Source of the DNA: Escherichia coli
GTDB lineage: Bacteria > Pseudomonadota > Gammaproteobacteria > Enterobacterales > Enterobacteriaceae
Direction: 5' to 3' (one strand)
Assembly (NCBI RefSeq): GCF_001677475.2
Contig: NZ_CP015229.1
Length of the DNA stretch: 64,000 nt
Notes under the pieces: model-generated
Told to the model about the DNA's origin: nothing
Database searches by the model: none
The model's input: only the letters and a program-made list of their open reading frames with translations
Program-made: the position numbers and the translations under genes
Shown here: one piece after another, positions 1 through 64,000 of the stretch
Numbering within the stretch: the first letter of the stretch is position 1
How the letters are laid out: every line of letters begins with the position of its first letter

Positions 1-9556: not shown

Positions 9557-10747
9557 ATGATGAAAACTGTTAATGAGCTGATTAAGGATATCAATTCGCT
9601 GACCTCTCACCTTCACGAGAAAGATTTTTTGTTAACGTGGGAACAGACGCCAGATGAACTGAAACAAGTACTGGACGTTGCCGCAGCATTAAAAGCACTG
9701 CGTGCTGAAAACATCTCAACCAAAGTCTTTAATAGTGGATTAGGTATTTCCGTATTCCGCGACAACTCCACCCGTACCCGCTTCTCTTATGCTTCCGCGC
9801 TTAACCTGCTCGGCCTTGCACAGCAAGATCTCGACGAAGGCAAATCACAAATCGCTCACGGCGAAACCGTGCGTGAAACCGCCAATATGATCTCCTTCTG
9901 CGCCGATGCCATCGGTATTCGTGACGATATGTATCTGGGCGCAGGCAACGCTTATATGCGTGAAGTTGGCGCTGCACTTGATGACGGCTACAAGCAGGGC
10001 GTACTGCCGCAGCGTCCGGCTTTAGTGAACCTTCAATGCGATATTGACCACCCGACTCAGTCAATGGCTGACCTCGCATGGTTACGTGAACACTTTGGTT
10101 CGCTGGAAAACCTGAAAGGTAAAAAAATCGCCATGACCTGGGCCTACTCCCCAAGCTATGGCAAACCGCTCTCTGTACCACAAGGTATCATCGGCCTGAT
10201 GACTCGCTTCGGTATGGATGTCACCCTGGCCCATCCGGAAGGCTACGACCTGATCCCGGATGTCGTTGAAGTCGCTAAAAACAATGCTAAAGCCTCCGGC
10301 GGTAGCTTCCGTCAGGTCACCAGCATGGAAGAAGCCTTCAAAGACGCAGACATCGTTTATCCGAAGTCATGGGCACCTTACAAAGTGATGGAAGAGCGTA
10401 CTGAATTGCTGCGTGCGAACGACCACGAAGGCTTAAAAGCACTGGAAAAACAGTGTCTGGCACAGAACGCGCAACACAAAGACTGGCATTGTACTGAAGA
10501 GATGATGGAACTGACCCGTGATGGCGAAGCCCTGTACATGCACTGCCTGCCAGCTGATATCAGCGGCGTATCCTGTAAAGAAGGTGAAGTGACTGAAGGC
10601 GTATTCGAAAAATACCGTATCGCAACCTACAAAGAAGCCAGCTGGAAGCCTTATATCATCGCCGCGATGATCCTGTCCCGTAAATACGCCAAACCAGGTG
10701 CACTGCTCGAGCAACTGCTGAAAGAAGCGCAAGAACGCGTGAAATAA
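9557..10747 (+). CDS. ygeW: YgeW-type carbamoyltransferase (aspartate/ornithine carbamoyltransferase fold)
   Basis: 396 aa, N-terminus MMKTVNELIKD; contains the carbamoyl-phosphate-binding STRTR motif. Confidence 0.88.
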   Translation: MMKTVNELIKDINSLTSHLHEKDFLLTWEQTPDELKQVLDVAAALKALRAENISTKVFNSGLGISVFRDNSTRTRFSYASALNLLGLAQQDLDEGKSQIAHGETVRETANMISFCADAIGIRDDMYLGAGNAYMREVGAALDDGYKQGVLPQRPALVNLQCDIDHPTQSMADLAWLREHFGSLENLKGKKIAMTWAYSPSYGKPLSVPQGIIGLMTRFGMDVTLAHPEGYDLIPDVVEVAKNNAKASGGSFRQVTSMEEAFKDADIVYPKSWAPYKVMEERTELLRANDHEGLKALEKQCLAQNAQHKDWHCTEEMMELTRDGEALYMHCLPADISGVSCKEGEVTEGVFEKYRIATYKEASWKPYIIAAMILSRKYAKPGALLEQLLKEAQERVK

Positions 10748-10753
10748 CCCCTC

Positions 10754-10775
10754 GGGCCGATCAGCTGGTCGGCCC
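10754..10775 (+). terminator. hairpin GGGCCGA-tcagctgg-TCGGCCC after ygeW
   Basis: Inverted repeat read directly; followed by TCTATTTCC. Confidence 0.4.
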
Positions 10776-10804
10776 TCTATTTCCAGAGGCCAAAAGGATA
10801 GGAT

Positions 10805-12001
10805 ATGTCCGTTTTCTCATTGAAGATTGATATCGCCGATAACAAATTTTTCAACGGCGAAACATCACCGCTCTTTTCGCAAAGCCAGGCCAAACTGGCG
10901 CGCCAGTTCCACCAGAAAATAGCTGGTTATCGCCCAACACCGCTTTGTGCGCTGGACGATCTCGCAAACCTTTTTGGTGTGAAGAAAATTCTCGTCAAAG
11001 ACGAATCAAAACGATTCGGTCTGAACGCCTTCAAAATGCTCGGCGGTGCGTACGCTATCGCTCAATTATTGTGTGAAAAATATCATCTTGATATCGAAAC
11101 GCTGTCATTTGAGCACCTGAAAAATGCCATCGGCGAAAAAATGACCTTTGCGACCACCACCGACGGCAACCACGGGCGCGGTGTGGCATGGGCCGCTCAG
11201 CAACTCGGTCAGAACGCGGTGATTTACATGCCGAAAGGTTCTGCTCAGGAACGCGTTGACGCCATTCTGAACCTCGGTGCCGAGTGCATCGTCACGGATA
11301 TGAACTATGACGATACCGTTCGCCTGACCATGCAACACGCGCAGCAGCACGGCTGGGAAGTGGTACAGGACACGGCATGGGAAGGTTACACAAAAATCCC
11401 AACCTGGATCATGCAAGGCTACGCAACACTGGCAGATGAAGCCGTCGAGCAAATGCGTGAAATGGGCGTAACCCCGACGCACGTTCTGCTGCAAGCCGGT
11501 GTCGGTGCAATGGCCGGTGGTGTGCTGGGTTATCTGGTCGACGTCTACAGCCCGCAAAATCTGCACAGCATTATTGTTGAACCTGACAAAGCTGACTGTA
11601 TTTATCGCTCTGGCGTCAAAGGCGACATCGTCAACGTTGGCGGTGATATGGCCACCATCATGGCAGGCCTGGCCTGTGGCGAACCTAACCCGCTGGGGTG
11701 GGAAATCCTACGTAACTGCGCCACCCAATTCATCTCCTGCCAGGACAGCGTTGCCGCATTAGGTATGCGCGTACTGGGTAATCCGTACGGCAACGATCCA
11801 CGCATCATCTCCGGTGAATCTGGCGCTGTCGGTTTGGGCGTTCTCGCGGCGGTTCATTATCACCCGCAACGTCAAAGCCTGATGGAAAAACTGGCGCTGA
11901 ACAAAGATGCCGTAGTGCTGGTTATCAGCACTGAAGGCGACACCGACGTGAAGCACTACCGCGAAGTTGTCTGGGAAGGCAAACACGCTGTAGCACCTTA
12001 A
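10805..12001 (+). CDS. ygeX: diaminopropionate ammonia-lyase (PLP-dependent)
   Basis: 398 aa; PLP-dependent fold; conserved position after ygeW. Confidence 0.88.
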   Translation: MSVFSLKIDIADNKFFNGETSPLFSQSQAKLARQFHQKIAGYRPTPLCALDDLANLFGVKKILVKDESKRFGLNAFKMLGGAYAIAQLLCEKYHLDIETLSFEHLKNAIGEKMTFATTTDGNHGRGVAWAAQQLGQNAVIYMPKGSAQERVDAILNLGAECIVTDMNYDDTVRLTMQHAQQHGWEVVQDTAWEGYTKIPTWIMQGYATLADEAVEQMREMGVTPTHVLLQAGVGAMAGGVLGYLVDVYSPQNLHSIIVEPDKADCIYRSGVKGDIVNVGGDMATIMAGLACGEPNPLGWEILRNCATQFISCQDSVAALGMRVLGNPYGNDPRIISGESGAVGLGVLAAVHYHPQRQSLMEKLALNKDAVVLVISTEGDTDVKHYREVVWEGKHAVAP

Positions 12002-12058
12002 TCACCCTATTGGAACTACTCCCTGCAAAACGGGGAGTAAAAAATCTGGAGAAAAATA

Positions 12059-13270
12059 ATGGCTAAGAATATTCCATTCAAACTGATTCTTGAAAAAGCA
12101 AAAGATTACCAGGCGGACATGACTCGCTTCCTGCGCGATATGGTTGCGATCCCCAGCGAAAGCTGCGACGAAAAACGCGTAGTACATCGTATTAAAGAAG
12201 AGATGGAAAAAGTCGGCTTCGATAAAGTTGAAATCGACCCGATGGGTAACGTTCTCGGCTATATCGGCCACGGCCCGCGTCTGGTGGCAATGGACGCTCA
12301 TATTGATACCGTCGGCATTGGCAACATCAAAAACTGGGACTTCGATCCGTACGAAGGCATGGAAACTGATGAGCTGATCGGTGGTCGCGGTACTTCCGAC
12401 CAGGAAGGCGGCATGGCATCTATGGTTTATGCCGGTAAAATCATTAAAGACCTCGGTCTGGAAGATGAATATACCCTGCTGGTTACCGGTACGGTGCAGG
12501 AAGAAGACTGCGACGGTCTGTGCTGGCAGTACATTATTGAACAATCCGGCATTCGCCCGGAATTTGTGGTCAGTACCGAACCAACCGACTGCCAGGTATA
12601 CCGTGGTCAGCGCGGTCGTATGGAAATTCGCATTGATGTTCAGGGTGTTAGCTGCCACGGTTCTGCACCAGAACGCGGTGATAACGCCATTTTCAAAATG
12701 GGGCCGATTCTTGGCGAATTACAAGAACTGTCCCAACGTTTGGGCTATGACGAATTCCTCGGCAAAGGCACCCTCACCGTTTCTGAAATCTTCTTCACAT
12801 CCCCAAGCCGTTGCGCTGTAGCAGATAGCTGCGCCGTCTCTATTGACCGCCGTCTGACCTGGGGCGAAACCTGGGAAGGCGCGCTGGACGAAATCCGCGC
12901 CCTGCCTGCAGTACAGAAAGCTAACGCGGTTGTTTCTATGTACAACTACGACCGTCCGTCCTGGACTGGCCTGGTTTACCCAACCGAATGCTATTTCCCG
13001 ACCTGGAAAGTGGAAGAAGATCACTTCACCGTTAAAGCACTGGTGAATGCCTACGAAGGTCTGTTTGGCAAAGCGCCGGTTGTTGATAAGTGGACCTTCT
13101 CAACTAACGGCGTATCTATCATGGGCCGTCACGGCATTCCGGTGATCGGCTTTGGCCCAGGTAAAGAACCTGAAGCGCATGCACCTAACGAAAAAACCTG
13201 GAAATCTCACCTGGTGACCTGTGCCGCGATGTACGCGGCAATCCCGTTAAGCTGGCTGGCAACCGAATAA
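12059..13270 (+). CDS. ygeY: M20-family peptidase / amidohydrolase
   Basis: 403 aa; M20/ArgE/DapE-like metal-binding motifs. Confidence 0.85.
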
Positions 13271-13287
13271 TTACTCTTCACTTATTC

Positions 13288-13312
13288 CCCTCCGGTTCGC
13301 CGGAGGGTTTTT
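13288..13312 (+). terminator. rho-independent terminator-like hairpin CCCTCCGG-ttcg-CCGGAGGG followed by TTTTT, immediately before hyuA
   Basis: 8-bp GC-rich stem, tetraloop and T-tract read directly. Confidence 0.6.
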
Positions 13313-13322
13313 GGAGTTTGCT

Positions 13323-14708
13323 ATGCGCGTATTGATCAAAAACGGCACTGTCGTTAACGCAGATGGACAAGCCAAACAGGATTTGCTGATTGAAAGCGGG
13401 ATTGTTCGCCAGTTGGGCAACAATATTTCGCCGCAGCTCCCGTATGAAGAAATTGATGCCACTGGCTGTTACGTTTTCCCTGGCGGCGTGGATGTCCATA
13501 CGCATTTCAATATTGATGTCGGCATCGCGCGCAGTTGTGATGATTTTTTTACCGGTACCCGCGCAGCTGCGTGTGGCGGTACAACAACCATTATTGACCA
13601 TATGGGATTTGGCCCAAACGGCTGTCGGTTACGCCATCAACTGGAGGTTTATCGTGGCTATGCCGCCCATAAGGCGGTCATCGACTACAGCTTTCATGGT
13701 GTGATCCAGCACATTAATCACGCCATCCTCGACGAAATCCCTATGATGGTCGAGGAAGGGCTGAGCAGTTTTAAACTCTATTTAACCTATCAATACAAAC
13801 TCAACGATGACGAGGTTTTGCAGGCATTACGCCGTCTGCATGAATCCGGCGCGCTGACCACCGTGCACCCGGAAAATGATGCAGCTATCGCCAGCAAGCG
13901 GGCGGAGTTTATCGCCGCAGGGTTAACCGCGCCGCGCTATCACGCCTTGAGTCGCCCTCTGGAATGCGAAGCGGAAGCCATCGCCCGCATGATTAACCTG
14001 GCACAAATTGCCGGTAACGCCCCGCTCTATATCGTGCACCTGTCTAACGGCTTAGGTCTGGATTATCTGCGTCTTGCCCGTGCGAATCACCAGCCAGTCT
14101 GGGTTGAAACCTGCCCACAATATCTCCTGTTGGACGAACGCAGTTACGATACAGAAGATGGCATGAAGTTCATTCTTAGCCCACCGCTGCGTAACGTACG
14201 CGAGCAGGACAAACTGTGGTGTGGCATCAGCGATGGTGCGATTGATGTGGTGGCGACCGATCACTGCACCTTCTCGATGGCGCAACGCCTGCAAATTTCT
14301 AAAGGCGATTTCAGTCGCTGCCCAAATGGCTTACCCGGTGTGGAAAACCGCATGCAGTTACTGTTTTCCAGTGGCGTGATGACGGGACGTATAACACCGG
14401 AACGTTTTGTTGAATTAACCAGCGCAATGCCCGCCAGGCTGTTTGGCCTGTGGCCGCAAAAAGGGATATTAGCGCCCGGTTCCGATGGTGACGTGGTGAT
14501 TATCGACCCACGTCAGAGCCAACAAATTCAGCATCGCCATCTCCACGACAACGCCGACTACTCGCCCTGGGAGGGGTTTACCTGTCAGGGCGCGATTGTC
14601 AGAACATTATCCCGTGGTGAAACGATTTTCTGTGACGGCAGCTTTACAGGCAAAGCCGGGCGAGGTCGTTTCCTGCGACGCAAACCGTTTGTCCCTCCCG
14701 TGCTCTAA
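13323..14708 (+). CDS. hyuA: D-phenylhydantoinase / dihydropyrimidinase-family cyclic amidohydrolase
   Basis: Translation from MRVLIKNGTVVNADGQ; metal-dependent hydrolase motifs (GGVDVHTH); the supplied ORF starts 4 codons earlier inside the terminator. Confidence 0.88.
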   Translation: MRVLIKNGTVVNADGQAKQDLLIESGIVRQLGNNISPQLPYEEIDATGCYVFPGGVDVHTHFNIDVGIARSCDDFFTGTRAAACGGTTTIIDHMGFGPNGCRLRHQLEVYRGYAAHKAVIDYSFHGVIQHINHAILDEIPMMVEEGLSSFKLYLTYQYKLNDDEVLQALRRLHESGALTTVHPENDAAIASKRAEFIAAGLTAPRYHALSRPLECEAEAIARMINLAQIAGNAPLYIVHLSNGLGLDYLRLARANHQPVWVETCPQYLLLDERSYDTEDGMKFILSPPLRNVREQDKLWCGISDGAIDVVATDHCTFSMAQRLQISKGDFSRCPNGLPGVENRMQLLFSSGVMTGRITPERFVELTSAMPARLFGLWPQKGILAPGSDGDVVIIDPRQSQQIQHRHLHDNADYSPWEGFTCQGAIVRTLSRGETIFCDGSFTGKAGRGRFLRRKPFVPPVL

Positions 14709-14755
14709 CCACTGCCAGGGATCTATACACAATCAAGAATGATGAGTGAGGAAAA

Positions 14756-15688
14756 ATGAGTAAGAAAATTGTTCTCGCCCTGGGCGGGAATGCGCTGGGC
14801 GACGACCTGGCCGGACAAATGAAAGCGGTAAAAATTACTTCTCAGGCAATTGTTGATTTAATTGCCCAGGGACATGAGGTCATCGTCACTCACGGTAACG
14901 GGCCACAGGTGGGCATGATTAACCAGGCCTTTGAAGCTGCCGCAAAAACTGAAGCGCACTCGCCAATGCTGCCGATGTCTGTCTGTGTTGCCTTAAGCCA
15001 GGGCTATATTGGTTACGATCTACAAAACGCCTTAAGAGAAGAACTGCTTTCTCGTGGCATTAATAAACCTGTAGCAACGCTGGTTACCCAGGTCGAAGTC
15101 GATGCTAACGATCCGGCATTCCTCAACCCGACCAAGCCGATCGGTTCGTTCTTTACCGAGCAGGAAGCAGAGCAACTGACAAAACAGGGTTACACTCTGA
15201 AAGAAGATGCTGGTCGCGGCTATCGCCGTGTTGTTGCCTCGCCAAAACCGGTTGATATCATTGAAAAAGAAACGGTTAAAGCTCTGGTAGATGCAGGTCA
15301 GGTGGTGATCACCGTTGGCGGTGGTGGTATTCCTGTTATTCGTGAAGGTAACCATCTGCGTGGTGCCAGCGCGGTTATTGATAAAGACTGGGCCAGCGCC
15401 CGTTTAGCAGAAATGATTGATGCCGATATGCTGATCATTCTGACTGCGGTAGAAAAAGTGGCCATTAACTTCGGTAAAGAGAATGAACAGTGGCTCGATC
15501 GCCTGTCATTAAGTGATGCTGAACGCTTTATCGAAGAAGGTCATTTTGCGAAAGGTTCTATGCTGCCTAAAGTGGAAGCAGCCGCCTCGTTTGCTCGCTC
15601 TCGCGCAGGTCGTGAAGCACTGATTACCGTATTGAGCAAAGCGAAAGAAGGGATTGAAGGCAAAACCGGAACGGTGATTTGTCAGTAA
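14756..15688 (+). CDS. yqeA: carbamate kinase-like protein
   Basis: 310 aa; amino-acid kinase fold (MSKKIVLALGGNAL). Confidence 0.88.
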   Translation: MSKKIVLALGGNALGDDLAGQMKAVKITSQAIVDLIAQGHEVIVTHGNGPQVGMINQAFEAAAKTEAHSPMLPMSVCVALSQGYIGYDLQNALREELLSRGINKPVATLVTQVEVDANDPAFLNPTKPIGSFFTEQEAEQLTKQGYTLKEDAGRGYRRVVASPKPVDIIEKETVKALVDAGQVVITVGGGGIPVIREGNHLRGASAVIDKDWASARLAEMIDADMLIILTAVEKVAINFGKENEQWLDRLSLSDAERFIEEGHFAKGSMLPKVEAAASFARSRAGREALITVLSKAKEGIEGKTGTVICQ

Positions 15689-15694
15689 TTTAAA

Positions 15695-15727
15695 GGCCGG
15701 GTGGGTAATACCATCCGGCCATTTTCA
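15695..15727. terminator. bidirectional hairpin GGCCGGGTGG-gtaata-CCATCCGGCC between convergent yqeA and yqeB
   Basis: 10-bp stem (one G-U pair) followed by ATTTTCATTT. Confidence 0.6.
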
Positions 15728-15728
15728 T

Positions 15729-17354
15729 TTAAGCCACTTCCAGCACTTCTTTTGTCGCTTTAACGCCCTGATGCATCAACATCATTAACGCCTCAAGTAC
15801 GCCGCCGCCAATTGCCCGGGCTTTATCAGAAACGCTGGTGAAATCAGCCGTTTCACCACGTGGATCGATATCACCAATTTTAAAACCACCGACCACCGCC
15901 AGTCCGTCGTTCAACAAGCCACGCACCATCCCCGTCAACGGTGCTTTAATTTCATGCTCACCAATCCAGGCAATCACATCGCCCTCTTTCACCAGATCGC
16001 CTAATTTCACGTTGGATCGCATAATGCCTGCAGCAGGAGCACGGATCACCCGTCGGGTGGTATGCCCCATAATATTGCCGGGAACACCGGTATTCTCCTG
16101 CGCACAACCAGAGTAAATCACCTGACCGAGCCAGTGCCCGCGATTTGTTTCAATTACCGCGTGGCAATCCTTCCCAGCAGTAAAGCCCGGCCCAAGCGCG
16201 ATTGTTACTGGTGCCATGTCTGCCCGCGTACCCAAATTCTGTTTCGCCAGAATAGCGTCCACCACGCAAAGCGGTTTCAGTTCATCAAGCAATGAACAGG
16301 CGGGATCTACCATCACAGGGATGAATCCGCGTTCGGTAAGTTTCATCGCTTCCGCAGAGCTGGTTGCCAGGCGGGCAGTGACGCCTTCGACCGTCATTTC
16401 GCCATCGAACACGGCCTGGGCAAACGCCACGGTACAACGAATCACTGTCGGTTGTTCCACTTCCAGCATGATCACTTTAAAACCCGCATGATACAGACGT
16501 AGCGCCACACCACTGGCGATATCCCCCGCACCGCGAATCACCACCAGCTGGTGTCCGGAAGGATGAGAAGGTTTCATCATCAGCCCACCCGGCGCGTTAT
16601 TTTTCACCTGTAATATTTCTGCCAGCACGCTGATGGCGATCTCCTGCGGCGTTTCCGCACCTATGTTGTAACCAACGGGCGCATGTAAACGGGCAATATG
16701 TTCTTCAGCCACGCCTTTTTCACGAAGTTGACGCAAGAAAAGCTGAACCTTGCGACGACTTGCCAGCAACCCCAGCCATGCAATGGGCTGTTCAATGAGT
16801 TTGTCGAGGGCTTCACGATCCTGATTATTCGTGGCAATCAGGACAAAATTATCATGGCGAATATCCAGTGCTTCCACTGCCGCACCAAACGACTCAGCAT
16901 GGAGAAGCGTGGTTGATGGTGGAAATAATTCAGGATTAAGGCTTTCGCGATAAATATCGGCAACGGCAATTTCAAATCCTAATAGCGCCGCACTTTGGGC
17001 TATCGCCCGGTTGACATGCCCCGCGCCAATCAACACCAGACGAGGACGCATACCATGGACGCTGATAAACACGGACATTGCACCTCCACAATCTGACCCG
17101 ACAGCATCCACACCGTTACGAGCCATACGTCCATGGAATAATCGCGGCTTACGCTCCTGCAATGCCTGAAGCGACTCTTCAATCACCTTCCGCTCAACCA
17201 TTCCGCCACCAATTGTACCGACGATAGAGCCATCGGCGCGCACTAACATTTGTGCAGAATGGCGGGGAGTCGAGCCTCGGCTATCAACAATTTGCGCCAT
17301 CGCAAACGGACAATTTTGCTCTTCGAGTTTTGCAGCCTCTGTGAAAATATTCAT
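15729..17354 (-). CDS. yqeB: YqeB; XdhC/CoxI-like molybdenum-hydroxylase maturation protein (selenium-dependent molybdenum hydroxylase marker)
   Basis: 541 aa; XdhC-like accessory domains; partner of yqeC. Confidence 0.85.
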   Translation of the reverse strand: MNIFTEAAKLEEQNCPFAMAQIVDSRGSTPRHSAQMLVRADGSIVGTIGGGMVERKVIEESLQALQERKPRLFHGRMARNGVDAVGSDCGGAMSVFISVHGMRPRLVLIGAGHVNRAIAQSAALLGFEIAVADIYRESLNPELFPPSTTLLHAESFGAAVEALDIRHDNFVLIATNNQDREALDKLIEQPIAWLGLLASRRKVQLFLRQLREKGVAEEHIARLHAPVGYNIGAETPQEIAISVLAEILQVKNNAPGGLMMKPSHPSGHQLVVIRGAGDIASGVALRLYHAGFKVIMLEVEQPTVIRCTVAFAQAVFDGEMTVEGVTARLATSSAEAMKLTERGFIPVMVDPACSLLDELKPLCVVDAILAKQNLGTRADMAPVTIALGPGFTAGKDCHAVIETNRGHWLGQVIYSGCAQENTGVPGNIMGHTTRRVIRAPAAGIMRSNVKLGDLVKEGDVIAWIGEHEIKAPLTGMVRGLLNDGLAVVGGFKIGDIDPRGETADFTSVSDKARAIGGGVLEALMMLMHQGVKATKEVLEVA

Positions 17355-17401
17355 ACCAACCTCAATGGATATCCTTTCAGTAACCCGGAATACCCGGGCC
17401 G

Positions 17402-18172
17402 CTAATTCACAAATCTGCGCGCGATTGCAGGATGTTCTTGTATATCGCCCAGCCAGATTGCCTCTACGTTGTGTTGTTGCAGCGGTTGAAGGAGCTCGCT
17501 TTGCGCAATCGCATTCTCACATTGAGAAAAACGGTTAATGAACCAGACTCGCCGACAACCTTGCGGTACGTTTTTAAATGCGCCCTGAGGGTGGCGAACC
17601 AGCGCAACGAGATCGCTCAGTTGCAAGGTTGCATCAGGTGTTAACCCGGTAATATCAGCAAACTGCGACCAGCGATGGACATTTTCTGTGCTCACTTTCG
17701 CACCCAAAATATGTCCTCCCATCACAGCAATCACGCAGCAACTGCTTTTGGGTATGCAAGGTTCGTGCTCATCAGGCGCTTTTAACGGCATTCCACGCGA
17801 GCCATCTGCCTCAATGAGAATTACGTCACACTCTGGTCGTTGCACCAGTGCATCAATCGCTTCTGGCGTAAATCCCTGCACTTTTCCCTGGTTCGCTTTC
17901 CAGCTGTGAAAACAAAATGAAATGGGGGATGTAAGAGACGTATGAGGAAGCATGGCGGGATCACGACAGAAAACCACGGGCCAGTGAGACGTTGGCATAA
18001 ACATATGTGTCGTCGTAGTGATTAACACACGCCTGCCGCTAGCCTGGAGTAGTTCTGCCAGCCAAAAAAGCAAGCTGGTTTTCCCCCCAGCACCAACAAC
18101 AGAAATCACAGTGGGACGTTTCTGCGCGCCTAAATCAATGAATAATGCCGATGGGTCAACTATACTTTTCAC
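17402..18172 (-). CDS. yqeC: YqeC; P-loop protein (second selenium-dependent molybdenum hydroxylase marker)
   Basis: 256 aa; Walker A-like VVGAGGKTS near the N-terminus. Confidence 0.85.
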   Translation of the reverse strand: MKSIVDPSALFIDLGAQKRPTVISVVGAGGKTSLLFWLAELLQASGRRVLITTTTHMFMPTSHWPVVFCRDPAMLPHTSLTSPISFCFHSWKANQGKVQGFTPEAIDALVQRPECDVILIEADGSRGMPLKAPDEHEPCIPKSSCCVIAVMGGHILGAKVSTENVHRWSQFADITGLTPDATLQLSDLVALVRHPQGAFKNVPQGCRRVWFINRFSQCENAIAQSELLQPLQQHNVEAIWLGDIQEHPAIARRFVN

Positions 18173-18274
18173 GAGTCTTTATGACCTCTCTGGGATAAAT
18201 TACCCCCAACTTAATCCATCAGGAAGTAACGCAATTATCAGGCGTTATTAGCCCCTATAAATAATGGAACCACT

Positions 18275-18853
18275 ATGTCAGCCATCGACTGTATAATTAC
18301 CGCTGCCGGATTATCATCAAGAATGGGGCAATGGAAAATGATGTTACCCTGGCAACAGGGAACAATTCTTGATACAAGTATCAAAAATGCGTTGCAGTTT
18401 TGTAGCCGAATTATTTTAGTCACCGGCTATCGTGGTAATGAACTGCACGAACGTTATGCGAACCAGAGCAATATCACTATTATACACAACCCAGATTATG
18501 CGCAGGGTTTACTAACATCAGTAAAGGCCGCAGTACCCGCGGTAAAAACAGAATATTGTTTTCTCACCCACGGTGACATGCCTACCCTCACCATCGATAT
18601 TTTTAGAAAAATCTGGTCGTTACGAAATGATGGCGCAATACTGCCACTCCATAATGGCATTCCCGGCCATCCGATTTTAGTGTCAAAGCCATGCCTGATG
18701 CAGGCAATCCAGCGTCCCAATATCACCAATATGCGTCAAGCACTCCTTATGGGAGAACATTATTCCGTCGAAATAGAAAATGCAGAAATAATTTTAGATA
18801 TTGATACTCCAGACGACTTTATTACAGCGAAAAAAAGGTATACTGAAATTTAG
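18275..18853 (+). CDS. mocA: molybdenum cofactor cytidylyltransferase
   Basis: 192 aa; MobA-like nucleotidyltransferase (N-terminus ITAAGLSSRMG). Confidence 0.88.
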   Translation: MSAIDCIITAAGLSSRMGQWKMMLPWQQGTILDTSIKNALQFCSRIILVTGYRGNELHERYANQSNITIIHNPDYAQGLLTSVKAAVPAVKTEYCFLTHGDMPTLTIDIFRKIWSLRNDGAILPLHNGIPGHPILVSKPCLMQAIQRPNITNMRQALLMGEHYSVEIENAEIILDIDTPDDFITAKKRYTEI

Positions 18854-19087
18854 AAAACGTAGTTAAACGATTGCGTTCAAATATTTAACCCTTCCAGTTC
18901 TCTTTATCATAATGATAAGGAATCACTGATTTTGAGAAAAGAGAAAAAGTGATAAATGGGTTGCCAATAATAATTTCCAGGAGTGATTTTAATTCTCATT
19001 TGGCACCTGTGAGTTCATTCACAAAAAGCCCCTAAGTTTCGAGCCGCCTCACATTTTTTTATATTTCCCGCCAAACCTGGCAAGAGT

Positions 19088-19103
19088 GGTGCGATTGTTG
19101 CTC
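19088..19103 (+). promoter_or_regulatory. candidate sigma54 promoter upstream of ygfK: TGGCaagagtgGTGC
   Basis: GG and GC at canonical spacing, about 72 nt upstream of ygfK; -12 element GTGC, so imperfect. Confidence 0.3.
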
Positions 19104-19174
19104 TATCCCCCTAAACCACCGGATTTCTCAACACCGGTCACTCAATGATATCTGTATAAGCTAAGGAGAGGGTT

Positions 19175-22100
19175 ATGGGGGATATTATGCGTCCCATTCC
19201 GTTTGAGGAACTTTTGACGCGCATATTTGATGAATACCAACAACAACGCTCAATCTTTGGTATTCCCGAGCAACAGTTTTACTCACCCGTAAAAGGTAAA
19301 ACTGTTAGCGTCTTCGGTGAAACCTGTGCCACTCCCGTCGGCCCTGCCGCTGGCCCGCACACGCAGCTCGCGCAAAATATTGTCACTTCCTGGCTGACTG
19401 GCGGACGCTTCATCGAACTAAAAACCGTCCAAATTCTTGACCGCCTGGAGCTGGAAAAGCCCTGTATCGATGCCGAAGACGAGTGCTTTAACACCGAATG
19501 GTCTACCGAATTTACCCTGCTTAAAGCCTGGGATGAATACCTCAAAGCCTGGTTTGCCCTGCACCTTCTCGAAGCGATGTTCCAGCCTTCTGATTCCGGT
19601 AAATCGTTCATCTTTAATATGAGCGTCGGTTACAACCTCGAAGGTATTAAGCAACCGCCGATGCAACAGTTCATCGACAATATGATGGACGCATCTGACC
19701 ATCCGAAATTCGCTCAATATCGCGATACACTGAATAAATTACTCCAGGATGACGCATTTTTAACCCACCACGGATTGCAGGAAAAGCGCGAAAGCTTGCA
19801 AGCCTTACCCGCTCGCATCCCCACCAGCATGGTGCAGGGCGTCACCCTCTCCACCATGCACGGCTGTCCTCCGCATGAAATTGAAGCCATTTGCCGCTAC
19901 ATGCTGGAAGAAAAAGGGCTCAATACCTTTGTGAAACTCAACCCGACCTTACTGGGGTACGCGCGTGTTCGTGAGATCCTCGATGTCTGCGGTTTCGGTT
20001 ACATAGGCTTAAAAGAAGAGTCATTTGATCACGACCTCAAGCTGACGCAAGCGCTGGAAATGCTGGAACGCCTGATGTCACTGGCAAAAGAAAAATCACT
20101 CGGCTTTGGCGTAAAACTGACTAACACTCTCGGCACCATCAACAATAAAGGCGCACTGCCTGGTGAAGAGATGTATATGTCAGGCCGTGCGCTGTTCCCG
20201 CTCTCCATCAATGTTGCAGCAGTTCTCTCTCGCGCCTTTGACGGCAAACTGCCCATTTCTTATTCCGGTGGTGCCAGTCAGCTGACTATCCGCGATATTT
20301 TTGATACTGGTATTCGCCCTATTACTATGGCAACCGACCTGCTGAAACCTGGCGGCTATCTGCGCTTAAGTGCCTGCATGCGCGAGCTGGAAGGCTCCGA
20401 CGCCTGGGGGCTTGACCATGTTGACGTCGAACGACTGAACAAACTGGCAGCAGACGCGTTAACCATGGAATACACCCAGAAACACTGGAAGCCAGAAGAG
20501 CGTATTGAAGTGGCAGAAGACCTGCCGCTGACCGACTGCTACGTTGCCCCCTGTGTTACTGCCTGCGCTATCAAGCAAGATATTCCGGAATACATCCGTT
20601 TGCTTGGCGAACATCGCTATGCTGACGCGCTGGAACTCATCTACCAACGCAACGCCCTGCCCGCCATTACCGGTCATATTTGCGATCACCAGTGCCAATA
20701 CAACTGTACCCGCCTGGATTACGACAGTGCGCTGAATATCCGTGAACTGAAAAAAGTCGCGCTGGAAAAAGGTTGGGATGAATATAAGCAACGCTGGCAC
20801 AAACCAGCCGGTTCTGGTTCACGCCATCCGGTTGCCGTGATTGGTGCAGGTCCGGCGGGTCTGGCAGCAGGTTACTTCCTTGCCAAAGCGGGCCATCCGG
20901 TTACGCTGTTTGAACGCGAAGCCAATGCGGGCGGCGTGGTGAAAAATATCATTCCTCAGTTCCGTATTCCTGCAGAGTTAATTCAGCACGATATCGATTT
21001 TGTTGCCGCTCACGGCGTGAAATTTGAGTATGGCTGCTCACCCGATCTGACCGTTGAACAGTTAAAAAATCAGGGCTTCCACTATGTCCTGATTGCCACC
21101 GGCACTGATAAAAATAGCGGTGTGAAACTGGCGGGCGACAACCAAAATGTCTGGAAATCACTCCCCTTCCTGCGTGAATACAACAAGGGCACAGCGCTCA
21201 AGCTGGGCAAACATGTGGTCGTTGTCGGGGCGGGTAACACGGCAATGGACTGCGCTCGTGCGGCGTTACGCGTTCCAGGCGTAGAAAAAGCAACGGTCGT
21301 TTACCGTCGTTCACTGCAAGAGATGCCAGCATGGCGCGAAGAGTATGAAGAAGCGTTGCACGACGGTGTGGAGTTCCGTTTCCTGAATAATCCGGAACGT
21401 TTCGATGCTGATGGCACCTTAACCTTGCGCGTTATGTCGCTTGGCGAACCTGATGAAAAAGGTCGTCGCCGTCCGGTTGAAACCAACGAAACAGTAATAC
21501 TGCATGTAGACAGCCTGATCACCGCCATTGGTGAACAGCAGGATACTGAAGCCCTGAATGCGATGGGCGTGCCGCTGGACAAAAACGGCTGGCCAGACGT
21601 CGACCATAATGGCGAAACTCGTCTGACTGACGTCTTTATGATCGGCGACGTACAGCGCGGACCATCCTCCATTGTCGCTGCTGTCGGAACCGCGCGTCGG
21701 GCGACCGATGCCATCCTTAGTCGGGAAAATATCCGTTCCCACCAGAGCGATAAATACTGGAATAACGTCAATCCGGCGGAAATCTATCAACGCAAAGGCG
21801 ATATCTCTATCACCCTGGTGGATAGCGACGATCGTGACGCGTTTGTCGCCCAGGAAGCCGCACGCTGCCTTGAATGTAACTACGTTTGCAGCAAGTGTGT
21901 GGATGTCTGCCCGAACCGCGCCAACGTATCCATTGCGGTCCCTGGCTTCCAGAACCGTTTCCAGACGCTGCACCTCGATGCTTACTGTAACGAATGCGGC
22001 AACTGCGCTCAGTTCTGTCCGTGGAACGGTAAACCGTACAAAGACAAAATCACCGTCTTCAGCCTGTCGCAAGACTTTGATAACAGCAGCAACCCTGGCT

Positions 22101-22273
22101 TCCTTGTGGAAGATTGCCGGGTACGAGTACGTCTGAATAACCAAAGCTGGGTGTTAAGCATCGACAGCGAAGGTCAGTTCAACAACGTACCACCGGAGCT
22201 GAACGATATGTGCCGCATCATTAGCCATGTCCACCAGCATCATCATTATCTGCTGGGCCGTGTGGAGGTGTAA
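19175..22273 (+). CDS. ygfK: large Fe-S / FAD-NAD(P) oxidoreductase (putative selenate reductase-type subunit YgfK)
   Basis: 1032 aa; Rossmann GxGxxG motifs ([24 protein letters not shown]) and C-terminal cysteine clusters; continuous frame with no internal stop. Confidence 0.88.
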   Translation: MGDIMRPIPFEELLTRIFDEYQQQRSIFGIPEQQFYSPVKGKTVSVFGETCATPVGPAAGPHTQLAQNIVTSWLTGGRFIELKTVQILDRLELEKPCIDAEDECFNTEWSTEFTLLKAWDEYLKAWFALHLLEAMFQPSDSGKSFIFNMSVGYNLEGIKQPPMQQFIDNMMDASDHPKFAQYRDTLNKLLQDDAFLTHHGLQEKRESLQALPARIPTSMVQGVTLSTMHGCPPHEIEAICRYMLEEKGLNTFVKLNPTLLGYARVREILDVCGFGYIGLKEESFDHDLKLTQALEMLERLMSLAKEKSLGFGVKLTNTLGTINNKGALPGEEMYMSGRALFPLSINVAAVLSRAFDGKLPISYSGGASQLTIRDIFDTGIRPITMATDLLKPGGYLRLSACMRELEGSDAWGLDHVDVERLNKLAADALTMEYTQKHWKPEERIEVAEDLPLTDCYVAPCVTACAIKQDIPEYIRLLGEHRYADALELIYQRNALPAITGHICDHQCQYNCTRLDYDSALNIRELKKVALEKGWDEYKQRWHKPAGSGSRHPVAVIGAGPAGLAAGYFLAKAGHPVTLFEREANAGGVVKNIIPQFRIPAELIQHDIDFVAAHGVKFEYGCSPDLTVEQLKNQGFHYVLIATGTDKNSGVKLAGDNQNVWKSLPFLREYNKGTALKLGKHVVVVGAGNTAMDCARAALRVPGVEKATVVYRRSLQEMPAWREEYEEALHDGVEFRFLNNPERFDADGTLTLRVMSLGEPDEKGRRRPVETNETVILHVDSLITAIGEQQDTEALNAMGVPLDKNGWPDVDHNGETRLTDVFMIGDVQRGPSSIVAAVGTARRATDAILSRENIRSHQSDKYWNNVNPAEIYQRKGDISITLVDSDDRDAFVAQEAARCLECNYVCSKCVDVCPNRANVSIAVPGFQNRFQTLHLDAYCNECGNCAQFCPWNGKPYKDKITVFSLSQDFDNSSNPGFLVEDCRVRVRLNNQSWVLSIDSEGQFNNVPPELNDMCRIISHVHQHHHYLLGRVEV

Positions 22274-22275
22274 TC

Positions 22276-23604
22276 ATGTTGATTCTGAAGAATGTCACCG
22301 CAGTGCAGTTACACCCAGCGAAAGTGCAGGAAGGCGTTGATATCGCCATCGAAAATGATGTGATTGTCGCTATCGGCGATGCCCTGACGCAACGCTACCC
22401 CGATGCCAGCTACAAAGAGATGCATGGTCGGATTGTGATGCCAGGAATTGTCTGCTCGCACAACCATTTTTACTCGGGGCTGTCCCGCGGAATTATGGCA
22501 AACATCGCCCCCTGCCCGGATTTCATCTCAACGCTGAAAAATCTCTGGTGGCGACTCGATCGCGCCCTTGATGAAGAGTCGCTCTATTACAGCGGACTGA
22601 TTTGTTCCCTGGAAGCGATTAAGAGCGGATGTACATCGGTTATCGATCACCATGCCTCTCCGGCGTATATCGACGGGTCGCTCTCCACATTGCGCAACGC
22701 ATTTTTAAAAGTTGGCCTGCGCGCGATGACCTGTTTTGAAACTACTGACCGTAACAACGGCATCAAAGAGTTGCAGGAAGGTGTAGAAGAAAACATCCGC
22801 TTCGCCCGTCAGATTGATGAGGCGAAGAAAGCAGCAACTGAGCCGTATCTGGTGGAAGCACATATCGGCGCTCACGCGCCGTTTACCGTGCCGGATGCCG
22901 GTCTGGAAATGCTGCGCGAAGCCGTAAAAGCCACTGGGCGTGGTTTACACATTCACGCTGCTGAAGATCTTTACGACGTTTCTCACAGTCACCACTGGTA
23001 CGGCAAAGATCTGCTGGCACGGCTGGCGCAATTCGATCTTATCGATAGCAAAACGCTGGTCGCCCACGGCCTGTATCTGTCGAAAGAGGATATCGCCCTG
23101 CTTAATCAGCATGACGCGTTCCTGGTACATAACGCCCGCTCCAACATGAATAACCATGTTGGTTACAACCATCATCTTAGCGATATCCGCAATCTGGCAC
23201 TGGGAACCGATGGTATCGGTTCAGACATGTTTGAAGAGATGAAATTCGCCTTCTTTAAACATCGTGACGCTGGTGGTCCGCTGTGGCCTGACAGTTTTGC
23301 CAAAGCCCTGACTAACGGCAACGAACTAATGAGTCGCAACTTTGGTGCGAAATTCGGCCTTCTGGAAGCCGGTTATAAAGCTGATTTAACCATTTGCGAT
23401 TACACCTCGCCAACGCCGTTGCTGGCGGACAATATCGCCGGGCATATCGCTTTCGGTATGGGCTCAGGCAGCGTTCACAGCGTGATGGTCAATGGTGTGA
23501 TGGTCTATGAAGACCGACAGTTTAACTTCGATTGCGATTCCATTTATGCGCAAGCCAGAAAAGCCGCTGCCAGTATGTGGCGTCGGATGGATGCGCTGGC
23601 ATAA
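22276..23604 (+). CDS. ssnA: amidohydrolase-family protein (cytosine/guanine deaminase-like)
   Basis: 442 aa; metal-dependent hydrolase HxH motif (SHNHF); 2-bp gap from ygfK. Confidence 0.88.
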   Translation: MLILKNVTAVQLHPAKVQEGVDIAIENDVIVAIGDALTQRYPDASYKEMHGRIVMPGIVCSHNHFYSGLSRGIMANIAPCPDFISTLKNLWWRLDRALDEESLYYSGLICSLEAIKSGCTSVIDHHASPAYIDGSLSTLRNAFLKVGLRAMTCFETTDRNNGIKELQEGVEENIRFARQIDEAKKAATEPYLVEAHIGAHAPFTVPDAGLEMLREAVKATGRGLHIHAAEDLYDVSHSHHWYGKDLLARLAQFDLIDSKTLVAHGLYLSKEDIALLNQHDAFLVHNARSNMNNHVGYNHHLSDIRNLALGTDGIGSDMFEEMKFAFFKHRDAGGPLWPDSFAKALTNGNELMSRNFGAKFGLLEAGYKADLTICDYTSPTPLLADNIAGHIAFGMGSGSVHSVMVNGVMVYEDRQFNFDCDSIYAQARKAAASMWRRMDALA

Positions 23605-23654
23605 ATGACAAATACCCTCTTCCCGTAGGGAAGAGGGTTAAATAAGGAAAGAAG

Positions 23655-24434
23655 ATGATTGAACAATTTTTTAGGCCCGACTCTGTCGAACAGGCGCTGG
23701 AACTGAAGCGCTGCTACCAGGATGAAGCCGTCTGGTTCGCCGGGGGCAGCAAACTCAACGCTACACCAACCCGTACCGATAAAAAGATTGCCATTTCCTT
23801 ACAGGATCTGGAACTGGACTGGGTTGACTGGGATAACGGTGCACTGCGGATTGGCGCAATGTCTCGCTTGCAGTCACTGCGTGATGCGCGATTTATTCCT
23901 GCAGCACTGCGTGAAGCCCTCGGCTTTGTCTACTCTCGCCATGTTCGTAATCAGTCGACCATTGGTGGTGAAATCGCCGCCCGGCAGGAAGAGTCTGTGC
24001 TGCTTCCCGTCCTGCTGGCACTGGATGCTGAACTGGTTTTTGGCAATGGCGAAACACTGTCAATCGAAGAGTACCTGGCCTGCCCATGCGATCGCCTGCT
24101 AACCGAAATTATCATTAAAGATCCGTATCGCACCTGTGCGACCCGCAAAATTAGCCGTTCTCAGGCAGGTTTAACCGTCGTGACGGCAGCCGTTGCAATG
24201 ACAGACCACGACGGTATGCGAATTGCGCTGGATGGCGTCGCCAGTAAAGCCCTGCGTCTGCACGATGTTGAAAAACAAAATCTGGAAGGCAATGCACTTG
24301 AACAGGCTGTCGCCAACGCCATTTTCCCGCAGGAAGATTTGCGGGGCAGCGTGGCCTATAAACGCTATATCACGGGAGTTCTGGTAGCCGACCTGTATGC
24401 CGACTGCCAACAGGCTGGGGAGGAAGCCGTATGA
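23655..24434 (+). CDS. ygfM: FAD-binding subunit of a molybdopterin dehydrogenase
   Basis: 259 aa; CO dehydrogenase flavoprotein-like (AGGSKLN). Confidence 0.85.
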   Translation: MIEQFFRPDSVEQALELKRCYQDEAVWFAGGSKLNATPTRTDKKIAISLQDLELDWVDWDNGALRIGAMSRLQSLRDARFIPAALREALGFVYSRHVRNQSTIGGEIAARQEESVLLPVLLALDAELVFGNGETLSIEEYLACPCDRLLTEIIIKDPYRTCATRKISRSQAGLTVVTAAVAMTDHDGMRIALDGVASKALRLHDVEKQNLEGNALEQAVANAIFPQEDLRGSVAYKRYITGVLVADLYADCQQAGEEAV

Positions 24435-27301
24435 TCATCCACTTTACTTTAAATGGCGCGCCTCAGGAGCTAACCGTTAATCCAGGCGAAAACGTGCAAA
24501 AGCTGTTGTTTAACATGGGAATGCACTCTGTACGCAACAGCGATGATGGATTCGGGTTTGCCGGTTCTGACGCAATTATCTGTAACGGTAATATCGTTAA
24601 CGCGTCCTTGCTTATTGCCGCACAGTTAGAGAAGGCAGATATTCGTACCGCAGAATCTCTGGGCAAATGGAACGAGTTAAGTCTGGTTCAACAGGCAATG
24701 GTTGATGTTGGCGTGGTGCAGTCTGGTTATAACGATCCAGCTGCAGCTCTGATTATCACCGATCTTCTCGATCGCATCGCCGCACCTACCCGCGAAGAGA
24801 TCGACGACGCGCTTTCTGGTTTGTTCAGCCGCGATGCAGGCTGGCAACAATACTATCAGGTCATTGAACTGGCGGTTGCACGTAAAAATAATCCGCAGGC
24901 CACCATTGATATCGCTCCGACTTTCCGTGACGACCTTGAAGTCATTGGCAAGCATTATCCTAAAACTGATGCCGCGAAAATGGTGCAGGCGAAACCCTGC
25001 TATGTTGAAGACCGCATAACGGCTGACGCCTGCGTCATTAAAATGTTACGTAGCCCACACGCTCACGCACTGATTACTCATCTGGATGTCAGCAAAGCTG
25101 AAGCCTTACCGGGCGTCGTTCACGTTATTACTCACCTGAATTGCCCGGATATCTACTATACCCCGGGTGGTCAGAGCGCACCGGAACCGTCACCGCTTGA
25201 CCGCCGTATGTTCGGCAAGAAAATGCGTCATGTCGGCGATCGTGTTGCTGCGGTCGTCGCAGAAAGTGAAGAAATTGCGCTCGAAGCACTGAAGCTCATC
25301 GACGTTGAATATGAAGTGCTTAAGCCGGTAATGTCGATCGACGAAGCAATGGCGGAAGATGCGCCTGTCGTGCACGATGAACCAGTGGTGTATGTTGCTG
25401 GTGCGCCAGATACTCTGGAAGACGATAACAGCCATGCAGCCCAGCGCGGCGAGCATATGATCATCAACTTCCCGATCGGTTCTCGCCCTCGCAAAAATAT
25501 CGCTGCCAGTATTCATGGTCATATTGGCGATATGGACAAAGGCTTTGCCGATGCCGATGTGATCATTGAGAGAACCTATAACTCAACGCAGGCACAGCAG
25601 TGCCCGACTGAAACACATATCTGCTTTACCCGGATGGACGGCGATCGTCTGGTTATCCACGCCTCCACCCAGGTACCATGGCACTTACGCCGCCAGGTCG
25701 CGCGCCTCGTGGGCATGAAACAGCATAAAGTTCATGTCATTAAAGAGCGAGTTGGCGGCGGTTTTGGTTCCAAACAGGACATCCTGCTGGAAGAAGTGTG
25801 CGCCTGGGCAACCTGCGTGACCGGGCGTCCGGTACTGTTCCGCTACACCCGTGAAGAAGAGTTTATTGCTAACACCTCTCGTCACGTCGCGAAAGTCACC
25901 GTCAAACTGGGAGCGAAAAAAGATGGTCGCCTGACGGCAGTGAAGATGGATTTCCGCGCCAACACTGGCCCTTACGGCAACCACTCACTCACCGTACCGT
26001 GTAACGGACCGGCGCTGTCGCTGCCGTTATATCCGTGCGATAACGTCGATTTCCAGGTCACCACCTACTACAGCAACATTTGCCCAAATGGTGCTTATCA
26101 GGGTTATGGCGCACCGAAAGGTAACTTCGCTATCACCATGGCATTAGCGGAACTGGCTGAACAGTTACAGATCGACCAACTGGAAATTATCGAACGTAAC
26201 CGGGTACACGAAGGGCAAGAGCTGAAAATTCTCGGTGCAATCGGTGAAGGTAAAGCGCCGACCTCTGTTCCTTCCGCCGCCAGCTGCGCACTGGAAGAGA
26301 TCCTGCGTCAGGGGCGCGAGATGATCCAATGGTCGTCACCGAAACCGCAAAATGGTGACTGGCATATCGGTCGCGGCGTCGCCATTATCATGCAGAAATC
26401 GGGGATCCCGGATATCGATCAGGCTAACTGCATGATCAAACTGGAATCGGACGGTACCTTTATCGTTCATTCTGGAGGTGCGGATATTGGTACTGGTCTG
26501 GATACTGTGGTGACGAAACTGGCAGCAGAAGTGCTGCACTGCCCACCGCAGGACGTGCATGTTATCTCCGGTGATACCGATCATGCCTTGTTTGATAAAG
26601 GCGCATATGCCTCGTCCGGTACTTGCTTCTCGGGTAACGCGGCGCGTTTAGCAGCGGAAAATCTGCGGGAGAAAATTCTGTTCCACGGCGCGCAAATGTT
26701 GGGTGAGCCAGTGGCAGATGTTCAACTAGCAACGCCGGGCGTCGTGCGCGGCAAGAAAGGCGAAGTTAGTTTCGGGGATATTGCCCATAAAGGCGAAACC
26801 GGCACCGGCTTTGGTTCACTGGTGGGAACTGGCAGTTATATCACGCCTGATTTCGCCTTCACGTATGGCGCAAACTTCGCTGAAGTTGCCGTCAATACGC
26901 GTACGGGTGAAATCCGCCTGGATAAATTCTACGCCTTGCTGGACTGCGGTACACCGGTCAATCCAGAGTTAGCGTTGGGACAAATCTACGGTGCCACCCT
27001 GCGTGCTATCGGCCACAGTATGAGCGAAGAGATCATTTATGACGCCGAAGGTCACCCGTTAACGCGTGATTTACGCAGTTACGGCGCACCGAAAATTGGT
27101 GACATTCCGCGTGATTTCCGCGCTGTGTTGGTGCCGAGCGACGATAAAGTCGGCCCGTTCGGGGCAAAATCGATCTCGGAAATCGGTGTAAATGGCGCAG
27201 CTCCGGCGATTGCTACCGCAATTCACGATGCCTGCGGCATCTGGTTACGCGAATGGCATTTCACACCGGAGAAAATACTCACCGCGCTGGAAAAAATATA
27301 A
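24431..27301 (+). CDS. xdhD: molybdopterin-dependent hydroxylase fused to an N-terminal 2Fe-2S-like domain
   Basis: 956 aa; aldehyde oxidase/xanthine dehydrogenase-type large subunit; start overlaps the ygfM stop (ATGA). Confidence 0.9.
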   Translation: MIIHFTLNGAPQELTVNPGENVQKLLFNMGMHSVRNSDDGFGFAGSDAIICNGNIVNASLLIAAQLEKADIRTAESLGKWNELSLVQQAMVDVGVVQSGYNDPAAALIITDLLDRIAAPTREEIDDALSGLFSRDAGWQQYYQVIELAVARKNNPQATIDIAPTFRDDLEVIGKHYPKTDAAKMVQAKPCYVEDRITADACVIKMLRSPHAHALITHLDVSKAEALPGVVHVITHLNCPDIYYTPGGQSAPEPSPLDRRMFGKKMRHVGDRVAAVVAESEEIALEALKLIDVEYEVLKPVMSIDEAMAEDAPVVHDEPVVYVAGAPDTLEDDNSHAAQRGEHMIINFPIGSRPRKNIAASIHGHIGDMDKGFADADVIIERTYNSTQAQQCPTETHICFTRMDGDRLVIHASTQVPWHLRRQVARLVGMKQHKVHVIKERVGGGFGSKQDILLEEVCAWATCVTGRPVLFRYTREEEFIANTSRHVAKVTVKLGAKKDGRLTAVKMDFRANTGPYGNHSLTVPCNGPALSLPLYPCDNVDFQVTTYYSNICPNGAYQGYGAPKGNFAITMALAELAEQLQIDQLEIIERNRVHEGQELKILGAIGEGKAPTSVPSAASCALEEILRQGREMIQWSSPKPQNGDWHIGRGVAIIMQKSGIPDIDQANCMIKLESDGTFIVHSGGADIGTGLDTVVTKLAAEVLHCPPQDVHVISGDTDHALFDKGAYASSGTCFSGNAARLAAENLREKILFHGAQMLGEPVADVQLATPGVVRGKKGEVSFGDIAHKGETGTGFGSLVGTGSYITPDFAFTYGANFAEVAVNTRTGEIRLDKFYALLDCGTPVNPELALGQIYGATLRAIGHSMSEEIIYDAEGHPLTRDLRSYGAPKIGDIPRDFRAVLVPSDDKVGPFGAKSISEIGVNGAAPAIATAIHDACGIWLREWHFTPEKILTALEKI

Positions 27302-27310
27302 GTAATAAAT

Positions 27311-27338
27311 GGCCGCTTCGGCGGCCTGTTTCTCTGTT
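27311..27338 (+). terminator. rho-independent terminator GGCCGC-ttcg-GCGGCC followed by a T-rich run, after xdhD
   Basis: Stem-loop and T-rich tail read directly. Confidence 0.6.
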
Positions 27339-27465
27339 TGAACGATGACTAAATAGTGACTGCGAAAATGAGATAAGCCGTTCTCAAGGCGTCCTGCGCC
27401 CCAAATTCGTGGGAATTTATTTTACTAATTCAGATGATCAAATTTACTTTAAAAGGAGTGAAGGG

Positions 27466-28866
27466 ATGTCTGATATAAACCATGCAGGTTCTGACCTTAT
27501 ATTTGAACTGGAGGATCGCCCTCCCTTTCATCAGGCTCTCGTTGGTGCCATTACCCATCTGTTGGCAATTTTTGTTCCGATGGTAACCCCCGCGTTAATC
27601 GTGGGTGCAGCCTTACAGCTTTCCGCTGAAACAACCGCCTATCTTGTTTCTATGGCGATGATCGCCTCTGGTATTGGTACCTGGTTACAAGTAAACCGCT
27701 ACGGCATCGTCGGTTCTGGCCTACTCTCAATTCAGTCAGTCAATTTTTCATTTGTTACGGTCATGATTGCGCTGGGCAGCAGCATGAAAAGCGACGGTTT
27801 TCACGAAGAGTTAATCATGTCGTCGCTCCTCGGCGTCTCCTTCGTTGGCGCATTTCTGGTTGTCGGATCTTCATTTATCTTGCCCTATTTACGTCGGGTT
27901 ATTACGCCTACCGTCAGCGGTATTGTGGTACTGATGATCGGCTTAAGCCTGATTAAAGTCGGCATTATCGATTTTGGTGGAGGATTTGCAGCCAAAAGCA
28001 GCGGTACGTTCGGCAATTACGAACATCTCGGCGTTAGTTTATTGGTTTTAATTGTGGTGATCGGCTTTAACTGCTGTCGCAGTCCGTTGCTACGCATGGG
28101 AGGGATCGCCATTGGGCTATGTGTCGGCTATATCGCATCGTTATGCCTGGGCATGGTGGATTTCAGCAGTATGCGCAATTTGCCGTTAATCACCATCCCG
28201 CATCCGTTCAAATACGGCTTTAGTTTTAGCTTCCATCAGTTCCTGGTGGTTGGCACGATTTATCTGCTTAGCGTGCTGGAAGCTGTCGGCGATATCACCG
28301 CCACGGCAATGGTTTCCCGCCGCCCCATTCAGGGGGAAGAGTATCAGTCCCGACTGAAAGGCGGCGTGCTGGCAGATGGTCTGGTTTCTGTTATCGCCTC
28401 CGCTGTCGGTTCATTACCATTAACCACGTTTGCGCAAAATAATGGGGTTATTCAGATGACTGGCGTCGCTTCACGTTATGTCGGGCGAACCATCGCGGTA
28501 ATGCTGGTTATCCTCGGCTTATTTCCGATGATTGGCGGCTTCTTCACAACCATACCCTCGGCAGTTCTGGGAGGCGCAATGACGTTGATGTTTTCCATGA
28601 TTGCTATCGCCGGGATTCGCATCATCATCACCAACGGTTTAAAGCGCCGAGAAACACTTATTGTCGCCACTTCTTTAGGTTTAGGACTTGGCGTCTCCTA
28701 CGATCCCGAAATTTTTAAAATATTGCCAGCCTCTATTTATGTACTAGTTGAAAACCCTATTTGTGCTGGCGGGTTAACTGCGATTTTATTAAATATTATC
28801 CTCCCTGGTGGCTACCGACAGGAAAACGTTCTGCCTGGTATTACCTCAGCGGAAGAGATGGATTAA
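27466..28866 (+). CDS. xanQ: xanthine permease (NCS2/NAT family)
   Basis: Translation from MSDINHAGSDL; multi-pass membrane protein; supplied ORF extends 19 codons upstream; ribosome-binding site AAAGGAG just before this ATG. Confidence 0.88.
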   Translation: MSDINHAGSDLIFELEDRPPFHQALVGAITHLLAIFVPMVTPALIVGAALQLSAETTAYLVSMAMIASGIGTWLQVNRYGIVGSGLLSIQSVNFSFVTVMIALGSSMKSDGFHEELIMSSLLGVSFVGAFLVVGSSFILPYLRRVITPTVSGIVVLMIGLSLIKVGIIDFGGGFAAKSSGTFGNYEHLGVSLLVLIVVIGFNCCRSPLLRMGGIAIGLCVGYIASLCLGMVDFSSMRNLPLITIPHPFKYGFSFSFHQFLVVGTIYLLSVLEAVGDITATAMVSRRPIQGEEYQSRLKGGVLADGLVSVIASAVGSLPLTTFAQNNGVIQMTGVASRYVGRTIAVMLVILGLFPMIGGFFTTIPSAVLGGAMTLMFSMIAIAGIRIIITNGLKRRETLIVATSLGLGLGVSYDPEIFKILPASIYVLVENPICAGGLTAILLNIILPGGYRQENVLPGITSAEEMD

Positions 28867-28880
28867 CAGTAAAGGAGTCA

Positions 28881-30200
28881 ATGATGTCAGGAGAACACAC
28901 GTTAAAAGCGGTACGAGGCAGTTTTATTGATGTCACCCGTACGGTCGATAACCCGGAAGAGATTGCCTCTGTGCTGCGGTTTATTAAGGATGGTTTATTA
29001 CTCATTAAACAGGGAAAAGTGGAATGGTTTGGCGAATGGGAAAACGGAAAGCATCAAATTCCTGACACCATTCGCGTGCGCGACTATCGCGGCAAACTTA
29101 TAGTACCGGGCTTTGTCGATACACATATCCATTATCCGCAAAGTGAAATGGTGGGGGCCTATGGTGAACAATTGCTGGAGTGGTTGAATAAACACACCTT
29201 CCCTACTGAACGTCGTTATGAGGATTTAGAGTACGCCCGCGAAATGTCGGCATTCTTCATCAAGCAGCTTTTACGTAACGGAACCACCACGGCGCTGGTG
29301 TTTGGCACTGTTCATCCGCAATCCGTTGATGCGCTGTTTGAAGTCGCCAGTCATATCAATATGCGTATGATTGCCGGTAAGGTGATGATGGACCGCAACG
29401 CACCGGATTATCTGCTCGACACTGCCGAAAGCAGCTATCACCAAAGCAAAGAGCTGATCGAACGCTGGCACAAAAATGGTCGTCTGTTGTATGCGATTAC
29501 GCCACGCTTCGCCCCTACCTCATCTCCTGAACAGATGGCGATGGCGCAACGCCTGAAAGAAGAATATCCGGATACGTGGGTACATACCCATCTCTGTGAA
29601 AACAAAGATGAAATTGCCTGGGTGAAATCGCTTTATCCTGACCATGATGGTTATCTTGATGTTTACCATCAGTACGGCCTGACCGGTAAAAATTGTGTCT
29701 TTGCTCACTGCGTCCATCTCGAAGAAAAAGAGTGGGATCGTCTCAGCGAAACCAAATCCAGCATTGCTTTCTGTCCGACCTCCAACCTTTACCTCGGCAG
29801 CGGCTTATTCAACTTGAAAAAAGCATGGCAGAAGAAAGTCAAAGTGGGCATGGGAACGGATATCGGTGCCGGAACAACTTTTAACATGCTGCAAACGCTG
29901 AACGAAGCCTACAAGGTATTGCAATTACAAGGCTATCGCCTCTCGGCATATGAAGCGTTTTACCTGGCCACGCTCGGCGGAGCGAAATCTTTGGGCCTTG
30001 ACGATTTGATTGGCAACTTTTTACCTGGCAAAGAGGCTGATTTCGTGGTGATGGAACCCACCGCCACTCCGCTACAGCAGCTGCGCTATGACAACTCTGT
30101 TTCTTTAGTCGACAAATTGTTCGTGATGATGACGTTGGGCGATGACCGTTCGATCTACCGCACCTACGTTGATGGTCGTCTGGTGTACGAACGCAACTAA
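28881..30200 (+). CDS. guaD: guanine deaminase
   Basis: Translation from MMSGEHTLKAVRGSF; amidohydrolase HxH motif (DTHIHYPQ); ribosome-binding site AAAGGAG upstream; the supplied ORF has a 40-codon N-terminal extension that I reject. Confidence 0.9.
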   Translation: MMSGEHTLKAVRGSFIDVTRTVDNPEEIASVLRFIKDGLLLIKQGKVEWFGEWENGKHQIPDTIRVRDYRGKLIVPGFVDTHIHYPQSEMVGAYGEQLLEWLNKHTFPTERRYEDLEYAREMSAFFIKQLLRNGTTTALVFGTVHPQSVDALFEVASHINMRMIAGKVMMDRNAPDYLLDTAESSYHQSKELIERWHKNGRLLYAITPRFAPTSSPEQMAMAQRLKEEYPDTWVHTHLCENKDEIAWVKSLYPDHDGYLDVYHQYGLTGKNCVFAHCVHLEEKEWDRLSETKSSIAFCPTSNLYLGSGLFNLKKAWQKKVKVGMGTDIGAGTTFNMLQTLNEAYKVLQLQGYRLSAYEAFYLATLGGAKSLGLDDLIGNFLPGKEADFVVMEPTATPLQQLRYDNSVSLVDKLFVMMTLGDDRSIYRTYVDGRLVYERN

Positions 30201-30235
30201 TAATAAAACTTTAACATCCTCGTGAGGACATCATT

Positions 30236-31603
30236 ATGTCTGGAGACATCCTACAAACACCGGACGCACCAAAGCCACAGGGCGCGCTGGATAATTATTT
30301 TAAAATTACCGCTCGTGGCAGTACCGTTCGTCAGGAAGTACTGGCTGGCTTAACGACCTTTCTGGCCATGGTTTATTCCGTTATCGTCGTTCCGGGAATG
30401 CTGGGCAAAGCAGGTTTTCCTCCCGCAGCTGTGTTTGTTGCCACCTGTCTGGTCGCGGGCTTCGGCTCGTTGCTGATGGGATTATGGGCCAATTTGCCAA
30501 TGGCGATTGGTTGCGCGATTTCCTTGACGGCGTTTACCGCATTCAGTCTGGTTCTCGGGCAACAAATTAGCGTTCCTGTCGCACTGGGCGCGGTCTTTCT
30601 GATGGGCGTCATCTTCACCGCCATTTCCGTAACCGGTGTGCGTACCTGGATCTTACGTAATTTACCGATGGGGATAGCTCACGGTACAGGTATCGGTATC
30701 GGCCTGTTTCTGCTGCTGATTGCTGCTAACGGTGTGGGAATGGTTATCAAAAACCCGATTGAAGGCTTGCCAGTGGCGCTCGGTGCGTTTACCTCCTTCC
30801 CAGTGATGATGAGCTTGCTGGGGCTGGCGGTCATCTTCGGTCTGGAAAAGTGCCGCGTACCCGGCGGGATCTTGTTGGTGATTATTGCCATCTCGATCAT
30901 CGGCTTAATCTTTGATCCAGCGGTGAAATACCACGGTCTGGTGGCGATGCCAAGCCTGACTGGCGAAGATGGTAAATCTCTGATTTTCAGCCTCGATATT
31001 ATGGGCGCACTCCAGCCAACTGTACTTCCGAGTGTACTGGCATTGGTGATGACCGCAGTGTTCGACGCCACTGGTACCATCCGTGCCGTCGCCGGTCAGG
31101 CGAATTTGTTGGATAAAGACAACCAGATCATCAACGGCGGCAAAGCCCTGACCAGTGACTCAGTAAGTTCAATATTCTCCGGCCTGGTGGGCGCAGCGCC
31201 CGCAGCGGTTTATATCGAATCAGCGGCAGGAACCGCCGCCGGGGGTAAAACAGGGTTAACCGCAACCGTAGTGGGGGTGTTATTCCTGCTGATTCTGTTC
31301 TTATCACCGCTGTCATTTTTGATCCCTGGTTACGCCACTGCACCCGCTCTGATGTACGTAGGTTTGCTGATGTTAAGTAACGTCTCGAAGCTGGATTTCA
31401 ATGATTTTATTGACGCTATGGCTGGCCTGGTGTGTGCCGTGTTCATCGTTCTGACTTGTAATATCGTTACCGGTATTATGCTGGGCTTTGTGACACTGGT
31501 CGTAGGCCGCGTCTTTGCACGCGAATGGCAAAAGCTGAATATTGGTACGGTGATCATTACTGCCGCACTGGTCGCATTTTACGCGGGTGGTTGGGCAATC
31601 TAA
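30236..31603 (+). CDS. ghxQ: guanine/hypoxanthine permease (NCS2 family)
   Basis: 455 aa multi-pass membrane protein. Confidence 0.88.
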
Positions 31604-31608
31604 TAGAT

Positions 31609-31640
31609 TCTCCGCGCCTTTCAGCGCGGAGATTTCTTTC
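31609..31640. terminator. bidirectional terminator TCTCCGCGC-ctttca-GCGCGGAGA with T-run, between ghxQ and ygfS
   Basis: 9-bp perfect stem read directly. Confidence 0.65.
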
Positions 31641-32130
31641 ACAGAGGATTCTCACCGCTGGCAACAATACGCTGCTGGCGGACTCGCCTGAGTTCTCTTT
31701 CAGTAAGCAACTGCAGCGCCTGTGTTGGGCAAGATTCAACGCAGGCTGGCCCCTCTTCCCGCTGTTCACAGAGATCGCATTTCACGATTTGTTGCCGGGT
31801 ATCCCCCGGCAACGACTGAATGGTGATCATTCCAAACGGGCACGCACTGACGCAACTCTGACAGCCAATACAACGGGCAGAATTGGTCTGCACCACCTGC
31901 TCGCCCATCGTCAGCGCCCCCACGGGGCAAGCGCCAACACAAGGGGCGTTTTCACACTGATGGCACATCACCGGCGCACTGATGCTGTCCAGTCGCTGTA
32001 CCTTCAGCCGGGGTAAAAAGACATCGGCATTCAACTCCTGTTCTGAAGGGTGAGCGACCACACAGGCTACTTCACAAGTACGGCAGCCAATACAGTCAGC
32101 CGGATTAACGATAACTAACGATTTCATCAC
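31639..32130 (-). CDS. ygfS: 4Fe-4S ferredoxin-type protein
   Basis: 163 aa with multiple CxxCxxCxxxCP motifs. Confidence 0.88.
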
Positions 32131-34046
32131 GATGCCTTCGTATCAAACAGAGTTAACATATCGCGCGCCGCCTGCCTTCCTGCGGCCATTGCAGTGACAA
32201 CCAGATCCGCGCCATGAACTGCATCACCACCAGCAAAGACTTTTTTCAGATGCGTCTGGGTAGGTAAATACCCGACGTCACCGGTTTGAATCAGGCCCCA
32301 TTTATCGAGTTTAATTCCGCTGCCCTGCAACCACGGCATGGCATGCGCCTGGAAACCAAAGGCCATAATGAGAACATCGGCGGGCAATTCAAACTCTGAA
32401 CCCGCTACCGGACGAGGACGACGGCGACCATCCGGCCCCGGCTCACCCATGGCGGTACGAATCAGGCCCACCGCAGTTAAACGCCCATCTTCGTCACAAG
32501 CGATATATTGCGGCTGAACATTGAACTGAAACTCGACACCTTCCTCGCGCGCATTGACCACCTCTTTGCGCGAGCCCGGCATACTGACTTCATCACGACG
32601 ATACGCGCAGGTCACGCTGGCGGCATTGAGGCGGATGGAAGTCCGCAAACAATCCATGGTCGTATCGCCACCGCCCAATACCACGACTCGCTTACCTTCC
32701 ACATCCGTCAGCGGATACTCTTCAGACTCCGGCAACCCCATGAGCTGGCGGGTATGGGCAGTCAGGAATGGTAGAGCCTGAATGACACCGGGCGCATCTT
32801 CATGCGGCAGATCTGCTCGCATCATCCCGTAAGTCCCCACGCCGATGAAAACTGCATCATATTCAGAAGTTAAATCGCTAAAGGCAATATCGCGGCCAAT
32901 TTCACAGTTAAGATGAAAGTCGATTCCCATTGCGGTGAATATCTCTCGCCGCTGGCTTAATACCGTTTTATCGAGTTTGAAAGGAGGTATGCCAAAAGTC
33001 AGCATACCGCCAATTTCTGGATGGCGATCAAAGACATCAACCTGAACTCCTGCGCGCGCCAAAATATCAGCACACCCTAACCCTGCAGGCCCTGCGCCAA
33101 TCACCGCCACTTTTTCGATACGGGGAACAACTTTGCTGACATCGGGACGCCAGCCCATCGCCAGCGCGGTATCGGTAATGTAGCGTTCCAGATTCCCGAT
33201 AGAGACTGCGCCAGAGTGATCTTTCAAAGTACATGCGCCTTCACAAAGACGGTCCTGTGGACATACCCTGCCGCAGATTTCTGGCAAGGAACTGGTCTGG
33301 TGGCAAAGTTCTGCCGCTTCAATAATCTTTCCTTCCTGCACCAGACGGATGTAATCCGGAATAGCGTTATGCAGCGGGCAATGCCAGTTGCAGTTAGCTT
33401 TTTCGGCGCAATAAACACAGCGGTCACTCTCATAAGTCGCTTGTTGTGGATCCAGCCCGTAATAGATTTCGCCAAAGTGGGTTTTCCGTTCACTCGCTGA
33501 AATTTTATCTGCGCCTTTACGCGAGTTAACGGGGAGCAACGCTGCACTGCGAGATGGCTGAGCGTCTGATGACGCTTTTCCTGCTGCCGTTTTGCGCTGG
33601 CGGACCACCTTTATCTGTTGCAACCCTTTATCGTCCATCAGCCGTAACGCCTGTGTTGGGCAGACTTCAATACAGGCTTGCGTGCCGGAACTACGCTGGT
33701 TACAAAGGTCGCATTTCTGCGCAATCGTATCGACCATCTCAACGACGCCAAAGGGGCAAGCGATTGCGCATCTTTTACAACCAATACATTTTTGCTCGTC
33801 CAGTTGTACGCTATCGGGCTGGAAAGTCAGAGCATTAACCGGACAAGCCGTAACGCAAGGGGCATTGTTGCAGTGATGGCAGGCCACCGGATTCGCAGCC
33901 TGGCCTTTCCCTACAACGTGGATACGCGGTCGAAAGTCACTGTGACTCAGCGGCCAGTTTTCTTGATTATGTGCCATCGCACAGGCAATTTCACAAGCAT
34001 GACAGCCTATACATTCCGCAGCTTCAGCAGCGATAAACTTATTCAT
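32127..34046 (-). CDS. ygfT: fused 4Fe-4S / FAD-NAD(P) pyridine nucleotide-disulfide oxidoreductase
   Basis: Translation from [23 protein letters not shown]; Rossmann motif [12 protein letters not shown]; supplied ORF extends 5 codons upstream; stop overlaps the ygfS start. Confidence 0.88.
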
Positions 34047-34397
34047 TTGCATCCCTTTCATTTAATGAGTTATGTCTTCTCAAATTTCGCGATGCAATAA
34101 ATGGGCATATATTAGGTAGCATGGCCGATTTAATTATAATTTTGCGACTGAGTTCAAATTATTGCCCCTCAATCTGTGCCGCTTTCATTATTTCAACATT
34201 GCCGACCAAAAGAGAGCTAACCAGATAAAAACGATTAAATACGAGAGTGCGACATGCCAGAATGATTAATGAAATATCAATATGAGAAAATTACAGATAA
34301 TTCCATTGTCAGGTTCTCTTCTCATTTTCGTGGTTTAACCACGATTATGTGATTGCCTCCGCAATTCCTGTCTCTAACTCCCCTTCCTCGCAAAAAC

Positions 34398-34413
34398 TGG
34401 CACTCCACGAGCA
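34398..34413 (+). promoter_or_regulatory. candidate sigma54 promoter upstream of uacT: TGGCACtccacgaGCA
   Basis: TGGCAC at -24 and GC at -12 with canonical spacing, about 69 nt upstream of uacT. Confidence 0.35.
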
Positions 34414-34481
34414 TGTGTTTAGACAGTTTCATTAACGTAAACGGTTGCTTTTTACTCTGGCGAGCGAAAGGAGAAACACTG

Positions 34482-35930
34482 ATGAGCGCCATAGATTCCC
34501 AACTTCCCTCATCTTCAGGGCAAGATCGCCCAACTGATGAGGTTGACCGCATATTATCACCAGGAAAGCTGATCATACTCGGTCTGCAACACGTCCTTGT
34601 CATGTACGCAGGTGCAGTCGCTGTTCCTCTTATGATTGGTGACCGACTGGGCCTCTCAAAAGAAGCTATTGCGATGCTCATTAGCTCGGATCTCTTTTGC
34701 TGCGGGATCGTCACATTATTGCAATGTATCGGTATCGGCCGCTTTATGGGGATCCGCCTGCCGGTGATTATGTCGGTGACCTTCGCCGCTGTAACACCAA
34801 TGATAGCCATTGGGATGAACCCGGATATCGGCCTGCTGGGGATATTCGGTGCCACTATCGCCGCGGGTTTTATCACCACATTATTAGCGCCACTTATCGG
34901 TCGCTTGATGCCTTTATTCCCGCCACTGGTTACCGGTGTGGTTATTACTTCTATCGGACTTAGCATCATTCAGGTGGGTATTGACTGGGCCGCAGGAGGT
35001 AAAGGGAATCCGCAATATGGTAATCCTGTTTATTTAGGTATCTCCTTTGCTGTCTTAATTTTTATCTTGCTCATTACTCGCTATGCGAAAGGATTTATGT
35101 CCAACGTCGCCGTATTACTGGGGATTGTATTTGGCTTTTTACTTTCGTGGATGATGAATGAAGTCAATTTATCCGGGCTACATGATGCTTCATGGTTTGC
35201 GATTGTCACGCCGATGTCATTTGGTATGCCGATTTTCGATCCCGTTTCCATTCTGACCATGACTGCCGTGTTAATCATCGTGTTTATCGAGTCGATGGGG
35301 ATGTTCCTGGCACTGGGTGAAATAGTCGGTCGTAAACTCTCTTCACACGATATTATTCGCGGGTTGCGTGTCGATGGCGTAGGGACAATGATAGGCGGAA
35401 CGTTTAACAGCTTCCCCCACACGTCATTTTCTCAAAACGTTGGCCTGGTTAGCGTGACGCGCGTTCATAGCCGCTGGGTGTGTATTTCTTCGGGAATTAT
35501 ATTAATCCTGTTTGGCATGGTGCCAAAAATGGCGGTGCTGGTCGCCTCCATTCCGCAATTTGTGCTGGGCGGTGCTGGGCTGGTGATGTTCGGCATGGTA
35601 CTGGCGACAGGGATTCGAATTCTGTCGCGCTGTAACTACACCACCAACCGTTACAACCTCTATATTGTGGCGATCAGTCTCGGCGTTGGCATGACTCCGA
35701 CGCTCTCTCACGATTTCTTTTCTAAGTTACCGGCCGTACTGCAACCGTTGCTGCATAGCGGCATTATGCTCGCAACCCTTAGCGCCGTTGTGCTGAACGT
35801 CTTCTTTAATGGCTATCAGCATCATGCTGATCTGGTGAAGGAATCCGTCTCTGATAAAGATTTAAAAGTCAGGACAGTACGTATGTGGCTTCTGATGCGC
35901 AAGCTGAAGAAAAATGAGCATGGAGAATAA
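34482..35930 (+). CDS. uacT: uric acid permease (NCS2/NAT family)
   Basis: Translation from MSAIDSQLPSSSGQDRPTDE; supplied ORF has a 43-codon extension; multi-pass membrane protein. Confidence 0.88.
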   Translation: MSAIDSQLPSSSGQDRPTDEVDRILSPGKLIILGLQHVLVMYAGAVAVPLMIGDRLGLSKEAIAMLISSDLFCCGIVTLLQCIGIGRFMGIRLPVIMSVTFAAVTPMIAIGMNPDIGLLGIFGATIAAGFITTLLAPLIGRLMPLFPPLVTGVVITSIGLSIIQVGIDWAAGGKGNPQYGNPVYLGISFAVLIFILLITRYAKGFMSNVAVLLGIVFGFLLSWMMNEVNLSGLHDASWFAIVTPMSFGMPIFDPVSILTMTAVLIIVFIESMGMFLALGEIVGRKLSSHDIIRGLRVDGVGTMIGGTFNSFPHTSFSQNVGLVSVTRVHSRWVCISSGIILILFGMVPKMAVLVASIPQFVLGGAGLVMFGMVLATGIRILSRCNYTTNRYNLYIVAISLGVGMTPTLSHDFFSKLPAVLQPLLHSGIMLATLSAVVLNVFFNGYQHHADLVKESVSDKDLKVRTVRMWLLMRKLKKNEHGE

Positions 35931-36178
35931 TATGAATCTTTTAATGCGCGCTATATTCAGTCTGTTGTTGCTTTTTACTCTCTCTATTCCTGTCATTTCT
36001 GACTGTGTTGCAATGGCCATTGAAAGTCGCTTCAAATATATGATGCTGCTTTTTTAAATGGTTTTACCTGTCGACATCCGCTCAAAACGGGCGGTTGTCG
36101 ATAAACGCTCACTTGGTTAATCATTTCACTCTTCAATTATCTATAATGATGAGTGATCAGAATTACATGTGAGAAATT

Positions 36179-36727
36179 ATGCAAACGGAACACGTCATTT
36201 TATTGAATGCACAGGGAGTTCCCACGGGTACGCTGGAAAAGTATGCCGCACACACGGCAGACACTCTCTTACATCTCGCGTTCTCCAGTTGGCTGTTTAA
36301 TGCCAAAGGACAATTATTAGTTACCCGCCGCGCTCTGAGCAAAAAAGCATGGCCTGGCGTGTGGACTAACTCGGTTTGTGGGCACCCACAACTGGGAGAA
36401 AGCAACGAAGACGCGGTGATCCGCCGTTGCCGTTATGAGCTTGGCGTGGAAATTACGCCTCCTGAATCTATCTATCCTGACTTTCGCTATCGCGCCACCG
36501 ATCCGAATGGCATTGTGGAAAATGAAGTGTGTCCGGTATTTGCCGCACGCACGACCAGTGCATTACAGATCAACGATGATGAAGTGATGGATTATCAATG
36601 GTGTGATTTAGCAGATGTATTACACGGTATTGATGCCACACCGTGGGCGTTCAGTCCGTGGATGGTGATGCAGGCAGCCAATAGTGAAGCAAGAAAATTG
36701 TTGTCTGCTTTCGCGCAGCACAATTAA
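36179..36727 (+). CDS. idi: isopentenyl-diphosphate delta-isomerase (Nudix fold)
   Basis: 182 aa, [22 protein letters not shown]. Confidence 0.92.
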
Positions 36728-36769
36728 AAAACCCCGACATTTGCCGGGGTTGTGAGCATAACGTAATGC

Positions 36770-38287
36770 TTATTTTACCGGACGCATCGCCGGGAACAGA
36801 ATAACGTCGCGGATGGTATGGCTGTTGGTGAACAGCATTACCATACGGTCGATACCAATTCCCAGACCTGCTGTCGGCGGTAAGCCGTGTTCCAGTGCGG
36901 TGACATAATCTTCGTCGTAGAACATCGCTTCGTCGTCACCTGCATCTTTCGCGGCAACCTGATCCAGGAAGCGCTGCGCCTGATCTTCCGCGTCATTCAG
37001 CTCGCTAAAGCCGTTACCGATTTCACGACCACCGATAAAGAACTCAAAGCGGTCTGTGATTTCCGGGTTAACGTCGTTACGACGCGCCAGCGGAGAAACT
37101 TCTGCCGGATATTCAGTAATGAAGGTCGGCTGGATCAGATGTGCTTCTGCCACTTCTTCGAAGATCTCGGTAACGATACGGCCCAGACCCCAGCTCTTCT
37201 CAACGTGGATGCCGATAGATTCAGCAATCGCTTTCGCAGAGTCGAAGTTGTCCAGATCTGCCATGTCGGTTTCCGGGCGATATTTCTTGATCGCTTCACG
37301 CATGGTCAGTTTTTCGAACGGTTTACCGAAGTCCAGCGTTACGTCGCCGTAGGTCACTTCCGTCTTACCGAGAATATCCTGTGCCAGAGTACGGAACAGC
37401 GATTCGGTCAGCTCGATCAGATCTTTGTAATCTGCGTAAGCCATATAGAGTTCCATCATGGTGAACTCTGGGTTATGACGTACGGAAATACCTTCGTTAC
37501 GGAAGTTACGGTTGATTTCGAATACACGCTCGAAGCCACCGACCACCAGACGCTTGAGGTACAGTTCCGGCGCGATACGCAGGTACATGTCGAGATCCAG
37601 CGCATTATGGTGGGTGATGAACGGACGCGCAGCCGCACCGCCTGGGATCACCTGCATCATCGGCGTTTCAACTTCCATAAAGCCGCGATTCACCATGAAC
37701 TGGCGAATGCCAGAGAGGATCTGCGAGCGCACTTTAAAGGTGTTGCGGGATTCATCGTTAGAGATGAGATCCAGATAACGCTGACGATAGCGCGCTTCCT
37801 GGTCCTGCAAGCCGTGGAATTTGTCCGGCAGCGGACGCAGTGCTTTGGTCAGCAGACGCAGCTCGGTGCAGTGGATAGACAGTTCGCCAGTTTTGGTTTT
37901 GAACAGTTTACCTTTCGCGCCGAGGATGTCGCCGAGGTCCCATTTTTTGAACTGCTCGTTGTAAACGCCTTCCGGCAGATCGTCACGGGCAACGTACAGC
38001 TGAATGCGGCCCCCCACGTCCTGCAGGGTAACGAAAGACGCTTTACCCATAATACGACGGGTCATCATGCGGCCGGCAACGGCGACTTCGATGTTCAGCG
38101 CTTCCAGTTCTTCGTTCTCTTTACCGTCGAATTCTGCGTGCAATTGGTCAGAGGTATGATCGCGACGGAAATCGTTCGGGAAGGCAATCCCCTGCTCGCG
38201 CAGGTTCGCCAGCTTCTCACGACGCGTTTTCAGTTCATTGTTAAGATCGACTACCGCGTCAGCGCCCTGTGCGTGTTGTTCAGACAT
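36770..38287 (-). CDS. lysS: lysine--tRNA ligase (constitutive)
   Basis: 505 aa class II aminoacyl-tRNA synthetase; N-terminus [26 protein letters not shown]. Confidence 0.93.
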
Positions 38288-38296
38288 GTTGGTTCC

Positions 38297-39395
38297 TCAT
38301 AACCCTGCTTTCAAACTTGCTTCGATAAATTGATCCAGGCTGCCGTCCAGCACGGCCTGCGTGTTACGGGTTTCTACCCCGGTACGCAGATCTTTAATGC
38401 GGGAGTCATCAAGGACATAAGAACGAATCTGGCTGCCCCAGCCGATGTCGGATTTGTTATCTTCCATCGCCTGCTTCTCGGCATTTTTCTTCTGCATCTC
38501 CAGTTCATAAAGCTTCGCTTTCATCTGCTTCATGGCCTGGTCTTTGTTCTTGTGCTGGGAACGGTCGTTCTGGCACTGGGTCACGATCCCAGTTGGGATG
38601 TGAGTAATACGCACCGCAGATTCGGTACGGTTAACGTGCTGACCGCCCGCGCCGGACGCGCGATAAACGTCAATGCGCAGATCCGCCGGGTTGATTTCGA
38701 TATCAATATCATCATCAACTTCCGGGTAAACAAACGCAGAGCTGAACGACGTGTGGCGACGACCGCCGGAGTCAAACGGGCTCTTACGCACCAGGCGGTG
38801 AACGCCAGTTTCTGTACGCAGCCAGCCGTAAGCGTAATCGCCGGAGATTTTGATCGTCACGGATTTAATACCCGCCACTTCACCTTCCGACTCTTCGATG
38901 ATTTCAGTTTTGAAACCACGCGATTCTGCCCAGCGCAGATACATACGCTCAAGCATGCTCGCCCAGTCCTGTGCTTCCGTACCGCCAGACCCCGCCTGAA
39001 TATCGAGGTAGCAGTCGGCGCTGTCATATTCGCCAGAGAACATACGGCGGAACTCAAGCTGCGCCAGTTTTTCTTCCAGGGCGTCGAGTTCAGCAACGGC
39101 TTCGTTAAAGGTTTCTTCGTCGTCAGCTTCTACAGCCAGTTCCAGCAGACCAGAAACATCTTCCAGCCCCTGTTTCATTTGGTCGAGGGTGTCGACAACG
39201 GCTTCGAGGGAGGAACGCTCTTTACCCAGCGCCTGTGCGCGTTCGGGTTCGTTCCAGACATCCGGCTGTTCCAGCTCGGCGTTTACTTCTTCCAGACGCT
39301 CTTTCTTGGCGTCGTAGTCAAAGATACCCCCTAAGAACGTCGGAGCGTTCCGTGAGGTCCTGAATGCGATTATTTACCGGATTAATTTCAAACAT
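38297..39395 (-). CDS. prfB: peptide chain release factor 2, expressed through a programmed +1 frameshift
   Basis: Minus-strand ATG at 39395 opens a 25-codon frame ending CTT TGA C (39317-39323), preceded by the internal Shine-Dalgarno AGGGGG; the +1 frame then continues to the stop at 38297 and includes the GGQ motif (SGAGGQHVN). Confidence 0.93.
39317..39331 (-). other. prfB: prfB programmed +1 frameshift site: AGGGGGTAT CTT TGA C
   Basis: Read directly on the minus strand. Confidence 0.9.
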
Positions 39396-39485
39396 GGTCT
39401 GATTTCTTTTATTGAGCTAGTCAAAATGCGGTGATAAGAGCGGGATTGTACCCAATCCACGCTCTTTTTTATAGAGAAGATGACG

Positions 39486-41219
39486 CTAAATTGGCCAGAT
39501 ATTGTCGATGATAATTTGCAGGCTGCGGTTGCCGCGAAACTCGTTAATATCGAGCTTGTAAGCCAGTTGTACTTCGCGCACGCCGTTATCCGGCCAGAGG
39601 GCGGTATCGACATTAAAAGCAATACCATCCAGCAGCGGACCGCCGCCGACCGGTTCGACCATCACCTTCAAATGACGTTCGCCCACCAGCCGCTGTTGCA
39701 GCAGACGGAAATGACCGTCAAACAGCGGCTCCGGGAACATCTGCCCCCACGGGCCAGCATCGCGCAGCAGCTGAGCCACTTCCATGGTCATTTCGGCCGG
39801 GCTTAACGGACCGTCTGACACTACTTCGCCTTGCAATAGCGAAGGGTCCAGCCACTCAGAAACCAGTTCGCCAAACCGTTGTTGAAAGAGTTCGAATTTA
39901 TCCTCTTCCAGCGACAAACCCGCCGCCATCGCATGACCGCCAAACTTGAGCATCATGCCGGGGTAGAGTGTGTCTAATCGCTCCAGCGCATCACGCATAT
40001 GCAGCCCCTGAATCGAGCGACCGGAACCTTTCAGCGTACCGTCACCTGCTGGCGCAAAGGCGATAACCGGACGGTGAAAACGCTCTTTGATGCGCGAAGC
40101 CAGAATACCGACAACGCCCTGATGCCATTCGGGGTGATACATTGCCAGCCCGCCGGGTAGCGTGTCACGGCTGCGCTCCAGTTTCTCGCACAGGGTCAGG
40201 GCTTCAATCTGCATTCCTTGTTCGATCTCTTTTCGCGTCTGGTTTAGCGCATCGAGTTCATTTGCCAGCACGCGCGCTTCGCCGATGTTGTCGCAGAGCA
40301 ACAGCGCCACACCGACGGACATATCATCCAGTCGCCCGGCAGCATTGAGACGTGGCCCCAGCGCAAAACCTAAATCGCTGGCGGCGAGTTTTTGTGCATC
40401 ACGGTTTGCCACTTCAAGCAGAGCTTTAATCCCTGGACGGCACTTTCCGGCACGGATGCGACTCATCCCCTGCCAGGTCAGAATGCGATTATTAGCGTCC
40501 AGCGGCACGACGTCCGCTACTGTCCCCAGCGCGACCAGATCCAGCAGTTCTGCCAGGTTAGGAATTGCGATGCCATGCTCATCAAACCAGCCCTGATCAC
40601 GCAAAAAGGTGCGCAGCGCCAGCATCAGATAAAACGCCACACCCACGCCTGCCAGTGATTTCGACGGGAAATTACAGTCGCGCAAGTTAGGGTTAATGAT
40701 CGCTTCCGCTGCGGGTAATGTGTCGCCCGGCAAATGGTGATCGGTAACAATAACCGGAATGCCCAACGAGCGAGCGTGTTCAACCCCCGCATGGGAGGAA
40801 ATTCCGTTATCCACCGTGACAATTAACTGCGCGCCACGGGCATGGGCCTGATCGACCACTTCCGGGCTTAAGCCGTAACCGTCTTCGAAACGGTTTGGAA
40901 CCAGGTAGTCGATATTGCTGCAACCAAGCGAGCGCATCGCCAGCACGCTTAGAGCCGTACTGGTGGCACCGTCTGCGTCGAAATCACCGACCACAATAAT
41001 CCGCGTTCCTTCGCGAAAAGCGTTGTAAAGGATCTCAACGGCCTTTTCGACGCCGCTCAGTTGCTGCCAGGGCAGCATACCTTTAACACTGCGTTCCAGT
41101 TCTTGCGCACTGCGTACTCCCCGGCTGGCGTATAAACGGCGCAGCAAGGGAGGCAATTCAGCGGGCAAGTCTGCCGTTTCATCGACTTCACGGCGACGAA
41201 GTTGTATCTGTTGTTTCAC
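39486..41219 (-). CDS. recJ: single-stranded-DNA-specific exonuclease RecJ
   Basis: 577 aa; DHH phosphoesterase motifs. Confidence 0.92.
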   Translation of the reverse strand: MKQQIQLRRREVDETADLPAELPPLLRRLYASRGVRSAQELERSVKGMLPWQQLSGVEKAVEILYNAFREGTRIIVVGDFDADGATSTALSVLAMRSLGCSNIDYLVPNRFEDGYGLSPEVVDQAHARGAQLIVTVDNGISSHAGVEHARSLGIPVIVTDHHLPGDTLPAAEAIINPNLRDCNFPSKSLAGVGVAFYLMLALRTFLRDQGWFDEHGIAIPNLAELLDLVALGTVADVVPLDANNRILTWQGMSRIRAGKCRPGIKALLEVANRDAQKLAASDLGFALGPRLNAAGRLDDMSVGVALLLCDNIGEARVLANELDALNQTRKEIEQGMQIEALTLCEKLERSRDTLPGGLAMYHPEWHQGVVGILASRIKERFHRPVIAFAPAGDGTLKGSGRSIQGLHMRDALERLDTLYPGMMLKFGGHAMAAGLSLEEDKFELFQQRFGELVSEWLDPSLLQGEVVSDGPLSPAEMTMEVAQLLRDAGPWGQMFPEPLFDGHFRLLQQRLVGERHLKVMVEPVGGGPLLDGIAFNVDTALWPDNGVREVQLAYKLDINEFRGNRSLQIIIDNIWPI

Positions 41220-41224
41220 GCGAA

Positions 41225-41935
41225 TTATTTACCGCTGGTCATTTTTTGGTGTTCGTCGAGGAATTCTTTCATGTCTTTCGGTGGCTGGTAACCCGGAACA
41301 AGTGTGCCATTGCTCAGCACAATTGCCGGTGTGCCGCTAACGCCAAGCTGGACGCCAAGTGCGTAATGATCGGCAATATCGATATCGCAACTTGCCGGAG
41401 TGGCAGCTTTACCTGCCATCACATCATCAAACGCTTTGTTTTTATCTTTCGCACACCAGATAGCTTTCATTTCTTTCTCTGCATCGCTGTCCAGCCCCTG
41501 GCGCGGGAAAGCAAGATAACGCACGGTGATCCCCAGCGCGTTGTAGTCTGCCATTTGCTCATGCAGTTTGTGGCAGTAACCACAGGTAATATCAGTAAAC
41601 ACGGTGATGACGTGTTTTTCCTGCGGCGCTTTATAAACGATCATCTCTTTTTCAAGCGCATTCAACTGCTTTAACAGCATCTTATTGGTGACATTGACCG
41701 GAGCCGTGCCACTAACGTCATACATTGGCCCCTGAATGATATGTTTACCATCATCGGTGATGTACAACACACCGCTGTTAGTCAGAACTGTCTTCATGCC
41801 AGCTACAGGCGCGGGCTGAATATCGCTGCTTTTGATGCCCATTTTGGCTAACGTTTGTTGAATTGCCGCGTCATCAGCCTGAGCAAAGCCTGAAAACGCC
41901 GCTAACAAAGTAAACAACATAAAACCTTTCTTCAT
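41225..41935 (-). CDS. dsbC: thiol:disulfide interchange protein DsbC
   Basis: 236 aa; signal peptide and thioredoxin-fold CGYC active site. Confidence 0.92.
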   Translation of the reverse strand: MKKGFMLFTLLAAFSGFAQADDAAIQQTLAKMGIKSSDIQPAPVAGMKTVLTNSGVLYITDDGKHIIQGPMYDVSGTAPVNVTNKMLLKQLNALEKEMIVYKAPQEKHVITVFTDITCGYCHKLHEQMADYNALGITVRYLAFPRQGLDSDAEKEMKAIWCAKDKNKAFDDVMAGKAATPASCDIDIADHYALGVQLGVSGTPAIVLSNGTLVPGYQPPKDMKEFLDEHQKMTSGK

Positions 41936-41959
41936 AAATCTTCCCGTTCTTTTCAGACA

Positions 41960-42856
41960 TCACGCCCGCGGGTGATGCTGTTGATGAAGTTGCCGCAGAC
42001 GCTCGGTAGCGACATGCGTATAAATTTGCGTGGTGGAGAGATCGCTGTGGCCCAGTAGCATCTGCACCACGCGTAAATCCGCACCATGATTTAATAAATG
42101 AGTGGCAAAAGCGTGACGCAACACATGCGGTGACAGCTTTTCGCTGTCGATACCCGCCAGCACGGCATAATGTTTAATGCGGTGCCAGAAGGTTTGTCGC
42201 GTCATCTGCTGCGCACGCTGGCTGGGGAACAACACATCAATAGAGACACCGTTCAACAACCACGGTCGCCCATGCTCGAGATACGTTTCCAGCCAGTAAA
42301 CCGCCTCTTCACCTAACGGTACCAGGCGCTCTTTGTTGCCTTTACCAATGACCCGCACTACGCCCTGACGCAGGCTGATATCACTCATTGTCAGTCCGAC
42401 CAGTTCAGAGACACGCAGCCCGGTAGCATACAACACTTCAAGCATGGCTTTATCGCGTAGCTCCAGTGGCTGATCAATTAATGGTGCCTGTAATAAACGT
42501 TCAACCTGCGCTTCGCTTAAATCTTTTGGCAAACGCTGGGGCAATTTCGGTGAAGCGAGATGCGCACTGGGATCGTCTTCACGAAACTTTTCGCGATAAA
42601 GATACTGGAACAATCGGCGCACTGCACTCAGCAAACGCGCTGAGCTGGTGGCTTTATACCCGCCCTCCAGCCGTTCTGCCAGTAATGCCTGCAAATCGTC
42701 ACTTTGCGCAGTCGCCAGCGTCAACCCGCGGTGATGCAACCACTCCACCATCATTGACAGATCGCGACGGTATGCGTTCAACGTATTTTCAGCCAGATTT
42801 TTTTCCAGCCACAGAGCATCAAGAAACTGCTCGATGCGTGCCAGATCCTGTTTCAC
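41960..42856 (-). CDS. xerD: site-specific tyrosine recombinase XerD (chromosome dimer resolution)
   Basis: 298 aa; catalytic segment HVLRHAFATHLL...LGHSDLSTTQIYTHV. Confidence 0.92.
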   Translation of the reverse strand: MKQDLARIEQFLDALWLEKNLAENTLNAYRRDLSMMVEWLHHRGLTLATAQSDDLQALLAERLEGGYKATSSARLLSAVRRLFQYLYREKFREDDPSAHLASPKLPQRLPKDLSEAQVERLLQAPLIDQPLELRDKAMLEVLYATGLRVSELVGLTMSDISLRQGVVRVIGKGNKERLVPLGEEAVYWLETYLEHGRPWLLNGVSIDVLFPSQRAQQMTRQTFWHRIKHYAVLAGIDSEKLSPHVLRHAFATHLLNHGADLRVVQMLLGHSDLSTTQIYTHVATERLRQLHQQHHPRA

Positions 42857-42967
42857 TTGCGCCCCTTATGGTCACTCATTTGATCCATTATGCCTTATTG
42901 TGCCGTGACTAAAGCGATTCTGATACACTAGCCGCAAAAGCCACAGCAGAATCGAGAAGCTTACGTT

Positions 42968-43489
42968 ATGAATATGGGTCTTTTTTACGGTTCCAGCACC
43001 TGTTACACCGAAATGGCGGCAGAAAAAATCCGCGATATTATCGGCCCAGAACTGGTGACCTTACATAACCTCAAGGACGACTCCCCGAAATTAATGGAGC
43101 AGTACGATGTGCTCATTCTGGGTATCCCGACCTGGGATTTTGGCGAAATCCAGGAAGACTGGGAAGCCATCTGGGATCAGCTCGACGACCTGAACCTCGA
43201 AGGTAAAATTGTTGCGCTGTATGGGCTTGGCGATCAACTGGGATACGGCGAGTGGTTCCTCGATGCGCTCGGTATGCTGCATGACAAGCTCTCGACCAAA
43301 GGCGTGAAGTTCGTCGGCTACTGGCCAACGGAAGGATATGAGTTTACCAGCCCGAAACCGGTGATTGCTGACGGGCAACTGTTCGTGGGCCTGGCGCTGG
43401 ACGAAACTAATCAGTATGACCTTAGCGACGAGCGTATTCAGAACTGGTGCGAGCAAATCCTCAACGAAATGGCAGAGCATTACGCCTGA
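42968..43489 (+). CDS. fldB: flavodoxin 2
   Basis: 173 aa, [21 protein letters not shown]. Confidence 0.9.
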
Positions 43490-43528
43490 TGTCACTGACG
43501 GCTTAGCGCATATGCTTTGCCGTCATCT

Positions 43529-44195
<667 letters not shown>

Positions 44196-44425
44196 TCACG
44201 AAAATCCAGTACCCGGCTATTGTAACGTGTTTTTCGACTTCTTTTACGGGAATATCAGTAAACACAATCGCGATCGCGAAATTAATTCACAACAATTCAA
44301 GAGCTTCATTTTTTTGGAAGTCGCCTCGCAGAAGGCACAGATCGCGTAGTGAAAGCACTTGCATTGCCTCATAGCTCTTTTACCATTAGTTATTAATACG
44401 CCGTTAAGCAACTCAGGACTCTATT

Positions 44426-45406
44426 ATGGCTTTTACACCTTTTCCTCCCCGTCAGCCTACGGCTTCTGCCCGTTTACCGCTGACGCTGATGACGCTTGAT
44501 GACTGGGCGCTTGCCACCATTACTGGCGCGGACAGCGAAAAATATATGCAGGGTCAGGTGACAGCAGATGTCAGCCAGATGACAGAAAATCAGCATCTGC
44601 TCGCCGCCCATTGCGACGCCAAAGGTAAAATGTGGAGCAATTTACGTCTGTTCCGCGACGGCGATGGCTTTGCATGGATTGAACGGCGCAGCGTGCGTGA
44701 ACCGCAGCTGACTGAACTGAAAAAATATGCGGTGTTCTCTAAAGTGACCATCGCGCCAGACGACGAGCGTGTGCTGCTTGGTGTTGCCGGTTTTCAGGCG
44801 CGCGCCGCGCTGGCCAATCTCTTTAGTGAACTGCCTTCGAAAGAAAAACAGGTAGTTAAAGAAGGCGCGACCACTTTGCTATGGTTTGAACACCCGGCAG
44901 AACGTTTCCTGATCGTAACCGATGAAGCTACTGCCAATATGCTGACCGATAAACTGCGCGGTGAAGCGGAACTGAACAATAGCCAACAGTGGCTGGCATT
45001 AAACATTGAAGCGGGTTTCCCGGTGATTGATGCCGCGAACAGCGGGCAGTTTATCCCACAGGCGACCAATCTCCAGGCGCTGGGCGGTATCAGCTTTAAG
45101 AAAGGCTGTTATACCGGACAAGAGATGGTGGCGCGAGCAAAATTCCGTGGTGCCAATAAACGTGCGCTCTGGTTGCTGGCAGGTAGTGCCAGCCGACTGC
45201 CGGAAGCTGGTGAAGATTTAGAGCTGAAAATGGGCGAGAACTGGCGTCGCACCGGTACGGTGCTGGCTGCGGTAAAACTGGAAGATGGTCAGGTCGTGGT
45301 ACAGGTCGTCATGAATAACGATATGGAACCGGACAGCATCTTCCGCGTGCGTGACGATGCGAATACATTGCATATCGAGCCGCTGCCGTATTCGCTCGAA
45401 GAGTAA
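44426..45406 (+). CDS. ygfZ: folate-binding protein YgfZ (GcvT-like fold; Fe-S cluster repair / tRNA modification)
   Basis: 326 aa; conserved KGCYxGQE motif. Confidence 0.9.
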
Positions 45407-45413
45407 ATCTCTG

Positions 45414-45448
45414 TGTCGCATCAGGCATTTATCGCCTGATGCGACACG
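45414..45448. terminator. bidirectional 14-bp-stem hairpin GTGTCGCATCAGGC-atttatc-GCCTGATGCGACAC between ygfZ and yqfA
   Basis: Perfect inverted repeat read directly. Confidence 0.6.
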
Positions 45449-45482
45449 GGTGTGTCTTTTCAGGCCTACAAAGGCACACCCA

Positions 45483-46145
<663 letters not shown>

Positions 46146-46305
46146 TTACTCCGGAGAAACGTACACGCACATGTATACCTCTCCAGCGTAACTGAGAATA
46201 GTTCCAGTGAACACCTGTTAGCTAAAATAAATTCTGATTTGAGACTAATCTCCGAAAAATCAGGAAATTAAATGCGAAATTTCAACTAACAGGCGTGAGT
46301 TCAAT

Positions 46306-46617
46306 TTAAAGGCATTTAAATTCAATCACATAAAACTGTGTCTGGCCGGGATAGATATCGGCAATGACCTTTTTCAGATCAGTCAGGGGCATATTTTCCT
46401 GCTCTGCATGTTTTTCCGTCAGTGTATCCAGCGTTACGGTTGAGGTTGCGGTGACTTCAATCGTGCAAAAATAACCGTCATCTTCAAAACGTCCGACACG
46501 AAGCACATCACCCGTTTTGAAGTGCGATTCAGACTCGTCGCGGATGGTGATGGTTTTACGCCCAGCCAGAATGTCATCCTGGAAACGTTGAAAAAAAGTG
46601 ATGTCGTTTGGCTGCAT
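46306..46617 (-). CDS. yqfB: ASCH-domain protein YqfB
   Basis: 103 aa, [27 protein letters not shown]. Confidence 0.85.
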
Positions 46618-46634
46618 GGTACTATTTCCTGTAA

Positions 46635-48095
<1,461 letters not shown>

Positions 48096-48107
48096 GTAGA
48101 TGAAGTA

Positions 48108-48138
48108 CCGGATGCAATGCTTGTTGCGTTGCATCCGG
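48108..48138. terminator. hairpin CCGGATGCAATGC-ttgtt-GCGTTGCATCCGG between convergent bglA and ygfF
   Basis: Near-perfect 13-bp inverted repeat. Confidence 0.5.
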
Positions 48139-48156
48139 TCAGACAACTTTCCTGCT

Positions 48157-48900
48157 TTATTTCCCGCCCGCCAAATCGATAAAACTTCCCGTGACATAAG
48201 AGGCTTTATCACTAAGCAGCCAGACAATGGCCTGCGCGACCTCTTCCGCCTGTCCGCCGCGCTGCATGGGGATGTTCGACTTAACGCGATCGACGCGTCC
48301 GGGTTCACCACCGCTGGCATGCATTTCGGTATAAATAAACCCAGGCCGCACGCCGTTAACGCGAATGCCCTGCGCGGCGACTTCCAGCGATAATCCGGTG
48401 GTTAACGTATCAATCGCCCCTTTCGATGCCGCATAATCAACGTATTCTCCGGGTGATCCCAGCCTGGCTGCTACCGAAGAAACATTGACGATAGCGCCGC
48501 CACTGCCGCCGTTTTTCAGCGCCATGCGTTTTACCGCCTCGCGGCAGCAGAGAAAATAACCCGTCACGTTGGTGGAAAGTACTTGGTTGATTCGCTCTGC
48601 CGTGAGATTTTCCACTGTGCATTGGGTAAACAATATTCCTGCGTTATTGACCAGCGCGGCTAACGGTTCATCACGCTGATCGATTGCTGTAAACATTGCG
48701 ATAACCTGATTTTCGTCGCTGATATCCGCCTGGAGCACAAATGCCTTGCCACCGGCTTGCGTTATTAAGTTCACCACTTCCTGCGCCGCGTGGAGGTTTT
48801 GCTGATAATTAACCGCCACCGTATACCCTTCTTTTACCAGCAGCAGCGCAGTTGCCCGCCCAATGCCGCGACTACCACCGGTCACAAGTGCTATAGCCAT
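48157..48900 (-). CDS. ygfF: short-chain dehydrogenase/reductase (SDR) family oxidoreductase
   Basis: 247 aa; TGGSRGIG cofactor motif and YAASK catalytic motif. Confidence 0.88.
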   Translation of the reverse strand: MAIALVTGGSRGIGRATALLLVKEGYTVAVNYQQNLHAAQEVVNLITQAGGKAFVLQADISDENQVIAMFTAIDQRDEPLAALVNNAGILFTQCTVENLTAERINQVLSTNVTGYFLCCREAVKRMALKNGGSGGAIVNVSSVAARLGSPGEYVDYAASKGAIDTLTTGLSLEVAAQGIRVNGVRPGFIYTEMHASGGEPGRVDRVKSNIPMQRGGQAEEVAQAIVWLLSDKASYVTGSFIDLAGGK

Positions 48901-48917
48901 TTGTTTTCCCCAAAAAT

Positions 48918-49106
48918 AAAGGCGCCGAAGCGCCTTTCAAATTGATGACAAAGTGCGTTTTTATGCCGGATGCGGCGTGAACGCCTTATCCAGCCTACAA
49001 GATCGTGCAAATTCAATACATTGCAGAGACCATGTAGGCCTGATAAACGAAGTGCATCAGGCAATGTTGAGTTTGTCATCAGCCTCAAAGGCGCCGAAGC
49101 GCCTTT
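48918..49106. repeat. REP/BIME-like cluster: two REP-like palindromic units flanked by two identical 20-bp hairpins AAAGGCGCCGAAGCGCCTTT
   Basis: Identical hairpin copies at 48918-48937 and 49087-49106; REP-like units around 48965-48999 (GCCGGATGCGGCGTGAACGCCTTATCC) and 49034-49062 (GTAGGCCTGATAAACGAAGTGCATCAGGC). Confidence 0.7.
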
Positions 49107-49128
49107 AGAAGATAGTCGAATCAGTAAA

Positions 49129-52002
49129 TTACTGGTATTCGCTAATCGGTACGCAGGAGCAGAACAGGTTACGGTCGCCGTAAACATCATCCAGACGTTT
49201 CACTGTTGGCCAGTATTTGTCTGCCACGCCTGCCGGGAATACTGCAACGTCACGGCTGTACGGATGCGCCCACTCGGCGACCAGTTCGCTCTGAATGTGC
49301 GGCGCGTTCACCAGCGGGTTATCTTCCAGCGGCCAGACACCAGCTTTCACCTGTTCAATTTCTGCGCGGATAGCCAGCATAGCGTCGATAAAGCGATCCA
49401 GTTCCACTTTGCTTTCAGATTCAGTCGGTTCAACCATCAGCGTACCCGCCACCGGGAACGACATCGTCGGCGCGTGGAAACCGTAGTCGATCAGGCGCTT
49501 GGCAATATCCAGCTCGCTGATGCCGGTTTCTTCTTTCAGCGGGCGAATATCGAGAATACATTCGTGCGCCACGCGACCGTCGCGACCGGTATACAGCACC
49601 GGGAAGGCATCCTGCAGGCGGCTGGCAATATAGTTGGCGTTAAGAATTGCCACCTGGCTTGCTTTTTTCAGCCCTTCTGCGCCCATCATGCGGATGTACA
49701 TCCAGCTGATTGGCAGAATGGATGCGCTACCGAACGGTGCCGCAGAAACCGCGCCCTGACGGGTTAACATGCCTTCGATTTGCACCACGCTATGACCCGG
49801 TACAAACGGTGCCAGATGCGCTTTCACACCGATCGGTCCCATACCCGGACCACCACCGCCGTGCGGAATGCAGAAAGTTTTATGCAGGTTAAGGTGCGAA
49901 ACATCCGCGCCAATAAAGCCCGGCGAAGTGATACCAACCTGAGCGTTCATGTTCGCGCCATCAAGGTAAACCTGACCACCGAACTGATGCACGACTTCAC
50001 ACACCTCACGGATCGTTTCTTCATACACGCCGTGGGTGGAAGGATAGGTCACCATGATACAGGAGAGGTTATCGCCCGCCTGTTCCGCTTTCGCGCGCAG
50101 ATCAGTCAGATCGATGTTGCCGTTTTTATCACACGCCACAACCACCACCTGCATTCCTGCCATATGTGCAGAAGCGGGGTTAGTTCCGTGCGCAGAAGCC
50201 GGGATCAGGCAGATATCGCGATGCCCTTCGTTGCGGCTTTCATGATAATGACGAATCGCCAGCAGGCCCGCATATTCGCCCTGTGCGCCAGAGTTCGGCT
50301 GCATACAAACGGCGTCGTAACCGGTCAGTTTCACCAGCCAGTCAGCCAACTGCGCAATCATCTGCTGATAACCTTCGGCCTGTTCCGGCGGGCAGAACGG
50401 GTGCAGTTCGGCAAATTCCGGCCAGGTGATTGGGATCATCTCGGCGGCGGCGTTCAGTTTCATGGTGCAGGAACCCAGCGGGATCATCGCCTGATTCAGC
50501 GCCAGATCTTTACGCTCCAGCGAGTGCATATAGCGCATCATTTCGGTTTCGCTGTGGTAGCGATTAAACACCGGATGAGTGAGGATTTCGTCGTCGCGCA
50601 GCATCGCAGGCTGAATAGAGCGGCTGTCGTGAGCCACGTCTTTGTCCAGCGTGTCGATCTCCAGCCCGTGGTTATCGCCCAGCAGCACGCTGAAAAGCTG
50701 CATCACGTTTTCACGCGTGGTGGTTTCATCAAGGGTGATCCCAACCGCGTTCAGGATATCGCTACGCAGGTTGATTTCAGCCGCTTCGGCACGCGTCAGT
50801 ACGCCCGCTTTGTCGGCCACTTCCACACACAAGGTGTCGAAATAGTGCGCATGACGCAGTTTCAGACCTTTTTGTTGCAGGCCCGCCGCCAGGATATCGG
50901 TCAGACGGTGGATGCGGTTAGCGATACGTTTCAGGCCCACCGGGCCGTGATAAACGGCATACAGGCTGGCGATGTTTGCCAGCAGTACCTGGGAAGTACA
51001 AATGTTGGAGTTCGCTTTCTCACGGCGAATATGTTGCTCGCGAGTCTGCATCGCCATGCGCAGCGCGGTATTGCCAGCTGCATCTTTCGATACACCGATA
51101 ATACGGCCCGGCATTGAGCGTTTGTATTCATCTTTCGCCGCAAAGAATGCCGCGTGTGGGCCTCCGTAGCCCATCGGCACGCCGAAACGTTGCGCCGAAC
51201 CAAAGACAATATCCGCGCCCTGTTTACCCGGCGCAGTTAACAGCACCAGCGCCATAATATCGGCGGCAACGCTGACCACGATTTTGCGTGATTTCAGTTC
51301 GCTGATAAGCGCAGTATAGTCGTGGATTTCACCGGTAGTGCCGACCTGCTGTAACAGCACGCCGAAGACGTCCTGATGATCGAGCACTTTTTGCGCGTCA
51401 TCGACAATCACTTCAAAACCAAAGGTTTCGGCACGAGTACGGACCACATCCAGCGTTTGCGGATGCACATCGGAAGCCACGAAGAAGCGGTTGGCATTTT
51501 TCAGTTTGCTGACGCGTTTCGCCATCGCCATTGCTTCGGCGGCAGCAGTGGCTTCGTCAAGAAGAGAAGCCGATGCCATATCCAGCCCGGTTAAATCCAG
51601 CGTTACCTGCTGGAAGTTGAGCAGTGCTTCAAGGCGGCCCTGGGAGACTTCAGGTTGATACGGAGTATACGCGGTATACCAGCCCGGATTTTCCAGCATG
51701 TTACGCAGGATAACCGGCGGTAACTGCACGGCGGTGTACCCCATGCCGATGTAAGACGTGAAGCGTTTATTGCGACTGGCAATAGCCTTGAGTTCTGCCA
51801 GTGCGGCGTATTCGGTCGCCGGTGCGCCAACCTGCGGCGGAGTCGCAAGCTGAATATCTTTCGGCACAATCTGGCCGGTCAGCGCGTTTAACGATTGTGC
51901 GCCAACGGCATTCAGCATTTCTTGCTGTTGCGCGGCGTCCGGTCCGATATGGCGTTCAATAAAAGCGCCGCTGTTTTCAAGCTGGCTTAACGTCTGTGTC
52001 AT
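49129..52002 (-). CDS. gcvP: glycine dehydrogenase (decarboxylating), glycine cleavage system P-protein
   Basis: Translation from [22 protein letters not shown]; supplied ORF has a 28-codon extension. Confidence 0.93.
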
Positions 52003-52040
52003 GAGCGATGGTTCCTGAAACGTGCAGTGAATTGTGAACC

Positions 52041-52110
52041 TCTCTCCTTGCGAAGAGAGTGAGGGTGAGGCGTAAAAGTTCCTCACCCTGATCCTCTCCC
52101 GCAGAAGAGG
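52041..52110 (-). other. three consecutive hairpins in the gcvH-gcvP intercistronic region
   Basis: CTCTC-n8-GAGAG (52041-52058), AGGGTGAGG-n10-CCTCACCCT (52061-52088) and TCCTCT-n8-AGAGGA (52091-52110). Confidence 0.4.
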
Positions 52111-52120
52111 AATAAAGCCG

Positions 52121-52510
52121 TTACTCGTCTTCTAACAATGCTTCGTATGCGGTCGCATCCAGCAGTGATTCCAGTTCGCTTTCATCGCTGGCTTTGATTT
52201 TGAAAATCCAGCCGCCTGCATACGGTTCGCTGTTCACCAGTTCCGGGGAATCGCTCAGTGCGTCGTTTACCGCCACGATTTCACCGCTTACTGGCGCATA
52301 AATGTCTGACGCCGCTTTTACTGATTCGGCAACCGCGCAGTCATCGCCCGCGCTAACCGTTGCGCCCACTTCCGGCAGGTCAACAAACACCATATCGCCT
52401 AACAGCTCCTGGGCATGTTCGGTGATACCAACGGTGTAAGTGCCGTCGGCTTCTTTACGCAGCCATTCGTGTTCTTTGCTGTATTTCAGTTCTGCTGGTA
52501 CGTTGCTCAT
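52121..52510 (-). CDS. gcvH: glycine cleavage system H-protein (lipoyl carrier)
   Basis: Translation [16 protein letters not shown]; lipoyl-lysine context; start taken at the second ATG of the supplied ORF. Confidence 0.92.
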
Positions 52511-52533
52511 CAATCAATCTCCAAAAAAGTAAA

Positions 52534-53628
52534 TCACGCGACGGCTTTACCGTTACGCACAAAAACAGGTTTCGTCACTTTAACCGGCATTTCACGGTTG
52601 CGAATTTGCACAATCGCTGTTTCACCAATACCTTCCGGCACGCGCGCCAGCGCAATGCTGTAACCCAGCGTCGGGGAGAAAGTACCGCTGGTGATAATGC
52701 CTTCATGCTGGTTGCCCTGCGCATCGGTAAAGCGTACCGGCAGTTCATTACGCAGCACGCCTTTTTCGGTCATCACCAGACCAACCAGTTTTTCTGTGCC
52801 ATGCTCACGCTGCACTTCCAGGGCTTCACGACCGATAAAGTCACGATCTGCCGGTTCCCAGGCGATAGTCCAGCCCATGTTGGCGGCTAACGGAGAAATG
52901 GTTTCGTCCATCTCCTGACCATAAAGATTCATACCCGCTTCCAGACGCAGCGTGTCACGCGCGCCCAGGCCGCATGGCTTAACGCCCGCTTCCACCAGCG
53001 CACGCCAGAAATCGGCCGCTTTTTCATTGGGCAGCGCAATTTCATAGCCCGCTTCACCGGTATAACCAGTGGTGGCAATAAACAGATCGCCCGCCTGCAC
53101 GCCAAAGAACGGTTTCATCCCTTCCACCGCCTGACGCTGGGCGTCATTAAACAGTGTGGCAGCTTTTGCCTGCGCATTCGGCCCTTGTACGGCAATCATG
53201 GAAAGGTCATCACGAACGGTAATTTCGATGCCGAAAGGTTCAGCGTGTTGGGTGATCCAGGAGAGGTCTTTTTCGCGGGTGGCGGAGTTAACAACGAGGC
53301 GGAAGAAATCTTCAGTAAAATAGTAGACGATGAGATCATCTATCACACCGCCAGAGGCATTCAACATCCCCGAGTAAAGGGCTTTGCCGCTTTTGGTGAG
53401 TTTCGCCACATCGTTCGCCAGCAGATAACGCAGAAACTCCCGGGTGCGGCTGCCGCGGAGATCGACGATGGTCATATGTGACACATCAAACATTCCGGCA
53501 TCGGTACGTACCGCATGATGTTCGTCGATTTGCGAACCGTAATGCAGCGGCATCATCCAGCCGTGGAAATCCACCATGCGAGCGCCGCAAAGCGTGTGTT
53601 GTTCGTACAAAGGAGTCTGTTGTGCCAT
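52534..53628 (-). CDS. gcvT: aminomethyltransferase, glycine cleavage system T-protein
   Basis: 364 aa, [33 protein letters not shown]. Confidence 0.93.
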
Positions 53629-54010
53629 CTTGTCCTCATTGAATAAGCGGGGCTGACAACTTTTTCATGGCGAAATTATCACCACGAAACCCAGCATCGG
53701 GGCCACTCCCGGTCCCCAACGCAATCGTTCTCTTTTGTCTGAACTTACCACCGAAACAGACTGTTAACCATAAGGTAAAATTGATCATCACATTAGCTTA
53801 TGGTTAAAAAACGCCAAAATCGCAACAGAATAAAAAACCAAAAAACACACCAGTTTCTATACAAAGATGATGCTATTAGAAAGTTAATTTGAATAAGGCA
53901 ATATTAAGAACTGAAAAAATGTCAAAAAATACTAAATCAAAAAATCATGGCATTAGAAAATATAATGCGAAAACGGAGGTGAAATTAGTTTATTTCAAAT
54001 GAGGAAAATC

Positions 54011-54040
54011 TCCCGGCGAAAAAACCGGGAGATGAAAGTG
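54011..54040 (-). terminator. rho-independent terminator downstream of ubiI: TCTCCCGG-ttttttcg-CCGGGAGA then TTTT (minus strand)
   Basis: Hairpin plus T-tract on the minus strand, about 40 nt after the ubiI stop. Confidence 0.6.
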
Positions 54041-54075
54041 TGATGGGTATCAAATAAACAACAGAGGAAAAATTT

Positions 54076-55278
54076 TTAACGCAGCCATTCAGGCAAATCG
54101 TTTAATCCCATTGCCTGGCGGATAAGTTGCGGCTTAACGCCAGGAAGCGTGTCGGCCAGTTTCAAACCAATATCACGCAGCAGTTTTTTCGCCGGATTGG
54201 TACCGGAAAACAGATCGCGGAATCCCTGCATACCAGCCAGCATCAGCGCCGCACTGTGCTTGCGGCTACGCTCATAGCGACGCAGATAAATGTACTGCCC
54301 GATGTCTTTCCCCTGACGATGCAACCGTTTCAGTTCAGCAATCAGCTCTGCAGCATCCATAAAGCCGAGATTTACCCCCTGCCCCGCCAGCGGGTGAATG
54401 GTATGCGCGGCGTCGCCCACCAGCGCCAGACGATGCGCGGCAAACTGGCGCGCATAACGCCCCGTCAGTGGGAACACCTGACGCGCGCTCTCAACCTTGC
54501 ATAAGCCAAGGCGATTATCAAAAGCGATATTTAACGCGCGATTAAATTCGTCTTCACTTGCCTGCTGCATCCGCTGCGCTTCCTCTGGCGACAGTGACCA
54601 GACAATCGAGCAAAGATGCGGATCGCTAAGCGGTAAAAAGGCCAGAATGCCTTCGCCATGGAAAACCTGCCGCGCCACCGCATCATGCGGTTCTTCCGTG
54701 CGAATGGTCGCTACCAGCGCGTGATGCTGATAATCCCAGAAAGTCAGCGGAATATCGGCTTTGTTGCGCAACCAGGAATTAGCGCCGTCCGCGCCAATCA
54801 CCAGGCGCGCCGTTAACATGCTGCCATCTTTCAGCGTCAGGAAGGTTTCGTTTTCTCCCCAGGCGACCTGCTGTAATTCTGCGGGGGCCAACAGAGTGAT
54901 ATCTGACGACTGATGCGCTTTGTTCCACAGCGCGTAGTGAATCACTGAGTTTTCAACGATATGCCCAAGATGGCTATAGCCCATGCTTTGATCGTCAAAC
55001 GAAATGTGACCAAAACTGTCTTTGTCCCACACTTCCATGCCGTGATAGCAGCTGGCCCTACGAGCGAGAATGTCCTGCCAGACGCCAAGACGGGTGAGTA
55101 ATTTTTCGCTGGCGGCATTGATAGCCGAAACGCGCAGTTGTGGTGGTGCATCCGCCGCCAGAGGTTCCGGTACGCGCTGCTCCAGTACGGCAACGCGTAA
55201 GCCGCTACCCTGTAAGCCGCAGGCAACCGCCAGCCCCACCATGCCGCCGCCAACAATGGCTACATCAACACTTTGCAT
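54076..55278 (-). CDS. ubiI: FAD-dependent 2-octaprenylphenol hydroxylase
   Basis: 400 aa; N-terminal FAD fold VAIVGGGMVGLAVA. Confidence 0.9.
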   Translation of the reverse strand: MQSVDVAIVGGGMVGLAVACGLQGSGLRVAVLEQRVPEPLAADAPPQLRVSAINAASEKLLTRLGVWQDILARRASCYHGMEVWDKDSFGHISFDDQSMGYSHLGHIVENSVIHYALWNKAHQSSDITLLAPAELQQVAWGENETFLTLKDGSMLTARLVIGADGANSWLRNKADIPLTFWDYQHHALVATIRTEEPHDAVARQVFHGEGILAFLPLSDPHLCSIVWSLSPEEAQRMQQASEDEFNRALNIAFDNRLGLCKVESARQVFPLTGRYARQFAAHRLALVGDAAHTIHPLAGQGVNLGFMDAAELIAELKRLHRQGKDIGQYIYLRRYERSRKHSAALMLAGMQGFRDLFSGTNPAKKLLRDIGLKLADTLPGVKPQLIRQAMGLNDLPEWLR

Positions 55279-55300
55279 TGTTTATTCCTTAAAACCGCCT

Positions 55301-56479
55301 TCAACGCGCCACCCAACCGAGGGTGCGCTGCGCCAGCACATCGCGTGCCGGGGTGAATAATTCCATCGTCATCAGCCCGATGTTGCGCCCGACAACCAGC
55401 GGCGTCCAACGGTTGGCAAAAAGATGTACAAGGCTGTCCGTGACGCCAATGGTTGCTTCGCGATCGCTCTGTCGACGCTGCTGATAACGACACAATACGC
55501 CGTAATCACCCATGTCTTCTCCGCGCTCCTGCGCCTGAGTCAGGGTTTCCGCAAGACTCATGACATCTCGCATACCGAGGTTGAATCCTTGCCCGGCAAT
55601 TGGGTGCAGAGTTTGCGCCGCATTGCCCACCAGCACGGTACGATGGGTAATAGGTCTGGCGGCGCGGGTTAACGCCAGCGGATAAGCACTGCGTTTACCT
55701 GCGTGGGTAATTTTCCCAAGTCGCCAACCAAAGGCCGACTGGAGTTCACGGCAAAACTTCTCATCACTCCACGACAGCACCTCTTCGCGCCGTTCCAGTG
55801 GATGACACCAGACCAGCGAACAGCGTCCGTCAGACATCGGCAACATCGCCAGCGGGCCATGTTGTGTAAAGCGTTCAAAAGCGCGCCCTTCATGCGCAAC
55901 GGAAGTCGCAACGTTGGCAATCACAGCCAGTTGTTCGTAAGGCTCCTGCTGCCAGTCAACGCCGCACGCGGTGGCTAACGCTGAATGGGTGCCATCAGCG
56001 GCTACCAGCACGCGGCCCGTCAGCGTCTCGCCACTCTCCAGCGTCACTTCAACGTGACTCTGAGTACGGGCAACGTTAGCCACGCGATCCGGGCAATGCA
56101 GCGTTACGCCAGGTGCTTTTCGCAGCAATGCAAACAGCCGTTGCCCGACATTATGCAATTCGACAACCTGCCCCAGCGCCGCCAGTTGGTAATCTTCTGC
56201 GGCGAGGGTGACGAATCCGGCATGACCACGATCGCTGACATGCACGGTAGTGATGGCGGTTGCGCAATCAGCCAAAGATTGCCAGACGCCGATGCGCGCC
56301 AGTTGCTGACAGGTACCCGCCGCCAGCGCAATAGCTCGTCCATCAAAGCCCGGATGAGCATGTGACTCTGGTGCGGTCGCCTCAATTAAATGAACCGGCA
56401 GCGCCCCGTGACTTAACCGGGAAATAGCCAGCGCCAGCGTCGCGCCCGCCATGCCGCCACCGACGATGATTACGCTCAT
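55301..56479 (-). CDS. ubiH: FAD-dependent 2-octaprenyl-6-methoxyphenol hydroxylase
   Basis: 392 aa; N-terminus MSVIIVGGGMAGATLA. Confidence 0.9.
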   Translation of the reverse strand: MSVIIVGGGMAGATLALAISRLSHGALPVHLIEATAPESHAHPGFDGRAIALAAGTCQQLARIGVWQSLADCATAITTVHVSDRGHAGFVTLAAEDYQLAALGQVVELHNVGQRLFALLRKAPGVTLHCPDRVANVARTQSHVEVTLESGETLTGRVLVAADGTHSALATACGVDWQQEPYEQLAVIANVATSVAHEGRAFERFTQHGPLAMLPMSDGRCSLVWCHPLERREEVLSWSDEKFCRELQSAFGWRLGKITHAGKRSAYPLALTRAARPITHRTVLVGNAAQTLHPIAGQGFNLGMRDVMSLAETLTQAQERGEDMGDYGVLCRYQQRRQSDREATIGVTDSLVHLFANRWTPLVVGRNIGLMTMELFTPARDVLAQRTLGWVAR

Positions 56480-57801
56480 TGCTTTCTCGCAGCTGCCATC
56501 AACGCTTCGATTTCTTCCGGCTTTTTCACCACGCTGGCGGTGAGGTTTTCGTTGCCGGTTTCGGTAATCACAATGTCGTCTTCAATACGAATGCCGATAC
56601 CGCGATATTGTTCTGGCACATCCGCATCCGGCGCGATATACAGACCAGGCTCTACGGTCAGTACCATCCCCGGTTCCAGAATGCGCGAGCGATCCTGACC
56701 ATAAACGCCAACGTCATGGACATCCAGTCCTAACCAGTGGCTAAGGCCATGCATAAAGAAAGGACGATGGGCGTTCTGAGCGATCAGTTCATCAACATCA
56801 CCTTTCAGAATGCCGAGTTTTACCAGGCCGCTAACCATGATACGCACCACTTCACCGGTGACTTCCTGAATGGAAGTTCCCGGACGATACAGGCGCAGGC
56901 TGGTTTCAAGAGACTCCAGCACAATGTCGTAGATTTCACGCTGGGCCTGAGTGAATTTGCCGTTGACCGGGAAGGTGCGGGTAATATCGCCAGCGTAACC
57001 TTTGTATTCGCAACCCGCATCAATCAACACCAGGTCACCGTCACGCAGTTCACACTCGTTTTCGGTGTAATGCAGAATGCAGCCGTTTTCACCGCTGCCG
57101 ACGATGGTGTTGTAGGACGGATAACGCGCACCGTGGCGGTTAAATTCGTGGTGAATTTCGCCTTCCAGATGGTACTCGAACATTCCCGGACGGCATTTTT
57201 CCATCGCCCGGGTATGCGCCAGGGCGGTGATTTCTCCCGCGCGGCGAAGTACGGCAATCTCTTCCGGCGATTTGAACAGGCGCATTTCATGGACCATGGG
57301 ACGCCAGTCGATCATCGTTGCCGGTGCGGTGAGATTTTGCCGCGAACCTTTACGCAGTTTTTCCAGCGCGCTGTTCACGATTTCATCAGCATATGCATAT
57401 TCGCCCTGGGCGTGGTAAACCACATCCAGACCATTAAGTAGTTGATAAAGTTGCTGATTAATTTCGCTGAATGCCAGTGCGCGGTCAACGCCCAGTTTCT
57501 CTGGCGCGGCATCCTGACCTAAACGACGGCCAAACCAGATCTCCGCCGTCAGGTCGCGAACGCGGTTAAACAGAACGCTGTGATTATGAGTGTCATCGCT
57601 TTTAATCAGCACCAGCACCGCTTCCGGTTCGTTAAAGCCGGTGAAGTACCAGAAGTCACTGTTCTGACGATAGGGGTATTCGCTGTCGGCGCTACGTGTT
57701 ACTTCTGGTGCAGCAAAAATCAGCGCGGCGCTGCCGGGTTGCATTTGCTCCACCAGGGCCTGACGGCGACGCTGAAACTCTTGCCGGGATATCTCACTCA
57801 T
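56476..57801 (-). CDS. pepP: Xaa-Pro aminopeptidase (aminopeptidase P)
   Basis: Translation from MSEISRQEFQRRRQAL; M24 peptidase fold; supplied ORF has a 71-codon extension; stop overlaps the ubiH start. Confidence 0.9.
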   Translation of the reverse strand: MSEISRQEFQRRRQALVEQMQPGSAALIFAAPEVTRSADSEYPYRQNSDFWYFTGFNEPEAVLVLIKSDDTHNHSVLFNRVRDLTAEIWFGRRLGQDAAPEKLGVDRALAFSEINQQLYQLLNGLDVVYHAQGEYAYADEIVNSALEKLRKGSRQNLTAPATMIDWRPMVHEMRLFKSPEEIAVLRRAGEITALAHTRAMEKCRPGMFEYHLEGEIHHEFNRHGARYPSYNTIVGSGENGCILHYTENECELRDGDLVLIDAGCEYKGYAGDITRTFPVNGKFTQAQREIYDIVLESLETSLRLYRPGTSIQEVTGEVVRIMVSGLVKLGILKGDVDELIAQNAHRPFFMHGLSHWLGLDVHDVGVYGQDRSRILEPGMVLTVEPGLYIAPDADVPEQYRGIGIRIEDDIVITETGNENLTASVVKKPEEIEALMAAARKQ

Positions 57802-57826
57802 AACACTCTCCTTACGTTTTTTGTTT

Positions 57827-58405
57827 TTAGTGTAGAGTCGGTTTTTGTACTTCTGGCGCGGTCGGTTGCGGATGAGTAAAGGTGTCGTGGCATAACAGCG
57901 CGGCAACACGAACGTATTCGATGATCTCTTCAAGCGACATTTCAAGCTCTTCCTGATCTTCGTCTTCGTCGTAGCCCAGCTGCGCGATGTTACGCAGATC
58001 GTCGATAGCTTCACCGGTTTCTCCGGTCACTTTGTCCAGCTTCGGTTGCGTAACGCCAAGACCAAGCAGGAAGTGATTGACCCAACCTGCCAGCGCATCA
58101 GCCCGATCGAAAACGCTGACATCATCGCCATCAGGCAGATAAAGCTGAAAAAGGAAGCCGTCATCCTGCAGGGCATCGCTGGTGGCAGAGTGCATTTTGC
58201 GCAGTGCCTGTGCCAGCTCATGACCGAAAGCCATGCCTTCGTTCGTCAGGTCGTGAAGTAGCGGCAGCCATGAGCTGTCATCGTTACCGCCACATATCAT
58301 CCCGCTGATTAAACCATGCATCTCAGCAGGGGTCAGACCCGTCCCTTGTTGGTTCAGATACTGGTTCATTTCGTTGTAACCAGGCATTTCGTTCTGTATA
58401 GACAT
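57827..58405 (-). CDS. ygfB: UPF0149-family protein YgfB
   Basis: Translation [17 protein letters not shown]; start could be 2 codons upstream (58411). Confidence 0.85.
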
Positions 58406-58506
58406 AAGCATTCGTCGTCAAAGGGAGGAATATTCATGATATGCTACCACTTTGGGCCCTGGTGGACCAGAAAAGGGCTTGTCTCTTCTCATCAGGGTAG
58501 CTATAG

Positions 58507-58902
<396 letters not shown>

Positions 58903-58943
58903 CACTTTTCGGTTTACTGTGGTAGAGTAACCGTGAAGACAAA

Positions 58944-59128
58944 ATTTCTCTGAGATGTTCGCAAGCGGGCCAGTCCCCTGAGCCGATATTTCATACCACA
59001 AGAATGTGGCGCTCCGCGGTTGGTGAGCATGCTCGGTCCGTCCGAGAAGCCTTAAAACTGCGACGACACATTCACCTTGAACCAAGGGTTCAAGGGTTAC
59101 AGCCTGCGGCGGCATCTCGGAGATTCCC
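58944..59128 (+). ncRNA. ssrS: 6S RNA (SsrS), RNA polymerase-sigma70 regulatory RNA
   Basis: Sequence ATTTCTCTGAGATGTTCGCAAGCGGGCCAGTCCCCTGAGCCGATATTTCATACCACAAGAATGTGG...GGCATCTCGGAGATTCCC matches the 6S RNA sequence as I remember it; ends are approximate to within a few nt. Confidence 0.9.
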
Positions 59129-59201
59129 TTCTTATCTGGCACCAGCCATGACGCAACTACCAGAACTCCCACTGACATTATCCCGACAAGAAATCCGCAA
59201 A

Positions 59202-59750
59202 ATGATTCGGCAACGTCGTCGTGCGTTAACGCCGGAACAACAGCAGGAAATGGGTCAACAAGCCGCTACCCGGATGATGACGTATCCCCCGGTGGTGATG
59301 GCACATACGGTCGCTGTATTCCTCTCTTTTGATGGCGAACTCGACACCCAGCCACTCATAGAACAACTCTGGCGCGCCGGTAAGCGCGTATATCTTCCAG
59401 TTTTGCATCCCTTTAGTGCCGGTAATTTGCTGTTCCTGAATTACCATCCGCAAAGCGAACTGGTGATGAACAGGTTGAAGATCCATGAGCCAAAACTGGA
59501 TGTGCGTGACGTGCTACCCCTTTCCCGATTAGACGTGTTGATCACACCGCTGGTCGCCTTTGATGAGTACGGTCAGCGCCTGGGAATGGGCGGTGGTTTT
59601 TATGATCGGACCTTACAAAACTGGCAGCGCTATCAAATGCAACCGGTGGGTTATGCGCATGATTGTCAGTTGGTGGAAAAACTCCCCGTTGAAGAGTGGG
59701 ATATCCCACTTCCTGCGGTGGTTACACCGTCGAAAGTCTGGGAGTGGTAA
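59202..59750 (+). CDS. fau: 5-formyltetrahydrofolate cyclo-ligase
   Basis: Translation from MIRQRRRALTPEQQQEMGQQAATRMM; the supplied ORF (start 59004) extends back into ssrS and I reject that extension. Confidence 0.85.
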   Translation: MIRQRRRALTPEQQQEMGQQAATRMMTYPPVVMAHTVAVFLSFDGELDTQPLIEQLWRAGKRVYLPVLHPFSAGNLLFLNYHPQSELVMNRLKIHEPKLDVRDVLPLSRLDVLITPLVAFDEYGQRLGMGGGFYDRTLQNWQRYQMQPVGYAHDCQLVEKLPVEEWDIPLPAVVTPSKVWEW

Positions 59751-59810
59751 GGGCGACACACCTGCATCGCCCTGATTGACATCGTTGATTCTTTAACCTA
59801 ATTTAGTGAG

Positions 59811-59950
59811 TAAGGGTAAGGGAGGATTGCTCCTCCCCTGAGACTGACTGTTAATAAGCTGGGAAACTTATGAGTAACAGTACAATCAGTATGATGACAA
59901 GTCGCATCATAACCCTTCTCCTTTAAGCCCTCGCTTCGGTGAGGGCTTTT
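59811..59950 (+). ncRNA. sibC: SibC antisense small RNA (type I antitoxin), cis-encoded opposite ibsC
   Basis: Candidate promoter TTGACA (59776-59781), 17-nt spacer, TAATTT (59799-59804); terminator hairpin AAGCCCTC-gcttcggt-GAGGGCTT plus T-run at 59925-59950; fully overlaps ibsC on the opposite strand; ends approximate. Confidence 0.7.
59851..59910 (-). CDS. ibsC: IbsC small hydrophobic toxic peptide (19 aa), type I toxin
   Basis: Minus strand ATG ATG CGA CTT GTC ATC ATA CTG ATT GTA CTG TTA CTC ATA AGT TTC CCA GCT TAT TAA translates to MMRLVIILIVLLLISFPAY; too short to appear in the supplied ORF list. Confidence 0.8.
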   Translation of the reverse strand: MMRLVIILIVLLLISFPAY

Positions 59951-60138
59951 CCGTTACAGCCCCATGCTGCCCTGCCATCGTAAATCCCCATTAAATAAAC
60001 ACAACGCATTGATCTGACTTTGATTTATTTTCTGGAGCAGACTCGCAAAGTAGAATGCGCAACGCGGCAACGGTGTGGAGAAGGGATAAAAAAACGGGCA
60101 AGTCAGTGACCTGCCCGTTGATTGTCAGAGAAGGGGAA

Positions 60139-61371
60139 TTAGTACAGCAGACGGGCGCGAATGGTACCCGGAATAGCTTTCATTGCCTGCAGCGCTTTTT
60201 CGGCAACGTCTTCGTCGGCTTCAATATCAATAACTACATAACCCATCTGGGCGGAAGTTTGCAGATATTGCGCGGCGATGTTGACCCCCTGCTCGGCAAA
60301 AATTTTGTTGAGCGCAGTTAGCACGCCCGGACGGTTTTCGTGGATGTGCATCAGACGACGCCCACCGTGCAGTGGCAGCGAGACTTCCGGGAAGTTCACC
60401 GCAGAGAGCGTTGAGCCATTGTCAGAGTACTTGATCAATTTACCCGCAACTTCCAGGCCGATATTCTCCTGCGCTTCCTGAGTCGAACCGCCAATGTGTG
60501 GCGTCAGAAGAACGTTGTCGAATTCACACAGCGGAGAGGTAAATGGATCGCTATTGGTCGCCGGTTCCGTCGGGAATACGTCGATTGCCGCCCCCGCCAG
60601 ATGTTTGCTCGCCAGCGCGTCACACAGCGCTGGAATATCCACCACAGTACCGCGCGAGGCATTAATTAGCAGCGAGCCGGGCTTCATTAGTGAAATTTCT
60701 TTCGCGCCCATCATATTTTTGGTGGACGGATTCTCTGGTACATGCAGACTCACCACATCGCTCATATTCAGCAGGTCAGAAAGATGCTGTATCTGAGTGG
60801 CGTTGCCTAGCGGCAGTTTGTTTTCAATATCATAAAAGTAAACATACATTCCCAGCGATTCAGCCAGAATGCCCAATTGCGTACCAATATGACCGTAGCC
60901 GATGATACCCAGCTTTTTGCCGCGCGCTTCAAAAGAACCCGCCGCCAGTTTGTTCCACACGCCACGGTGCGCTTTAGCATTGGCTTCCGGCACGCCGCGC
61001 AATAGCAGCAGCAGTTCGCCAATCACCAGCTCCGCAACAGAGCGAGTATTTGAGAACGGTGCGTTAAATACCGGGATACCGCGTTTTGCCGCCGCATCCA
61101 GATCAACCTGGTTTGTTCCGATACAGAAACAGCCAATAGCGACCAGTTTTTCTGCGGCGTTGATCACGTCTTCAGTCAGATGGGTACGGGATCGCAGGCC
61201 GATGAAGTGGGCATCGCGGATGGATTCTTTTAATTGTTCATCATCCAGCGCGCCTTTGTGAAATTCGATGTTGGTGTAACCAGCTGCACGAAGGCTTTCC
61301 AGCGCCTTTTGGTGCACGCCTTCTACCAGCAGAAACTTAATCTTGTCTTTCTCCAGCGATACCTTTGCCAT
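60139..61371 (-). CDS. serA: D-3-phosphoglycerate dehydrogenase
   Basis: 410 aa, MAKVSLEKDKIKFLLVEGVHQKALESLRAAGY; C-terminal regulatory (ACT) domain. Confidence 0.93.
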   Translation of the reverse strand: MAKVSLEKDKIKFLLVEGVHQKALESLRAAGYTNIEFHKGALDDEQLKESIRDAHFIGLRSRTHLTEDVINAAEKLVAIGCFCIGTNQVDLDAAAKRGIPVFNAPFSNTRSVAELVIGELLLLLRGVPEANAKAHRGVWNKLAAGSFEARGKKLGIIGYGHIGTQLGILAESLGMYVYFYDIENKLPLGNATQIQHLSDLLNMSDVVSLHVPENPSTKNMMGAKEISLMKPGSLLINASRGTVVDIPALCDALASKHLAGAAIDVFPTEPATNSDPFTSPLCEFDNVLLTPHIGGSTQEAQENIGLEVAGKLIKYSDNGSTLSAVNFPEVSLPLHGGRRLMHIHENRPGVLTALNKIFAEQGVNIAAQYLQTSAQMGYVVIDIEADEDVAEKALQAMKAIPGTIRARLLY

Positions 61372-61626
61372 TTACCCAATCCTGTCTTTTGAAATGTTGT
61401 GTGCGGATTTGCGTCCGCCTTTCAACATATCAAAAAATAATATTGCGGCAATATGAACGTTTGCGTCGCGATGTTGAGGAAATATCACGCAAAGGTAATT
61501 ATTGGATGAATATGCTGGTTTAGAGGATTTATTTAGAGCAATCGACAATAGCCAGGTAAAAACGTGACACATGTCACCAAATTTAATGAAGAGAATTTTT
61601 TTAACGGGGGAGGTTCCCCCGTCAGA

Positions 61627-62286
61627 TCATTTCACAATGGTTTTGACACCGTCAGGTGTGCCAATCAGCGCAACGTCCGCGCCACGGTTAGCAAACAAGC
61701 CAACAGTCACCACGCCAGGAATCGCATTTATGGCGTTTTCCATCGCTATCGGGTCAAGGATTTCCATGCCGTGGACGTCGAGGATCACGTTGCCGTTATC
61801 GGTCACCACGCCCTGACGGTATTCCGGACGACCGCCCAGTTTCACCAGCTGGCGCGCCACTGCACTACGTGCCATCGGGATAACTTCTACTGGCAGCGGG
61901 AATTTGCCCAGAATATCAACCTGCTTGGAGGCGTCGGCAATACAGATAAATTTTTCCGCAACCGAAGCAATGATTTTTTCACGGGTCAGCGCCGCGCCGC
62001 CGCCTTTGATCATTTGCATGTGGCCGTTGATTTCATCTGCGCCATCAACGTAGATGCCAAGGCTGTCGACTTCGTTGAGATCAAAAACGTGAATGCCGAG
62101 GCTTTTCAGTTTTTCAGTGGAAGCATCTGAACTGGAAACGGCCCCTTCAATCTGGCCTTTCATTGTACCGAGCGCGTCAATAAAGTGTGCGGCGGTGGAA
62201 CCTGTACCTACACCAACAATGGTGCCGGGCTGAACATACTGAAGTGCCGCCCATCCTACTGCTTTTTTCAATTCATCCTGCGTCAT
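61627..62286 (-). CDS. rpiA: ribose-5-phosphate isomerase A
   Basis: Translation from [31 protein letters not shown]; supplied ORF has a 12-codon extension. Confidence 0.92.
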
Positions 62287-62368
62287 GATCGTTTCGCCTG
62301 TGGTATGAAATTTCACACGCATTATACTCTAAATAATTCGAGTTGCAGGAAGGCGACAAGAGAGTGAC

Positions 62369-62471
62369 AAATTCGTCAGGAACGAATTTGCCCAGCCGCA
62401 GGCTGGCCTTCGGTGAGAGACATGGATGTCTCTCATTAATCCCCAGGAGCTTACAGAAGTAAGTGACTGGG
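62369..62471. other. cluster of four consecutive hairpins in the rpiA-argP intergenic region
   Basis: CAAATTCGT-cagga-ACGAATTTG (62369-62390); CCAGCC-gca-GGCTGG (62392-62406); GAGAGACA-tgga-TGTCTCTC (62415-62434); CCCCAG-n19-CTGGGG (62441-62471). Confidence 0.35.
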
Positions 62472-62862
62472 GTGAGCGAACGCAGACGCAGCACATGCAA
62501 CTTGAAGTATGACGAGTATATACAAAAAAAGCGATTCAGACCCCGTTGGCAAGCCGCGTGGTTAACTCATCCATAAAATATCGCGCAATGGCGGGCATCC
62601 CCTTTCGCCCGGCAAATAAAGCATACAACGGTCTGGGTATGCCGCTCCACGGTGCGAACAGAGGCAATAACGCCACGCCATTCAACATAACCAGGGCGCG
62701 AAGTCGCTAAGCGAAATGCAATAGCGCAAATCCCTGATCTTTTAAGCTGCGCGTTTAACCATTGATACAAATGTTACCCACCGACGGCTTCGGTATATGC
62801 AACCTGACACAAAATTGTGTCATAGTGCAGGAAAAAGCATTTACCAGGAGCAGACAACAGCA

Positions 62863-63756
62863 ATGAAACGCCCGGACTACAGAACATTACAGGCACTGGA
62901 TGCGGTGATACGTGAACGAGGATTTGAGCGCGCGGCACAAAAGCTGTGCATTACACAATCAGCCGTCTCACAGCGCATTAAGCAACTGGAAAATATGTTC
63001 GGGCAGCCGCTGTTGGTGCGTACCGTACCGCCGCGCCCGACGGAACAAGGGCAAAAACTGCTGGCACTGCTGCGCCAGGTGGAGTTGCTGGAAGAAGAGT
63101 GGCTGGGCGATGAACAAACCGGTTCAACTCCGCTGCTGCTTTCACTGGCGGTCAACGCTGACAGTCTGGCGACGTGGTTGCTTCCGGCGCTGGCTCCTGT
63201 GTTAGCTGATTCGCCTATCCGCCTCAACTTGCAGGTAGAAGATGAAACCCGCACTCAGGAACGTCTGCGCCGTGGCGAAGTGGTCGGCGCGGTGAGTATT
63301 CAACATCAGGCGCTGCCGAGTTGTCTTGTCGATAAGCTCGGTGCGCTTGACTATCTGTTCGTCAGCTCAAAACCGTTTGCCGAAAAATATTTCCCTAACG
63401 GCGTAACGCGTTCGGCATTATTGAAAGCACCTGTGGTCGCCTTTGACCATCTTGACGATATGCACCAGGCCTTTTTGCAGCAAAACTTCGATCTGCCCCC
63501 AGGCAGCGTACCGTGCCATATCGTTAATTCTTCAGAAGCGTTCGTACAACTTGCTCGCCAGGGCACCACCTGCTGTATGATCCCGCACCTGCAAATCGAG
63601 AAAGAACTGGCCAGCGGTGAATTGATTGACTTAACGCCGGGGCTATTTCAACGCCGGATGCTCTACTGGCACCGCTTTGCTCCTGAAAGCCGCATGATGC
63701 GTAAAGTCACTGATGCGTTGCTCGATTATGGTCACAAAGTCCTTCGTCAGGATTAA
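62863..63756 (+). CDS. argP: LysR-family transcriptional regulator ArgP (IciA)
   Basis: Translation from [43 protein letters not shown]; supplied ORF has a 22-codon extension. Confidence 0.92.
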
Positions 63757-63769
63757 TCCATCAAATAAT

Positions 63770-63800
63770 GCCTGATAGCACATATCAGGCGTTATCCTCA
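63770..63800 (+). terminator. rho-independent terminator GCCTGATA-gcac-TATCAGGC followed by a T-rich run, after argP
   Basis: 8-bp inverted repeat read directly. Confidence 0.55.
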
Positions 63801-63959
63801 CTTCTTTTTGTATTCCTTGAAACACATCACAAAATAGACAAATCTCAGGCGGCAAAAAACGACGTCTGAATGCATTTTTTTTGCTGGAGACAAACCCACG
63901 TAAAAAGCTCACCGTAAGCGCAAATACCCTCATTTTGATTGCGTTTTACGGAGCAAATA

Positions 63960-64000: not shown

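Follow-up and report, generated by a model that had tools for sequence, protein, structure and literature searches.

The programmed +1 frameshift site of the RF2 gene prfB, and its neighbour lysS, in an Escherichia coli genome

The RF2 gene prfB, carried on the minus strand of a 64,000-nt stretch of Escherichia coli DNA (contig NZ_CP015229.1; the whole stretch is called the window here), is interrupted at codon 26 by what is almost certainly the canonical autoregulatory programmed +1 ribosomal frameshift site of this gene. Every published feature of the cassette is found: the gene encodes RF2, an early UGA (never UAG) lies at about codon 26, the slippery sequence is CUU U, a C follows the stop, AGGGGG lies 3 nt before CUU, and the +1 frame is open. 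The site is already known and annotated, and nothing in it departs from the canonical form. Known since 1985-86, it is the case on which both programmed +1 frameshifting and the translational autoregulation exerted by a termination factor were founded as concepts. The original reports of the E. coli prfB frameshift are said to be those of Craigen et al. in 1985 and of Craigen and Caskey in 1986, and the original experimental papers reportedly also include those of Weiss in 1987 and 1988. The site has since been surveyed in more than 12,000 genomes (PMC12421855) and is routinely annotated by NCBI's pipeline. It therefore serves as a positive control and not as a discovery: a recoding site, and an ORF call that cuts an essential gene by 72 residues, can both be recognised from raw sequence.

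The 0 frame of prfB (ORF1; 39395-39321, minus strand) opens with ATG at 39395-39393 and runs through 25 sense codons, the ATG and 24 others, to a TGA at 39320-39318. These codons specify RF2 residues 1-25 and agree fully with the solved E. coli RF2 chains. The local cassette reads CTT AGG GGG TAT CTT TGA C. Its internal Shine-Dalgarno (SD)-like element, AGGGGG (39332-39327), covers the codons Arg22-Gly23, sits 3 nt upstream of CTT and 6 nt upstream of the stop, and equals the consensus given in PMC12421855; together with the following U, it could pair with the 3' tail of 16S rRNA. The 3-nt spacer TAT (39326-39324) is the Tyr24 codon, which would occupy the E site at the moment of the shift. 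The slippery CTT T (39323-39320) consists of the Leu25 codon CTT (39323-39321) and the first base of the stop, a combination for which the mechanism has been described (PMC12421855, PMC10798248). The stop itself, the RF2-specific TGA at codon 26, is followed by C at 39317, which creates a weak termination context (PMC12421855). A preliminary description of this DNA had proposed a 25-codon frame from the ATG at 39395, ending in CTT TGA C and preceded by AGGGGG at the stimulatory spacing; the frame proves to be correct to the base, and the spacing is the 3 nt before CTT.

What do the two frames encode beyond the stop? The +1 frame (ORF2; 39319-38297, minus strand) is open for 340 sense codons, from GAC at 39319 (Asp26) to Leu365, and closes with TGA at 38299-38297, which agrees with the earlier statement that it runs to the prfB stop. 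The 0 frame continues into unrelated sequence and meets a second stop 32 codons on. Translation of both frames around the site had been put forward as a check, and it returned a 0 frame that stops at codon 26, with the SD-like sequence present, and a +1 frame that is RF2. This bears on the idea that the UGA is read through or recoded, by a near-cognate tRNA or as selenocysteine, with the 0 frame simply continuing. UGA-C is a leaky stop context (PMC12421855), which would favour such an event; however, RF2 is encoded by the +1 frame only, and a protein extended in the 0 frame would gain just 32 unrelated codons. Nor was a stimulatory RNA structure detected at or downstream of the shift site (folding z-scores of -0.46 and -1.13), and when 38000-39800 was compared with Rfam under a permissive E-value, the two matches obtained were at chance level (E = 1.5 and 7.8) and far under their gathering scores, so that no curated RNA family covers the site. 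Readthrough is excluded by the 0-frame sequence, and its probability is vanishingly small. The absence of structure fits a frameshift signal that is made of linear sequence.

Upstream of the site, the +1 frame is shut by TAA at 39376-39374, and it contains no ATG, GTG, or TTG between this TAA and 39178. Because the frame is closed upstream and has no start codon until 39178, a mechanical ORF list gives only 38297-39178, an ORF of 293 aa that begins at Met73, the first internal methionine of RF2. The suspicion that this ORF is N-terminally incomplete was justified: it lacks the first 72 residues. The presence of an ATG at 39178 in the +1 frame, as used in the ORF list, allows a reading in which no frameshift takes place and two separate products are made, namely a 25-residue peptide and a shorter RF2 initiated inside the +1 frame. 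Against this reading stand the missing start codons and the fact that, among the matches listed in a search of other species, homology to RF2 begins at residue 26 and not at residue 73. In addition, the 0-frame residues 1-25 are part of the RF2 chains in solved structures, and the prfB family model reaches back to residue 12. These observations exclude an independent start of a shorter RF2, which we regard as very improbable.

When the 25 and 340 codons are joined by a +1 shift, a 365-aa protein results. This joined product scores 525.9 bits on the NCBIfam model TIGR00020 prfB (cut-off 370), which covers it from residue 12, and stays under the cut-off on RF1 models; the Pfam domains PCRF and RF-1 are both found. 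Residues 1-365 align with residues 1-365 of the RF2 chains in solved E. coli structures; 1gqe and 1ml5 each differ from it at a single position, and LRGYL-DYDAKK at the junction is the same as in these chains. The SPF signature of RF2 stop-codon recognition lies at residues 205-207 and the catalytic GGQ at 250-252. In the two E. coli genomes inspected, RefSeq gives the prfB CDS as a two-piece join with the note "programmed frameshift". Thus, the designation of this locus as a classic autoregulatory recoding site is upheld by the joined RF2, by an RGYL-DYD junction like that of the solved chains, and by the RefSeq annotation. An RF2 that starts Met1-Phe-Glu and contains the junction peptide is reported in the classical literature. 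What sets this copy apart from the known E. coli prfB is allelic detail: codon 246 (38566-38564, minus strand) specifies Ala246 here and Thr246 in K-12. The weaker A246T is carried by K-12 strains, and the fully active Ala246 allele occurs outside K-12 (PMC7530605); the source of the present DNA is therefore not a K-12 derivative.

An essential gene with a stop at codon 26 looks disrupted if read naively. Could the break be a frameshift mutation or a sequencing error, so that prfB would be a pseudogene or the assembly wrong? Of 5,426 complete E. coli genomes, 5,425 contain a single copy of the 1.4-kb prfB locus, and 5,424 genomes have a match to the 60 nt that surround the site (4,410 of them at 99% or more). 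A break at this very nucleotide, flanked by this 16-nt cassette, recurs in 5,424-5,425 of the 5,426 genomes, and among the matches listed it is also present in the prfB of 110 unrelated species' genomes. Furthermore, no second RF2 gene has to be invoked, and RefSeq curates the site as programmed. The conservation of the exact break excludes a pseudogene or an error, and this reading is hardly credible. One variant genome that was inspected has a synonymous change of TAC to TAT at Tyr27 and another change at codon 29, both of which lie outside the cassette.

The cassette is also conserved beyond E. coli. When the site is aligned with those of E. albertii, Citrobacter, Photorhabdus, Rodentibacter, Shewanella, and Vibrio, AGGGGGTAYCTTTGAC does not vary, in contrast to the third codon positions next to it, and AGGGGG is invariant in the nine gammaproteobacterial sequences aligned. 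A pattern scan for TNAGGGGGNNNCTTTGAC in one genome per bacterial species returned at least 120 instances; since this sample was picked by the motif itself, it shows where the motif is located and not how frequent it is. Of the 120 instances listed, 110 have a +1 frame that can be aligned with E. coli RF2, and in 108 of these 110 the first aligned pair is residue 1 of the +1 product and RF2 residue 26. Among these matches, identity to RF2 is highest in E. albertii (99.7%); the lowest value is about 42% for a complete gene, in Porphyromonas, and 26.4% for a truncated one. A single instance among the 120 listed ends after three codons, yet has a Bacillus-type prfB context, and the other nine look like chance occurrences. 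The listed matches that align to RF2 come from Gamma- and Betaproteobacteria, Firmicutes, Bacteroidota, Deinococcota, Gemmatimonadota, Myxococcota, and Fusobacteriota, as judged from the titles of the sequence records. As to frequency, a published survey found the motif in 8,164 of 12,753 genomes (64%), the consensus being AGGGGG, 3 nt, CTTT, with strong conservation of the C that follows the stop (PMC12421855).

The spacer codon is the variable part of the motif. At the motif-bearing prfB loci among the matches listed, TAT is the commonest spacer (55 loci), followed by TCT (26) and TAC (11). The choice follows lineage in these matches: TAT or TAC is found in Gammaproteobacteria and Bacteroidota, TCT in Bacillus-type Firmicutes, CAT in Bartonella-/alphaproteobacterial and myxobacterial-type sequences, and TTT in a few cases. 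In the same matches, the residue before Arg-Gly switches between Leu (LRG) and Phe (FRG) from locus to locus.

Could such a cassette have arisen by chance? In the 64-kb window, a single copy of the 16-nt motif AGGGGGNNNCTTTGAC is found, compared with 0.06 occurrences expected (one mismatch allowed; a match was obtained in 6 of 100 shuffles). Taken alone, this single occurrence is only suggestive. Given its position in a release factor gene and its conservation across species, the cassette is judged to be far beyond chance.

A separate stretch of constant sequence is found at the very beginning of the gene. The first 17 nt of prfB (39395-39379, minus strand), ATGTTTGAAATNAATCC, are near-invariant from E. 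coli to Vibrio, Shewanella, and Rodentibacter, and this constancy extends to some of the third codon positions (several of them), in contrast to the 40 nt that follow, which are free to vary. A constraint on initiation or on the early nascent peptide may be responsible.

How would the site operate? Ribosomes that start at the ATG at 39395 would translate 25 codons and then pause. At that point, the P site would hold peptidyl-tRNA-Leu paired with CUU, and the A site would hold UGA-C, a poor termination context served by RF2 only. If RF2 is plentiful, termination would follow and a short, unstable peptide of 25 residues would be released; if RF2 is scarce, the pause would be longer. Pairing of AGGGGG(U), three nt upstream, with the anti-SD of 16S rRNA would promote the shift. 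The tRNA-Leu would re-pair from CUU to UUU (+1) and, with GAC read as Asp26, 340 more codons would be translated to give the 365-aa RF2. Because UGA is read by RF2 only, RF2 would in this way repress its own synthesis.

The competition at UGA-C between termination and SD-assisted slippage from CUU to UUU is the mechanism described in the literature (PMC12421855, PMC10798248), as is the layout of 25 + 340 residues (PMC10798248). By ribosome profiling, the efficiency at the endogenous locus was estimated at about 28% in K-12 and, with the RF2 allele of E. coli B, at about 21% (PMC5373646), and an efficiency of about 50% was obtained with a reporter in E. coli (PMC10798248). For the present locus, the shift, its efficiency, and the feedback are taken from the literature on the identical E. 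coli sequence, and our own analysis covers anatomy, the identity of the joined product, and positional conservation. A +1 shift whose efficiency falls as RF2 rises has been established experimentally for that identical sequence and would, by analogy, be expected here.

A loss of one base could also restore the frame before translation, if RNA polymerase slipped on a run of T. Such transcriptional slippage occurs on long homopolymer runs in bacteria. The run at this site is TTT only, however, far shorter than the known tracts, and a conserved SD-like element at fixed spacing and an RF2-specific stop make sense for a ribosomal event only. Moreover, the effect that the levels of RF2 and RF3 are published to have is a translational one (PMC5373646). 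Transcriptional slippage is implausible given the TTT run and the two elements that it leaves unexplained, and can be accorded next to no probability.

The ribosomal frameshift site described here agrees with that of E. coli prfB in the gene, the UGA at codon 26, the cassette, the 25 + 340 layout, the neighbourhood and, bar strain-level variation, the protein. The genes for RecJ and DsbC lie upstream of prfB and that for LysS lies downstream, which matches the E. coli order xerD-dsbC-recJ-prfB-lysS-idi. The prfB sites of Bacillota, Bacteroidota, Deinococcota, and other phyla share the core AGGGGG-3 nt-CTTTGAC, the codon position, and an onset at the equivalent of Asp26, but differ by lineage in the spacer (E-site) codon. 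In the prfB of Bacteroidia, the SD element contributes little, and the efficiency is about 7% compared with about 50% in E. coli (PMC10798248). Other +1 shifts, those of yeast Ty1/Ty3, antizyme, E. coli pheL, and the copA type, have in common with prfB a slow A-site codon and a re-pairing P-site tRNA. They differ in that they occur in other genes, without an RF2-specific stop as a sensor and without an SD:anti-SD interaction at a 3-nt spacing. These sites do not belong to the prfB family.

Is the expression of the next gene connected with the frameshift? The gene lysS, which encodes a lysine--tRNA ligase of 505 aa (38287-36770, minus strand), lies directly downstream of prfB; it was identified by the NF009101 model (1110 bits; cut-off 1026), by RefSeq annotation, and by synteny. 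It had been placed 9 bp downstream of prfB, and indeed its ATG at 38287 follows the 9-nt spacer GGAACCAAC (38296-38288) in a junction that was delimited at 38298-38288. The SD sequence of lysS, GAGGA (38298-38294), overlaps the prfB stop and ends 6 nt before the lysS ATG. A terminator-like site, a GC-rich hairpin with a T-run (36751-36730, minus strand), is found 19 nt after the lysS stop. It is the sole terminator-like site on the minus strand in a scan of 36500-39800, with none between prfB and lysS, and is likely to be the end of a prfB-lysS transcript.

The arrangement is conserved. Among the matches listed, lysS is directly downstream of prfB and on the same strand in 48 of 85 evaluable motif-bearing loci, i.e., those with enough downstream sequence. 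Most of the gap lengths at these loci are approximate extrapolations from tblastn; a gap of exactly 9 nt is seen in five other enterobacterial loci among the matches listed. The loci with adjacent genes in this set include one from Gemmatimonadota, two from Myxococcales, and many from Gammaproteobacteria. The 9-nt gap, the absence of a terminator in between, the hairpin after lysS, and the conserved synteny together make co-transcription of prfB and lysS a well-supported prediction. The RF2 operon was reportedly described by Kawakami et al. in 1988 as including lysS (herC). A literature search on prfB-lysS/herC found no paper that describes the transcription of the operon.

A promoter scan of 36500-39800 called one promoter-like site inside prfB (39027-38999), compared with 3.0 expected by chance, so that this site provides no evidence for an internal lysS promoter; a consensus promoter was not called in the recJ-prfB spacer by the same scan.

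The preliminary description went further and held that lysS expression is coupled to the prfB transcript. A shared transcript is well supported by the evidence given above, and a coupling of lysS to the frameshift beyond co-transcription is something that we can only infer. It could come about by Rho-dependent polarity or by a loss of translational coupling, either of which would tie lysS to the termination capacity of the cell. With abundant RF2, about 70-80% of ribosomes would terminate at codon 26, and the prfB mRNA just upstream of lysS would be left untranslated over about 1 kb. The tight 9-nt junction that is kept in enterics, the adjacency of the two genes across many Gammaproteobacteria and some other phyla, and the overlap of the lysS SD with the prfB stop are consistent with this proposal. 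However, co-location is its sole support, and the fact that lysS has its own SD makes independent initiation likely. Mention of lysS or of polarity was looked for in two recent prfB papers, and none was found. Such a link to the frameshift is therefore unlikely; if true, it would connect the synthesis of lysyl-tRNA synthetase, a housekeeping enzyme, with the termination capacity of the cell.

Upstream of prfB, the recJ-prfB spacer contains a strong 13-bp hairpin (39466-39436, minus strand) of the form AAGAGCGuGGAUUG-GGUA-CAAUCCCGCUCUU, with a folding energy of -20 kcal/mol and a z-score of -5.66. The distance from the recJ stop to the hairpin is 20 nt, and that from the hairpin to the prfB ATG is 41 nt. 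On the minus strand it is not followed by a U-run, and a terminator-like site was called there on the opposite strand. The hairpin is kept in E. albertii, where one G-C pair has become G.U, is degraded in Citrobacter, and is missing from Photorhabdus. Its loop and 3' arm include a conserved TACAAT, which may be the -10 element of prfB. The hairpin itself could be the 3' end of recJ or a 5' element of prfB.

The surrounding sequence suggests that the window comes from a somewhat divergent E. coli-like lineage to which none of the complete E. coli genomes is close. The region 30000-50000 is 97.6-97.9% identical to the best of the 5,426 complete E. coli genomes; one E. coli locus matches a 7.4-kb stretch at about 98.1% identity, and E. 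albertii matches about 11 kb at 91%. A search with the same region gave a median of 20 matching places per genome, which indicates that a short dispersed repeat is located somewhere in it.

Elsewhere in the window, Rfam matches at gathering level were obtained for 6S RNA (ssrS; 58944-59127, plus strand), SIB antitoxin RNA (59776-59926, plus strand), and the sRNA ES036 (CssrF; 48999-49041, plus strand), the last of these just above threshold (40.8 versus 37.6 bits). A tRNA-Gly(CCC) is present at 2280-2353 on the minus strand. Finally, long open frames run antisense to the two genes discussed here, one of 334 aa over prfB (38330-39334, plus strand) and one of 471 aa over lysS (36887-38302, plus strand). 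These are most likely shadow ORFs that arise from the codon bias of the sense genes, and not real genes.

Follow-up and report, generated by a model that had tools for sequence, protein, structure and literature searches.

A probable diverged BoxC repeat pair between gcvH and gcvP of Escherichia coli, with an abundant RNA 3′ end after its middle hairpin

The spacer between gcvH and gcvP in the 64-kb Escherichia coli window, by which we mean the whole stretch of DNA that was analyzed, very probably contains a diverged head-to-head inverted pair of BoxC (PIT/TMECO) repeats, an assignment made from the sequence. The RNA of this element is predicted to form three hairpins, here called H1, H2, and H3 (Table 1), and Term-seq data for strain K-12 show that many gcv transcripts in that strain end just past the middle one. 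Taking the identity of the element and its mechanism jointly, we lean towards the interpretation that a hairpin of the BoxC pair is protective and defines this 3′ end, leaving gcvTH RNA in excess over gcvTHP. We place less confidence in the regulatory consequence than in the identity of the repeat.

The gene names gcvT, gcvH, and gcvP were taken from the RefSeq annotation at the sites where a 2-kb query matched 5425 of 5426 complete E. coli genomes with 95% to 99% identity, and the operon structure is based on the RefSeq gene order and on the literature. The encoded product of the gcvH gene was an exact match to a GcvH cluster. An open reading frame with a GTG start, which reached position 52086 and encoded 985 amino acids, was considered as gcvP and rejected as merely an upstream extension of this gene. 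The list of open reading frames contained no small open reading frame within the spacer. The ~30 nt that directly precede the gcvP ATG were near-invariant across the Enterobacteriaceae, whether the spacer carried REP, ERIC, or BoxC elements (alignments A1 and A2).

Table 1. Features of the gcvH-gcvP region, in positions of the window and in the direction of transcription.
Feature	Position	Strand	Basis and details
gcvH CDS	52121..52510	(-)	Stop codon TAA at 52123-52121 included; open reading frame list and RefSeq annotation of matching E. coli genomes
gcvH-gcvP intercistronic spacer, 118 nt	52003..52120	(-)	Positions of the gcvH stop codon and the gcvP ATG
Probable diverged BoxC (PIT/TMECO) inverted pair	52040..52111	(-)	Profile matches and collinearity with canonical pairs; predicted to form H1, H2, and H3
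H1	52092..52111	(-)	52111-52104 with 52099-52092; 8 bp, loop UGCG, -12.6 kcal/mol
H2	52062..52089	(-)	52089-52081 with 52070-52062; 9 bp, 10-nt variable loop, -15.7 kcal/mol
K-12 Term-seq 3′ end equivalent	52058	(-)	4 nt 3′ of the H2 base, 2 nt into the 5′ arm of H3
H3	52040..52059	(-)	52059-52052 with 52047-52040; 8 bp, loop GCAA, -12.2 kcal/mol
gcvP translation-initiation region	52003..52032	(-)	ATTCACTGCACGTTTCAGGAACCATCGCTC ahead of the ATG; outside the repeat
gcvP CDS	49129..52002	(-)	Annotated ATG at 52002-52000

The first-pass annotation of this DNA had described three tandem hairpins at 52041-52110 in a spacer of 118 bp. The spacer length was confirmed (52003-52120), and folding of the minus-strand RNA of the spacer recovered three adjacent hairpins at 52040-52111, which is at most 1 nt off at either end. 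The stems were 8, 9, and 8 bp long in the fold; the middle stem had been annotated with the same 9 bp, while the outer stems had been given as only 5 and 6 bp. H2 was the most stable of the three, H1 began 9 nt 3′ of the gcvH stop codon, and the stems of H1 and H3 each included one G·U pair. The predicted free energy of the spacer was -44.3 kcal/mol versus -30.0 +/- 3.3 kcal/mol in dinucleotide shuffles (z = -4.39), and 0 of 200 shuffles were as stable. In a competing fold, which was also the centroid structure, the H1 and H3 regions paired with each other as a single long imperfect hairpin with arms of 29 nt that were 72% complementary. H2 was present in both the three-hairpin and the long-hairpin fold.

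A consensus scan of the minus strand at 51800-52700 identified neither a sigma-70-like promoter nor a hairpin followed by a T-run, in line with the annotated lack of an obvious T-tract. Because the scan was empty on the coding strand, we rejected both a classical terminator and the idea that gcvP has its own sigma-70 promoter inside the operon. A GC-rich hairpin, as in intrinsic terminators, is present, but it is followed by CACUCUCUU, which contains no U-tract. A permissive Rfam scan of 51500-52700 yielded no family at the gathering score, and the sub-threshold matches, to whalefall-1 (19.8 bits versus 37) and mir-1759 (17.3 bits versus 58), were at chance level.

In each half of the element, a pyrimidine block is joined by a short loop to a purine block, and this by a 3-nt loop to another purine block; the 2 halves face each other. 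The left half reads CCTCTTCT gcgg GGAGAGGA tca GGGTGAGG, with loops of 4 and 3 nt, and is separated by the 10-nt center aacttttacg from its mirror image, the right half CCTCACCC tca CTCTCTTC gcaa GGAGAGAG. H2 was built from the innermost blocks of both halves. The order of the blocks (Y-loop-R-3 nt-R, spacer, Y-3 nt-Y-loop-R) is that of the canonical K-12 pair downstream of gcvP.

A profile of four K-12 head-to-head pairs, located at the unrelated loci hrpB-mrcB, fepB-entC, gcvP-ygfF, and alx-sstT, matched positions 52105-52039 on the minus strand (E = 3.9e-6, 22.7 bits, nhmmer). The match covered both halves and was accompanied by a mirror match on the plus strand (E = 2e-4); the next best match in the 64-kb window had an E value of ~0.1, and nothing else was significant. 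When a profile of 23 single TMECO copies was used, one half was the top match in the window (E = 0.012) and the other the fourth (E = 4.1). A BLAST search with the 80-nt element in the 5426 E. coli genomes identified the gcv locus alone and no dispersed copies, and the gcv element would therefore be a diverged rather than a recent copy. Dispersed copies were missed in this search, and profiles were needed, because the element is too diverged and too short for a database of 28 Gb. The first-pass annotation had implicitly treated the hairpins as a structure specific to gcv, which was not upheld: as they appear to be a degenerate inverted pair of a dispersed BoxC/PIT/TMECO repeat, the structure would have been inherited from the repeat family and not built for gcv.

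Earlier papers on BoxC/PIT/TMECO repeats in E. coli and other enterobacteria are reportedly those of Bergler in 1992 and of Hoyne and Maher in 2000. BoxC, PIT, and TMECO are names of the same repeat, for which the strict consensus is CCCTCNCCC-N3-6-GGGNGAGGG-N3-GGGNGAGGG (Holder et al. 2015, PMC4666352). The MG1655 genome contains 23 strict copies, ten of which form five closely spaced inverted pairs, and head-to-head pairs often combine type A, with a TTA loop, and type B, with a CCG loop (PMC4666352). With the blocks CCTCTTCT / GGAGAGGA / GGGTGAGG, the gcv element departs from this consensus, of which the first part alone, CCCTCNCCC N3-6 GGGNGAGGG, had 0 matches on either strand of the window. 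The gcvH-gcvP copy is absent from the list of 23 copies, and gcvH is absent from the flanking-gene table of the same paper (PMC4666352).

The element shares with the BoxC family its intergenic site, being located wholly inside the 118-nt spacer, as well as the pyrimidine-purine-purine blocks, the short first loop, the 3-nt second loop, and the head-to-head pairing. In addition, canonical copies are present at gcvH-gcvP in other genera, and a canonical K-12 pair is located just downstream of gcvP. It differs in that the blocks are 8 nt long with C>T and G>A decay and do not match the strict consensus, and in that the center between the halves is 10 nt long, as opposed to 16 to 27 nt in the K-12 head-to-head pairs. 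The second loop is TCA in each half, instead of TTA or CCG, so that the halves are neither of type A nor of type B; the sister Escherichia lineage L003 has TTA/TAA.

Another difference concerns variability, since TMECO loci have been reported to vary greatly from one E. coli strain to the next (Holder et al. 2015, PMC4666352), whereas the gcv locus was stable across the species. The element was present as a single copy in 5425 of the 5426 complete E. coli genomes, and all but 2 of the 5425 matches to a 146-nt query were at least 95% identical. Among eight E. coli sequences picked across the identity range, seven columns contained substitutions. Five of these columns belonged to the loop of H2, a sixth to the loop of H3, and the last to the stem of H2. 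The stem substitution changed a G-C to a G·U pair in E2348/69, and no base pair was lost to substitution in these eight sequences. Strain TW10590 contained a 6-nt slippage duplication, CCTCAC. With 18 loop positions in 72 nt, a rough calculation gave p ~0.001 for at least 6 of 7 variable sites falling in loops under uniform mutation.

The checks proposed in the first-pass annotation included covariation in the stems and transcript ends at the hairpins, and both were found. The RNAalifold structure of ten BoxC-bearing spacers contained the same three hairpins, and the stems kept their pairing across related copies with compensatory changes in 6 of 21 pairs, versus 2.5 +/- 1.4 in shuffles, of which 11 out of 500 reached 6. 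In the same ten spacers, 96% of cells were paired, as compared with 51% to 71% with slid partners. Conservation of pairing in a palindromic repeat can also reflect a constraint at the DNA level, and does not by itself single out the RNA level.

As for the transcript ends, a Term-seq 3′ end has been mapped in K-12 to MG1655 position 3,049,097 on the minus strand and is listed once on each of the three growth-condition sheets (Adams et al. 2021, PMC7815308, supplementary file 1). It was assigned 412,219 reads in LB at OD 0.4 and 171,112 reads on a second sheet, and the terminal terminator of the operon after gcvP was assigned 36,065 reads in LB at OD 0.4 (PMC7815308); in that condition, the reads at the 3′ end after H2 were thus ~11 times those at the terminal terminator. 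At 63 nt downstream of gcvH, the end exceeds the 50-nt limit for "primary" ends and was therefore classed as "orphan" (PMC7815308). Its position in the window was obtained from a gap-free alignment of K-12 to the window. In the 61-nt strings of the dataset the 3′ end is nucleotide 51, which was verified on the sgrS terminator, and it coincides with the U of ...CCUCACCCU-CACU, which is 4 nt beyond the final pair of H2, in agreement with the K-12 coordinates. The Term-seq data are from K-12 and not from the window strain; the stems are identical in both, and the loops of H2 and H3 hold all the differences. At least four other BoxC-type hairpins in K-12 had Term-seq 3′ ends 3 to 4 nt past the hairpin (847200-, 3781065+, 3959467-, and 4231270-).

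The first-pass annotation had proposed an RNA processing or stabilization element or a partial terminator that could tune gcvP relative to gcvTH. The in vivo 3′ end after H2 partly supports this proposal, in which the tuning would be a possible consequence, and the U-tract of a classical terminator is lacking. Steady-state 3′ ends located just past stable stem-loops without a U-tract have been described as protected from PNPase and RNase II (Dar and Sorek 2018, PMC6061677). No gcv gene name appears in the portion of the text of supplementary file 2 of Adams et al. that was available, which covers Rho termination sites defined with bicyclomycin, and a nearby 3′ end internal to gcvP was scored as not Rho-dependent (Adams et al. 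2021, PMC7815308). The TERMITe supplements contained no gcv entries, none of the papers listed by a literature search for a link to Hfq or ProQ mentioned gcvH, and a search on gcv stoichiometry yielded nothing usable. A Term-seq end at H2 is compatible both with a full gcvTH mRNA and with a short, stable decay fragment.

The comparative set comprised 80 gcvH loci from species-representative genomes, with gcvH-gcvP spacers of 8 to 445 nt. Terminator-like hairpins in these taxa were identified with a scan for perfect stems followed by a T-run, and the folds were also read directly. Canonical BoxC pairs or single copies were located at gcvH-gcvP in Enterobacter cloacae, E. asburiae, Pseudocitrobacter, Buttiauxella, Pluralibacter, Siccibacter, and several further Enterobacteriaceae. 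These copies were collinear with the E. coli element and in the same register (alignment A2), and a lone ccctctccc/gggagaggg hairpin was retained in four further genomes. The degenerate form seen in the window was common to E. coli and the cryptic-clade Escherichia sp. E2748 and was also present, with more changes, in the L003 lineage.

Other elements were found at the same position in other genomes. REP/BIME elements were present instead in Citrobacter, Lelliottia, Trabulsiella, and some Enterobacter, and ERIC-type elements in other Citrobacter, Kluyvera, and Salmonella. Salmonella was polymorphic, with a 287-nt spacer containing an ERIC-like element and REP in one genome versus a 152-nt REP spacer in another. 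In more distant Enterobacterales and other Gammaproteobacteria, namely Photorhabdus, Providencia, Serratia, Dickeya, Pantoea, Shewanella, and their relatives, the spacer mostly contained a GC-rich hairpin followed by a T-run, with its start at most ~20 nt from the gcvH stop codon. Similar hairpins with imperfect stems, visible only in the folds, were noted in Pectobacterium and Yersinia. The slot after gcvH thus holds a strong hairpin (BoxC, REP, ERIC, or terminator-like) in most relatives, a sequence pattern which suggests that structure, rather than a particular repeat, is what matters at this site.

In the mechanism that we favor, the BoxC pair, which is fixed in Escherichia between gcvH and gcvP, would be transcribed within the gcvTHP mRNA. 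Transcripts cleaved or terminated within gcvP would be trimmed by 3′-to-5′ exonucleases until H2, and the block to trimming would leave a stable gcvT-gcvH RNA that is more abundant than the full-length gcvTHP. The gcvTH RNA would then outnumber gcvTHP, so that expression would be biased toward T and H over P. A difficulty is that an exonuclease coming from downstream meets H3 first, so that H3 (-12.2 kcal/mol) must be passable and H2 (-15.7 kcal/mol) must not. As H1 lies only 9 nt from the stop codon, it is probably melted by terminating ribosomes, which may, speculatively, explain why H2 and not H1 is the barrier.

This mechanism would work in the way of REP elements located between cistrons and of the stem-loops that protect Rho-dependent transcripts. 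The paradigm for intercistronic REP/BIME elements as mRNA stabilizers is said to be malE-malF, described by Newbury and Higgins in 1987. Like those elements, the gcv element is a dispersed palindromic repeat inside an operon, with stable hairpins that lack a U-tract in a polycistronic transcript and, in K-12, an in vivo 3′ end at the base of a hairpin. By analogy, the product of the upstream gene would be expected to exceed that of the downstream gene. REP/BIME elements furthermore occupy exactly the gcvH-gcvP slot in Citrobacter, Salmonella, and some Enterobacter. However, BoxC is another repeat family with no sequence similarity to REP, and stabilization at gcv is proposed by analogy.

The protective stem-loops described by Dar and Sorek (2018, PMC6061677) likewise consist of a stable stem-loop without a uridine tract and with a precise 3′ end directly downstream, but the gcv 3′ end is inside an operon, and the available portion of the Rho-site record lists no Rho dependence for the region. 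Between gcvH and gcvP, Photorhabdus, Serratia, Dickeya, Providencia, Pantoea, and others have intrinsic terminators or attenuators that resemble the E. coli element in position, as they start at most ~20 nt from the gcvH stop codon, and in having a strong GC-rich hairpin. There, the hairpin is followed by a T-run, which the E. coli element does not have.

The most serious alternative to a protective hairpin, although an unlikely one in our judgment, is that the element is a neutral relic, that is, a decaying copy of a dispersed or selfish repeat in a permissive site, with the 3′ end as an unselected by-product that has no meaningful effect on the ratio of gcvP to gcvTH. Direct tests of BoxC/PIT elements have revealed no promoter activity, no terminator activity, and no phenotype, leaving the family without a demonstrated function (summarized in PMC4666352), and, in comparison with canonical copies, that of E. 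coli has degraded G/C tracts. The presence of unrelated REP and ERIC elements in the same slot in Citrobacter and Salmonella, with polymorphism within Salmonella, also has the look of an insertion-tolerant hot spot. Yet the element is fixed, without loss, in 5425 of 5426 E. coli genomes, and the substitutions in the sampled sequences are almost only in loops, with the stems intact. The decay from the canonical sequence has, moreover, preserved pairing through U-A and G·U replacements, and most Enterobacterales have a hairpin directly after gcvH, whatever its origin. We consider it improbable that the element is a transcriptional attenuator, at which RNA polymerase would stop after H2 through weak intrinsic or factor-dependent termination. 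A discrete 3′ end right after a 9-bp GC-rich hairpin, the pyrimidine-rich CACUCUCUU downstream, and the hairpins with T-runs at the same position in more distant relatives are what an attenuator would predict. They are set against the lack of a U-tract and of any minus-strand terminator in the consensus scan, a 3′ end at a distance of just 4 nt from the stem, and the report that PIT elements have no terminator activity (PMC4666352). Factor-dependent termination is disfavored by the available text of the Rho-site file, in which no gcv name occurs, and by the gcvP-internal end, which was not Rho-dependent (PMC7815308).

Two further explanations appear very improbable. The element could act at the DNA level, as an intrastrand triplex, H-DNA, a cruciform, or a recombination or protein-binding site, as has been proposed for BoxC/TMECO. 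The family forms intrastrand triplexes in vitro (PMC4666352), 7 of 8 purine-motif triplets in the left half and 6 of 8 in the right half are still compatible by hand alignment, and the single-stranded DNA is likewise predicted to fold into three hairpins (-18 kcal/mol, z = -4.35). However, Holder et al. found no evidence of triplexes in vivo (PMC4666352), the triplex-stabilizing G-tracts are the very part that has decayed at gcv, and TMECO loci are reported to be hypervariable, whereas the gcv locus is stable. A function of the DNA would also leave the RNA 3′ end unexplained. We give equally little weight to the idea that RNase III cleaves a long imperfect hairpin formed by the H1 and H3 regions and thereby splits gcvTH from gcvP. 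The 29-nt inverted arms, their 72% complementarity, and the use of this pairing in the centroid structure would fit such a site, as would the inner arms of the Escherichia lineage L003, which form a near-perfect duplex of 15 to 20 bp. In E. coli, however, the minimum-free-energy fold has three hairpins, the TCA/TCA linkers mismatch in the long form, and gcv is not mentioned in the main text of the survey of RNase III targets.

A wider reading extends the proposed protective role of the BoxC pair to the family and to the site, and we put it forward tentatively, as a possibility that we would not call probable when its parts are taken together. BoxC repeats would then be mainly RNA-level, exonuclease-blocking hairpins that define 3′ ends like REP elements, and the slot after gcvH would be a case of convergent recruitment. 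As part of the same reading, an ancestral intrinsic attenuator that kept GcvT/H above GcvP may have been replaced by BoxC, REP, and ERIC elements in different lineages, and the stems of the Escherichia BoxC pair may have been kept under selection while the triplex-forming G-tracts decayed.

To our knowledge, BoxC has been without a known function ever since the early 1990s, and its repeats have been studied only as formers of DNA triplexes. The BoxC family, hairpin-protected 3′ ends as a mechanism, and the Term-seq peak, which stands unannotated in a public table, were known already. What is new is the recognition of the gcvH-gcvP copy as a diverged BoxC pair missed by strict-consensus catalogs, the coincidence of BoxC hairpins with RNA 3′ ends at several loci, and the use of different repeat families or a terminator in one slot within an operon. 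What appeared to be a custom regulatory RNA thereby gains a concrete, if still probable, identity as a diverged BoxC repeat pair. In addition, a family that has so far been without a known function is linked to a measurable RNA phenotype, namely discrete, abundant 3′ ends located 3 to 4 nt after BoxC hairpins at gcv and, in K-12, at four or more other loci. If the hairpin does not set the ratio of gcvTH to gcvP, the element would be an ordinary repeat relic and the Term-seq peak a by-product. If it does, it would provide a simple, operon-internal control of stoichiometry for the glycine cleavage system, in which the H protein is needed in excess of P, and a case of interchangeable repeat families that supply one structural function at one site.

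In E. coli TW10590, the 6-nt sequence CCTCAC was tandemly duplicated in the 3' arm of the central hairpin between gcvH and gcvP, a change that looks like replication slippage on the repeat; the other E. coli sequences sampled showed no length differences above 1 nt. In the Escherichia lineage labelled E. coli SCPM-O-B-8794, the second loops of the element were TTA/TAA. Since these loops are mutually complementary, the inner blocks form a near-perfect palindrome of 15 to 20 bp, and this element is predicted to fold into one long hairpin rather than three. The spacer was also polymorphic between 2 genomes of Salmonella enterica, being 287 nt long with an interrupted ERIC-like element and a REP in one (L093) versus 152 nt with only REPs in the other (L094), and BoxC was absent from both.

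The 30 nt preceding the gcvP start codon, ATTCACTGCACGTTTCAGGAACCATCGCTC, were near-invariant among the Enterobacteriaceae genera, whatever the repeat located upstream. In the minimum free energy fold, UUCACUG pairs with CAGGAA before gcvP, which would partly cover the likely Shine-Dalgarno sequence; one of these pairs would be lost through the T>C variants that occur in some genera.

Coordinates of the features discussed, in the window or in the gcvH loci (L) of other genomes
Feature	Sequence	Position	Remark
gcvH-gcvP region, SCPM-O-B-8794	L003	2891-3003	TTA/TAA second loops
gcvH-gcvP spacer, S. enterica	L093	1091-1377	
gcvH-gcvP spacer, S. enterica	L094	1091-1242	
Sequence preceding gcvP	window	52003-52032	
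gcvP-ygfF spacer	window	48917-49107	3' of gcvP
Terminator hairpin copies	window	48918-48937; 49087-49106	
Single BoxC-like hairpin	window	23613-23640	CCCTCTTCCC-gta-GGGAAGAGGG-tta; in a 50-nt spacer
Flanking ORFs, co-directional	window	22276-23604; 23655-24434	442 aa; 259 aa
Hairpin and T-run after gcvH (examples from the spacers of L036-L081)	L043; L054; L056	13-40; 8-39; 5-36	

Downstream of gcvP, the 20-nt terminator hairpin AAAGGCGCTTCGGCGCCTTT was present in 2 copies, both of which belong to a 36-nt inverted repeat that encloses 119 nt with REP-type sequences. At the corresponding site, K-12 instead has a single copy of the terminator and, after it, a canonical BoxC inverted pair (TMECO 10+11), which identifies the 3' flank of the gcv operon as a strain-variable repeat site. 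Besides the gcvH-gcvP element, the only BoxC-like match in the window was a single hairpin (E ~0.1 with the profile of inverted pairs and ~0.5 with the single-copy profile) between 2 ORFs that, judged from their size and position, are probably ssnA and ygfM. This hairpin looks like the relic of half a BoxC, again in an intercistronic slot.

At the start of the operon, Term-seq data for K-12 placed one RNA 3' end in the gcvT 5' UTR (about 80,000 reads; K-12 3,050,723, minus strand, window ~53684) and another 65 nt into gcvT (about 105,000 reads, scored as not Rho-dependent; K-12 3,050,602, minus strand, window ~53563) (Adams 2021, PMC7815308), which hints at premature transcript ends in this region.

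Directly 3' of gcvH, a classical hairpin with a T-run was identified in many relatives outside the Enterobacteriaceae, including Photorhabdus, Providencia, Serratia, Dickeya, Pantoea, Shewanella, and Idiomarina. Their spacer sequences imply that a putative internal terminator or attenuator at the gcvH-gcvP junction is widespread.

Follow-up and report, generated by a model that had tools for sequence, protein, structure and literature searches.

The 447 bp between ubiI and gcvT in the Escherichia coli DNA analysed here (a stretch of 64 kb, hereafter the window) are, with high confidence, the transcription-control region of the glycine cleavage operon gcvTHP, attached to the ygfB-pepP-ubiH-ubiI unit at the 3' end of the latter and governed by the regulator mechanism proposed below. 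The identity of this region is already known. In E. coli K-12, the ubiI-gcvT region is documented as the promoter region of gcvTHP and is controlled by GcvA/GcvR, Lrp, PurR and CRP (PMC13104608, PMC5002191, PMC1905917, PMC3658693). Since the present finding recognises a textbook regulatory region, it adds little that is new. Its value is that of a worked example, in which protein-binding blocks appear as sharp phylogenetic footprints around a drifting spacer of fixed length. The initial annotation had proposed that the gap is a multi-regulator control region of the glycine cleavage operon, and this was borne out by orthology with K-12, by the positions of the motifs, by a published transcription start and by conservation across genera. 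Read 5' to 3' on the gcvT strand, a CRP-like site precedes a G+C-rich hairpin of 10 bp, a pair of CTAAT (GcvA-type) blocks and an AT-rich spacer of 140 nt; after these come another CTAAT block, a sigma-70 promoter that is weak, the PurR-type box at the start and a leader of 108 nt. These features and the flanking genes are as follows.

54076-55278, minus strand: ubiI ORF (NCBIfam NF005949, 838.8 bits, cut-off 620)
54076-54078, minus strand: TAA stop codon of ubiI, which bounds the gap on its upstream side
54039-54054, no strand assigned: CRP-like site TTTGATACCCATCACA, one mismatch to TGTGA-N6-TCACA
54009-54034, minus strand: G+C-rich hairpin AUCUCCCGGU-UUUUUC-GCCGGGAGAU, stem 54034-54025 / 54018-54009, 10 bp, 6-nt loop
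53998-54008, minus strand: weak U-rich tail UUUCCUCAUUU, directly 3' of the hairpin
53956-54005, no strand assigned: conserved block, putative equivalent of GcvA sites 3 and 2, containing two CTAAT motifs (53988-53984, 53956-53952) and one ATTA-N7-TAAT (53966-53952)
53919-54002, plus strand: yqfI, 27 codons, antisense to gcvT, MSKNTKSKNHGIRKYNAKTEVKLVYFK
53806-53945, no strand assigned: AT-rich spacer (-70 to -209), 25.0% G+C, T-rich on the gcvT strand, expected region of Lrp binding and bending
53786-53805, no strand assigned: conserved block ATAAGCTAATGTGATG, putative equivalent of GcvA site 1, with CTAAT at 53796-53792
53742-53770, minus strand: weak sigma-70 promoter read from the sequence, -35 TGGTTA (53770-53765), 17-bp spacer, -10 TAAGTT (53747-53742)
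53736, minus strand: gcvTHP transcription start, transferred from K-12 coordinate 3,050,775
53719-53734, no strand assigned: PurR-type box AAGAGAACGATTGCGT, four mismatches to the palindromic consensus
53629-53736, minus strand: gcvT 5' leader, 108 nt, its start taken from the K-12 transfer, fold z = -2.69
53694-53722, minus strand: leader hairpin H1 (+15 to +43), 11 pairs, covarying across Enterobacteriaceae
53683-53693, minus strand: conserved single-stranded motif YGGGUUUCGUG, 3' of H1
53663-53689, minus strand: leader hairpin H2 (UUUCGUGGUG / CGCCAUGAAA), less well supported
53637-53633, minus strand: Shine-Dalgarno sequence GAGGA, followed by the gcvT ATG at 53628-53626
52534-53628, minus strand: gcvT ORF (TIGR00528, 566.6 bits, cut-off 235.85)

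The ends of the ubiI and gcvT ORFs set the gap at 53629-54075 and confirm the length of 447 bp given earlier. All genes lie on the minus strand, including ubiI and gcvT, whose strand had not been stated before. The UbiI protein is 99% identical in amino acids to that of K-12, and alignment with the K-12 ubiI-gcvT intergenic region gave 100% coverage and 96.2% identity over the same 447 bp between the same flanking genes. Of 5426 complete E. coli genomes, 5425 possess the region, with identities of 90-98%. Cross-genus conservation was assessed in 76 Enterobacterales loci, hairpin folds and CRP spacing in 58 distinct sequences, and within-genus variation in seven Escherichia sequences. The arrangement GAGGA-N4-ATG before gcvT is conserved across the Enterobacterales loci. 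In 75 of 80 loci ubiI and gcvT are separated by 344-555 bp, and the synteny of the two genes is ancestral. The control region closely resembles that of K-12 studied by the Stauffer laboratory, with CTAAT blocks, PurR box, CRP site, promoter hexamers and hairpin at matching positions, and differs from it by 17 substitutions which lie mostly in the AT-rich spacer, none of them in the conserved blocks. One of these is found at -2 (A for G at 53738).

The transcription start of gcvTHP was mapped in K-12 by SMRT-Cappable-seq at 3,050,775 (PMC6131387 supplementary file 4). We placed it in the window by means of the yqfI coordinates (PMC6001520) and an ungapped alignment, by which the K-12 coordinate equals the window position plus 2,997,039. 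The published start then falls on 53736 and fits the conserved -10 and -35 hexamers, so that the comparison with the mapped gcvT promoter proposed in the initial annotation came out in its favour. TAAGTT lies at -11 to -6 and TGGTTA at -34 to -29, and both are conserved in the 76 loci. A simple sigma-70 consensus scan of 53400-54300 (9 of 12 positions required) found no match because the hexamers agree with the consensus at 6 of 12 positions. Each of them carries three of the six consensus bases, which fits an activator-dependent promoter.

The phylogenetic footprints in the 76 Enterobacterales loci coincide exactly with the regulator blocks. Our motif search of the gap, another check suggested earlier, returned four CTAAT motifs, one ATTA-N7-TAAT and one PurR-like box along with the CRP-like site, while matches to the Lrp consensus were weak and non-specific (3-4 mismatches). 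The latter are not distinctive since they are to be expected in any AT-rich DNA. The consensus of GcvA is T-N11-A containing CTAAT (PMC3658693, PMC5002191), and its footprints span 57 bp upstream and 35 bp (PMC5002191). All 76 loci have the CTAAT at 53988, 66 have that at 53796 and 31 that at 53956. The block 53786-53805 is invariant among the seven Escherichia sequences. Relative to the start at 53736, the blocks are located at -269 to -220, -69 to -50 and +3 to +18, and the CRP-like site is centred at about -310. Papers of the Stauffer laboratory reportedly place the gcvT sites at -271 to -214, -69 to -34, -3 to +17 and -313, the last of which is said to be the centre of the CRP site in the work of Wonderling and Stauffer from 1999.

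The CRP-like site lies upstream of the hairpin. In the 64-kb window, five CRP-type matches with at most one mismatch were found versus 2.3 expected, and at this window-wide rate about 0.016 would be expected in 447 bp. The TCACA half of the site is conserved and located 48-49 nt from the CTCATTTG block in the 58 distinct sequences. CRP control of gcv is reported in PMC1905917, which cites Wonderling and Stauffer (1999). The PurR-type box, for its part, sits at the transcription start, outside the AT-rich block, and reads AAGAGAACGTTTGCGT in 41 of 76 orthologous loci. As a motif it is weak and alone would not stand out in 64 kb; a scan with the PurR core motif (at most two mismatches) missed it and detected no enrichment in the window. 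PurR control of gcvTHP has been reported (PMC1905917). On the strength of K-12 homology, GcvA, Lrp, PurR and CRP would occupy the named blocks in this strain as well, and expression would respond to glycine, purines and glucose.

From published K-12 work carried over by homology, we infer that a looping mechanism operates in this strain. The LysR-type regulator GcvA would bind both of the distal CTAAT blocks (about -269 to -220) as well as the promoter-proximal one (about -69 to -50), and Lrp would coat and bend the 140-nt AT-rich spacer between them. When glycine is lacking, GcvA together with GcvR would keep the DNA in a repression loop. Glycine would release GcvR and allow GcvA to activate the weak sigma-70 promoter (TGGTTA-17-TAAGTT; start 53736). 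PurR would repress from its box at the start, and CRP would act from the far-upstream site. In each of the 76 loci, site 3 (the first CTAAT block) and the PurR box delimit a span of 289-291 bp, whose flanks range in length from 44 to over 100 nt. Drift of the spacer sequence within a span of fixed length is what a DNA-looping mechanism predicts. The arrangement resembles other LysR-type promoters with distal and proximal sites and bending (gcvA-gcvB, metR-metE, ilvY-ilvC; PMC5002191) in its T-N11-A/CTAAT-type sites, in the proximal site beside the -35 hexamer and in the weak, activator-dependent promoter. However, LysR-type proteins usually occupy adjacent sites within about 50 bp, whereas here distal and proximal sites are about 160 bp apart and bridged by the spacer expected to be coated by Lrp, and the regulator gene is not divergently encoded.

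At the upstream end of the gap, the initial annotation had placed a terminator of the ubi operon at 54011-54040. A hairpin is indeed present a few bases off (54009-54034) and its role in termination is plausible, but the U-tail is weak and one Term-seq study lists no 3' end there. The hairpin has an energy of -17.6 kcal/mol by itself, and in its 86-nt context the fold has z = -3.05, a stability that none of 200 shuffles attained. In 57 of 58 distinct sequences, the spacer after ubiI holds a hairpin of some 10 bp (z < -2, mononucleotide shuffles), the stem sequences of which differ. RNAalifold recovered only four pairs, the two classes of stem being out of register with each other, and it was replaced by folding of each sequence. 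The hairpin resembles Rho-independent terminators in its 10-bp G+C-rich stem, its 6-nt loop, its location after a stop codon and the U residues that follow, but it has a short U-tract, four U and then CCUCAUUU, which is even poorer in other genera. We consider it a likely terminator or 3'-end stabiliser. From its position downstream of the CRP site and upstream of the first GcvA block, it would end or stabilise the ubiI transcript and shield the control region from read-through.

Alternatively, the hairpin may not work as an intrinsic terminator. The ubiI transcript would then be ended by Rho or by processing, with the hairpin acting as a barrier to 3'-exonucleases or as an insulator of the gcv control region; it might also block antisense yqfI transcription. 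We hold this to be possible but doubtful. In a simple terminator scan of 53400-54300 (five U in eight required) the hairpin failed because its tail, UUUCCUCAUUU, is too poor in U, and other genera have 2-4 U among the eight bases after the stem. The curated Term-seq list (PMC7815308) contains no 3' end at the hairpin, near K-12 3,051,04x, and the same study gives a Rho-dependent region inside ubiI at K-12 3,051,551. The two strands form the stem with equal stability, the sense version being the more stable one in only 26 of 58 sequences. These findings are balanced by the E. coli stem itself, which is G+C-rich over 10 bp, has four U on its 3' side, of which one is paired, and lies 45-70 nt from the stop codon, and by full-length SMRT-Cappable-seq reads which put the end of operon b2909-b2906 (ygfB-pepP-ubiH-ubiI) after ubiI (PMC6131387). 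Expression of ubiI may also be too low for a curated Term-seq peak. Termination or stabilisation of the ubiI transcript at the hairpin is the reading that we prefer.

Between the GcvA-type blocks lies the most conspicuous part of the gap by composition. The very AT-rich segment described earlier at about 53800-54000 is real, with 26.5% G+C at 53800-53999 against a window mean of 50.9%. G+C as low as the 25.0% of the spacer occurs in 0.06% of 140-nt windows, and the minimum of the whole 64 kb (22.9%) is at 53827. The plus strand contains 50% A and 23% T. The segment had been described as a leader/regulatory region; the regulatory part of this description stands, but the block is not leader because it lies upstream of the promoter. 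The claim of many short A-tracts did not survive comparison with dinucleotide shuffles: nine runs of at least four A were counted, the shuffles gave 8.2 ± 1.5 and 42% of them reached nine. Runs of at least four T were absent from the plus strand at 53800-54000, and the 10-11.5 bp periodicity of A-tracts in this interval was not significant, 28% of the shuffles matching the observed power. With both count and phasing within the dinucleotide shuffles, A-tracts were rejected as a signal beyond composition, and it is composition, not tract count, that distinguishes the segment. DNA curvature, also named in the initial annotation as worth predicting, was calculated with a wedge model. The highest predicted bend of the whole 64 kb lies inside the spacer, at 53921; another peak, at 53837-53858, also exceeds the 99th percentile. 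A role of Lrp in DNA bending has been described (PMC13104608).

The upstream part of this segment overlaps yqfI, an ORF not mentioned before. K-12 RefSeq carries an annotated 'protein YqfI' at the homologous place, and tagged YqfI protein has been detected (PMC6001520); the ORF here is intact over its 27 codons and its product shares 26 of 27 residues with the K-12 sequence in that study (N10H). It could be argued from this that the AT-rich segment mainly encodes and expresses YqfI and that its features reflect the gene and its promoter and not regulator binding. We consider this very improbable. The ORF covers 27 nt of the 140-nt spacer and is intact in Escherichia only: in Citrobacter codon 7 is a stop, and elsewhere either the ATG is missing or stops are present, yet the DNA under the C-terminal half stays conserved in genera without an intact ORF. 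Even within E. coli one genome has an internal stop (pseudogene). The 13 variable sites among the seven Escherichia sequences are split 3/7/3 by codon position and hence show no third-position excess, so that conservation as a protein-coding gene was not found. A search of NCBIfam matched YqfI to no family. The ORF is better seen as a young small-protein ORF arisen inside transcription-factor binding sites.

It is hardly credible that the AT-rich segment is an unconstrained or horizontally acquired spacer, perhaps silenced by H-NS, which has no specific architectural role: its sequence is weakly conserved across genera (identity 0.3-0.6 per 10-nt bin), polymorphism within E. coli is concentrated in it (in Escherichia, 8-11 sites vary per 20 nt, against none in the blocks) and its A-tracts are at the level expected from composition, but all 76 loci, which come from many genera, keep it at 140 or 141 nt while neighbouring non-regulatory stretches vary freely, T exceeds A on the gcvT strand in 75 of 76 loci, and the ancestral ubiI-gcvT synteny noted above likewise speaks against it. 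In terms of the conservation test proposed in the initial annotation, length and T bias of the segment are kept and its sequence is poorly conserved. A spacer of constrained length between GcvA blocks, expected to be bent by Lrp, is the reading retained.

Downstream of the start, the gcvT leader is richer in G+C than the AT-rich block. The earlier statement that it holds no glycine-riboswitch-like structure proved correct. No Rfam match with E <= 1 was obtained on either strand of 53300-54400, and hence the gap contains no glycine riboswitch or other known RNA family. The glycine riboswitch (RF00504, 'gcvT element') is likewise located upstream of gcvT and confers glycine-responsive control, but in Enterobacteriaceae the GcvR/GcvA proteins sense glycine (PMC13104608). 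Two leader uORFs (53668-53636 and MLGFVVIISP) were rejected as leader peptides because of their poor conservation: L003 and L004 carry frameshifts in them, one strain has ATA in place of ATG, and most genera lack them altogether.

The leader does contain a hairpin, H1, that had escaped the initial annotation and whose 5' arm begins inside the PurR box. Paired cells amounted to 90.2% compared with 82.1% in shuffles and 29-60% in slid controls, double-change cells numbered 52 against 18 ± 5.8, and the covariation score was 0.428 against 0.264, a value reached by none of 500 shuffles. H2, a helix specified by hand, was marginal, with 76.7% of cells paired (shuffles, 72.0%) and a covariation of 0.257 (shuffles, 0.206) that 6 of 500 shuffles reached, and RNAalifold gave no consensus for it. 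Term-seq detected an RNA 3' end at K-12 3,050,723(-), in LB at OD 2.0 only (PMC7815308 supplementary files 1 and 3), which maps to 53684, 10 nt after the H1 stem. This 3' end beside H1 is published but undiscussed. Rfam has no entry for the H1 element, and our literature search found no paper describing such a leader element.

The leader is reminiscent of hairpin-dependent pause or attenuator leaders and of 5'-UTR RNAs seen by Term-seq (PMC7815308), in that H1 is followed by a short U-containing stretch and the 3' end would give an RNA of about 53 nt. It differs from such leaders in having no leader peptide, no evident antiterminator and no proper U-tract; in the gcvT leader no alternative pairing (antiterminator) indicative of regulated read-through was identified. 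The conserved hairpin and the mapped 3' end together suggest that gcvTHP may also be controlled after initiation. As a tentative proposal, to which we give well under an even chance, the gcvT leader of Enterobacteriaceae might carry an undescribed cis-acting RNA element (H1 plus YGGGUUUCGUG) that mediates hairpin-dependent pausing, premature termination or formation of a stable 5'-UTR RNA of about 53 nt. If true, regulation after initiation would come on top of control by DNA-binding proteins, the only kind so far assumed for this promoter. Relative to K-12, one of the substitutions in the present strain strengthens H1 (GGCCCC for GGCUCC).

The minus strand carries every gene around the gap between the ubiI stop and the gcvT start, and the 447 bp assigned to this gap in the initial annotation proved correct (53629-54075).

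ends at 49129, minus strand: gcvP
52121-52513, minus strand: gcvH
52534-53628, minus strand: gcvT (NCBIfam TIGR00528, 566.6 bits, above the curated cut-off)
54076-55278, minus strand: ubiI (NCBIfam NF005949, 838.8 bits, above the curated cut-off)
55301-56479, minus strand: ubiH
minus strand, neighbour of ubiH: pepP

Of 5426 complete E. coli genomes, 5425 have a match that covers 80% or more of the gap at 90-98.2% identity. Its K-12 homologue is the same 447 bp, likewise flanked by ubiI and gcvT, and contains as sole annotated feature an 84-nt CDS, 'protein YqfI', encoded antisense to gcvT. Because of this homology to the K-12 ubiI-gcvT region the gap is, judged by sequence, the gcvTHP control region, a feature already known. 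There, GcvA acts with its partner GcvR and with Lrp to loop the DNA for repression, and glycine breaks this loop (PMC13104608). Upstream of gcvTHP lie GcvA footprints 57 and 35 bp in length, which contain 5'-CTAAT-3' (PMC5002191), the GcvA consensus being T-N11-A with CTAAT inside (PMC3658693), and gcvTHP is also under PurR and CRP control (PMC1905917).

K-12 coordinates equal window positions plus 2,997,039, as derived from the K-12 position of yqfI (3,050,958-3,051,041; PMC6001520) and the ungapped alignment. The gcvT-gcvH-gcvP start determined by SMRT-Cappable-seq at K-12 3,050,775 (PMC6131387 supplementary file 4) is thus converted to 53736. Relative positions were counted from 53736 on the gcvT strand.

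54076-54078 (-340 to -342): ubiI stop
54054-54039 (-318 to -303, centre about -310): CRP-like site TTTGATACCCATCACA
54034-54009 (-298 to -273): hairpin after ubiI
53988 and 53956 (-252 and -220; block -269 to -220): distal CTAAT pair, GcvA sites 3 and 2
53945-53806 (-209 to -70): AT-rich spacer
53796 (-60; block -69 to -50): proximal CTAAT, GcvA site 1
53770-53765 (-34 to -29): -35 element TGGTTA
53747-53742 (-11 to -6): -10 element TAAGTT
53734-53719 (+3 to +18): PurR-type box AAGAGAACGATTGCGT
53637-53633 (+100 to +104): Shine-Dalgarno GAGGA
53628 (+109): gcvT ATG

The Stauffer papers reportedly give -313 for the CRP centre, -271 to -214 for GcvA sites 3 and 2, -229 to -92 for Lrp, -69 to -34 for GcvA site 1 and -3 to +17 for PurR, values that differ by no more than a few bases from those found here.

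Motif scans recovered the CTAAT (GcvA-type) blocks and a CRP-like site with one mismatch, about 0.016 such matches being expected per 447 bp, while the PurR and Lrp matches in the gap were weak. Since the CRP-like site is the only motif notable by motif evidence alone, the argument rests on position and conservation. Elsewhere in the window, a perfect CRP consensus TGTGAGTTCATTCACA occurs at 19008-19023 (plus strand) within another low-G+C block (18717-19042), and further one-mismatch sites are present at 9392, 17340 and 17815.

A GcvT scan with one genome per species yielded 80 loci (Escherichia, Citrobacter, Enterobacter, Klebsiella, Raoultella, Kosakonia, Buttiauxella, Cedecea, Pantoea, Erwinia, Serratia, Hafnia and others), and 75 of these have ubiI upstream of gcvT at a distance of 344-555 bp. 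Alignment of 76 gaps revealed sharp footprints at 54005-53956, 53805-53786, 53775-53766, 53755-53741 and 53735-53717. All 76 loci have CTAAT at 53988, 66 have it at 53796 and 31 at 53956; a fourth copy, at 53879, is probably due to chance because only 3/76 loci have it. The -10 element reads TAAGTT in 57/76 loci and the PurR box AAGAGAACGTTTGCGT in 41/76. Measured from the first GcvA block through to the end of the PurR box, the span is 289-291 bp throughout (76/76), whereas the ubiI-proximal flank and the distal leader differ in length by tens of bases. Together, K-12 homology, block positions relative to the start site and cross-genus conservation support the multi-regulator control of gcv that had been invoked initially. 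In many genera (54039-54078; loci L010-L068) only a few bases separate the end of ubiI from the conserved TCACA half-site, e.g. CGTTAACTGCGTCACAC, and the ubiI stop codon overlaps the left half of the CRP-like site.

The segment described as very AT-rich is indeed so: 53806-53945 has 25.0% G+C compared with a window mean of 50.9%, a value as low occurs in only 0.06% of 140-nt windows, and the 64-kb minimum falls inside it. The plus strand of 53800-54000 has 50% A and 23% T. The A-tracts noted initially do not exceed expectation, as nine were counted in 53800-54000 versus 8.2 ± 1.5 in dinucleotide-preserving shuffles and no significant 10-11.5 bp periodicity was detected there; the tracts are therefore a consequence of composition. 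Curvature prediction with a wedge model placed the strongest bend of the whole window at 53921 and a second peak, above the 99th percentile, at 53837-53858. Across genera, conservation of the segment is split: length (140 or 141 nt in 76/76 loci) and an excess of T over A on the gcvT strand (75/76) are kept, whereas sequence identity is only 0.3-0.6 per 10-nt bin. Spacer G+C is 21-27% in Escherichia versus a median of 37% over the 76 loci; the extreme AT-richness is partly Escherichia-specific. A spacer of fixed length and free sequence is what would be expected for looping and bending, and it reportedly matches work by the Stauffer laboratory on spacing and orientation. Among seven Escherichia sequences, substitutions concentrate in 53955-53836, with at most 11 per 20 nt, and spare the blocks. 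Within E. coli, 53811-53955 is a polymorphism hot spot with substitutions mostly in the spacer and no indels; in 1350 complete genomes the gap is only 90-95% identical, the best match to the window reaching 98.2%.

The hairpin after ubiI, initially called the ubi operon terminator, has the stem AUCUCCCGGU / GCCGGGAGAU (54034-54025 / 54018-54009). Folded alone it reaches -17.6 kcal/mol, and its z in context is -3.05. In 58 distinct sequences, 48-49 nt separate the TCACA half of the CRP site from CTCATTTG, the start of the GcvA block, and in 57 of these a hairpin of about 10 bp forms in between (median -16.3 kcal/mol, z < -2). Stems vary, e.g. UCUCCCGG, CCCUUCCCG and UUUUCCCGGC; structure is kept, not sequence. 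While the hairpin is thus real and conserved, its tail UUUCCUCAUUU fails a simple terminator scan; tails are pyrimidine-rich, yet in most genera only 2-4 of 8 positions are U. Stability of the stem does not differ between the strands, and no 3' end close to it is recorded in the curated Term-seq lists for three growth conditions (PMC7815308). Instead, a region of bicyclomycin-sensitive (Rho) termination is listed at K-12 3,051,551 (PMC7815308 supplementary file 2), which corresponds to about 54512 (minus strand), inside the ubiI coding sequence. These points weaken the terminator reading. In its favour, the operon ygfB-pepP-ubiH-ubiI, as delimited by full-length reads (PMC6131387), has its end after ubiI. 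The hairpin is likely a terminator or 3'-end stabiliser insulating the gcv control region; an intrinsic-terminator mechanism is plausible.

The initial annotation had missed a small antisense ORF.

53919-54002, plus strand: yqfI, 27 codons, encoding MSKNTKSKNHGIRKYNAKTEVKLVYFK

It differs in one residue from K-12 YqfI, which has been detected as an epitope-tagged protein (PMC6001520). Antisense to gcvT, yqfI covers GcvA sites 3 and 2 and the spacer edge and stops 6 nt short of the ubiI hairpin. Among the sequences compared the ORF is intact only in Escherichia: in homologous DNA of Citrobacter codon 7 is a stop, in other genera the ATG is missing or stops occur, and in one E. coli genome an internal stop makes yqfI a pseudogene. 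The DNA under the C-terminal half is conserved even where the ORF is broken; this conservation is therefore that of the GcvA sites. Variable sites are distributed 3/7/3 by codon position, without third-position excess, and no family model matches YqfI. By these sequence features yqfI looks like a young ORF arisen inside regulatory DNA.

The 108-nt gcvT leader (53629-53736) is not AT-rich. An Rfam search of both strands of 53300-54400 at E <= 1 gave no match, hence no glycine riboswitch is present, as originally noted. The following elements were located in the leader.

53722-53694, minus strand: hairpin H1 (+15 to +43), directly after the PurR box
53683-53693, minus strand: conserved motif YGGGUUUCGUG, 3' of H1
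53689-53663, minus strand: hairpin H2, UUUCGUGGUG/CGCCAUGAAA
53636-53668, minus strand: uORF of 10 codons, its stop overlapping the gcvT Shine-Dalgarno

H1, overlooked initially, is the only lead here with some novelty; it has no match in Rfam and no description was found in a literature search. In 56 distinct leaders, 90.2% of the cells of its 11-pair helix were paired; shuffles gave 82.1 ± 0.8% and slid controls 29-60%. Double-change cells numbered 52 versus 18 ± 5.8, and the covariation score was 0.428 versus 0.264, a level reached by 0/500 shuffles. Many cells are filled by G-U pairs, which points to a sense RNA rather than a DNA palindrome. A Term-seq 3' end at K-12 3,050,723, seen in LB at OD 2.0 only and undiscussed there (PMC7815308 supplement), maps to 53684, 10 nt past H1 and 56 nt upstream of the gcvT ATG; possible causes are pausing stabilised by the hairpin, weak premature termination, or an exonuclease halted by a stable stem. 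Covariation support for H2 is marginal; Escherichia, Citrobacter and Enterobacter-like genera have this hairpin, and elsewhere other small hairpins take its place. The uORF is not conserved, with a frameshift in two Escherichia lineages, ATA in one strain and absence from other genera.

Within the operon, a further hairpin occupies the gcvH-gcvP gap.

52063-52088, minus strand: hairpin GGGUGAGG-N10-CCUCACCC

A strong Term-seq 3' end at K-12 3,049,097, about window 52058, lies near it (PMC7815308), and a shorter variant of the transcript, gcvT-gcvH, appears in the SMRT-Cappable-seq list (PMC6131387). Hairpin, 3' end and short variant suggest partial termination or processing within the operon. 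Another Term-seq 3' end lies 65 nt into gcvT (K-12 3,050,602, about window 53563; PMC7815308).

Follow-up and report, generated by a model that had tools for sequence, protein, structure and literature searches.

Translation of fau most likely starts 20 nt downstream of the 6S RNA gene in the zapA-ssrS-fau locus of Escherichia coli

INTRODUCTION

Where does the coding sequence of fau (ygfA) begin behind the 6S RNA gene? The question is raised by a 64,000-nt stretch of Escherichia coli DNA (contig NZ_CP015229.1 of RefSeq assembly GCF_001677475.2), which is called the window here and is numbered from its first letter. A mechanical list of open reading frames (ORFs) gave the fau frame as 59004–59750, with a product of 248 aa. 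The third in-frame ATG, at 59148, lies 20 nt after 6S, and its product begins MTQLPELPL…. A further ATG at 59202, 75 nt after the 3' end of 6S, would give a product of 182 aa beginning MIRQRRRAL, and this was the start chosen in a sequence-only reading of the window, which passed over 59148.

The region of the window that contains these codons is the well-known E. coli zapA-ssrS-fau (ygfA) locus. Its operon logic was published between 1985 and 2011; the locus is textbook material, and nothing new on 6S RNA is reported here. In K-12, the binding of 6S RNA to the sigma-70 RNA polymerase holoenzyme and its templating of product RNA are established (PMC3299989; PMC7641849).

It was found that fau most likely starts at ATG 59148, and not at 59202 or 59004, which places the start 54 nt upstream of the curated one. 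This correction is already known, being present in PGAP annotations and in a ribosome-profiling study of 2016. The explanation as a whole, which combines a 6S locus of the K-12 type, an operon with processing and Rho-dependent termination, and a fau start at 59148, is considered very probable.

RESULTS AND DISCUSSION

Identity and conservation of the locus

A genome collection search matched the region 58560–59780 in 5425 of 5426 complete E. coli genomes, with an identity of 99.8% for the best match, and zapA, ssrS and fau were annotated under the aligned region in the matching genomes. The core of the region (58930–59260) was at least 99% identical in 5419 E. coli genomes. The whole zapA-ssrS-fau region was absent from one of the 5426 genomes, and in one E. 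coli genome it sat on a record labelled plasmid.

The strain from which the window derives is not K-12. The K-12 gene order ygfB, zapA, ssrS, fau, sibC/ibsC, serA was found in the window with the same neighbours, and the window shares with the K-12 unit both the promoter-like elements and the C-rich tract that follows 6S. The features of the locus are collected in Table 1. The Shine-Dalgarno match of zapA was strong (–7.8 kcal/mol).

The order zapA - ssrS - ygfA/fau, which is conserved at gamma-proteobacterial 6S loci, was present in the window, in agreement with the literature (PMC2848244; PMC4064990; PMC7641849). Rfam, applied at its gathering score to 20 related loci, detected 6S upstream of fau in 19, Pasteurellaceae among them. 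The remaining locus was that of Colwellia demingiae, with no 6S match within 2.5 kb upstream of the fau homologue; its 6S RNA may be divergent or located elsewhere in the genome. As in the window, 6S lies directly upstream of the cyclo-ligase gene and on the same strand in other gamma-proteobacteria. In Coxiella burnetii, for example, 6S RNA maps to the 5' UTR of ygfA, and the linkage is widely conserved (PMC4064990).

Table 1. Coordinates of the features at the zapA-ssrS-fau locus of the window
Feature	Position	Strand	Basis
zapA CDS, 109 aa	58573..58902	+	ORF list; Pfam ZapA PF05164, E 8.6e-21; RefSeq annotation of matching E. coli genomes
Candidate distal ssrS promoter P2 inside zapA (TTGCAA, 17-nt spacer, TAGAGT)	58684..58712	+	Read from the sequence
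Candidate proximal ssrS promoter P1 (ATGACA, 18-nt spacer, TAGAGT, extended –10 TG)	58899..58928	+	Promoter scan, 9/12 + TG
ssrS, 6S RNA, 184 nt	58944..59127	+	Rfam RF00013; K-12 identity; RefSeq ssrS annotation at the equivalent position
Artefactual 5' extension of the 248-aa ORF, covering the 3' two-thirds of 6S and the spacer; not coding	59004..59147	+	
C-rich, G-poor tract, candidate Rho utilisation region	59120..59200	+	C 35–38%, G 13–15% (60-nt windows)
Spacer between the 6S 3' end and the fau ATG, 20 nt, pyrimidine-rich, without Shine-Dalgarno	59128..59147	+	Anti-SD –1.5 kcal/mol
fau (ygfA), 5-formyltetrahydrofolate cyclo-ligase, 200 aa	59148..59750	+	Best-supported CDS
Internal ATG, Met19 of the 200-aa form	59202..59204	+	fau start in the curated K-12 MG1655 record

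The 6S RNA gene

The Rfam model RF00013 matched 58944–59127 on the plus strand at 139.8 bits, the gathering score being 46.4 (E 2.2e-28). The match spanned model positions 1–187 of 187 and was not truncated. The cmscan alignment filled both strands of the consensus structure across the closing stem, the central bubble and the terminal stem-loop, and one non-canonical pair was flagged per strand. The sequence was 100% identical to ssrS of K-12 MG1655 (b2911), the RNA being without any difference. ssrS of the window encodes 6S RNA, known as a regulator through its binding to sigma-70 RNA polymerase. The sequence-only reading had placed 6S RNA at this position, and the covariance-model search that it had proposed returned the full-length match described above. 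The 42 nt that it had counted between the end of the zapA stop codon (58902) and the start of 6S were borne out, and all other coordinates and distances that it gave were correct as well.

The ORF list also contained a 108-aa ORF antisense to the entire 6S gene (58852–59178, minus strand). It was unannotated in every E. coli genome record inspected, and is presumably a further ORF that is open by chance across the gene of a structured RNA.

Conservation of the fau start codon

The fau frame was translated upstream of its conserved part in 68 loci encoding Fau relatives, taken from species-representative genomes. An ATG at the position of 59148 was found in all 67 related loci that were scored. 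The codon equivalent to 59202 was a start, namely ATG, in just 14 of these loci; the others had CTG, TTA, CTA, CTC, CTT, ATA, ATC, ATT or GTT, or else CAG, CAA, CAC, CAT, ACT, ACC, TTC, TTT or TAC. The next ATG, GTG or TTG in these loci came 30 codons further, deep in the domain. At the protein level, all of Escherichia and a few other lineages had Met19; in other genera the residue at this position was L, I, V, F, Q, H, T or Y.

Codon-position entropy was calculated for the 56 loci sharing a common 10-codon N-terminus. Met1 was found in 56 of 56 and Thr2 in 55 of 56, the third position of the Thr2 codon having an entropy of 1.78 bits. Directly before Met19, six codons read R-Q-x-I-R-x, with the first R in 56/56, Q in 55/56, I in 55/56 and the second R in 56/56, and their entropy averaged 0.50 bits at the first, 0.13 bits at the second and 1.13 bits at the third codon position. 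The stretch 59148–59202 is under protein-type constraint, with variation concentrated at third codon positions. Among the enterobacterial loci, the sole change in the distance from the ATG to R13 was an in-frame 6-nt indel specific to Escherichia; three Pasteurellaceae loci had other distances, which were still in frame. Escherichia Fau is 200 aa long compared with 198 aa in other enterics, reflecting a lineage-specific insertion of two codons near the N-terminus.

A divergent allele was observed in E. coli Z1323HEC0477 (NZ_CP148323.1, 917–1513 of locus L073), with 93.6% identity over window positions 58930–59260. Its Fau is 198 aa long and lacks the Escherichia-specific two-codon insertion, which suggests that the allele was imported from another lineage.

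The ribosome-binding signal did not separate the candidate starts. No Shine-Dalgarno sequence was found before 59004, 59148 or 59202; the anti-SD duplex energy was –1.5 kcal/mol for 59148 and –0.7 kcal/mol for 59202, and the three ATGs ranged from –0.7 to –1.5 kcal/mol.

Family profiles and solved homologues

The product of fau matched PF01812 with 162.3 bits (cut-off 27), TIGR02727 (MTHFS_bact) with 179.1 bits (84.9) and NF007661 with 444.6 bits (343). Residues 13–194 of the 200-aa Fau aligned to positions 1–186 of PF01812. The 182-aa form loses positions 1–7 of both PF01812 and TIGR02727, and covers only positions 17–198 of NF007661, an enterobacterial equivalog model of 198 positions. Full-length matches to NF007661 and TIGR02727 were obtained only with the 59148 start. 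The curated K-12 protein of 182 aa is therefore without the first 16 NF007661 positions, which the 200-aa form restores. From the equivalog-level match, we infer that Fau would carry out the ATP-dependent conversion of 5-formyl-THF to 5,10-methenyl-THF.

Cyclo-ligase family members matched by the Fau of the window included Bacillus subtilis YqgN (PDB 1ydm) and human MTHFS (3hxt). The alignments of 1ydm, 2jcb, 1sou and 3hxt began between residues 3 and 14 of these chains and at query residues 12–14 (E 6e-22 to 7e-16), and all four of these solved homologues, which align over the N-terminus, begin upstream of Met19. The K/R-x-x-L-R sequence of 1sou and 3hxt aligned to R13…R17. Only translation from 59148 gave a complete domain, including the N-terminal K/R-x-x-L/I-R helix. 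In MTHFS, the K/R-x-x-L-R motif probably takes part in the binding of ATP; our literature searches found no structural paper documenting a role of the N-terminal motif in ATP binding.

Ribosome profiling and annotation

Initiation sites in E. coli were mapped by Nakahigashi et al. (2016) by tetracycline-inhibited ribosome profiling (TetRP; PMC4909307). Row 100 of their Table S2 gives a new initiation site at –54 (ATG) for ygfA, in class '1. new site' (PMC4909307), and this site equals 59148. The signals in the three libraries were 150.5, 4.68 and 0.62 at the new site versus 0, 1.75 and 0.33 at the old site, and Table S5 lists a 200-aa ygfA product beginning ATGACGCAACTACCAGAA… (PMC4909307). 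The counts were low, with a strong signal in one of the three libraries, and no N-terminal peptide of ygfA was found in that study (PMC4909307), so that the TetRP support is not conclusive alone. The N-terminal peptide would be (M)TQLPELPLTLSR for the 200-aa form versus (M)IRQR… for the 182-aa form. A full-text search returned no further article tying the ygfA start codon to ribosome profiling, and ygfA/fau was not mentioned in the TRAINSPOTTER or Salmonella riboproteogenomics supplements.

In each of the four assemblies sampled, an independent MG1655 assembly among them, PGAP left 20 nt between ssrS and fau; three of the products had 200 aa and the fourth had 198 aa. The curated record NC_000913.3 (b2912) starts fau at the equivalent of 59202 and was the only record to keep the product of 182 aa. 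In this record, 59148 corresponds to position 3056187 and 59202 to position 3056241.

Five independent lines thus favour 59148: conservation of the start codon, protein constraint on the codons that follow it, profiles and homologues, TetRP, and PGAP annotation. The start at 59202 (MIRQRRRAL) assigned in the sequence-only reading is not upheld, since the comparative, profile and structural-homologue evidence places the start at 59148. The TetRP site at –54 also counts against that reading, in which fau would have no translation upstream of 59202. Its distance of about 75 nt between 6S and fau is correct as a distance to 59202, but because fau starts at 59148, the spacer to the favoured start is 20 nt and not 75 nt.

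Alternative start sites

Among the alternatives, dual initiation in Escherichia survives best, although we consider it unlikely. Translation would begin at 59148 as well as at 59202 and yield the full-length enzyme and an isoform shorter by 18 residues that lacks the conserved R-x-x-I-R motif. The presence of Met19 in all of Escherichia and in a few other lineages would fit such a scheme, as would the low signals at both starts in TetRP libraries S2 and S3 (4.68 vs 1.75; 0.62 vs 0.33), and among genes in general, 22 of the 67 inspected were reported to have dual initiation sites (Nakahigashi et al., PMC4909307). However, the TetRP authors classed ygfA as '1. new site' and not as dual, the counts at its two starts are too low to tell, and 59202 is without a Shine-Dalgarno sequence. 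Because other genera replace Met19 freely, with residues as different as L, I, V, F, Q, H, T and Y, there is no conserved start function at this position. Slightly less likely again, dual starts might be used in Escherichia and in the few other lineages that independently have Met19, the choice between them being linked to 6S 3' end formation and to Rho loading on the spacer and the early coding sequence.

It is very unlikely that fau starts at 59202 only, with a 182-aa product and 59128–59201 as an untranslated leader. The annotation of b2912 in NC_000913.3 from the equivalent of 59202 agrees with this, and two TetRP libraries had a small signal at the old site (1.75 and 0.33). Nevertheless, the 59202 codon is not a start in 53 of the 67 related loci, and the 18 codons upstream of it show the invariant R-Q-x-I-R, third-position wobble and in-frame indels only. 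The family profiles and the four solved homologues start upstream of Met19, TetRP assigned the –54 site to its new-site class, and PGAP annotates the long form of fau. With fau starting at 59148, the curated K-12 start probably drops 18 residues, including four invariant positions of the N-terminal helix of the family, and clones or assays built on the 182-aa annotation may use a truncated enzyme.

The 248-aa ORF from 59004 overlaps 6S by 124 nt (59004–59127), close to the 125 nt estimated in the sequence-only reading. Among the loci compared, the frame was open back to an ATG inside 6S in Escherichia only. In other genera, the near-invariant 3' part of 6S occupied each of the three frames with respect to fau (TKGSRVTACGGISEIP, RRIHLEPRVQGLQPAAASRRFP and NYDDTFTLNQGFKGYSLRRHLGDS), because the spacers between the 6S 3' end and the ATG (14, 17, 18, 19, 20, 21, 22, 23 and 24 nt) differ in length by non-multiples of three, and in-frame stops closed the 6S-derived frame upstream of fau. 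Pfam gave no match in residues 1–60 of the 248-aa product, and the 59004 ATG had no Shine-Dalgarno match. The 248-aa ORF is an artefact and its extension is non-coding. The sequence-only reading had also called this ORF artefactual, with which the frame and stop comparison, the spacer indels and Pfam agree. That it is instead a genuine longer Fau overlapping the 6S gene can practically be dismissed: although the frame is open from 59004 in Escherichia, the extension is confined to that genus, with 6S in another frame or broken by stops elsewhere, its residues 1–60 are covered by no family profile, and its start, which lacks a Shine-Dalgarno sequence and would fall within the 6S RNA fold, is absent from all annotations inspected.

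Promoters, processing and Rho-dependent termination

Two candidate promoters precede ssrS. From the proximal candidate P1, transcription is predicted to start at ∼58935, ∼9 nt before mature 6S. The distal candidate P2 has 8 of 12 consensus positions, which is below the threshold of the promoter scan, and its predicted start is at ∼58719–58720, at ∼–224 from the 5' end of mature 6S. Kim and Lee are said to have placed the ssrS starts in 2004 at –9 (P1) and –224 (P2). The promoters P1 and P2 of ssrS are also described in a passage of PMC12152304.

Co-transcription of ssrS and ygfA has been reported (PMC2848244), and both this co-transcription and the processing of 6S from the transcript are published (PMC2848244; PMC7641849; PMC12152304). 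The sequence-only reading, which had proposed that ssrS and fau are co-transcribed with 6S RNA processed out, matches this published E. coli biology. According to a passage of PMC3299989 that cites Chae et al. 2011, most ssrS transcripts end by Rho-dependent termination inside fau/ygfA; 6S RNA is therefore mostly not cut from a full-length dicistronic mRNA. Maturation of 6S is attributed to RNase E/G and exonucleases in a passage of PMC12152304, with reference to Chae 2011 and Kim & Lee 2004.

The terminator scan found no intrinsic terminator in 59128–59576. A single hit at 59577–59592, inside fau, was within chance expectation. The tract 59120–59200 has the composition expected of a Rho loading site, with a C/G ratio of 2.6 over 59148–59201, and is a candidate for such a site by composition only.

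The following course of events may be proposed for the locus. Two tandem promoters would drive ssrS, P2 from within zapA and P1 from directly behind it, and without an intrinsic terminator transcription would continue into fau. Rho would end most transcripts in or just beyond the C-rich, G-poor tract, and the transcripts ended in this way would be trimmed at both ends to mature 6S, while those that read through would serve as fau mRNA. The AUG at 59148, which has no Shine-Dalgarno sequence, lies inside the candidate Rho loading region, where translation would probably compete poorly with Rho. fau may thus be poorly translated, with an expression that depends on escape from Rho and is low relative to 6S.

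The gap of 20 nt between 6S and fau bears on the interplay of 6S 3' processing, Rho termination and fau translation. This spacer was 14–24 nt long in 63 of 66 enterobacterial rows, rich in C and T, and variable in sequence. Whereas the 6S-fau spacer of Enterobacteriaceae is very short (14–24 nt), it measured 99–125 nt in loci of the Klebsiella type. These were found in Klebsiella spallanzanii, an uncultured Klebsiella and Enterobacter sp. 10-1 (L029 2399–2500, L036 2376–2500 and L049), and the three long spacers share the motif GTATTA(A/C)ACT…GCC. The long spacer of this type may contain an internal fau promoter or another inserted element.

Other elements of the window

A sibC/ibsC type I toxin-antitoxin pair was observed directly 3' of fau, at 59776–59926 on the plus strand and 59851–59910 on the minus strand. 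sibC was matched by the Rfam SIB_RNA model with 138.2 bits, and the antisense toxin ORF of 19 aa translates to MMRLVIILIVLLLISFPAY, which matches the ibsC annotation in E. coli genomes. At a greater distance, the Rfam model ES036 (CssrF) matched 48999–49041 on the plus strand with 40.8 bits, just above its gathering score of 37.6. A tRNA-Gly with the anticodon CCC was found at 2280–2353 on the minus strand by the Rfam tRNA model (71.6 bits) and by ARAGORN, and is presumably E. coli glyU, with which it is consistent.

What the first reader, a model, noticed from the sequence alone, without database searches (positions are those of the whole stretch)
59776..59950. Type I toxin-antitoxin pair ibsC/sibC in the fau-serA intergenic region
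A 19-codon minus-strand ORF encodes the very hydrophobic peptide MMRLVIILIVLLLISFPAY, which is invisible to a 60-aa ORF cutoff. On the plus strand a near-consensus sigma70 promoter (TTGACA-17-TAATTT) and a terminator bracket about 140 nt that fully overlap the ORF in antisense. This is the Ibs toxin / Sib antitoxin RNA architecture. The peptide ends ...SFPAY, where I remember ...SFSAY, so this may be an allelic variant.
Basis: partly seen in the sequence, partly recalled or inferred. Interest (0 to 1): 0.5.

Follow-up and report, generated by a model that had tools for sequence, protein, structure and literature searches.

The report
Known ibsC/sibC toxin-antitoxin locus

Summary
A 19-codon minus-strand ORF (59910..59851) encodes MMRLVIILIVLLLISFPAY. 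It lies wholly inside a plus-strand RNA gene that matches Rfam SIB_RNA at 138 bits (threshold 56, E 2e-28). Synteny (zapA-ssrS-fau-sibC/ibsC-serA-rpiA) is the same as in E. coli K-12, and the 388-nt spacer is 97.7% identical to K-12. By homology, SibC is 59812-59952 (141 nt) and the ibsC mRNA is 59970..59812.

It is not rare. The window's version of this stretch occurs in 2790 of 5426 complete E. coli genomes and K-12's in 2165.

The same three bases are SibC nt 49-51 (UGG here, GCU in K-12). This is the core of the TRD1 loop that published work showed sets Sib/ibs pairing specificity. It is also the most variable stretch of that loop across 37 enterobacterial Sib copies. A second change (C113U) lies at the edge of TRD2.

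All functional parts are intact, so the mechanism should be the published one: antisense SibC represses a membrane-depolarising peptide. Nothing new in kind. Interest is low.

The parts
59776..59804 (+). sibC promoter: -35 TTGACA (59776-59781), 17-nt spacer, -10 TAATTT (59799-59804), with C immediately upstream of the -10. One spacer base differs from K-12 (59795, G>A).
   Evidence: Sequence. Both hexamers are identical to K-12. The Rfam SIB consensus conserves this promoter segment. Sigma-S polymerase binding at this promoter in K-12 is reported in PMC4447067. Not found by the generic scan.
59812..59952 (+). SibC antitoxin RNA, 141 nt. P1 is nt 1-6/101-106. The P5 loop (TRD1) is nt 48-55, window 59859-59866. 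The P6 hairpin is nt 79-100. J1/7 (TRD2 core) is nt 107-113, window 59918-59924. The P7 terminator is at 59925-59948.
   Evidence: Boundaries transferred from the K-12 b4446 annotation. Rfam RF00113 scores 138.2 bits. MFE is -55.2 kcal/mol, z = -5.3, and reproduces the published domain layout (PMC2943612). Compensatory changes occur in P2, P4/5 and P7 across 37 copies.
59851..59910 (-). ibsC ORF: 19 codons plus TAA, encoding MMRLVIILIVLLLISFPAY. Codon 17 (59862..59860) is CCA (Pro) against AGC (Ser) in K-12.
   Evidence: Family alignment with IbsA-E and 31 enterobacterial copies. PF13956 hit on the identical gene call in a contig 100% identical to the window.
59812..59970 (-). ibsC mRNA, inferred to be 159 nt. 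+1 is G at 59970, the SD AAGGAG is at 59923..59918, and the start codons AUGAUG are at 59910..59905.
   Evidence: Han et al. 2010 (PMC2943612) report a 159-nt mRNA with an 18-nt 5' overhang beyond the SibC 3' end. Their stated pairings (G50/G51/G53 with SibC C110/C109/C107) fit these coordinates. The fold is -63 kcal/mol, z = -5.4. The coordinate transfer is my inference.
59977..60004 (-). ibsC promoter (inferred): -35 TTGTGT (60004..59999), 16-nt spacer, -10 TACGAT (59982..59977).
   Evidence: Position follows from the +1 above. The hexamer columns align with those upstream of K-12 ibsD/E/A/B. The region is identical to K-12. Not reported by the generic scan.
59860..59862 (.). Polymorphic triplet: SibC nt 49-51 is UGG here and GCU in K-12. 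It is also ibsC codon 17 (Pro against Ser) and forms the core of the TRD1 kissing loop.
   Evidence: Han et al. changed exactly G49CU51 to UGC to retarget SibC to ibsD. Allele counts are 2790 against 2165 of 5426 genomes. Column entropy peaks here.

Best explanation
The region is the chromosomal sibC/ibsC type I toxin-antitoxin module of an E. coli-lineage genome.

**How it works**
- The minus strand produces a roughly 159-nt mRNA from a weak promoter. It encodes IbsC, a 19-residue single-helix hydrophobic peptide. When made in excess, IbsC inserts into the inner membrane, depolarises it and stops growth.
- The plus strand constitutively produces the 141-nt SibC RNA, which is perfectly complementary to the whole functional mRNA.
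- SibC first contacts the mRNA through one of two sites. TRD1 is the P5 loop and targets the ORF around codon 17. TRD2 is the single-stranded J1/7 segment and targets the Shine-Dalgarno/start region.
- Pairing then spreads, translation initiation is blocked and the duplex is degraded. RNase III cleaves it in vitro.

**The Ser17/Pro17 difference**
- It is the protein-level consequence of a 3-nt replacement in the TRD1 loop.
- Both strands change together, so cognate pairing is preserved.

**Shown here at sequence level**
- Family membership.
- Orthology by synteny.
- Intact ORF, SD, promoters and terminator.
- RNA structure.
- Allele frequencies.

**Taken from K-12 experiments and inferred for this allele**
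- Transcription.
- Toxicity.
- Repression.
- The degradation route.
For: - Rfam SIB_RNA scores 138.2 bits against a gathering score of 56, E = 2e-28.
- The ORF translation is confirmed.
- Gene order matches K-12 and strain HH97, with annotated sibC/ibsC in both.
- The spacer is 97.7% identical to K-12. SibC differs at only 5 of 141 nt (49-51, 113, 139), and all promoter hexamers, the SD and the start codons are unchanged.
- The locus is present in 5425 of 5426 complete E. coli genomes.
- The identical peptide is annotated IbsC in RefSeq. A contig 100% identical to the window has a PF13956 Ibs_toxin hit.
- The SibC MFE reproduces P1, the P5 loop, P6, single-stranded J1/7 and the terminator, with z = -5.3.
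- Compensatory pairs occur across 37 copies from Escherichia, Citrobacter, Salmonella, Kluyvera, Phytobacter and Pseudocitrobacter.
- The mechanism comes from PMC2943612 and the review PMC8309996.
- Pro at position 17 also occurs in K-12 IbsB and IbsE and in many orthologues. IbsC is reported to tolerate extensive mutation (PMC7192591).
Against: - Nothing contradicts this explanation.
- No expression or toxicity data exist for this exact allele.
- The combination UGG49-51 plus U113 plus U139 was not found intact in any complete RefSeq E. coli genome: there was no full-length 100% match to the 96-mer, and 3 records matched 95 of 96.
- The generic promoter/terminator scanner reported neither the sibC promoter nor its terminator. 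Their assignment therefore rests on homology to mapped K-12 ends.
- The YUNR motif (UUCA) that Han et al. suggested might nucleate TRD1 recognition is absent from this allele's target loop, which reads UUUCCCAG.
- The primary toxicity papers (Fozo 2008; Mok 2010) could not be read here.
Confidence: 0.95

Rival explanations
1. The module is a decaying, non-functional relic: either the toxin has been inactivated by the Ser17Pro change near the C-terminus, or the antitoxin promoter has been weakened by the spacer change.
For: The C-terminal and central residues (6-19) are reported to be the part of IbsC needed for toxicity (PMC8309996), and residue 17 lies in that stretch. One base in the sibC promoter spacer differs from K-12 (59795).
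Against: Pro17 is the majority E. coli allele (2790 of 5426 genomes). It also occurs in K-12 IbsB and IbsE, the latter annotated as a toxic peptide, and in many other genera. The ORF, SD, start codons, both promoters' hexamers and the terminator are intact. Position 17 is the most variable residue in the family, so it is tolerant rather than critical.
Confidence: 0.03
2. The plus-strand RNA is not only an antitoxin. It may also act in trans on other transcripts, for example non-cognate ibs mRNAs, or encode a peptide: the plus-strand mini-ORF at 59870-59926, MSNSTISMMTSRIITLLL.
For: The window's TRD1 triplet UGG differs from K-12 SibD's UGC by one base instead of three. A SibC carrying UGC represses ibsD (PMC2943612). 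An 18-codon plus-strand ORF exists, with a GGGA 6 nt upstream of its ATG that K-12 lacks.
Against: The longest uninterrupted match to K-12 SibD around TRD1 is only 14 nt, against the 22-bp helix formed by the engineered retargeted SibC. The mini-ORF is not conserved in length: 18 codons here and 37 in K-12. It lies in paired regions of SibC and is not annotated in any record examined. The sibD/E locus of the source genome is outside the window.
Confidence: 0.04

Closest known systems
E. coli K-12 sibC (b4446) / ibsC (b4665), formerly QUAD1c / RygC / t27
   Same: Same chromosomal position between fau and serA. Same RNA length of 141 nt, same promoter hexamers, SD, start codons and terminator stem. 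SibC is identical at 136 of 141 nt and the peptide at 18 of 19 residues.
   Different: SibC nt 49-51 is UGG instead of GCU, giving IbsC Pro17 instead of Ser17. C113U lies at the 3' edge of the TRD2 core, just 5' of the ibsC SD. A139U lengthens the terminator U run from 3 to 4. There is one change in the promoter spacer.
E. coli HH97 ibsC (WP_071525914.1) and the 2790 complete genomes with the same TRD1 allele
   Same: Identical IbsC peptide (SFPAY) and identical SibC nt 1-112.
   Different: HH97 has C113 and A139, like K-12. It shows four differences from the window across the 388-nt spacer.
Tandem two-copy sibC locus of E. coli O157:H7 and about a third of E. coli genomes
   Same: Same spacer and the same module. 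The serA-proximal copy shares the window's U113.
   Different: These genomes carry two modules with a 393-nt period, encoding ...SLPAY and ...SFGAY. Their TRD1 loops are UGGC and UCCG. The window has a single copy.
Paralogues SibA/B/D/E - IbsA/B/D/E of K-12
   Same: Same architecture, the same conserved P1 and P6 stems and the MM(K/R)...Y peptide pattern. Pro17 is shared with IbsB and IbsE.
   Different: 76-81% nucleotide identity. They sit at different loci (yegL-mdtA and yqiK-hldE) and have different TRD1 and TRD2 sequences.

Membership tests
Sib RNA (Rfam RF00113) | Covariance-model score at or above the curated gathering threshold | tested here: met
   138.2 bits against 56, E = 2e-28, covering the full model 1-147.
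Sib RNA (Rfam RF00113) | Roughly 140-nt RNA with its own promoter and intrinsic terminator | tested here: met
   Promoter hexamers and the terminator stem are identical to K-12 sibC, whose ends are annotated. This gives 59812-59952, 141 nt. This is sequence-level only; the generic scan missed both signals.
Sib RNA (Rfam RF00113) | Conserved secondary structure: P1 closing stem, P5 loop carrying TRD1, P6 hairpin, single-stranded J1/7 carrying TRD2 | tested here: met
   The MFE structure shows all of these elements, z = -5.3. 8 of 29 consensus pairs show compensatory changes across 37 copies. The layout is as described in PMC2943612.
Sib RNA (Rfam RF00113) | Abundant transcript detectable in vivo | not testable with these tools
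   Only K-12 data exist in the literature (PMC2943612, PMC4447067).
Ibs toxin (Pfam PF13956) | 18-19 residue, highly hydrophobic peptide with the pattern MM[KRQ]..II......S[FL]..Y | tested here: met
   MMRLVIILIVLLLISFPAY, GRAVY 2.40. It aligns without gaps to IbsA, C, D and E and to 31 enterobacterial copies.
Ibs toxin (Pfam PF13956) | Profile-HMM match | tested here: met
   Indirect. However, the identical 19-aa gene call on a contig 100% identical to the window carries a precomputed PF13956 hit.
Ibs toxin (Pfam PF13956) | Toxic (membrane depolarisation) on overexpression | not testable with these tools
   Shown for K-12 IbsC (Ser17) according to PMC8309996 and PMC7192591. Not shown for Pro17.
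Type I toxin-antitoxin system (cis-antisense) | Antitoxin is an RNA complementary to the toxin mRNA, including its translation initiation region | tested here: met
   SibC (59812-59952) covers the ORF (59851-59910), the SD (59918-59923) and the start codons on the opposite strand.
Type I toxin-antitoxin system (cis-antisense) | Antitoxin RNA represses toxin synthesis | not testable with these tools
   Shown for K-12 SibC/ibsC (PMC2943612). Inferred here.
sibC/ibsC orthologue (as opposed to sibA/B/D/E) | Location between fau (ygfA) and serA, downstream of ssrS | tested here: met
   6S RNA lies at 58944-59127, fau ends at 59750 and serA is at 60139-61371 on the minus strand. The order is the same in K-12, HH97 and O157.

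The most novel reading that the evidence does not exclude
The Ser17/Pro17 'protein polymorphism' may really be a polymorphism of the RNA recognition code.

- E. coli populations keep at least four alternative TRD1 loop sequences at this one locus: GCU, UGG, UGGC with Leu16, and UCCG.
- These occupy exactly the triplet shown experimentally to set Sib/ibs specificity.
- The variation may be maintained by selection to avoid cross-talk, as the number of sib/ibs modules varies from strain to strain.
- The window's allele also changes the edge of TRD2 (U113) and lacks the proposed YUNR nucleation motif. SibC alleles might therefore not be fully interchangeable between strains.
Probability: 0.3. Interest if true: 0.3.

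Novelty: already known. Interest (0 to 1): 0.1.

Why it matters
The main value is for annotation quality.

Biologically the locus is textbook material. The only modest added point is that the amino-acid difference from K-12 coincides with the TRD1 specificity triplet of SibC, and that K-12 carries the minority allele. This is relevant to anyone using K-12 SibC/ibsC as a scaffold or as a model for cis-antisense recognition.

Tried and rejected
1. The generic sigma-70/terminator scan over 59700-60200 found neither the sibC promoter nor its terminator. It found only the serA terminator at 60119..60093. This reflects the scan's thresholds (-10 at 3/6, four U), not absence of the signals.
I substituted RefSeq annotation of the identical peptide and a precomputed Pfam hit on an identical contig.
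3. The primary papers Fozo et al. 2008 and Mok et al. 2010 are not held in the library. Their content is cited only through PMC2943612, PMC8309996 and PMC7192591.
4. The first attempt to find sibD/E in strain HH97 fetched the wrong 49 kb. The second attempt found only ibsE.
5. I considered that the many BLAST 'places' meant IS elements, and hence a Shigella origin. The ORF layout is an ordinary E. coli core region from glyU to argP, so I did not pursue this.
6. I considered that the window's single copy might be a simple recombinant of the O157 tandem copies. This was rejected because nt 17-18 and nt 61 differ from both O157 copies.
7. The conservation of SibC nt 80-106 in the 37-copy alignment was forced by the search pattern used. 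It is not used as evidence.

Full report
**1. Observation**

- The minus strand from 59910 to 59851 reads ATG ATG CGA CTT GTC ATC ATA CTG ATT GTA CTG TTA CTC ATA AGT TTC CCA GCT TAT TAA, which translates to MMRLVIILIVLLLISFPAY*.
- An AAGGAG Shine-Dalgarno sequence lies 7 nt upstream of the ATG.
- The peptide's mean Kyte-Doolittle hydropathy is 2.40.
- On the plus strand, TTGACA (59776-59781), a 17-nt spacer and TAATTT (59799-59804) are present.
- A 10-bp GC-rich hairpin with a UUCG loop lies at 59925-59948 and is followed by a short U tail.
- The -10 hexamer matches TATAAT at only three positions and the U tract is short. The generic scan therefore reported neither signal. 'Near-consensus' applies to the -35 only.

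**2. Is it more than chance?**

Yes.

- A scan of the whole window against Rfam gave one SIB_RNA (RF00113) hit at 59776-59926 on the plus strand. It scores 138.2 bits against a gathering score of 56, with E = 2e-28, over the full model.
- The Rfam model starts in the promoter and ends before the terminator, so its coordinates are offset from the real RNA.
- The 141-nt RNA folds to -55.2 kcal/mol, compared with -36.2 ± 3.6 for shuffles (z = -5.3).

**3. Identity of the locus**

- The neighbours are zapA (58573-58902), 6S RNA (58944-59127, 139.8 bits), fau (ending at 59750), serA (60139-61371, minus strand) and rpiA.
- K-12 MG1655 has the same order, with sibC (b4446, 141 nt) and ibsC (b4665) annotated between fau and serA. 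Strain HH97 also has this order.
- The 388-nt spacer aligns without gaps to both. Transferring the K-12 coordinates gives SibC at 59812-59952 and ibsC at 59851-59910.
- The spacer is found in 5425 of 5426 complete E. coli genomes.
- The best identity among those genomes is 99.0%. However, a contig of NCBI assembly GCA_043014985.2 is 100% identical to the window over 4233 bp. It carries a 19-aa gene call with a Pfam PF13956 Ibs_toxin hit.
- The window as a whole is an ordinary E. coli core region running from tRNA-Gly(CCC) through the xdh/yge genes and gcvTHP to argP. It is about 98.6% identical to K-12 around this locus.

**4. The allelic difference**

The window and HH97 end in SFPAY.
- The difference is a three-base replacement on the plus strand, GCT to TGG at 59860-59862. 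This changes codon 17 from AGC to CCA.
- I searched 40-mers centred on the triplet, so that a 28-nt exact seed must span it. The window allele was found in 2790 of 5426 genomes and the K-12 allele in 2165.
- Pro17 is therefore the majority allele.
- It is probably the older one. UGG at this position is also found in Escherichia sp. E1V33 and in the fau-proximal copy of O157:H7.
- Pro at position 17 also occurs in K-12 IbsB and IbsE and in many orthologues.

**5. What the triplet is at the RNA level**

- The three bases are SibC nt 49-51. They lie in the 8-nt P5 loop (nt 48-55) of the predicted structure.
- Han et al. 2010 (PMC2943612) defined TRD1 as nt 46-68 (the P5 loop) and TRD2 as nt 99-115 (J1/7). 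They showed that either domain suffices for repression.
- They also retargeted SibC to ibsD by changing exactly G49CU51 to UGC and C107-C113 to the SibD sequence.
- The window's UGG is one base away from SibD's UGC.
- A second window-specific change, C113U (59924), is the last base of the TRD2 core and sits just 5' of the ibsC SD.
- A third change, A139U (59950), lengthens the terminator U run.
- Because the pair is cis-encoded, cognate complementarity is preserved automatically.
- I aligned 37 Sib copies: the window, the five K-12 copies, and 31 from Escherichia, Citrobacter, Salmonella, Kluyvera, Phytobacter, Pseudocitrobacter and related MAGs.
  - In this alignment nt 49-52 is a run of four consecutive high-entropy columns (1.1-1.7 bits).
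  - The mean over the ORF-antisense part is 0.48 bits.
  - Nt 80-106 were fixed by my search pattern and say nothing about conservation.
- The combination UGG plus U113 is rare. No complete genome matched the 96-mer over its full length at 100%, and three records matched 95 of 96.
- The UUCA YUNR motif that Han et al. suggested for the mRNA target loop is absent from this allele, whose loop reads UUUCCCAG. If that motif matters, it is not needed in the majority allele.

**6. Toxin mRNA and its promoter**

- Han et al. report a 159-nt ibsC mRNA whose 5' end overhangs the SibC 3' end by 18 nt. This places +1 at G59970 on the minus strand.
- Their stated pairings of mRNA G50, G51 and G53 with SibC C110, C109 and C107 fit these coordinates exactly.
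- Upstream lie TACGAT (59982..59977) and TTGTGT (60004..59999), with a 16-nt spacer. These align with the corresponding hexamers of ibsD, E, A and B.
- This stretch is identical to K-12.
- The mRNA folds to -63 kcal/mol (z = -5.4). Its AUGAUG start codons are paired with CAUCAU from codons 5-7.

**7. Mechanism**

*From the literature, inferred for this allele:*
- SibC is abundant. In K-12 its promoter is also bound by sigma-S RNA polymerase, and its levels are rpoS-dependent at 28 °C (PMC4447067).
- SibC contacts the ibsC mRNA through TRD1 or TRD2, and pairing then spreads. The initiation region is occluded and the mRNA is degraded. RNase III cleaves the duplex in vitro.
- IbsC forms a transmembrane helix, depolarises the membrane within minutes and induces the psp operon. 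Residues 6-19 carry the toxicity, and the sequence tolerates many substitutions.

*Shown here:*
- Family membership, orthology, intactness of every sequence element, RNA structure with covariation, and allele frequencies.

*Not shown:*
- Expression, toxicity and repression for this exact allele.

**8. Comparison with known systems and novelty**

This is a member of the Sib/Ibs family and the orthologue of K-12 sibC/ibsC. All sequence-testable defining features were met. The locus, the peptide allele (WP_071525914.1) and the exact DNA are already in public databases. I rate the novelty 'already known' and the interest at 0.1.

The only mildly new angle is that the natural Ser/Pro polymorphism coincides with the experimentally defined specificity triplet, and that several alternative loop sequences segregate at this locus in E. 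coli. This fits the discrimination model already proposed by Han et al.

**9. Copy-number context**

- About a third of complete E. coli genomes have two tandem modules in this spacer (7311 places in 5425 genomes).
- In O157:H7 F3113 the two copies encode ...SLPAY and ...SFGAY. They differ mainly at nt 49-52 and nt 113.
- The window has one copy.
- HH97, which shares the window's TRD1 allele, has only ibsE and no ibsD between yqiK and hldE.

Noticed in passing
window 58944-59127 (+): 6S RNA (ssrS), Rfam RF00013 at 139.8 bits, immediately upstream of fau as in K-12. The longest fau ORF (59004-59750) overlaps it. Annotated fau starts in K-12 and in PGAP map to 59202 and 59148 respectively, both downstream of the 6S 3' end.
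   Followed up: partly
window 48999-49041 (+): Rfam ES036 (CssrF) sRNA hit only just above threshold (40.8 bits against 37.6), in the gap next to the 3' end of the gcvP ORF (49129-52086, minus strand).
   Followed up: no
window 2280-2353 (-): tRNA-Gly with anticodon CCC (glyU-like). It marks the left part of the window, which then runs through the xdh/yge/ygf gene block.
   Followed up: no
L036 (E. coli O157:H7 F3113) 1109-1889; compare window 59751-60138: About a third of complete E. coli genomes carry two tandem sib/ibs modules (393-nt period) between fau and serA, whereas the window has one. The two O157 copies differ mainly in the TRD1 loop (UGGC against UCCG), at nt 113 and in the terminator tail.
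   Followed up: partly
L037 (E. coli HH97) 33226-33285: A strain with the same IbsC Pro17 allele has only ibsE annotated between yqiK and hldE, and no ibsD. The number of Sib/Ibs paralogues therefore varies at that locus too.
   Followed up: no
window 59870-59926 (+): SibC-sense mini-ORF MSNSTISMMTSRIITLLL*. Its stop codon TAA is created by the C>T change at 59924, and in K-12 the same frame runs to 37 codons. A GGGA lies 6 nt upstream of the ATG in this allele only. There is no evidence that it is translated.
   Followed up: partly
window 59859-59866 (ibsC mRNA nt 105-112): The mRNA loop targeted by TRD1 reads UUUCCCAG here. It lacks the UUCA YUNR motif proposed for K-12 and is predicted to be a 4-nt loop rather than a 6-nt one. 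The kanamycin-B-sensitive nucleotide U107 reported for K-12 ibsC mRNA (PMC10018874) is 2 nt from the polymorphic codon.
   Followed up: partly
window 58639-62871: 100% identical to NCBI GCA_043014985.2 contig ABVVWG020000002.1. No complete RefSeq E. coli genome is identical even over the 388-nt spacer (best 99.0%). The source is therefore an E. coli-lineage isolate that is not among the complete genomes, and its organism name was not available.
   Followed up: partly

Follow-up and report, generated by a model that had tools for sequence, protein, structure and literature searches.

The enterobacterial repeats named ERIC, IRU or RU-1 are said to have been described originally by Sharples & Lloyd in 1990 and by Hulton et al. 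in 1991. Long forms of the element, carrying inserts of about 70 bp, were reportedly found by Sharp in 1997 and by Cromie in 1997, and Wilson & Sharp are said to have treated the ERIC inserts likewise in 2006; because such inserts were reported in 1997, the feature of the locus considered here is in that sense already known. ERIC is a long-known mobile repeat of enterobacteria, and has been reviewed (PMC2229807, PMC3184786). Binding sites for CsrA are hairpins with GGA in the loop, usually paired, and the TwoAYGGAY RNA has been proposed as a CsrA binder (PMC4333381).

The window, which is the whole stretch of 64,000 nucleotides of Escherichia coli DNA analyzed here (contig NZ_CP015229.1), includes the spacer between rpiA and argP. 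A preliminary description reported four consecutive perfect stem-loops in this spacer, with stems of 9, 6, 8 and 6 bp, together with a 67-aa open reading frame, and suggested a structured small RNA, a leader or a decayed repetitive element. Features of the region as we now interpret them are collected in Table 1.

Table 1. Features of the rpiA-argP spacer, in window coordinates.
Feature	Coordinates	Strand	Details
ERIC/IRU (RU-1) miniature inverted-repeat element	62323..62520	-	127-bp backbone plus 71-nt internal insert, 198 nt in all
Left terminal inverted repeat of ERIC, TATACTCTAAATAATTCGAGTTGCA	62323..62347		partner 62496-62520; outer stem of predicted fold
Nested 71-nt four-hairpin module (CAAAU...AUUA)	62368..62438	+	between GAGTGA and ATCCCC of ERIC; boundary ambiguous by 1 nt
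Module hairpin 1	62368..62390	+	9-bp stem; arms 62368-62376/62382-62390, perfect; loop CAGGA, 62377-62381
Module hairpin 2	62392..62406	+	6-bp stem CCAGCC/GGCTGG; arms 62392-62397/62401-62406, perfect
Module hairpin 3, shortened, GCCUUCGGU	62406..62414	+	by alignment to model
Module hairpin 4	62412..62437	+	11-bp stem; arms 62414-62423/62426-62435, 10 nt, perfect; loop UGGA inside CAUGGAUG, 62421-62428
ERIC central palindrome, CCCCAGGAGCTTAC/GTAAGTGACTGGGG	62441..62472		within 127-bp consensus; arms 62441-62454/62459-62472
Right terminal inverted repeat of ERIC, TGCAACTTGAAGTATGACGAGTATA	62496..62520		partner 62323-62347
yqfE pseudogene remnant	62536..62721	-	last ~61 codons of a LysR-family regulator gene
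67-aa ORF of the preliminary description	62567..62770	-	out-of-frame reading across yqfE remnant

An ERIC element and a yqfE remnant in the rpiA-argP spacer

The spacer measures 577 bp (the rpiA ATG ends at 62286 and the argP ATG stands at 62864), within one base pair of the 576 bp first given. To judge from alignment and predicted fold, the stretch 62323-62520 is an ERIC/IRU repeat, intact and with an intact nested insert; the suggestion of a repetitive element was correct, and that of decay was not. Compared with the published E. coli ERIC consensus and the Salmonella SeRU-1 sequence (both from PMC2759123 Table 1a), it aligns from first to last base with a single 71-nt gap, the published orientation corresponding to the minus strand. 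The terminal inverted repeat, absent from the preliminary description, has 25-nt arms that are 80% complementary and encloses all four stem-loops listed there. The ends read TATAC...GTATA, so that 5'-TA-3' stands at both termini. ERIC is multicopy (megablast finds a median of 6 places in an E. coli genome), and the copy near rpiA is intergenic and missing from K-12. Whole-consensus similarity, terminal inverted repeats and their fold, TA ends with a TA duplication, and multicopy, intergenic and variable occurrence are thus all found for this one copy.

For the plus strand of 62323-62521 the predicted folding energy is -86.1 kcal/mol, against -49.1 +/- 4.1 for shuffled sequences (z -9.1, with none of 200 shuffles equal), and for the minus strand -80.3 kcal/mol (z -8.9); the unusual structural density noted earlier is borne out on both strands. 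The minimum free energy (MFE) structure on either strand is one long stem-loop closing both ERIC ends, a fold that is retained with the 71-nt insert inside. That insert is exactly the gap seen relative both to the consensus and to the plain ERIC at rpiA in strain CFSAN018748. Folded alone as a 75-nt segment, it has z scores of -5.4 (plus) and -6.2 (minus), and it is the sole match in the 64-kb window to our covariance model R1 (62366-62440, 74.4 bits, E 2e-14). All four of the stem-loops first listed are present. Three of them belong to the nested module, as its hairpins 1, 2 and 4, and the fourth is the central palindrome of ERIC. The third has 10-nt perfect arms and folds to 11 bp, rather than the 8 bp claimed; the fourth has a perfect outer stem of 6 bp as described, CCCCAG/CTGGGG, within full arms of 14 nt that are 79% complementary. 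The shortened hairpin 3 of the module is absent from the MFE fold of the window copy.

The orthologous site in K-12 is empty (CATTATATACAAA), and the window reads CATTATAC...ERIC...GAGTATATACAAA, which fits a TA target duplication: the (TA)3 run of K-12, TATATA, becomes TATA-[element]-TATATA, with the exact boundary ambiguous within the run. The insertion is upstream of rpiA, 36 bp from the start codon. By direct reading, unscored, it falls on a TATAAT-like hexamer, and the end of the element rebuilds TATAAT. A promoter scan of this region in the window and in K-12 returned no promoter-like site by the criteria of the tool, and a terminator scan returned one terminator-like site, which is hairpin 1 on the minus strand and within chance expectation. 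Our literature search found no paper on the rpiA transcription start.

Further along the spacer, the minus strand carries what reads as a pseudogene fragment, and not a member of the LysR family. Looking up pseudogene annotation, as the preliminary description had advised, was productive: K-12 has the annotated pseudogene yqfE (b2915) at the orthologous position, and its product matches the Pfam family LysR_substrate (PF03466) at positions 151-208/209 with 29.4 bits. The window copy has the same position and frame and the same C-terminal remnant of the LysR substrate domain, and aligns to residues 235-298 of a 298-aa LysR protein that is intact in E. coli VCSW7. It differs from K-12 by the further loss of 15 codons, an in-frame deletion (45 bp, junction 62660|62661), and by an internal stop codon where K-12 has Gln.

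This 45-bp gap, a difference between strains, falls inside the 67-aa ORF. The frame does exist mechanically, with 67 open codons and a TTG start, and RefSeq annotates "hypothetical protein" ORFs in the rpiA-argP spacer of some strains, yet it overlaps a conserved LysR C-terminus in a frame other than that of yqfE, in a region annotated in K-12 as a pseudogene, and matches no Pfam family at E<=1. A BLASTP comparison with the K-12 YqfE product found no similarity, which exposes the frame error. The ORF is a wrong-frame artefact and not a gene, and that it should encode a small protein is scarcely credible.

Alleles with and without ERIC and the nested module

The ERIC backbone at rpiA is identical across alleles, private substitutions included, whether it carries no module (CFSAN018748 and at least 50 other E. 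coli), one (the window) or two (E2348/69, VCSW5/7 and AST215). Among 5,426 complete E. coli genomes the one-insert form is not found, and most of them, like K-12, lack ERIC from the spacer altogether with rpiA and argP intact. In the E2348/69 and AST215 alleles a second, related insert occupies another ERIC site; in E2348/69 it is 78 nt long, at GAGCGA^. This second module is not a clean insertion, as the flanking base is A in the forms with no module or one and C after the module.

A parallel series occurs at panC-rpnC, which is empty in K-12, holds a plain ERIC in 2020CK-00188, and holds ERIC plus module in O157:H7, where the module is 100% identical to that of the window. The ERIC insertion there converts ACT|TA|ACTGG to ACTTA-[element]-TAACTGG. 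The same site within ERIC is used by the module near ybfA and upstream of gyrA, so that the 71-nt insert appears at GAGTGA^ATCCCC in four loci. Both elements are thus identified, with their empty and filled sites observed directly. Gain or loss of the module is precise, and separate from that of ERIC; the alleles with 0, 1 and 2 modules could reflect repeated insertion or excision at rpiA, or instead homologous recombination between strains, or gene conversion from other ERIC copies.

We consider it very probable that the hairpin-rich stretch represents selfish mobile DNA, namely the ERIC repeat with its nested module, that the remainder of the spacer is a relic of yqfE, and that neither is a locus-specific regulator. 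The order of events and the mechanism of insertion we infer as follows. ERIC, as a 127-bp backbone, would have inserted into the (TA)3 run upstream of rpiA in one E. coli lineage. A second, smaller mobile unit, the 71-nt module, would then have entered the resident ERIC between GAGTGA and ATCCCC; having no gene of its own, it would rely on some host- or element-encoded activity. Deletion of a small island would have left the decayed 3' end of the LysR-family gene yqfE as the rest of the spacer. Any local effect would be a side effect, for example through a changed setting of the rpiA promoter or through a transcript that contains a structured segment. The presence/absence polymorphism suggests a selfish element with no local function; rpiA expression could truly be affected, and the insertion could accordingly be under selection.

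The same polymorphism already contradicts the idea that the region is a dedicated small RNA or structured 5' leader regulating rpiA or argP, which we regard as extremely improbable. Such a role would suit the very stable predicted structure, the position 36 bp from the start codon and the rebuilt hexamer, and small RNA families from Yersinia, Vibrio and Salmonella do align weakly here. However, the entire element is missing from K-12 and most E. coli that have intact rpiA and argP, the allele varies among strains between 0, 1 and 2 inserts, and the same element sits at unrelated loci. Neither the promoter scan nor the single chance-level terminator site lends the idea support. The RNA-family search recommended in the preliminary description, performed with Rfam 15, found no family at the gathering threshold; the best matches were V_AS5 (22.7 bits, threshold 96), Ysr49 (14.5, threshold 95) and isrH (10, threshold 45), in which only the ERIC arms aligned, because ERIC sequence is embedded in those families. 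Conservation of the stems beyond close relatives, proposed as a further test, is not seen at the rpiA-argP locus; the first three stem-loops are nevertheless conserved as parts of a mobile module, with compensatory changes across Gammaproteobacteria. For annotation hygiene, the hairpins and the "ORF" between rpiA and argP should not be called a small RNA, a leader or a protein gene.

The rpiA locus offers a natural series of four alleles (empty, ERIC, ERIC plus one module, ERIC plus two) in near-isogenic context. Lying upstream of an essential-pathway gene, the series is a convenient system for measuring effects of ERIC and its inserts on a neighboring promoter or 5' region.

A module family across Gammaproteobacteria

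The four-hairpin module, about 65-85 nt long, occurs in at least 118 loci across Gammaproteobacteria. A pattern scan of 100,044 species genomes returned at least 120 loci, of which about 3 were estimated to be chance matches and 2 look like chance. Because CAAAT/ATTTG, GGA and CATGGATG were fixed in the scan pattern, their conservation is in part a product of the search. Independent evidence comes only from the unconstrained stem positions and from 33 matches to the covariance model that lie outside the scan pattern, the latter being biased by the model. These 33 keep the architecture and both GGA loops, with GGA in the hairpin-1 loop of 31 and in the hairpin-4 loop of 32. Variants of the hairpin-4 loop are CAUGGAUG, CAGGGAUG, CAGGAUG, CAGGAAG and CAGGGACG.

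Structural conservation of the module is directly observed in the alignment, where 96.5% of cells at paired positions are paired and 229 cells have double-sided changes; shuffled alignments give 64 +/- 7 such cells, and slid controls 12-57. Four stem pairs of hairpin 4 show 25-43 double-sided changes (64 sequences), and inner stem pairs of hairpin 1 covary across the family. The position of hairpin 2 is taken in all family members by a hairpin that varies in sequence and in length, as judged by eye, the MAFFT alignment being too poor there for pair counts. Hairpin 3 has the usual form GCCCGnAGGGY, with family pairs at columns 51-54/69-72. The stems appear to be maintained by compensatory change across Gammaproteobacteria.

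Copies insert at a consistent site: A stands at -1 in 122 of 123 copies, and G or C at -2 in 115 of 123. Filled and empty sites are exact, and the modules have neither target duplications nor terminal inverted repeats. Contexts of the type GA^AUC(C) are found in ERIC, in CGTC-type REPs and in tRNA/tmRNA T-loop-like DNA. Hosts include ERIC, REP, YPAL-like repeats (in Rheinheimera, Alishewanella and Arsukibacterium), pseudo tRNA/tmRNA T-loops, and other modules, with nesting inside the hairpin-3 loop of a resident copy. Arrays with many GGA hairpins lie downstream of tRNA and tmRNA genes, and in three Halomonadaceae a module in sense orientation lies between a stop codon and the next ATG. Counts based on crude ORF calls give 21 modules in sense and 20 in antisense orientation to neighboring genes, hence no strand bias, and 21 modules between convergent genes versus 6 between divergent genes.

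Several candidate identities and partners were examined. Comparing 3,115 ORFs from the roughly 1 Mb of flanks of 120 listed loci, all against all by BLASTP, we found no protein family in more than 9 loci and no recurring transposase of any kind; because no protein family recurs beside the modules, the module is taken to be non-autonomous. No longer parent element bounded by hairpins 1 and 4 was seen, every match to hairpin 1 being a full module. Carriage by phages was rejected, as the scan of 2.9 million viral contigs gave 1 match. RU-3 (Delihas 2007) was rejected as the identity of the module, since RU-3 is a REP/BIME-like sequence. Contexts of the form GGTTCGA...ATCC...CCA were rejected as tRNA or tmRNA, ARAGORN and Rfam calling only the genuine genes upstream. 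At the gathering threshold, Rfam found tRNA, tmRNA and one TwoAYGGAY beside the modules of 12 loci, and none on the modules themselves. A literature search by sequence strings and keywords, outside whose reach the main ERIC-insert papers lay, returned no description of the module outside ERIC, so the wider family may be under-described.

The existence and mobility of a Gammaproteobacteria-wide module family are well supported. Tentatively, and as a fuller reading that we think somewhat more apt to be wrong than right, the "ERIC insert" would be one member of a set of tiny, non-coding, self-nesting mobile modules, inserted after [G/C]A (often GA^AUC(C)), whose four hairpins are kept by compensatory evolution and whose end loops present GGA in the manner of CsrA/RsmA sites. 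If so, a very small, autonomous-looking unit scatters paired CsrA-type sites or builds multi-GGA arrays beside tRNA and tmRNA genes. If the family holds, it offers a tractable, site-specific and structurally constrained mini mobile element, for which both the mobilizing machinery and possible CsrA binding are directly testable.

Readings of the module and comparison with known systems

In IS608 a 5' guide sequence precedes the end hairpin. One account of the module would make it a miniature single-strand-DNA transposon, a palindrome-associated element of the IS200/IS605 or REP/RAYT kind, whose end hairpins are recognized by a Y1 HUH transposase encoded elsewhere that cuts after a guide-matched sequence and pastes 3' of [G/C]A. 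This would explain the absent target duplication, precise excision, and a preference for hairpin-forming hosts (ERIC, REP and T-arm-like DNA). It agrees with the near-invariant A before the insertion, the exact presence or absence of a unit that has no terminal inverted repeats, the nesting in palindromic repeats and in other modules, the lack of autonomy, and an excess between convergent genes such as REPs and MITEs show. Hairpins 1 and 4 stand at both module ends, and both terminal loops contain NGGA, a pattern that would suit a single dimeric protein binding the two ends; yet these hairpins differ in stem length and sequence, and, as hairpin 1 begins with base 1 of the module, a 5' guide of the IS608 type would have no space. 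Conservation extends to hairpins 2 and 3, which transposon ends seldom need, and neither a recurrent transposase in the flanks nor a longer element with the same two ends was found. We therefore think this origin rather unlikely.

Doubtful to a like degree is the view that the module functions as RNA, being a portable unit to which CsrA/RsmA binds, with terminal hairpins showing GGA loops (CNGGA and CA(N)GGA(N)G) that one dimer could clamp together, so that transcribed copies or tandem arrays might titrate CsrA or place an adjacent mRNA under Csr control. The window copy has GGA in two predicted hairpin loops, at 62377-62381 and 62421-62428, as would suit two sites per dimer. Paired GGA-loop hairpins define CsrA sites (PMC4333381), and the off-pattern matches keep both loops. 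In Gilvimarinus, at a distance of 120 nt from module copies, Rfam finds TwoAYGGAY (clan CL00106) with a score above its gathering threshold, and its core has the same CAUGGAUG hairpins. Arrays beside tRNA and tmRNA genes and the sense copies in Halomonadaceae point the same way, although the balance of 21 sense to 20 antisense copies shows no bias toward co-directional neighbors. At one pair position G-U outnumbers A-C by 69 to 5, favoring the GGA strand; with one column excluded, however, mismatches are 22 G-T versus 14 A-C, and the strand preference is marginal. In about 1 Mb holding 133 modules, 15 matches resembling the GacA/UvrY box (TGTAAG-N6-CTTACA, at most 2 mismatches) were counted, and every one is more than 500 nt from the nearest module. 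In the window, CsrA binding would matter only if the plus strand of 62368-62438 were transcribed; there the module is directed away from rpiA, the promoter scan gave no promoter-like site, and no Csr/Rsm family matched the window at E<=10. The GGA loops could equally be recognized by a mobilizing protein.

Set beside described systems, the module resembles the palindrome-associated elements (PATEs) of IS200/IS605 and the REP/REPIN-RAYT elements in being short, non-coding and hairpin-ended, and in leaving the target unduplicated on insertion 3' of a short specific sequence, often in or by palindromes; it differs in that no linked Y1 transposase was found in the flanks searched, and in a four-hairpin architecture whose conserved loops are unlike the described ends. 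Membership in either family is not supported, and the resemblance appears to be one of behavior. The repeats of CsrB have a consensus close to CAGGA(U/A/C)G. Like CsrB, CsrC and RsmX-Z, the module has paired GGA loops in such a context, but it is not a gene with a GacA/UvrY-dependent promoter, being instead mobile, in either orientation, with two GGA loops per unit. YPAL/RU-2 of Yersinia, TwoAYGGAY (RF01731) and Ysr224 share hairpin loops of the CA(U/A)GGAUG type and a MITE-like, multicopy, intergenic character; their size (168 nt) and architecture differ, and the module has in addition hairpin 1 (CAAAU/AUUUG) and a pair of small hairpins at its center. The RF01731 covariance model found no match at E<=10 in 62200-62950, where only hairpin 4 has AUGGAU, hairpin 1 having CAGGA.

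From ERIC/IRU/RU-1 the window copy shows no essential difference. It shares the 127-bp backbone, the terminal inverted repeats, TA at termini and target, intergenic siting, the long stem-loop fold, multicopy status and presence or absence from strain to strain, and it is distinguished as a long form whose one-insert allele at rpiA is matched in none of the 5,426 genomes. With the long forms described before, it shares an insert of some 70 nt whose place inside the element is specific, and as a whole it still folds well, as they do. Overlap between the earlier ERIC-insert papers and the module family may be larger than stated here. As far as could be checked, those earlier notes concern ERIC only, and here the inserted unit is traced beyond ERIC and beyond Enterobacterales.

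An ERIC-type element upstream of rpiA

Between rpiA and argP, the minus strand of 62323-62520 matches two published sequences over their full length, the 127-bp E. coli ERIC/RU-1 consensus and Salmonella SeRU-1 (PMC2759123 Table 1a), interrupted solely by one 71-nt gap. Because the alignment runs end to end with this single gap, the stretch is classified from its sequence as an ERIC/IRU miniature inverted-repeat element, which an internal insert brings to 198 nt. All of the defining features of ERIC/IRU that were tested are present, and the ERIC-derived peptide motif NSNYLEY (PMC2759123) is also found in a window ORF.

The hairpin cluster is confirmed as real and far beyond chance. All four stem-loops named in the preliminary description are found where it placed them, although the third has a perfect stem of 10 nt rather than 8 bp. 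Hairpins 1 to 3 make up the insert and hairpin 4 is the ERIC central palindrome, all enclosed by a 25-nt inverted repeat. As a single strand, 62323-62521 folds at -86.1 kcal/mol on the plus strand (z -9.1) and -80.3 kcal/mol on the minus strand (z -8.9), with 0 of 200 shuffles as good in either case. The same description had offered a small RNA, a leader or a decayed repetitive element; "repetitive element" agrees with the consensus alignment, and the reading as a whole was only partly right. An Rfam search of the region found no family for the element, with V_AS5, Ysr49 and isrH below threshold and matching the ERIC arms only. The Rfam "sRNA" families Ysr49, Ysr224, V_AS5 and part of isrH themselves seem to be founded on ERIC or YPAL repeats.

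Knowledge of ERIC/IRU elements goes back to 1990-91, and in 1997 inserts of about 70 bp that preserve the folding were reportedly described within them. The window feature is already known in kind. The finding, an ERIC whose insert is of a known type together with the yqfE relic, is ordinary.

Features of the rpiA-argP spacer and of compared loci (L, loci from other genomes)
Feature	Location	Strand	Remarks
rpiA start codon	ends at 62286	-	flanking gene, as is serA
ERIC/IRU element	62323-62520	-	198 nt
Terminal inverted repeat	62323-47/62496-520		25 nt
Module, match to R1	62366-62440		74.4 bits
Insert	62368-62438		71 nt
Hairpin 1	62368-76/62382-90		9 bp, perfect
Hairpin 2	62392-97/62401-06		6 bp, perfect
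Hairpin 3	62414-23/62426-35		10 nt, perfect
Hairpin 4	62441-54/62459-72		14-nt arms at 79%, outer CCCCAG/CTGGGG perfect
yqfE-homologous ORF	62536-62688		deletion junction 62660/62661
67-aa ORF	62567-62770		
Inverted repeat	62798-62829		15 nt, 2-nt spacer
argP start codon	62864	+	flanking gene
VCSW7 island	L129 2355-4379		orthologous to window 62536-62860
Hypothetical-protein ORFs	L001 1791-1976; L008 416-616		
tRNA genes with partial self-copies	L094 11060-11830; L014 8117-8521; L093 10420-10730; L089 2130-2460		Gln, Ser, Tyr
Pseudo T-arms 3' of tmRNA genes	L054 4110-4470; L050 1434-1680		
Halomonadaceae modules	L029 3118-3194; L043 1726-1802; L068 167-243		sense orientation
TwoAYGGAY/Ysr224-like matches	L056 3397-3501; L011 4945-5062	-; -	near or hosting modules

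Alleles of the element and the yqfE remnant

The K-12 site is empty (CATTATATACAAA) where the window reads CATTATAC...GAGTATATACAAA, a difference that fits the TA target duplication known from ERIC (PMC2229807). It is shown that an ERIC inserted into a run of TA 36 bp upstream of rpiA and that a smaller structured module lies within it. Direct reading of the sequence shows that the ERIC end rebuilds the TATAAT hexamer present in K-12 at the insertion point; an effect on rpiA expression is possible. In a survey of 5,426 complete E. coli genomes, the element is missing, as in K-12, from most of the rpiA-site records listed or examined. The plain 127-bp ERIC occurs in at least 53 genomes, the two-insert ERIC in seven assemblies (four of E2348/69, VCSW5, VCSW7 and AST215), and the one-insert form of the window in none. 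Because the backbone is identical among alleles with zero, one and two inserts, private substitutions included, these represent states of one resident ERIC copy; gain and loss are both possible, as is a part for recombination in the spread of alleles. The best matches to the window among these genomes reach only 98.2-98.4% identity over 12 kb (52000-64000) with identical gene order, and the window seems to derive from an Escherichia lineage absent among complete RefSeq E. coli, such as Shigella or a divergent phylogroup.

The insert behaves as a mobile unit of its own. It recurs with 97-100% identity at the same ERIC position at three further loci (panC-rpnC in O157:H7, near ybfA, and upstream of gyrA) and is carried by 615 of the 5,426 genomes, usually as one copy; a second insert type, in 649 genomes, shares its architecture with compensatory stem differences. 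The panC-rpnC locus provides a full series: empty in K-12, plain ERIC in 2020CK-00188, and ERIC with insert in O157:H7. A type-2-like module sits at the "left" ERIC site in Budvicia, and in Yersinia a module lies four bases off the E. coli "right" ERIC site, positions that point to independent insertions. ERIC and module are both polymorphic, and both occur at unrelated loci.

Pseudogene annotation, a check proposed at the outset, exists for the K-12 counterpart, where yqfE is annotated. The 67-aa ORF, left unassigned in the preliminary description, lies in a different frame from the yqfE remnant and shows no similarity to K-12 YqfE and no Pfam match. Of the 209 positions in the LysR substrate-binding profile, the 76-aa K-12 product covers only 151-208; E. 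coli VCSW7 has an intact 298-aa LysR gene at the same spot. Since VCSW7 keeps that gene together with its neighbors, yqfE is the stump that deletion of this island left behind. The yqfE-homologous frame of the window aligns to VCSW7 LysR residues 235-298, lacks 15 residues (a 45-bp deletion) and carries a stop codon in place of the K-12 Gln. The island between rpiA and argP, intact in VCSW7, a rare E. coli, encodes the LysR regulator, an FMN-dependent NADH-azoreductase, a YdgH/BhsA/McbA-family protein and a ferredoxin reductase. RefSeq "hypothetical protein" ORFs over the yqfE remnant or ERIC differ by strain and fall on either strand (L001, L008); they are probably annotation artifacts of the same kind as the 67-aa ORF. 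Separately, an inverted repeat (TGCAACCTGACACAA / TTGTGTCATAGTGCA) conserved in the four aligned strains lies upstream of argP, 35-66 nt from its start codon, and could be an argP operator or promoter element.

A module family across Gammaproteobacteria

A pattern of the letters common to both inserts, scanned against one genome for each of 100,044 species, matched at least 120 loci, with about three chance matches estimated. Two, in Desulfosudis and Pseudooctadecabacter, look like chance; the remainder belong to Gammaproteobacteria of many orders, a range that is a lower bound, as the pattern fixed some letters and the 120 loci are a minimum. They include Enterobacterales (Escherichia, Citrobacter, Yersinia, Serratia, Hafnia, Brenneria, Budvicia and others), Alteromonadales (Rheinheimera, Alishewanella, Arsukibacterium, Pseudoalteromonas and others), Halomonadaceae, Cellvibrionales, Methylomonas/Methylobacter, Methylophaga, Lysobacterales and Gilliamella.

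Covariation of the stems, also proposed earlier as a check, is strong at pattern-free positions in 64 diverse copies. Cells are paired in 96.5% of cases, and double-sided changes number 229, where shuffles give 64 +/- 7 and slid controls 12-57; pair 76:89 is GC in 22 copies, CG in 18, AU in 11, UA in 8 and unpaired in 3. R1, a covariance model of the family, matches the window exactly once and finds 133-137 copies in about 0.9 Mb of loci. Its matches are biased towards the model; the 33 that fall outside the scan pattern retain four hairpins, with covariation in the hairpin-1 outer stem and GGA in the terminal loops (31/33 and 32/33). Judged by substitution patterns, selection is shown to act on the module structure throughout a bacterial class. 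The consensus reads [G/C]A / CAAAU-stem-CNGGA-stem-AUUUG RAC hairpin2 G hairpin3 (CCCGnAGGG) YGAG hairpin4 (CA(N)GGA(N)G loop) NNRUAA /.

The module directly follows an A in 122 of 123 copies, and next to that base, at -2, stands G or C in 115 of 123. Hosts are ERIC (GTGA^ATCC and GCGA^), CGTC-type REP hairpins in Rhodanobacteraceae and Lysobacteraceae (GCCGGA^ATCC), YPAL-like repeats in Rheinheimera and relatives, T-arm-like duplicates just downstream of genuine tRNA/tmRNA genes (GGTTCGA^ATCC...CCA or TTCGA^TTCC), and the hairpin-3 loop of another module (CCCGA^A). Copies cluster in arrays, such as five within 600 nt past a tRNA-Gln gene. Following several genuine tRNA genes are one or more partial self-copies, consisting of the T-arm and acceptor 3' end and sometimes the terminator. 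In each partial copy a module splits the T-loop at TTCGA^ATCC; at L094 modules are also nested in one another. In literature that was incompletely covered, we found no description of the module outside ERIC, its gammaproteobacterial range, the [G/C]A^ rule, self-nesting or the tRNA/tmRNA arrays. The family is the one side result worth following.

Movement, possible RNA-level binding and related repeats

ERIC and the module would both be selfish, non-autonomous mobile DNAs on which nothing at the rpiA locus depends, and the module may move by a site-specific mechanism that requires its folded form. Single-stranded DNA transposition of the IS200/IS605 or REP-RAYT type has a modest probability: modules insert 3' of a short sequence, filled and empty sites compared show no target duplication, and hairpin ends and palindromic hosts fit as well. 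However, a search of the flanks found no transposase, and transposon ends described so far do not resemble the four-hairpin architecture. By context statistics based on crude ORF calls, no protein family turns up repeatedly next to modules; a longer parent element was not seen, and the module is nearly absent from viral contigs.

Binding of CsrA/RsmA at the RNA level is given a roughly equal, modest chance. The two conserved GGA loops match the GGA-loop hairpin motif of CsrA sites (PMC4333381), and the module is related to TwoAYGGAY and YPAL hairpins; against this, orientation relative to neighboring genes is unbiased (21 against 20), GacA/UvrY boxes are absent, and the asymmetry of G-U versus A-C is weak. 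In the window the GGA strand faces away from rpiA, and a scan of the region gave no promoter-like site. The clearest case in which, from its position, the module must be part of an mRNA comes from three Halomonadaceae species, where, at an orthologous position and in sense orientation, it follows a TGA stop codon and precedes the next gene, whose ATG is 7 nt downstream.

Other repeats resemble or accompany the module. In Gilvimarinus, Rfam TwoAYGGAY scores above threshold (45 vs 43 bits) adjoining module copies, and its core matches the pair of CAUGGAUG hairpins in the YPAL/RU-2 repeat of Yersinia. There is a weak match between the Rheinheimera host repeat and the Yersinia sRNA Ysr224. In two MAGs, one from Rhodanobacteraceae and one from another gammaproteobacterium, a pseudo T-arm directly 3' of a tmRNA gene is interrupted by about 270 nt containing two modules along with several more hairpins that have GGA loops (CAGGAUG, CAUGGAUG, CAGGAAUG). 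This array of GGA loops recalls the Csr/Rsm sponge RNAs, from which it differs in being without a GacA box.
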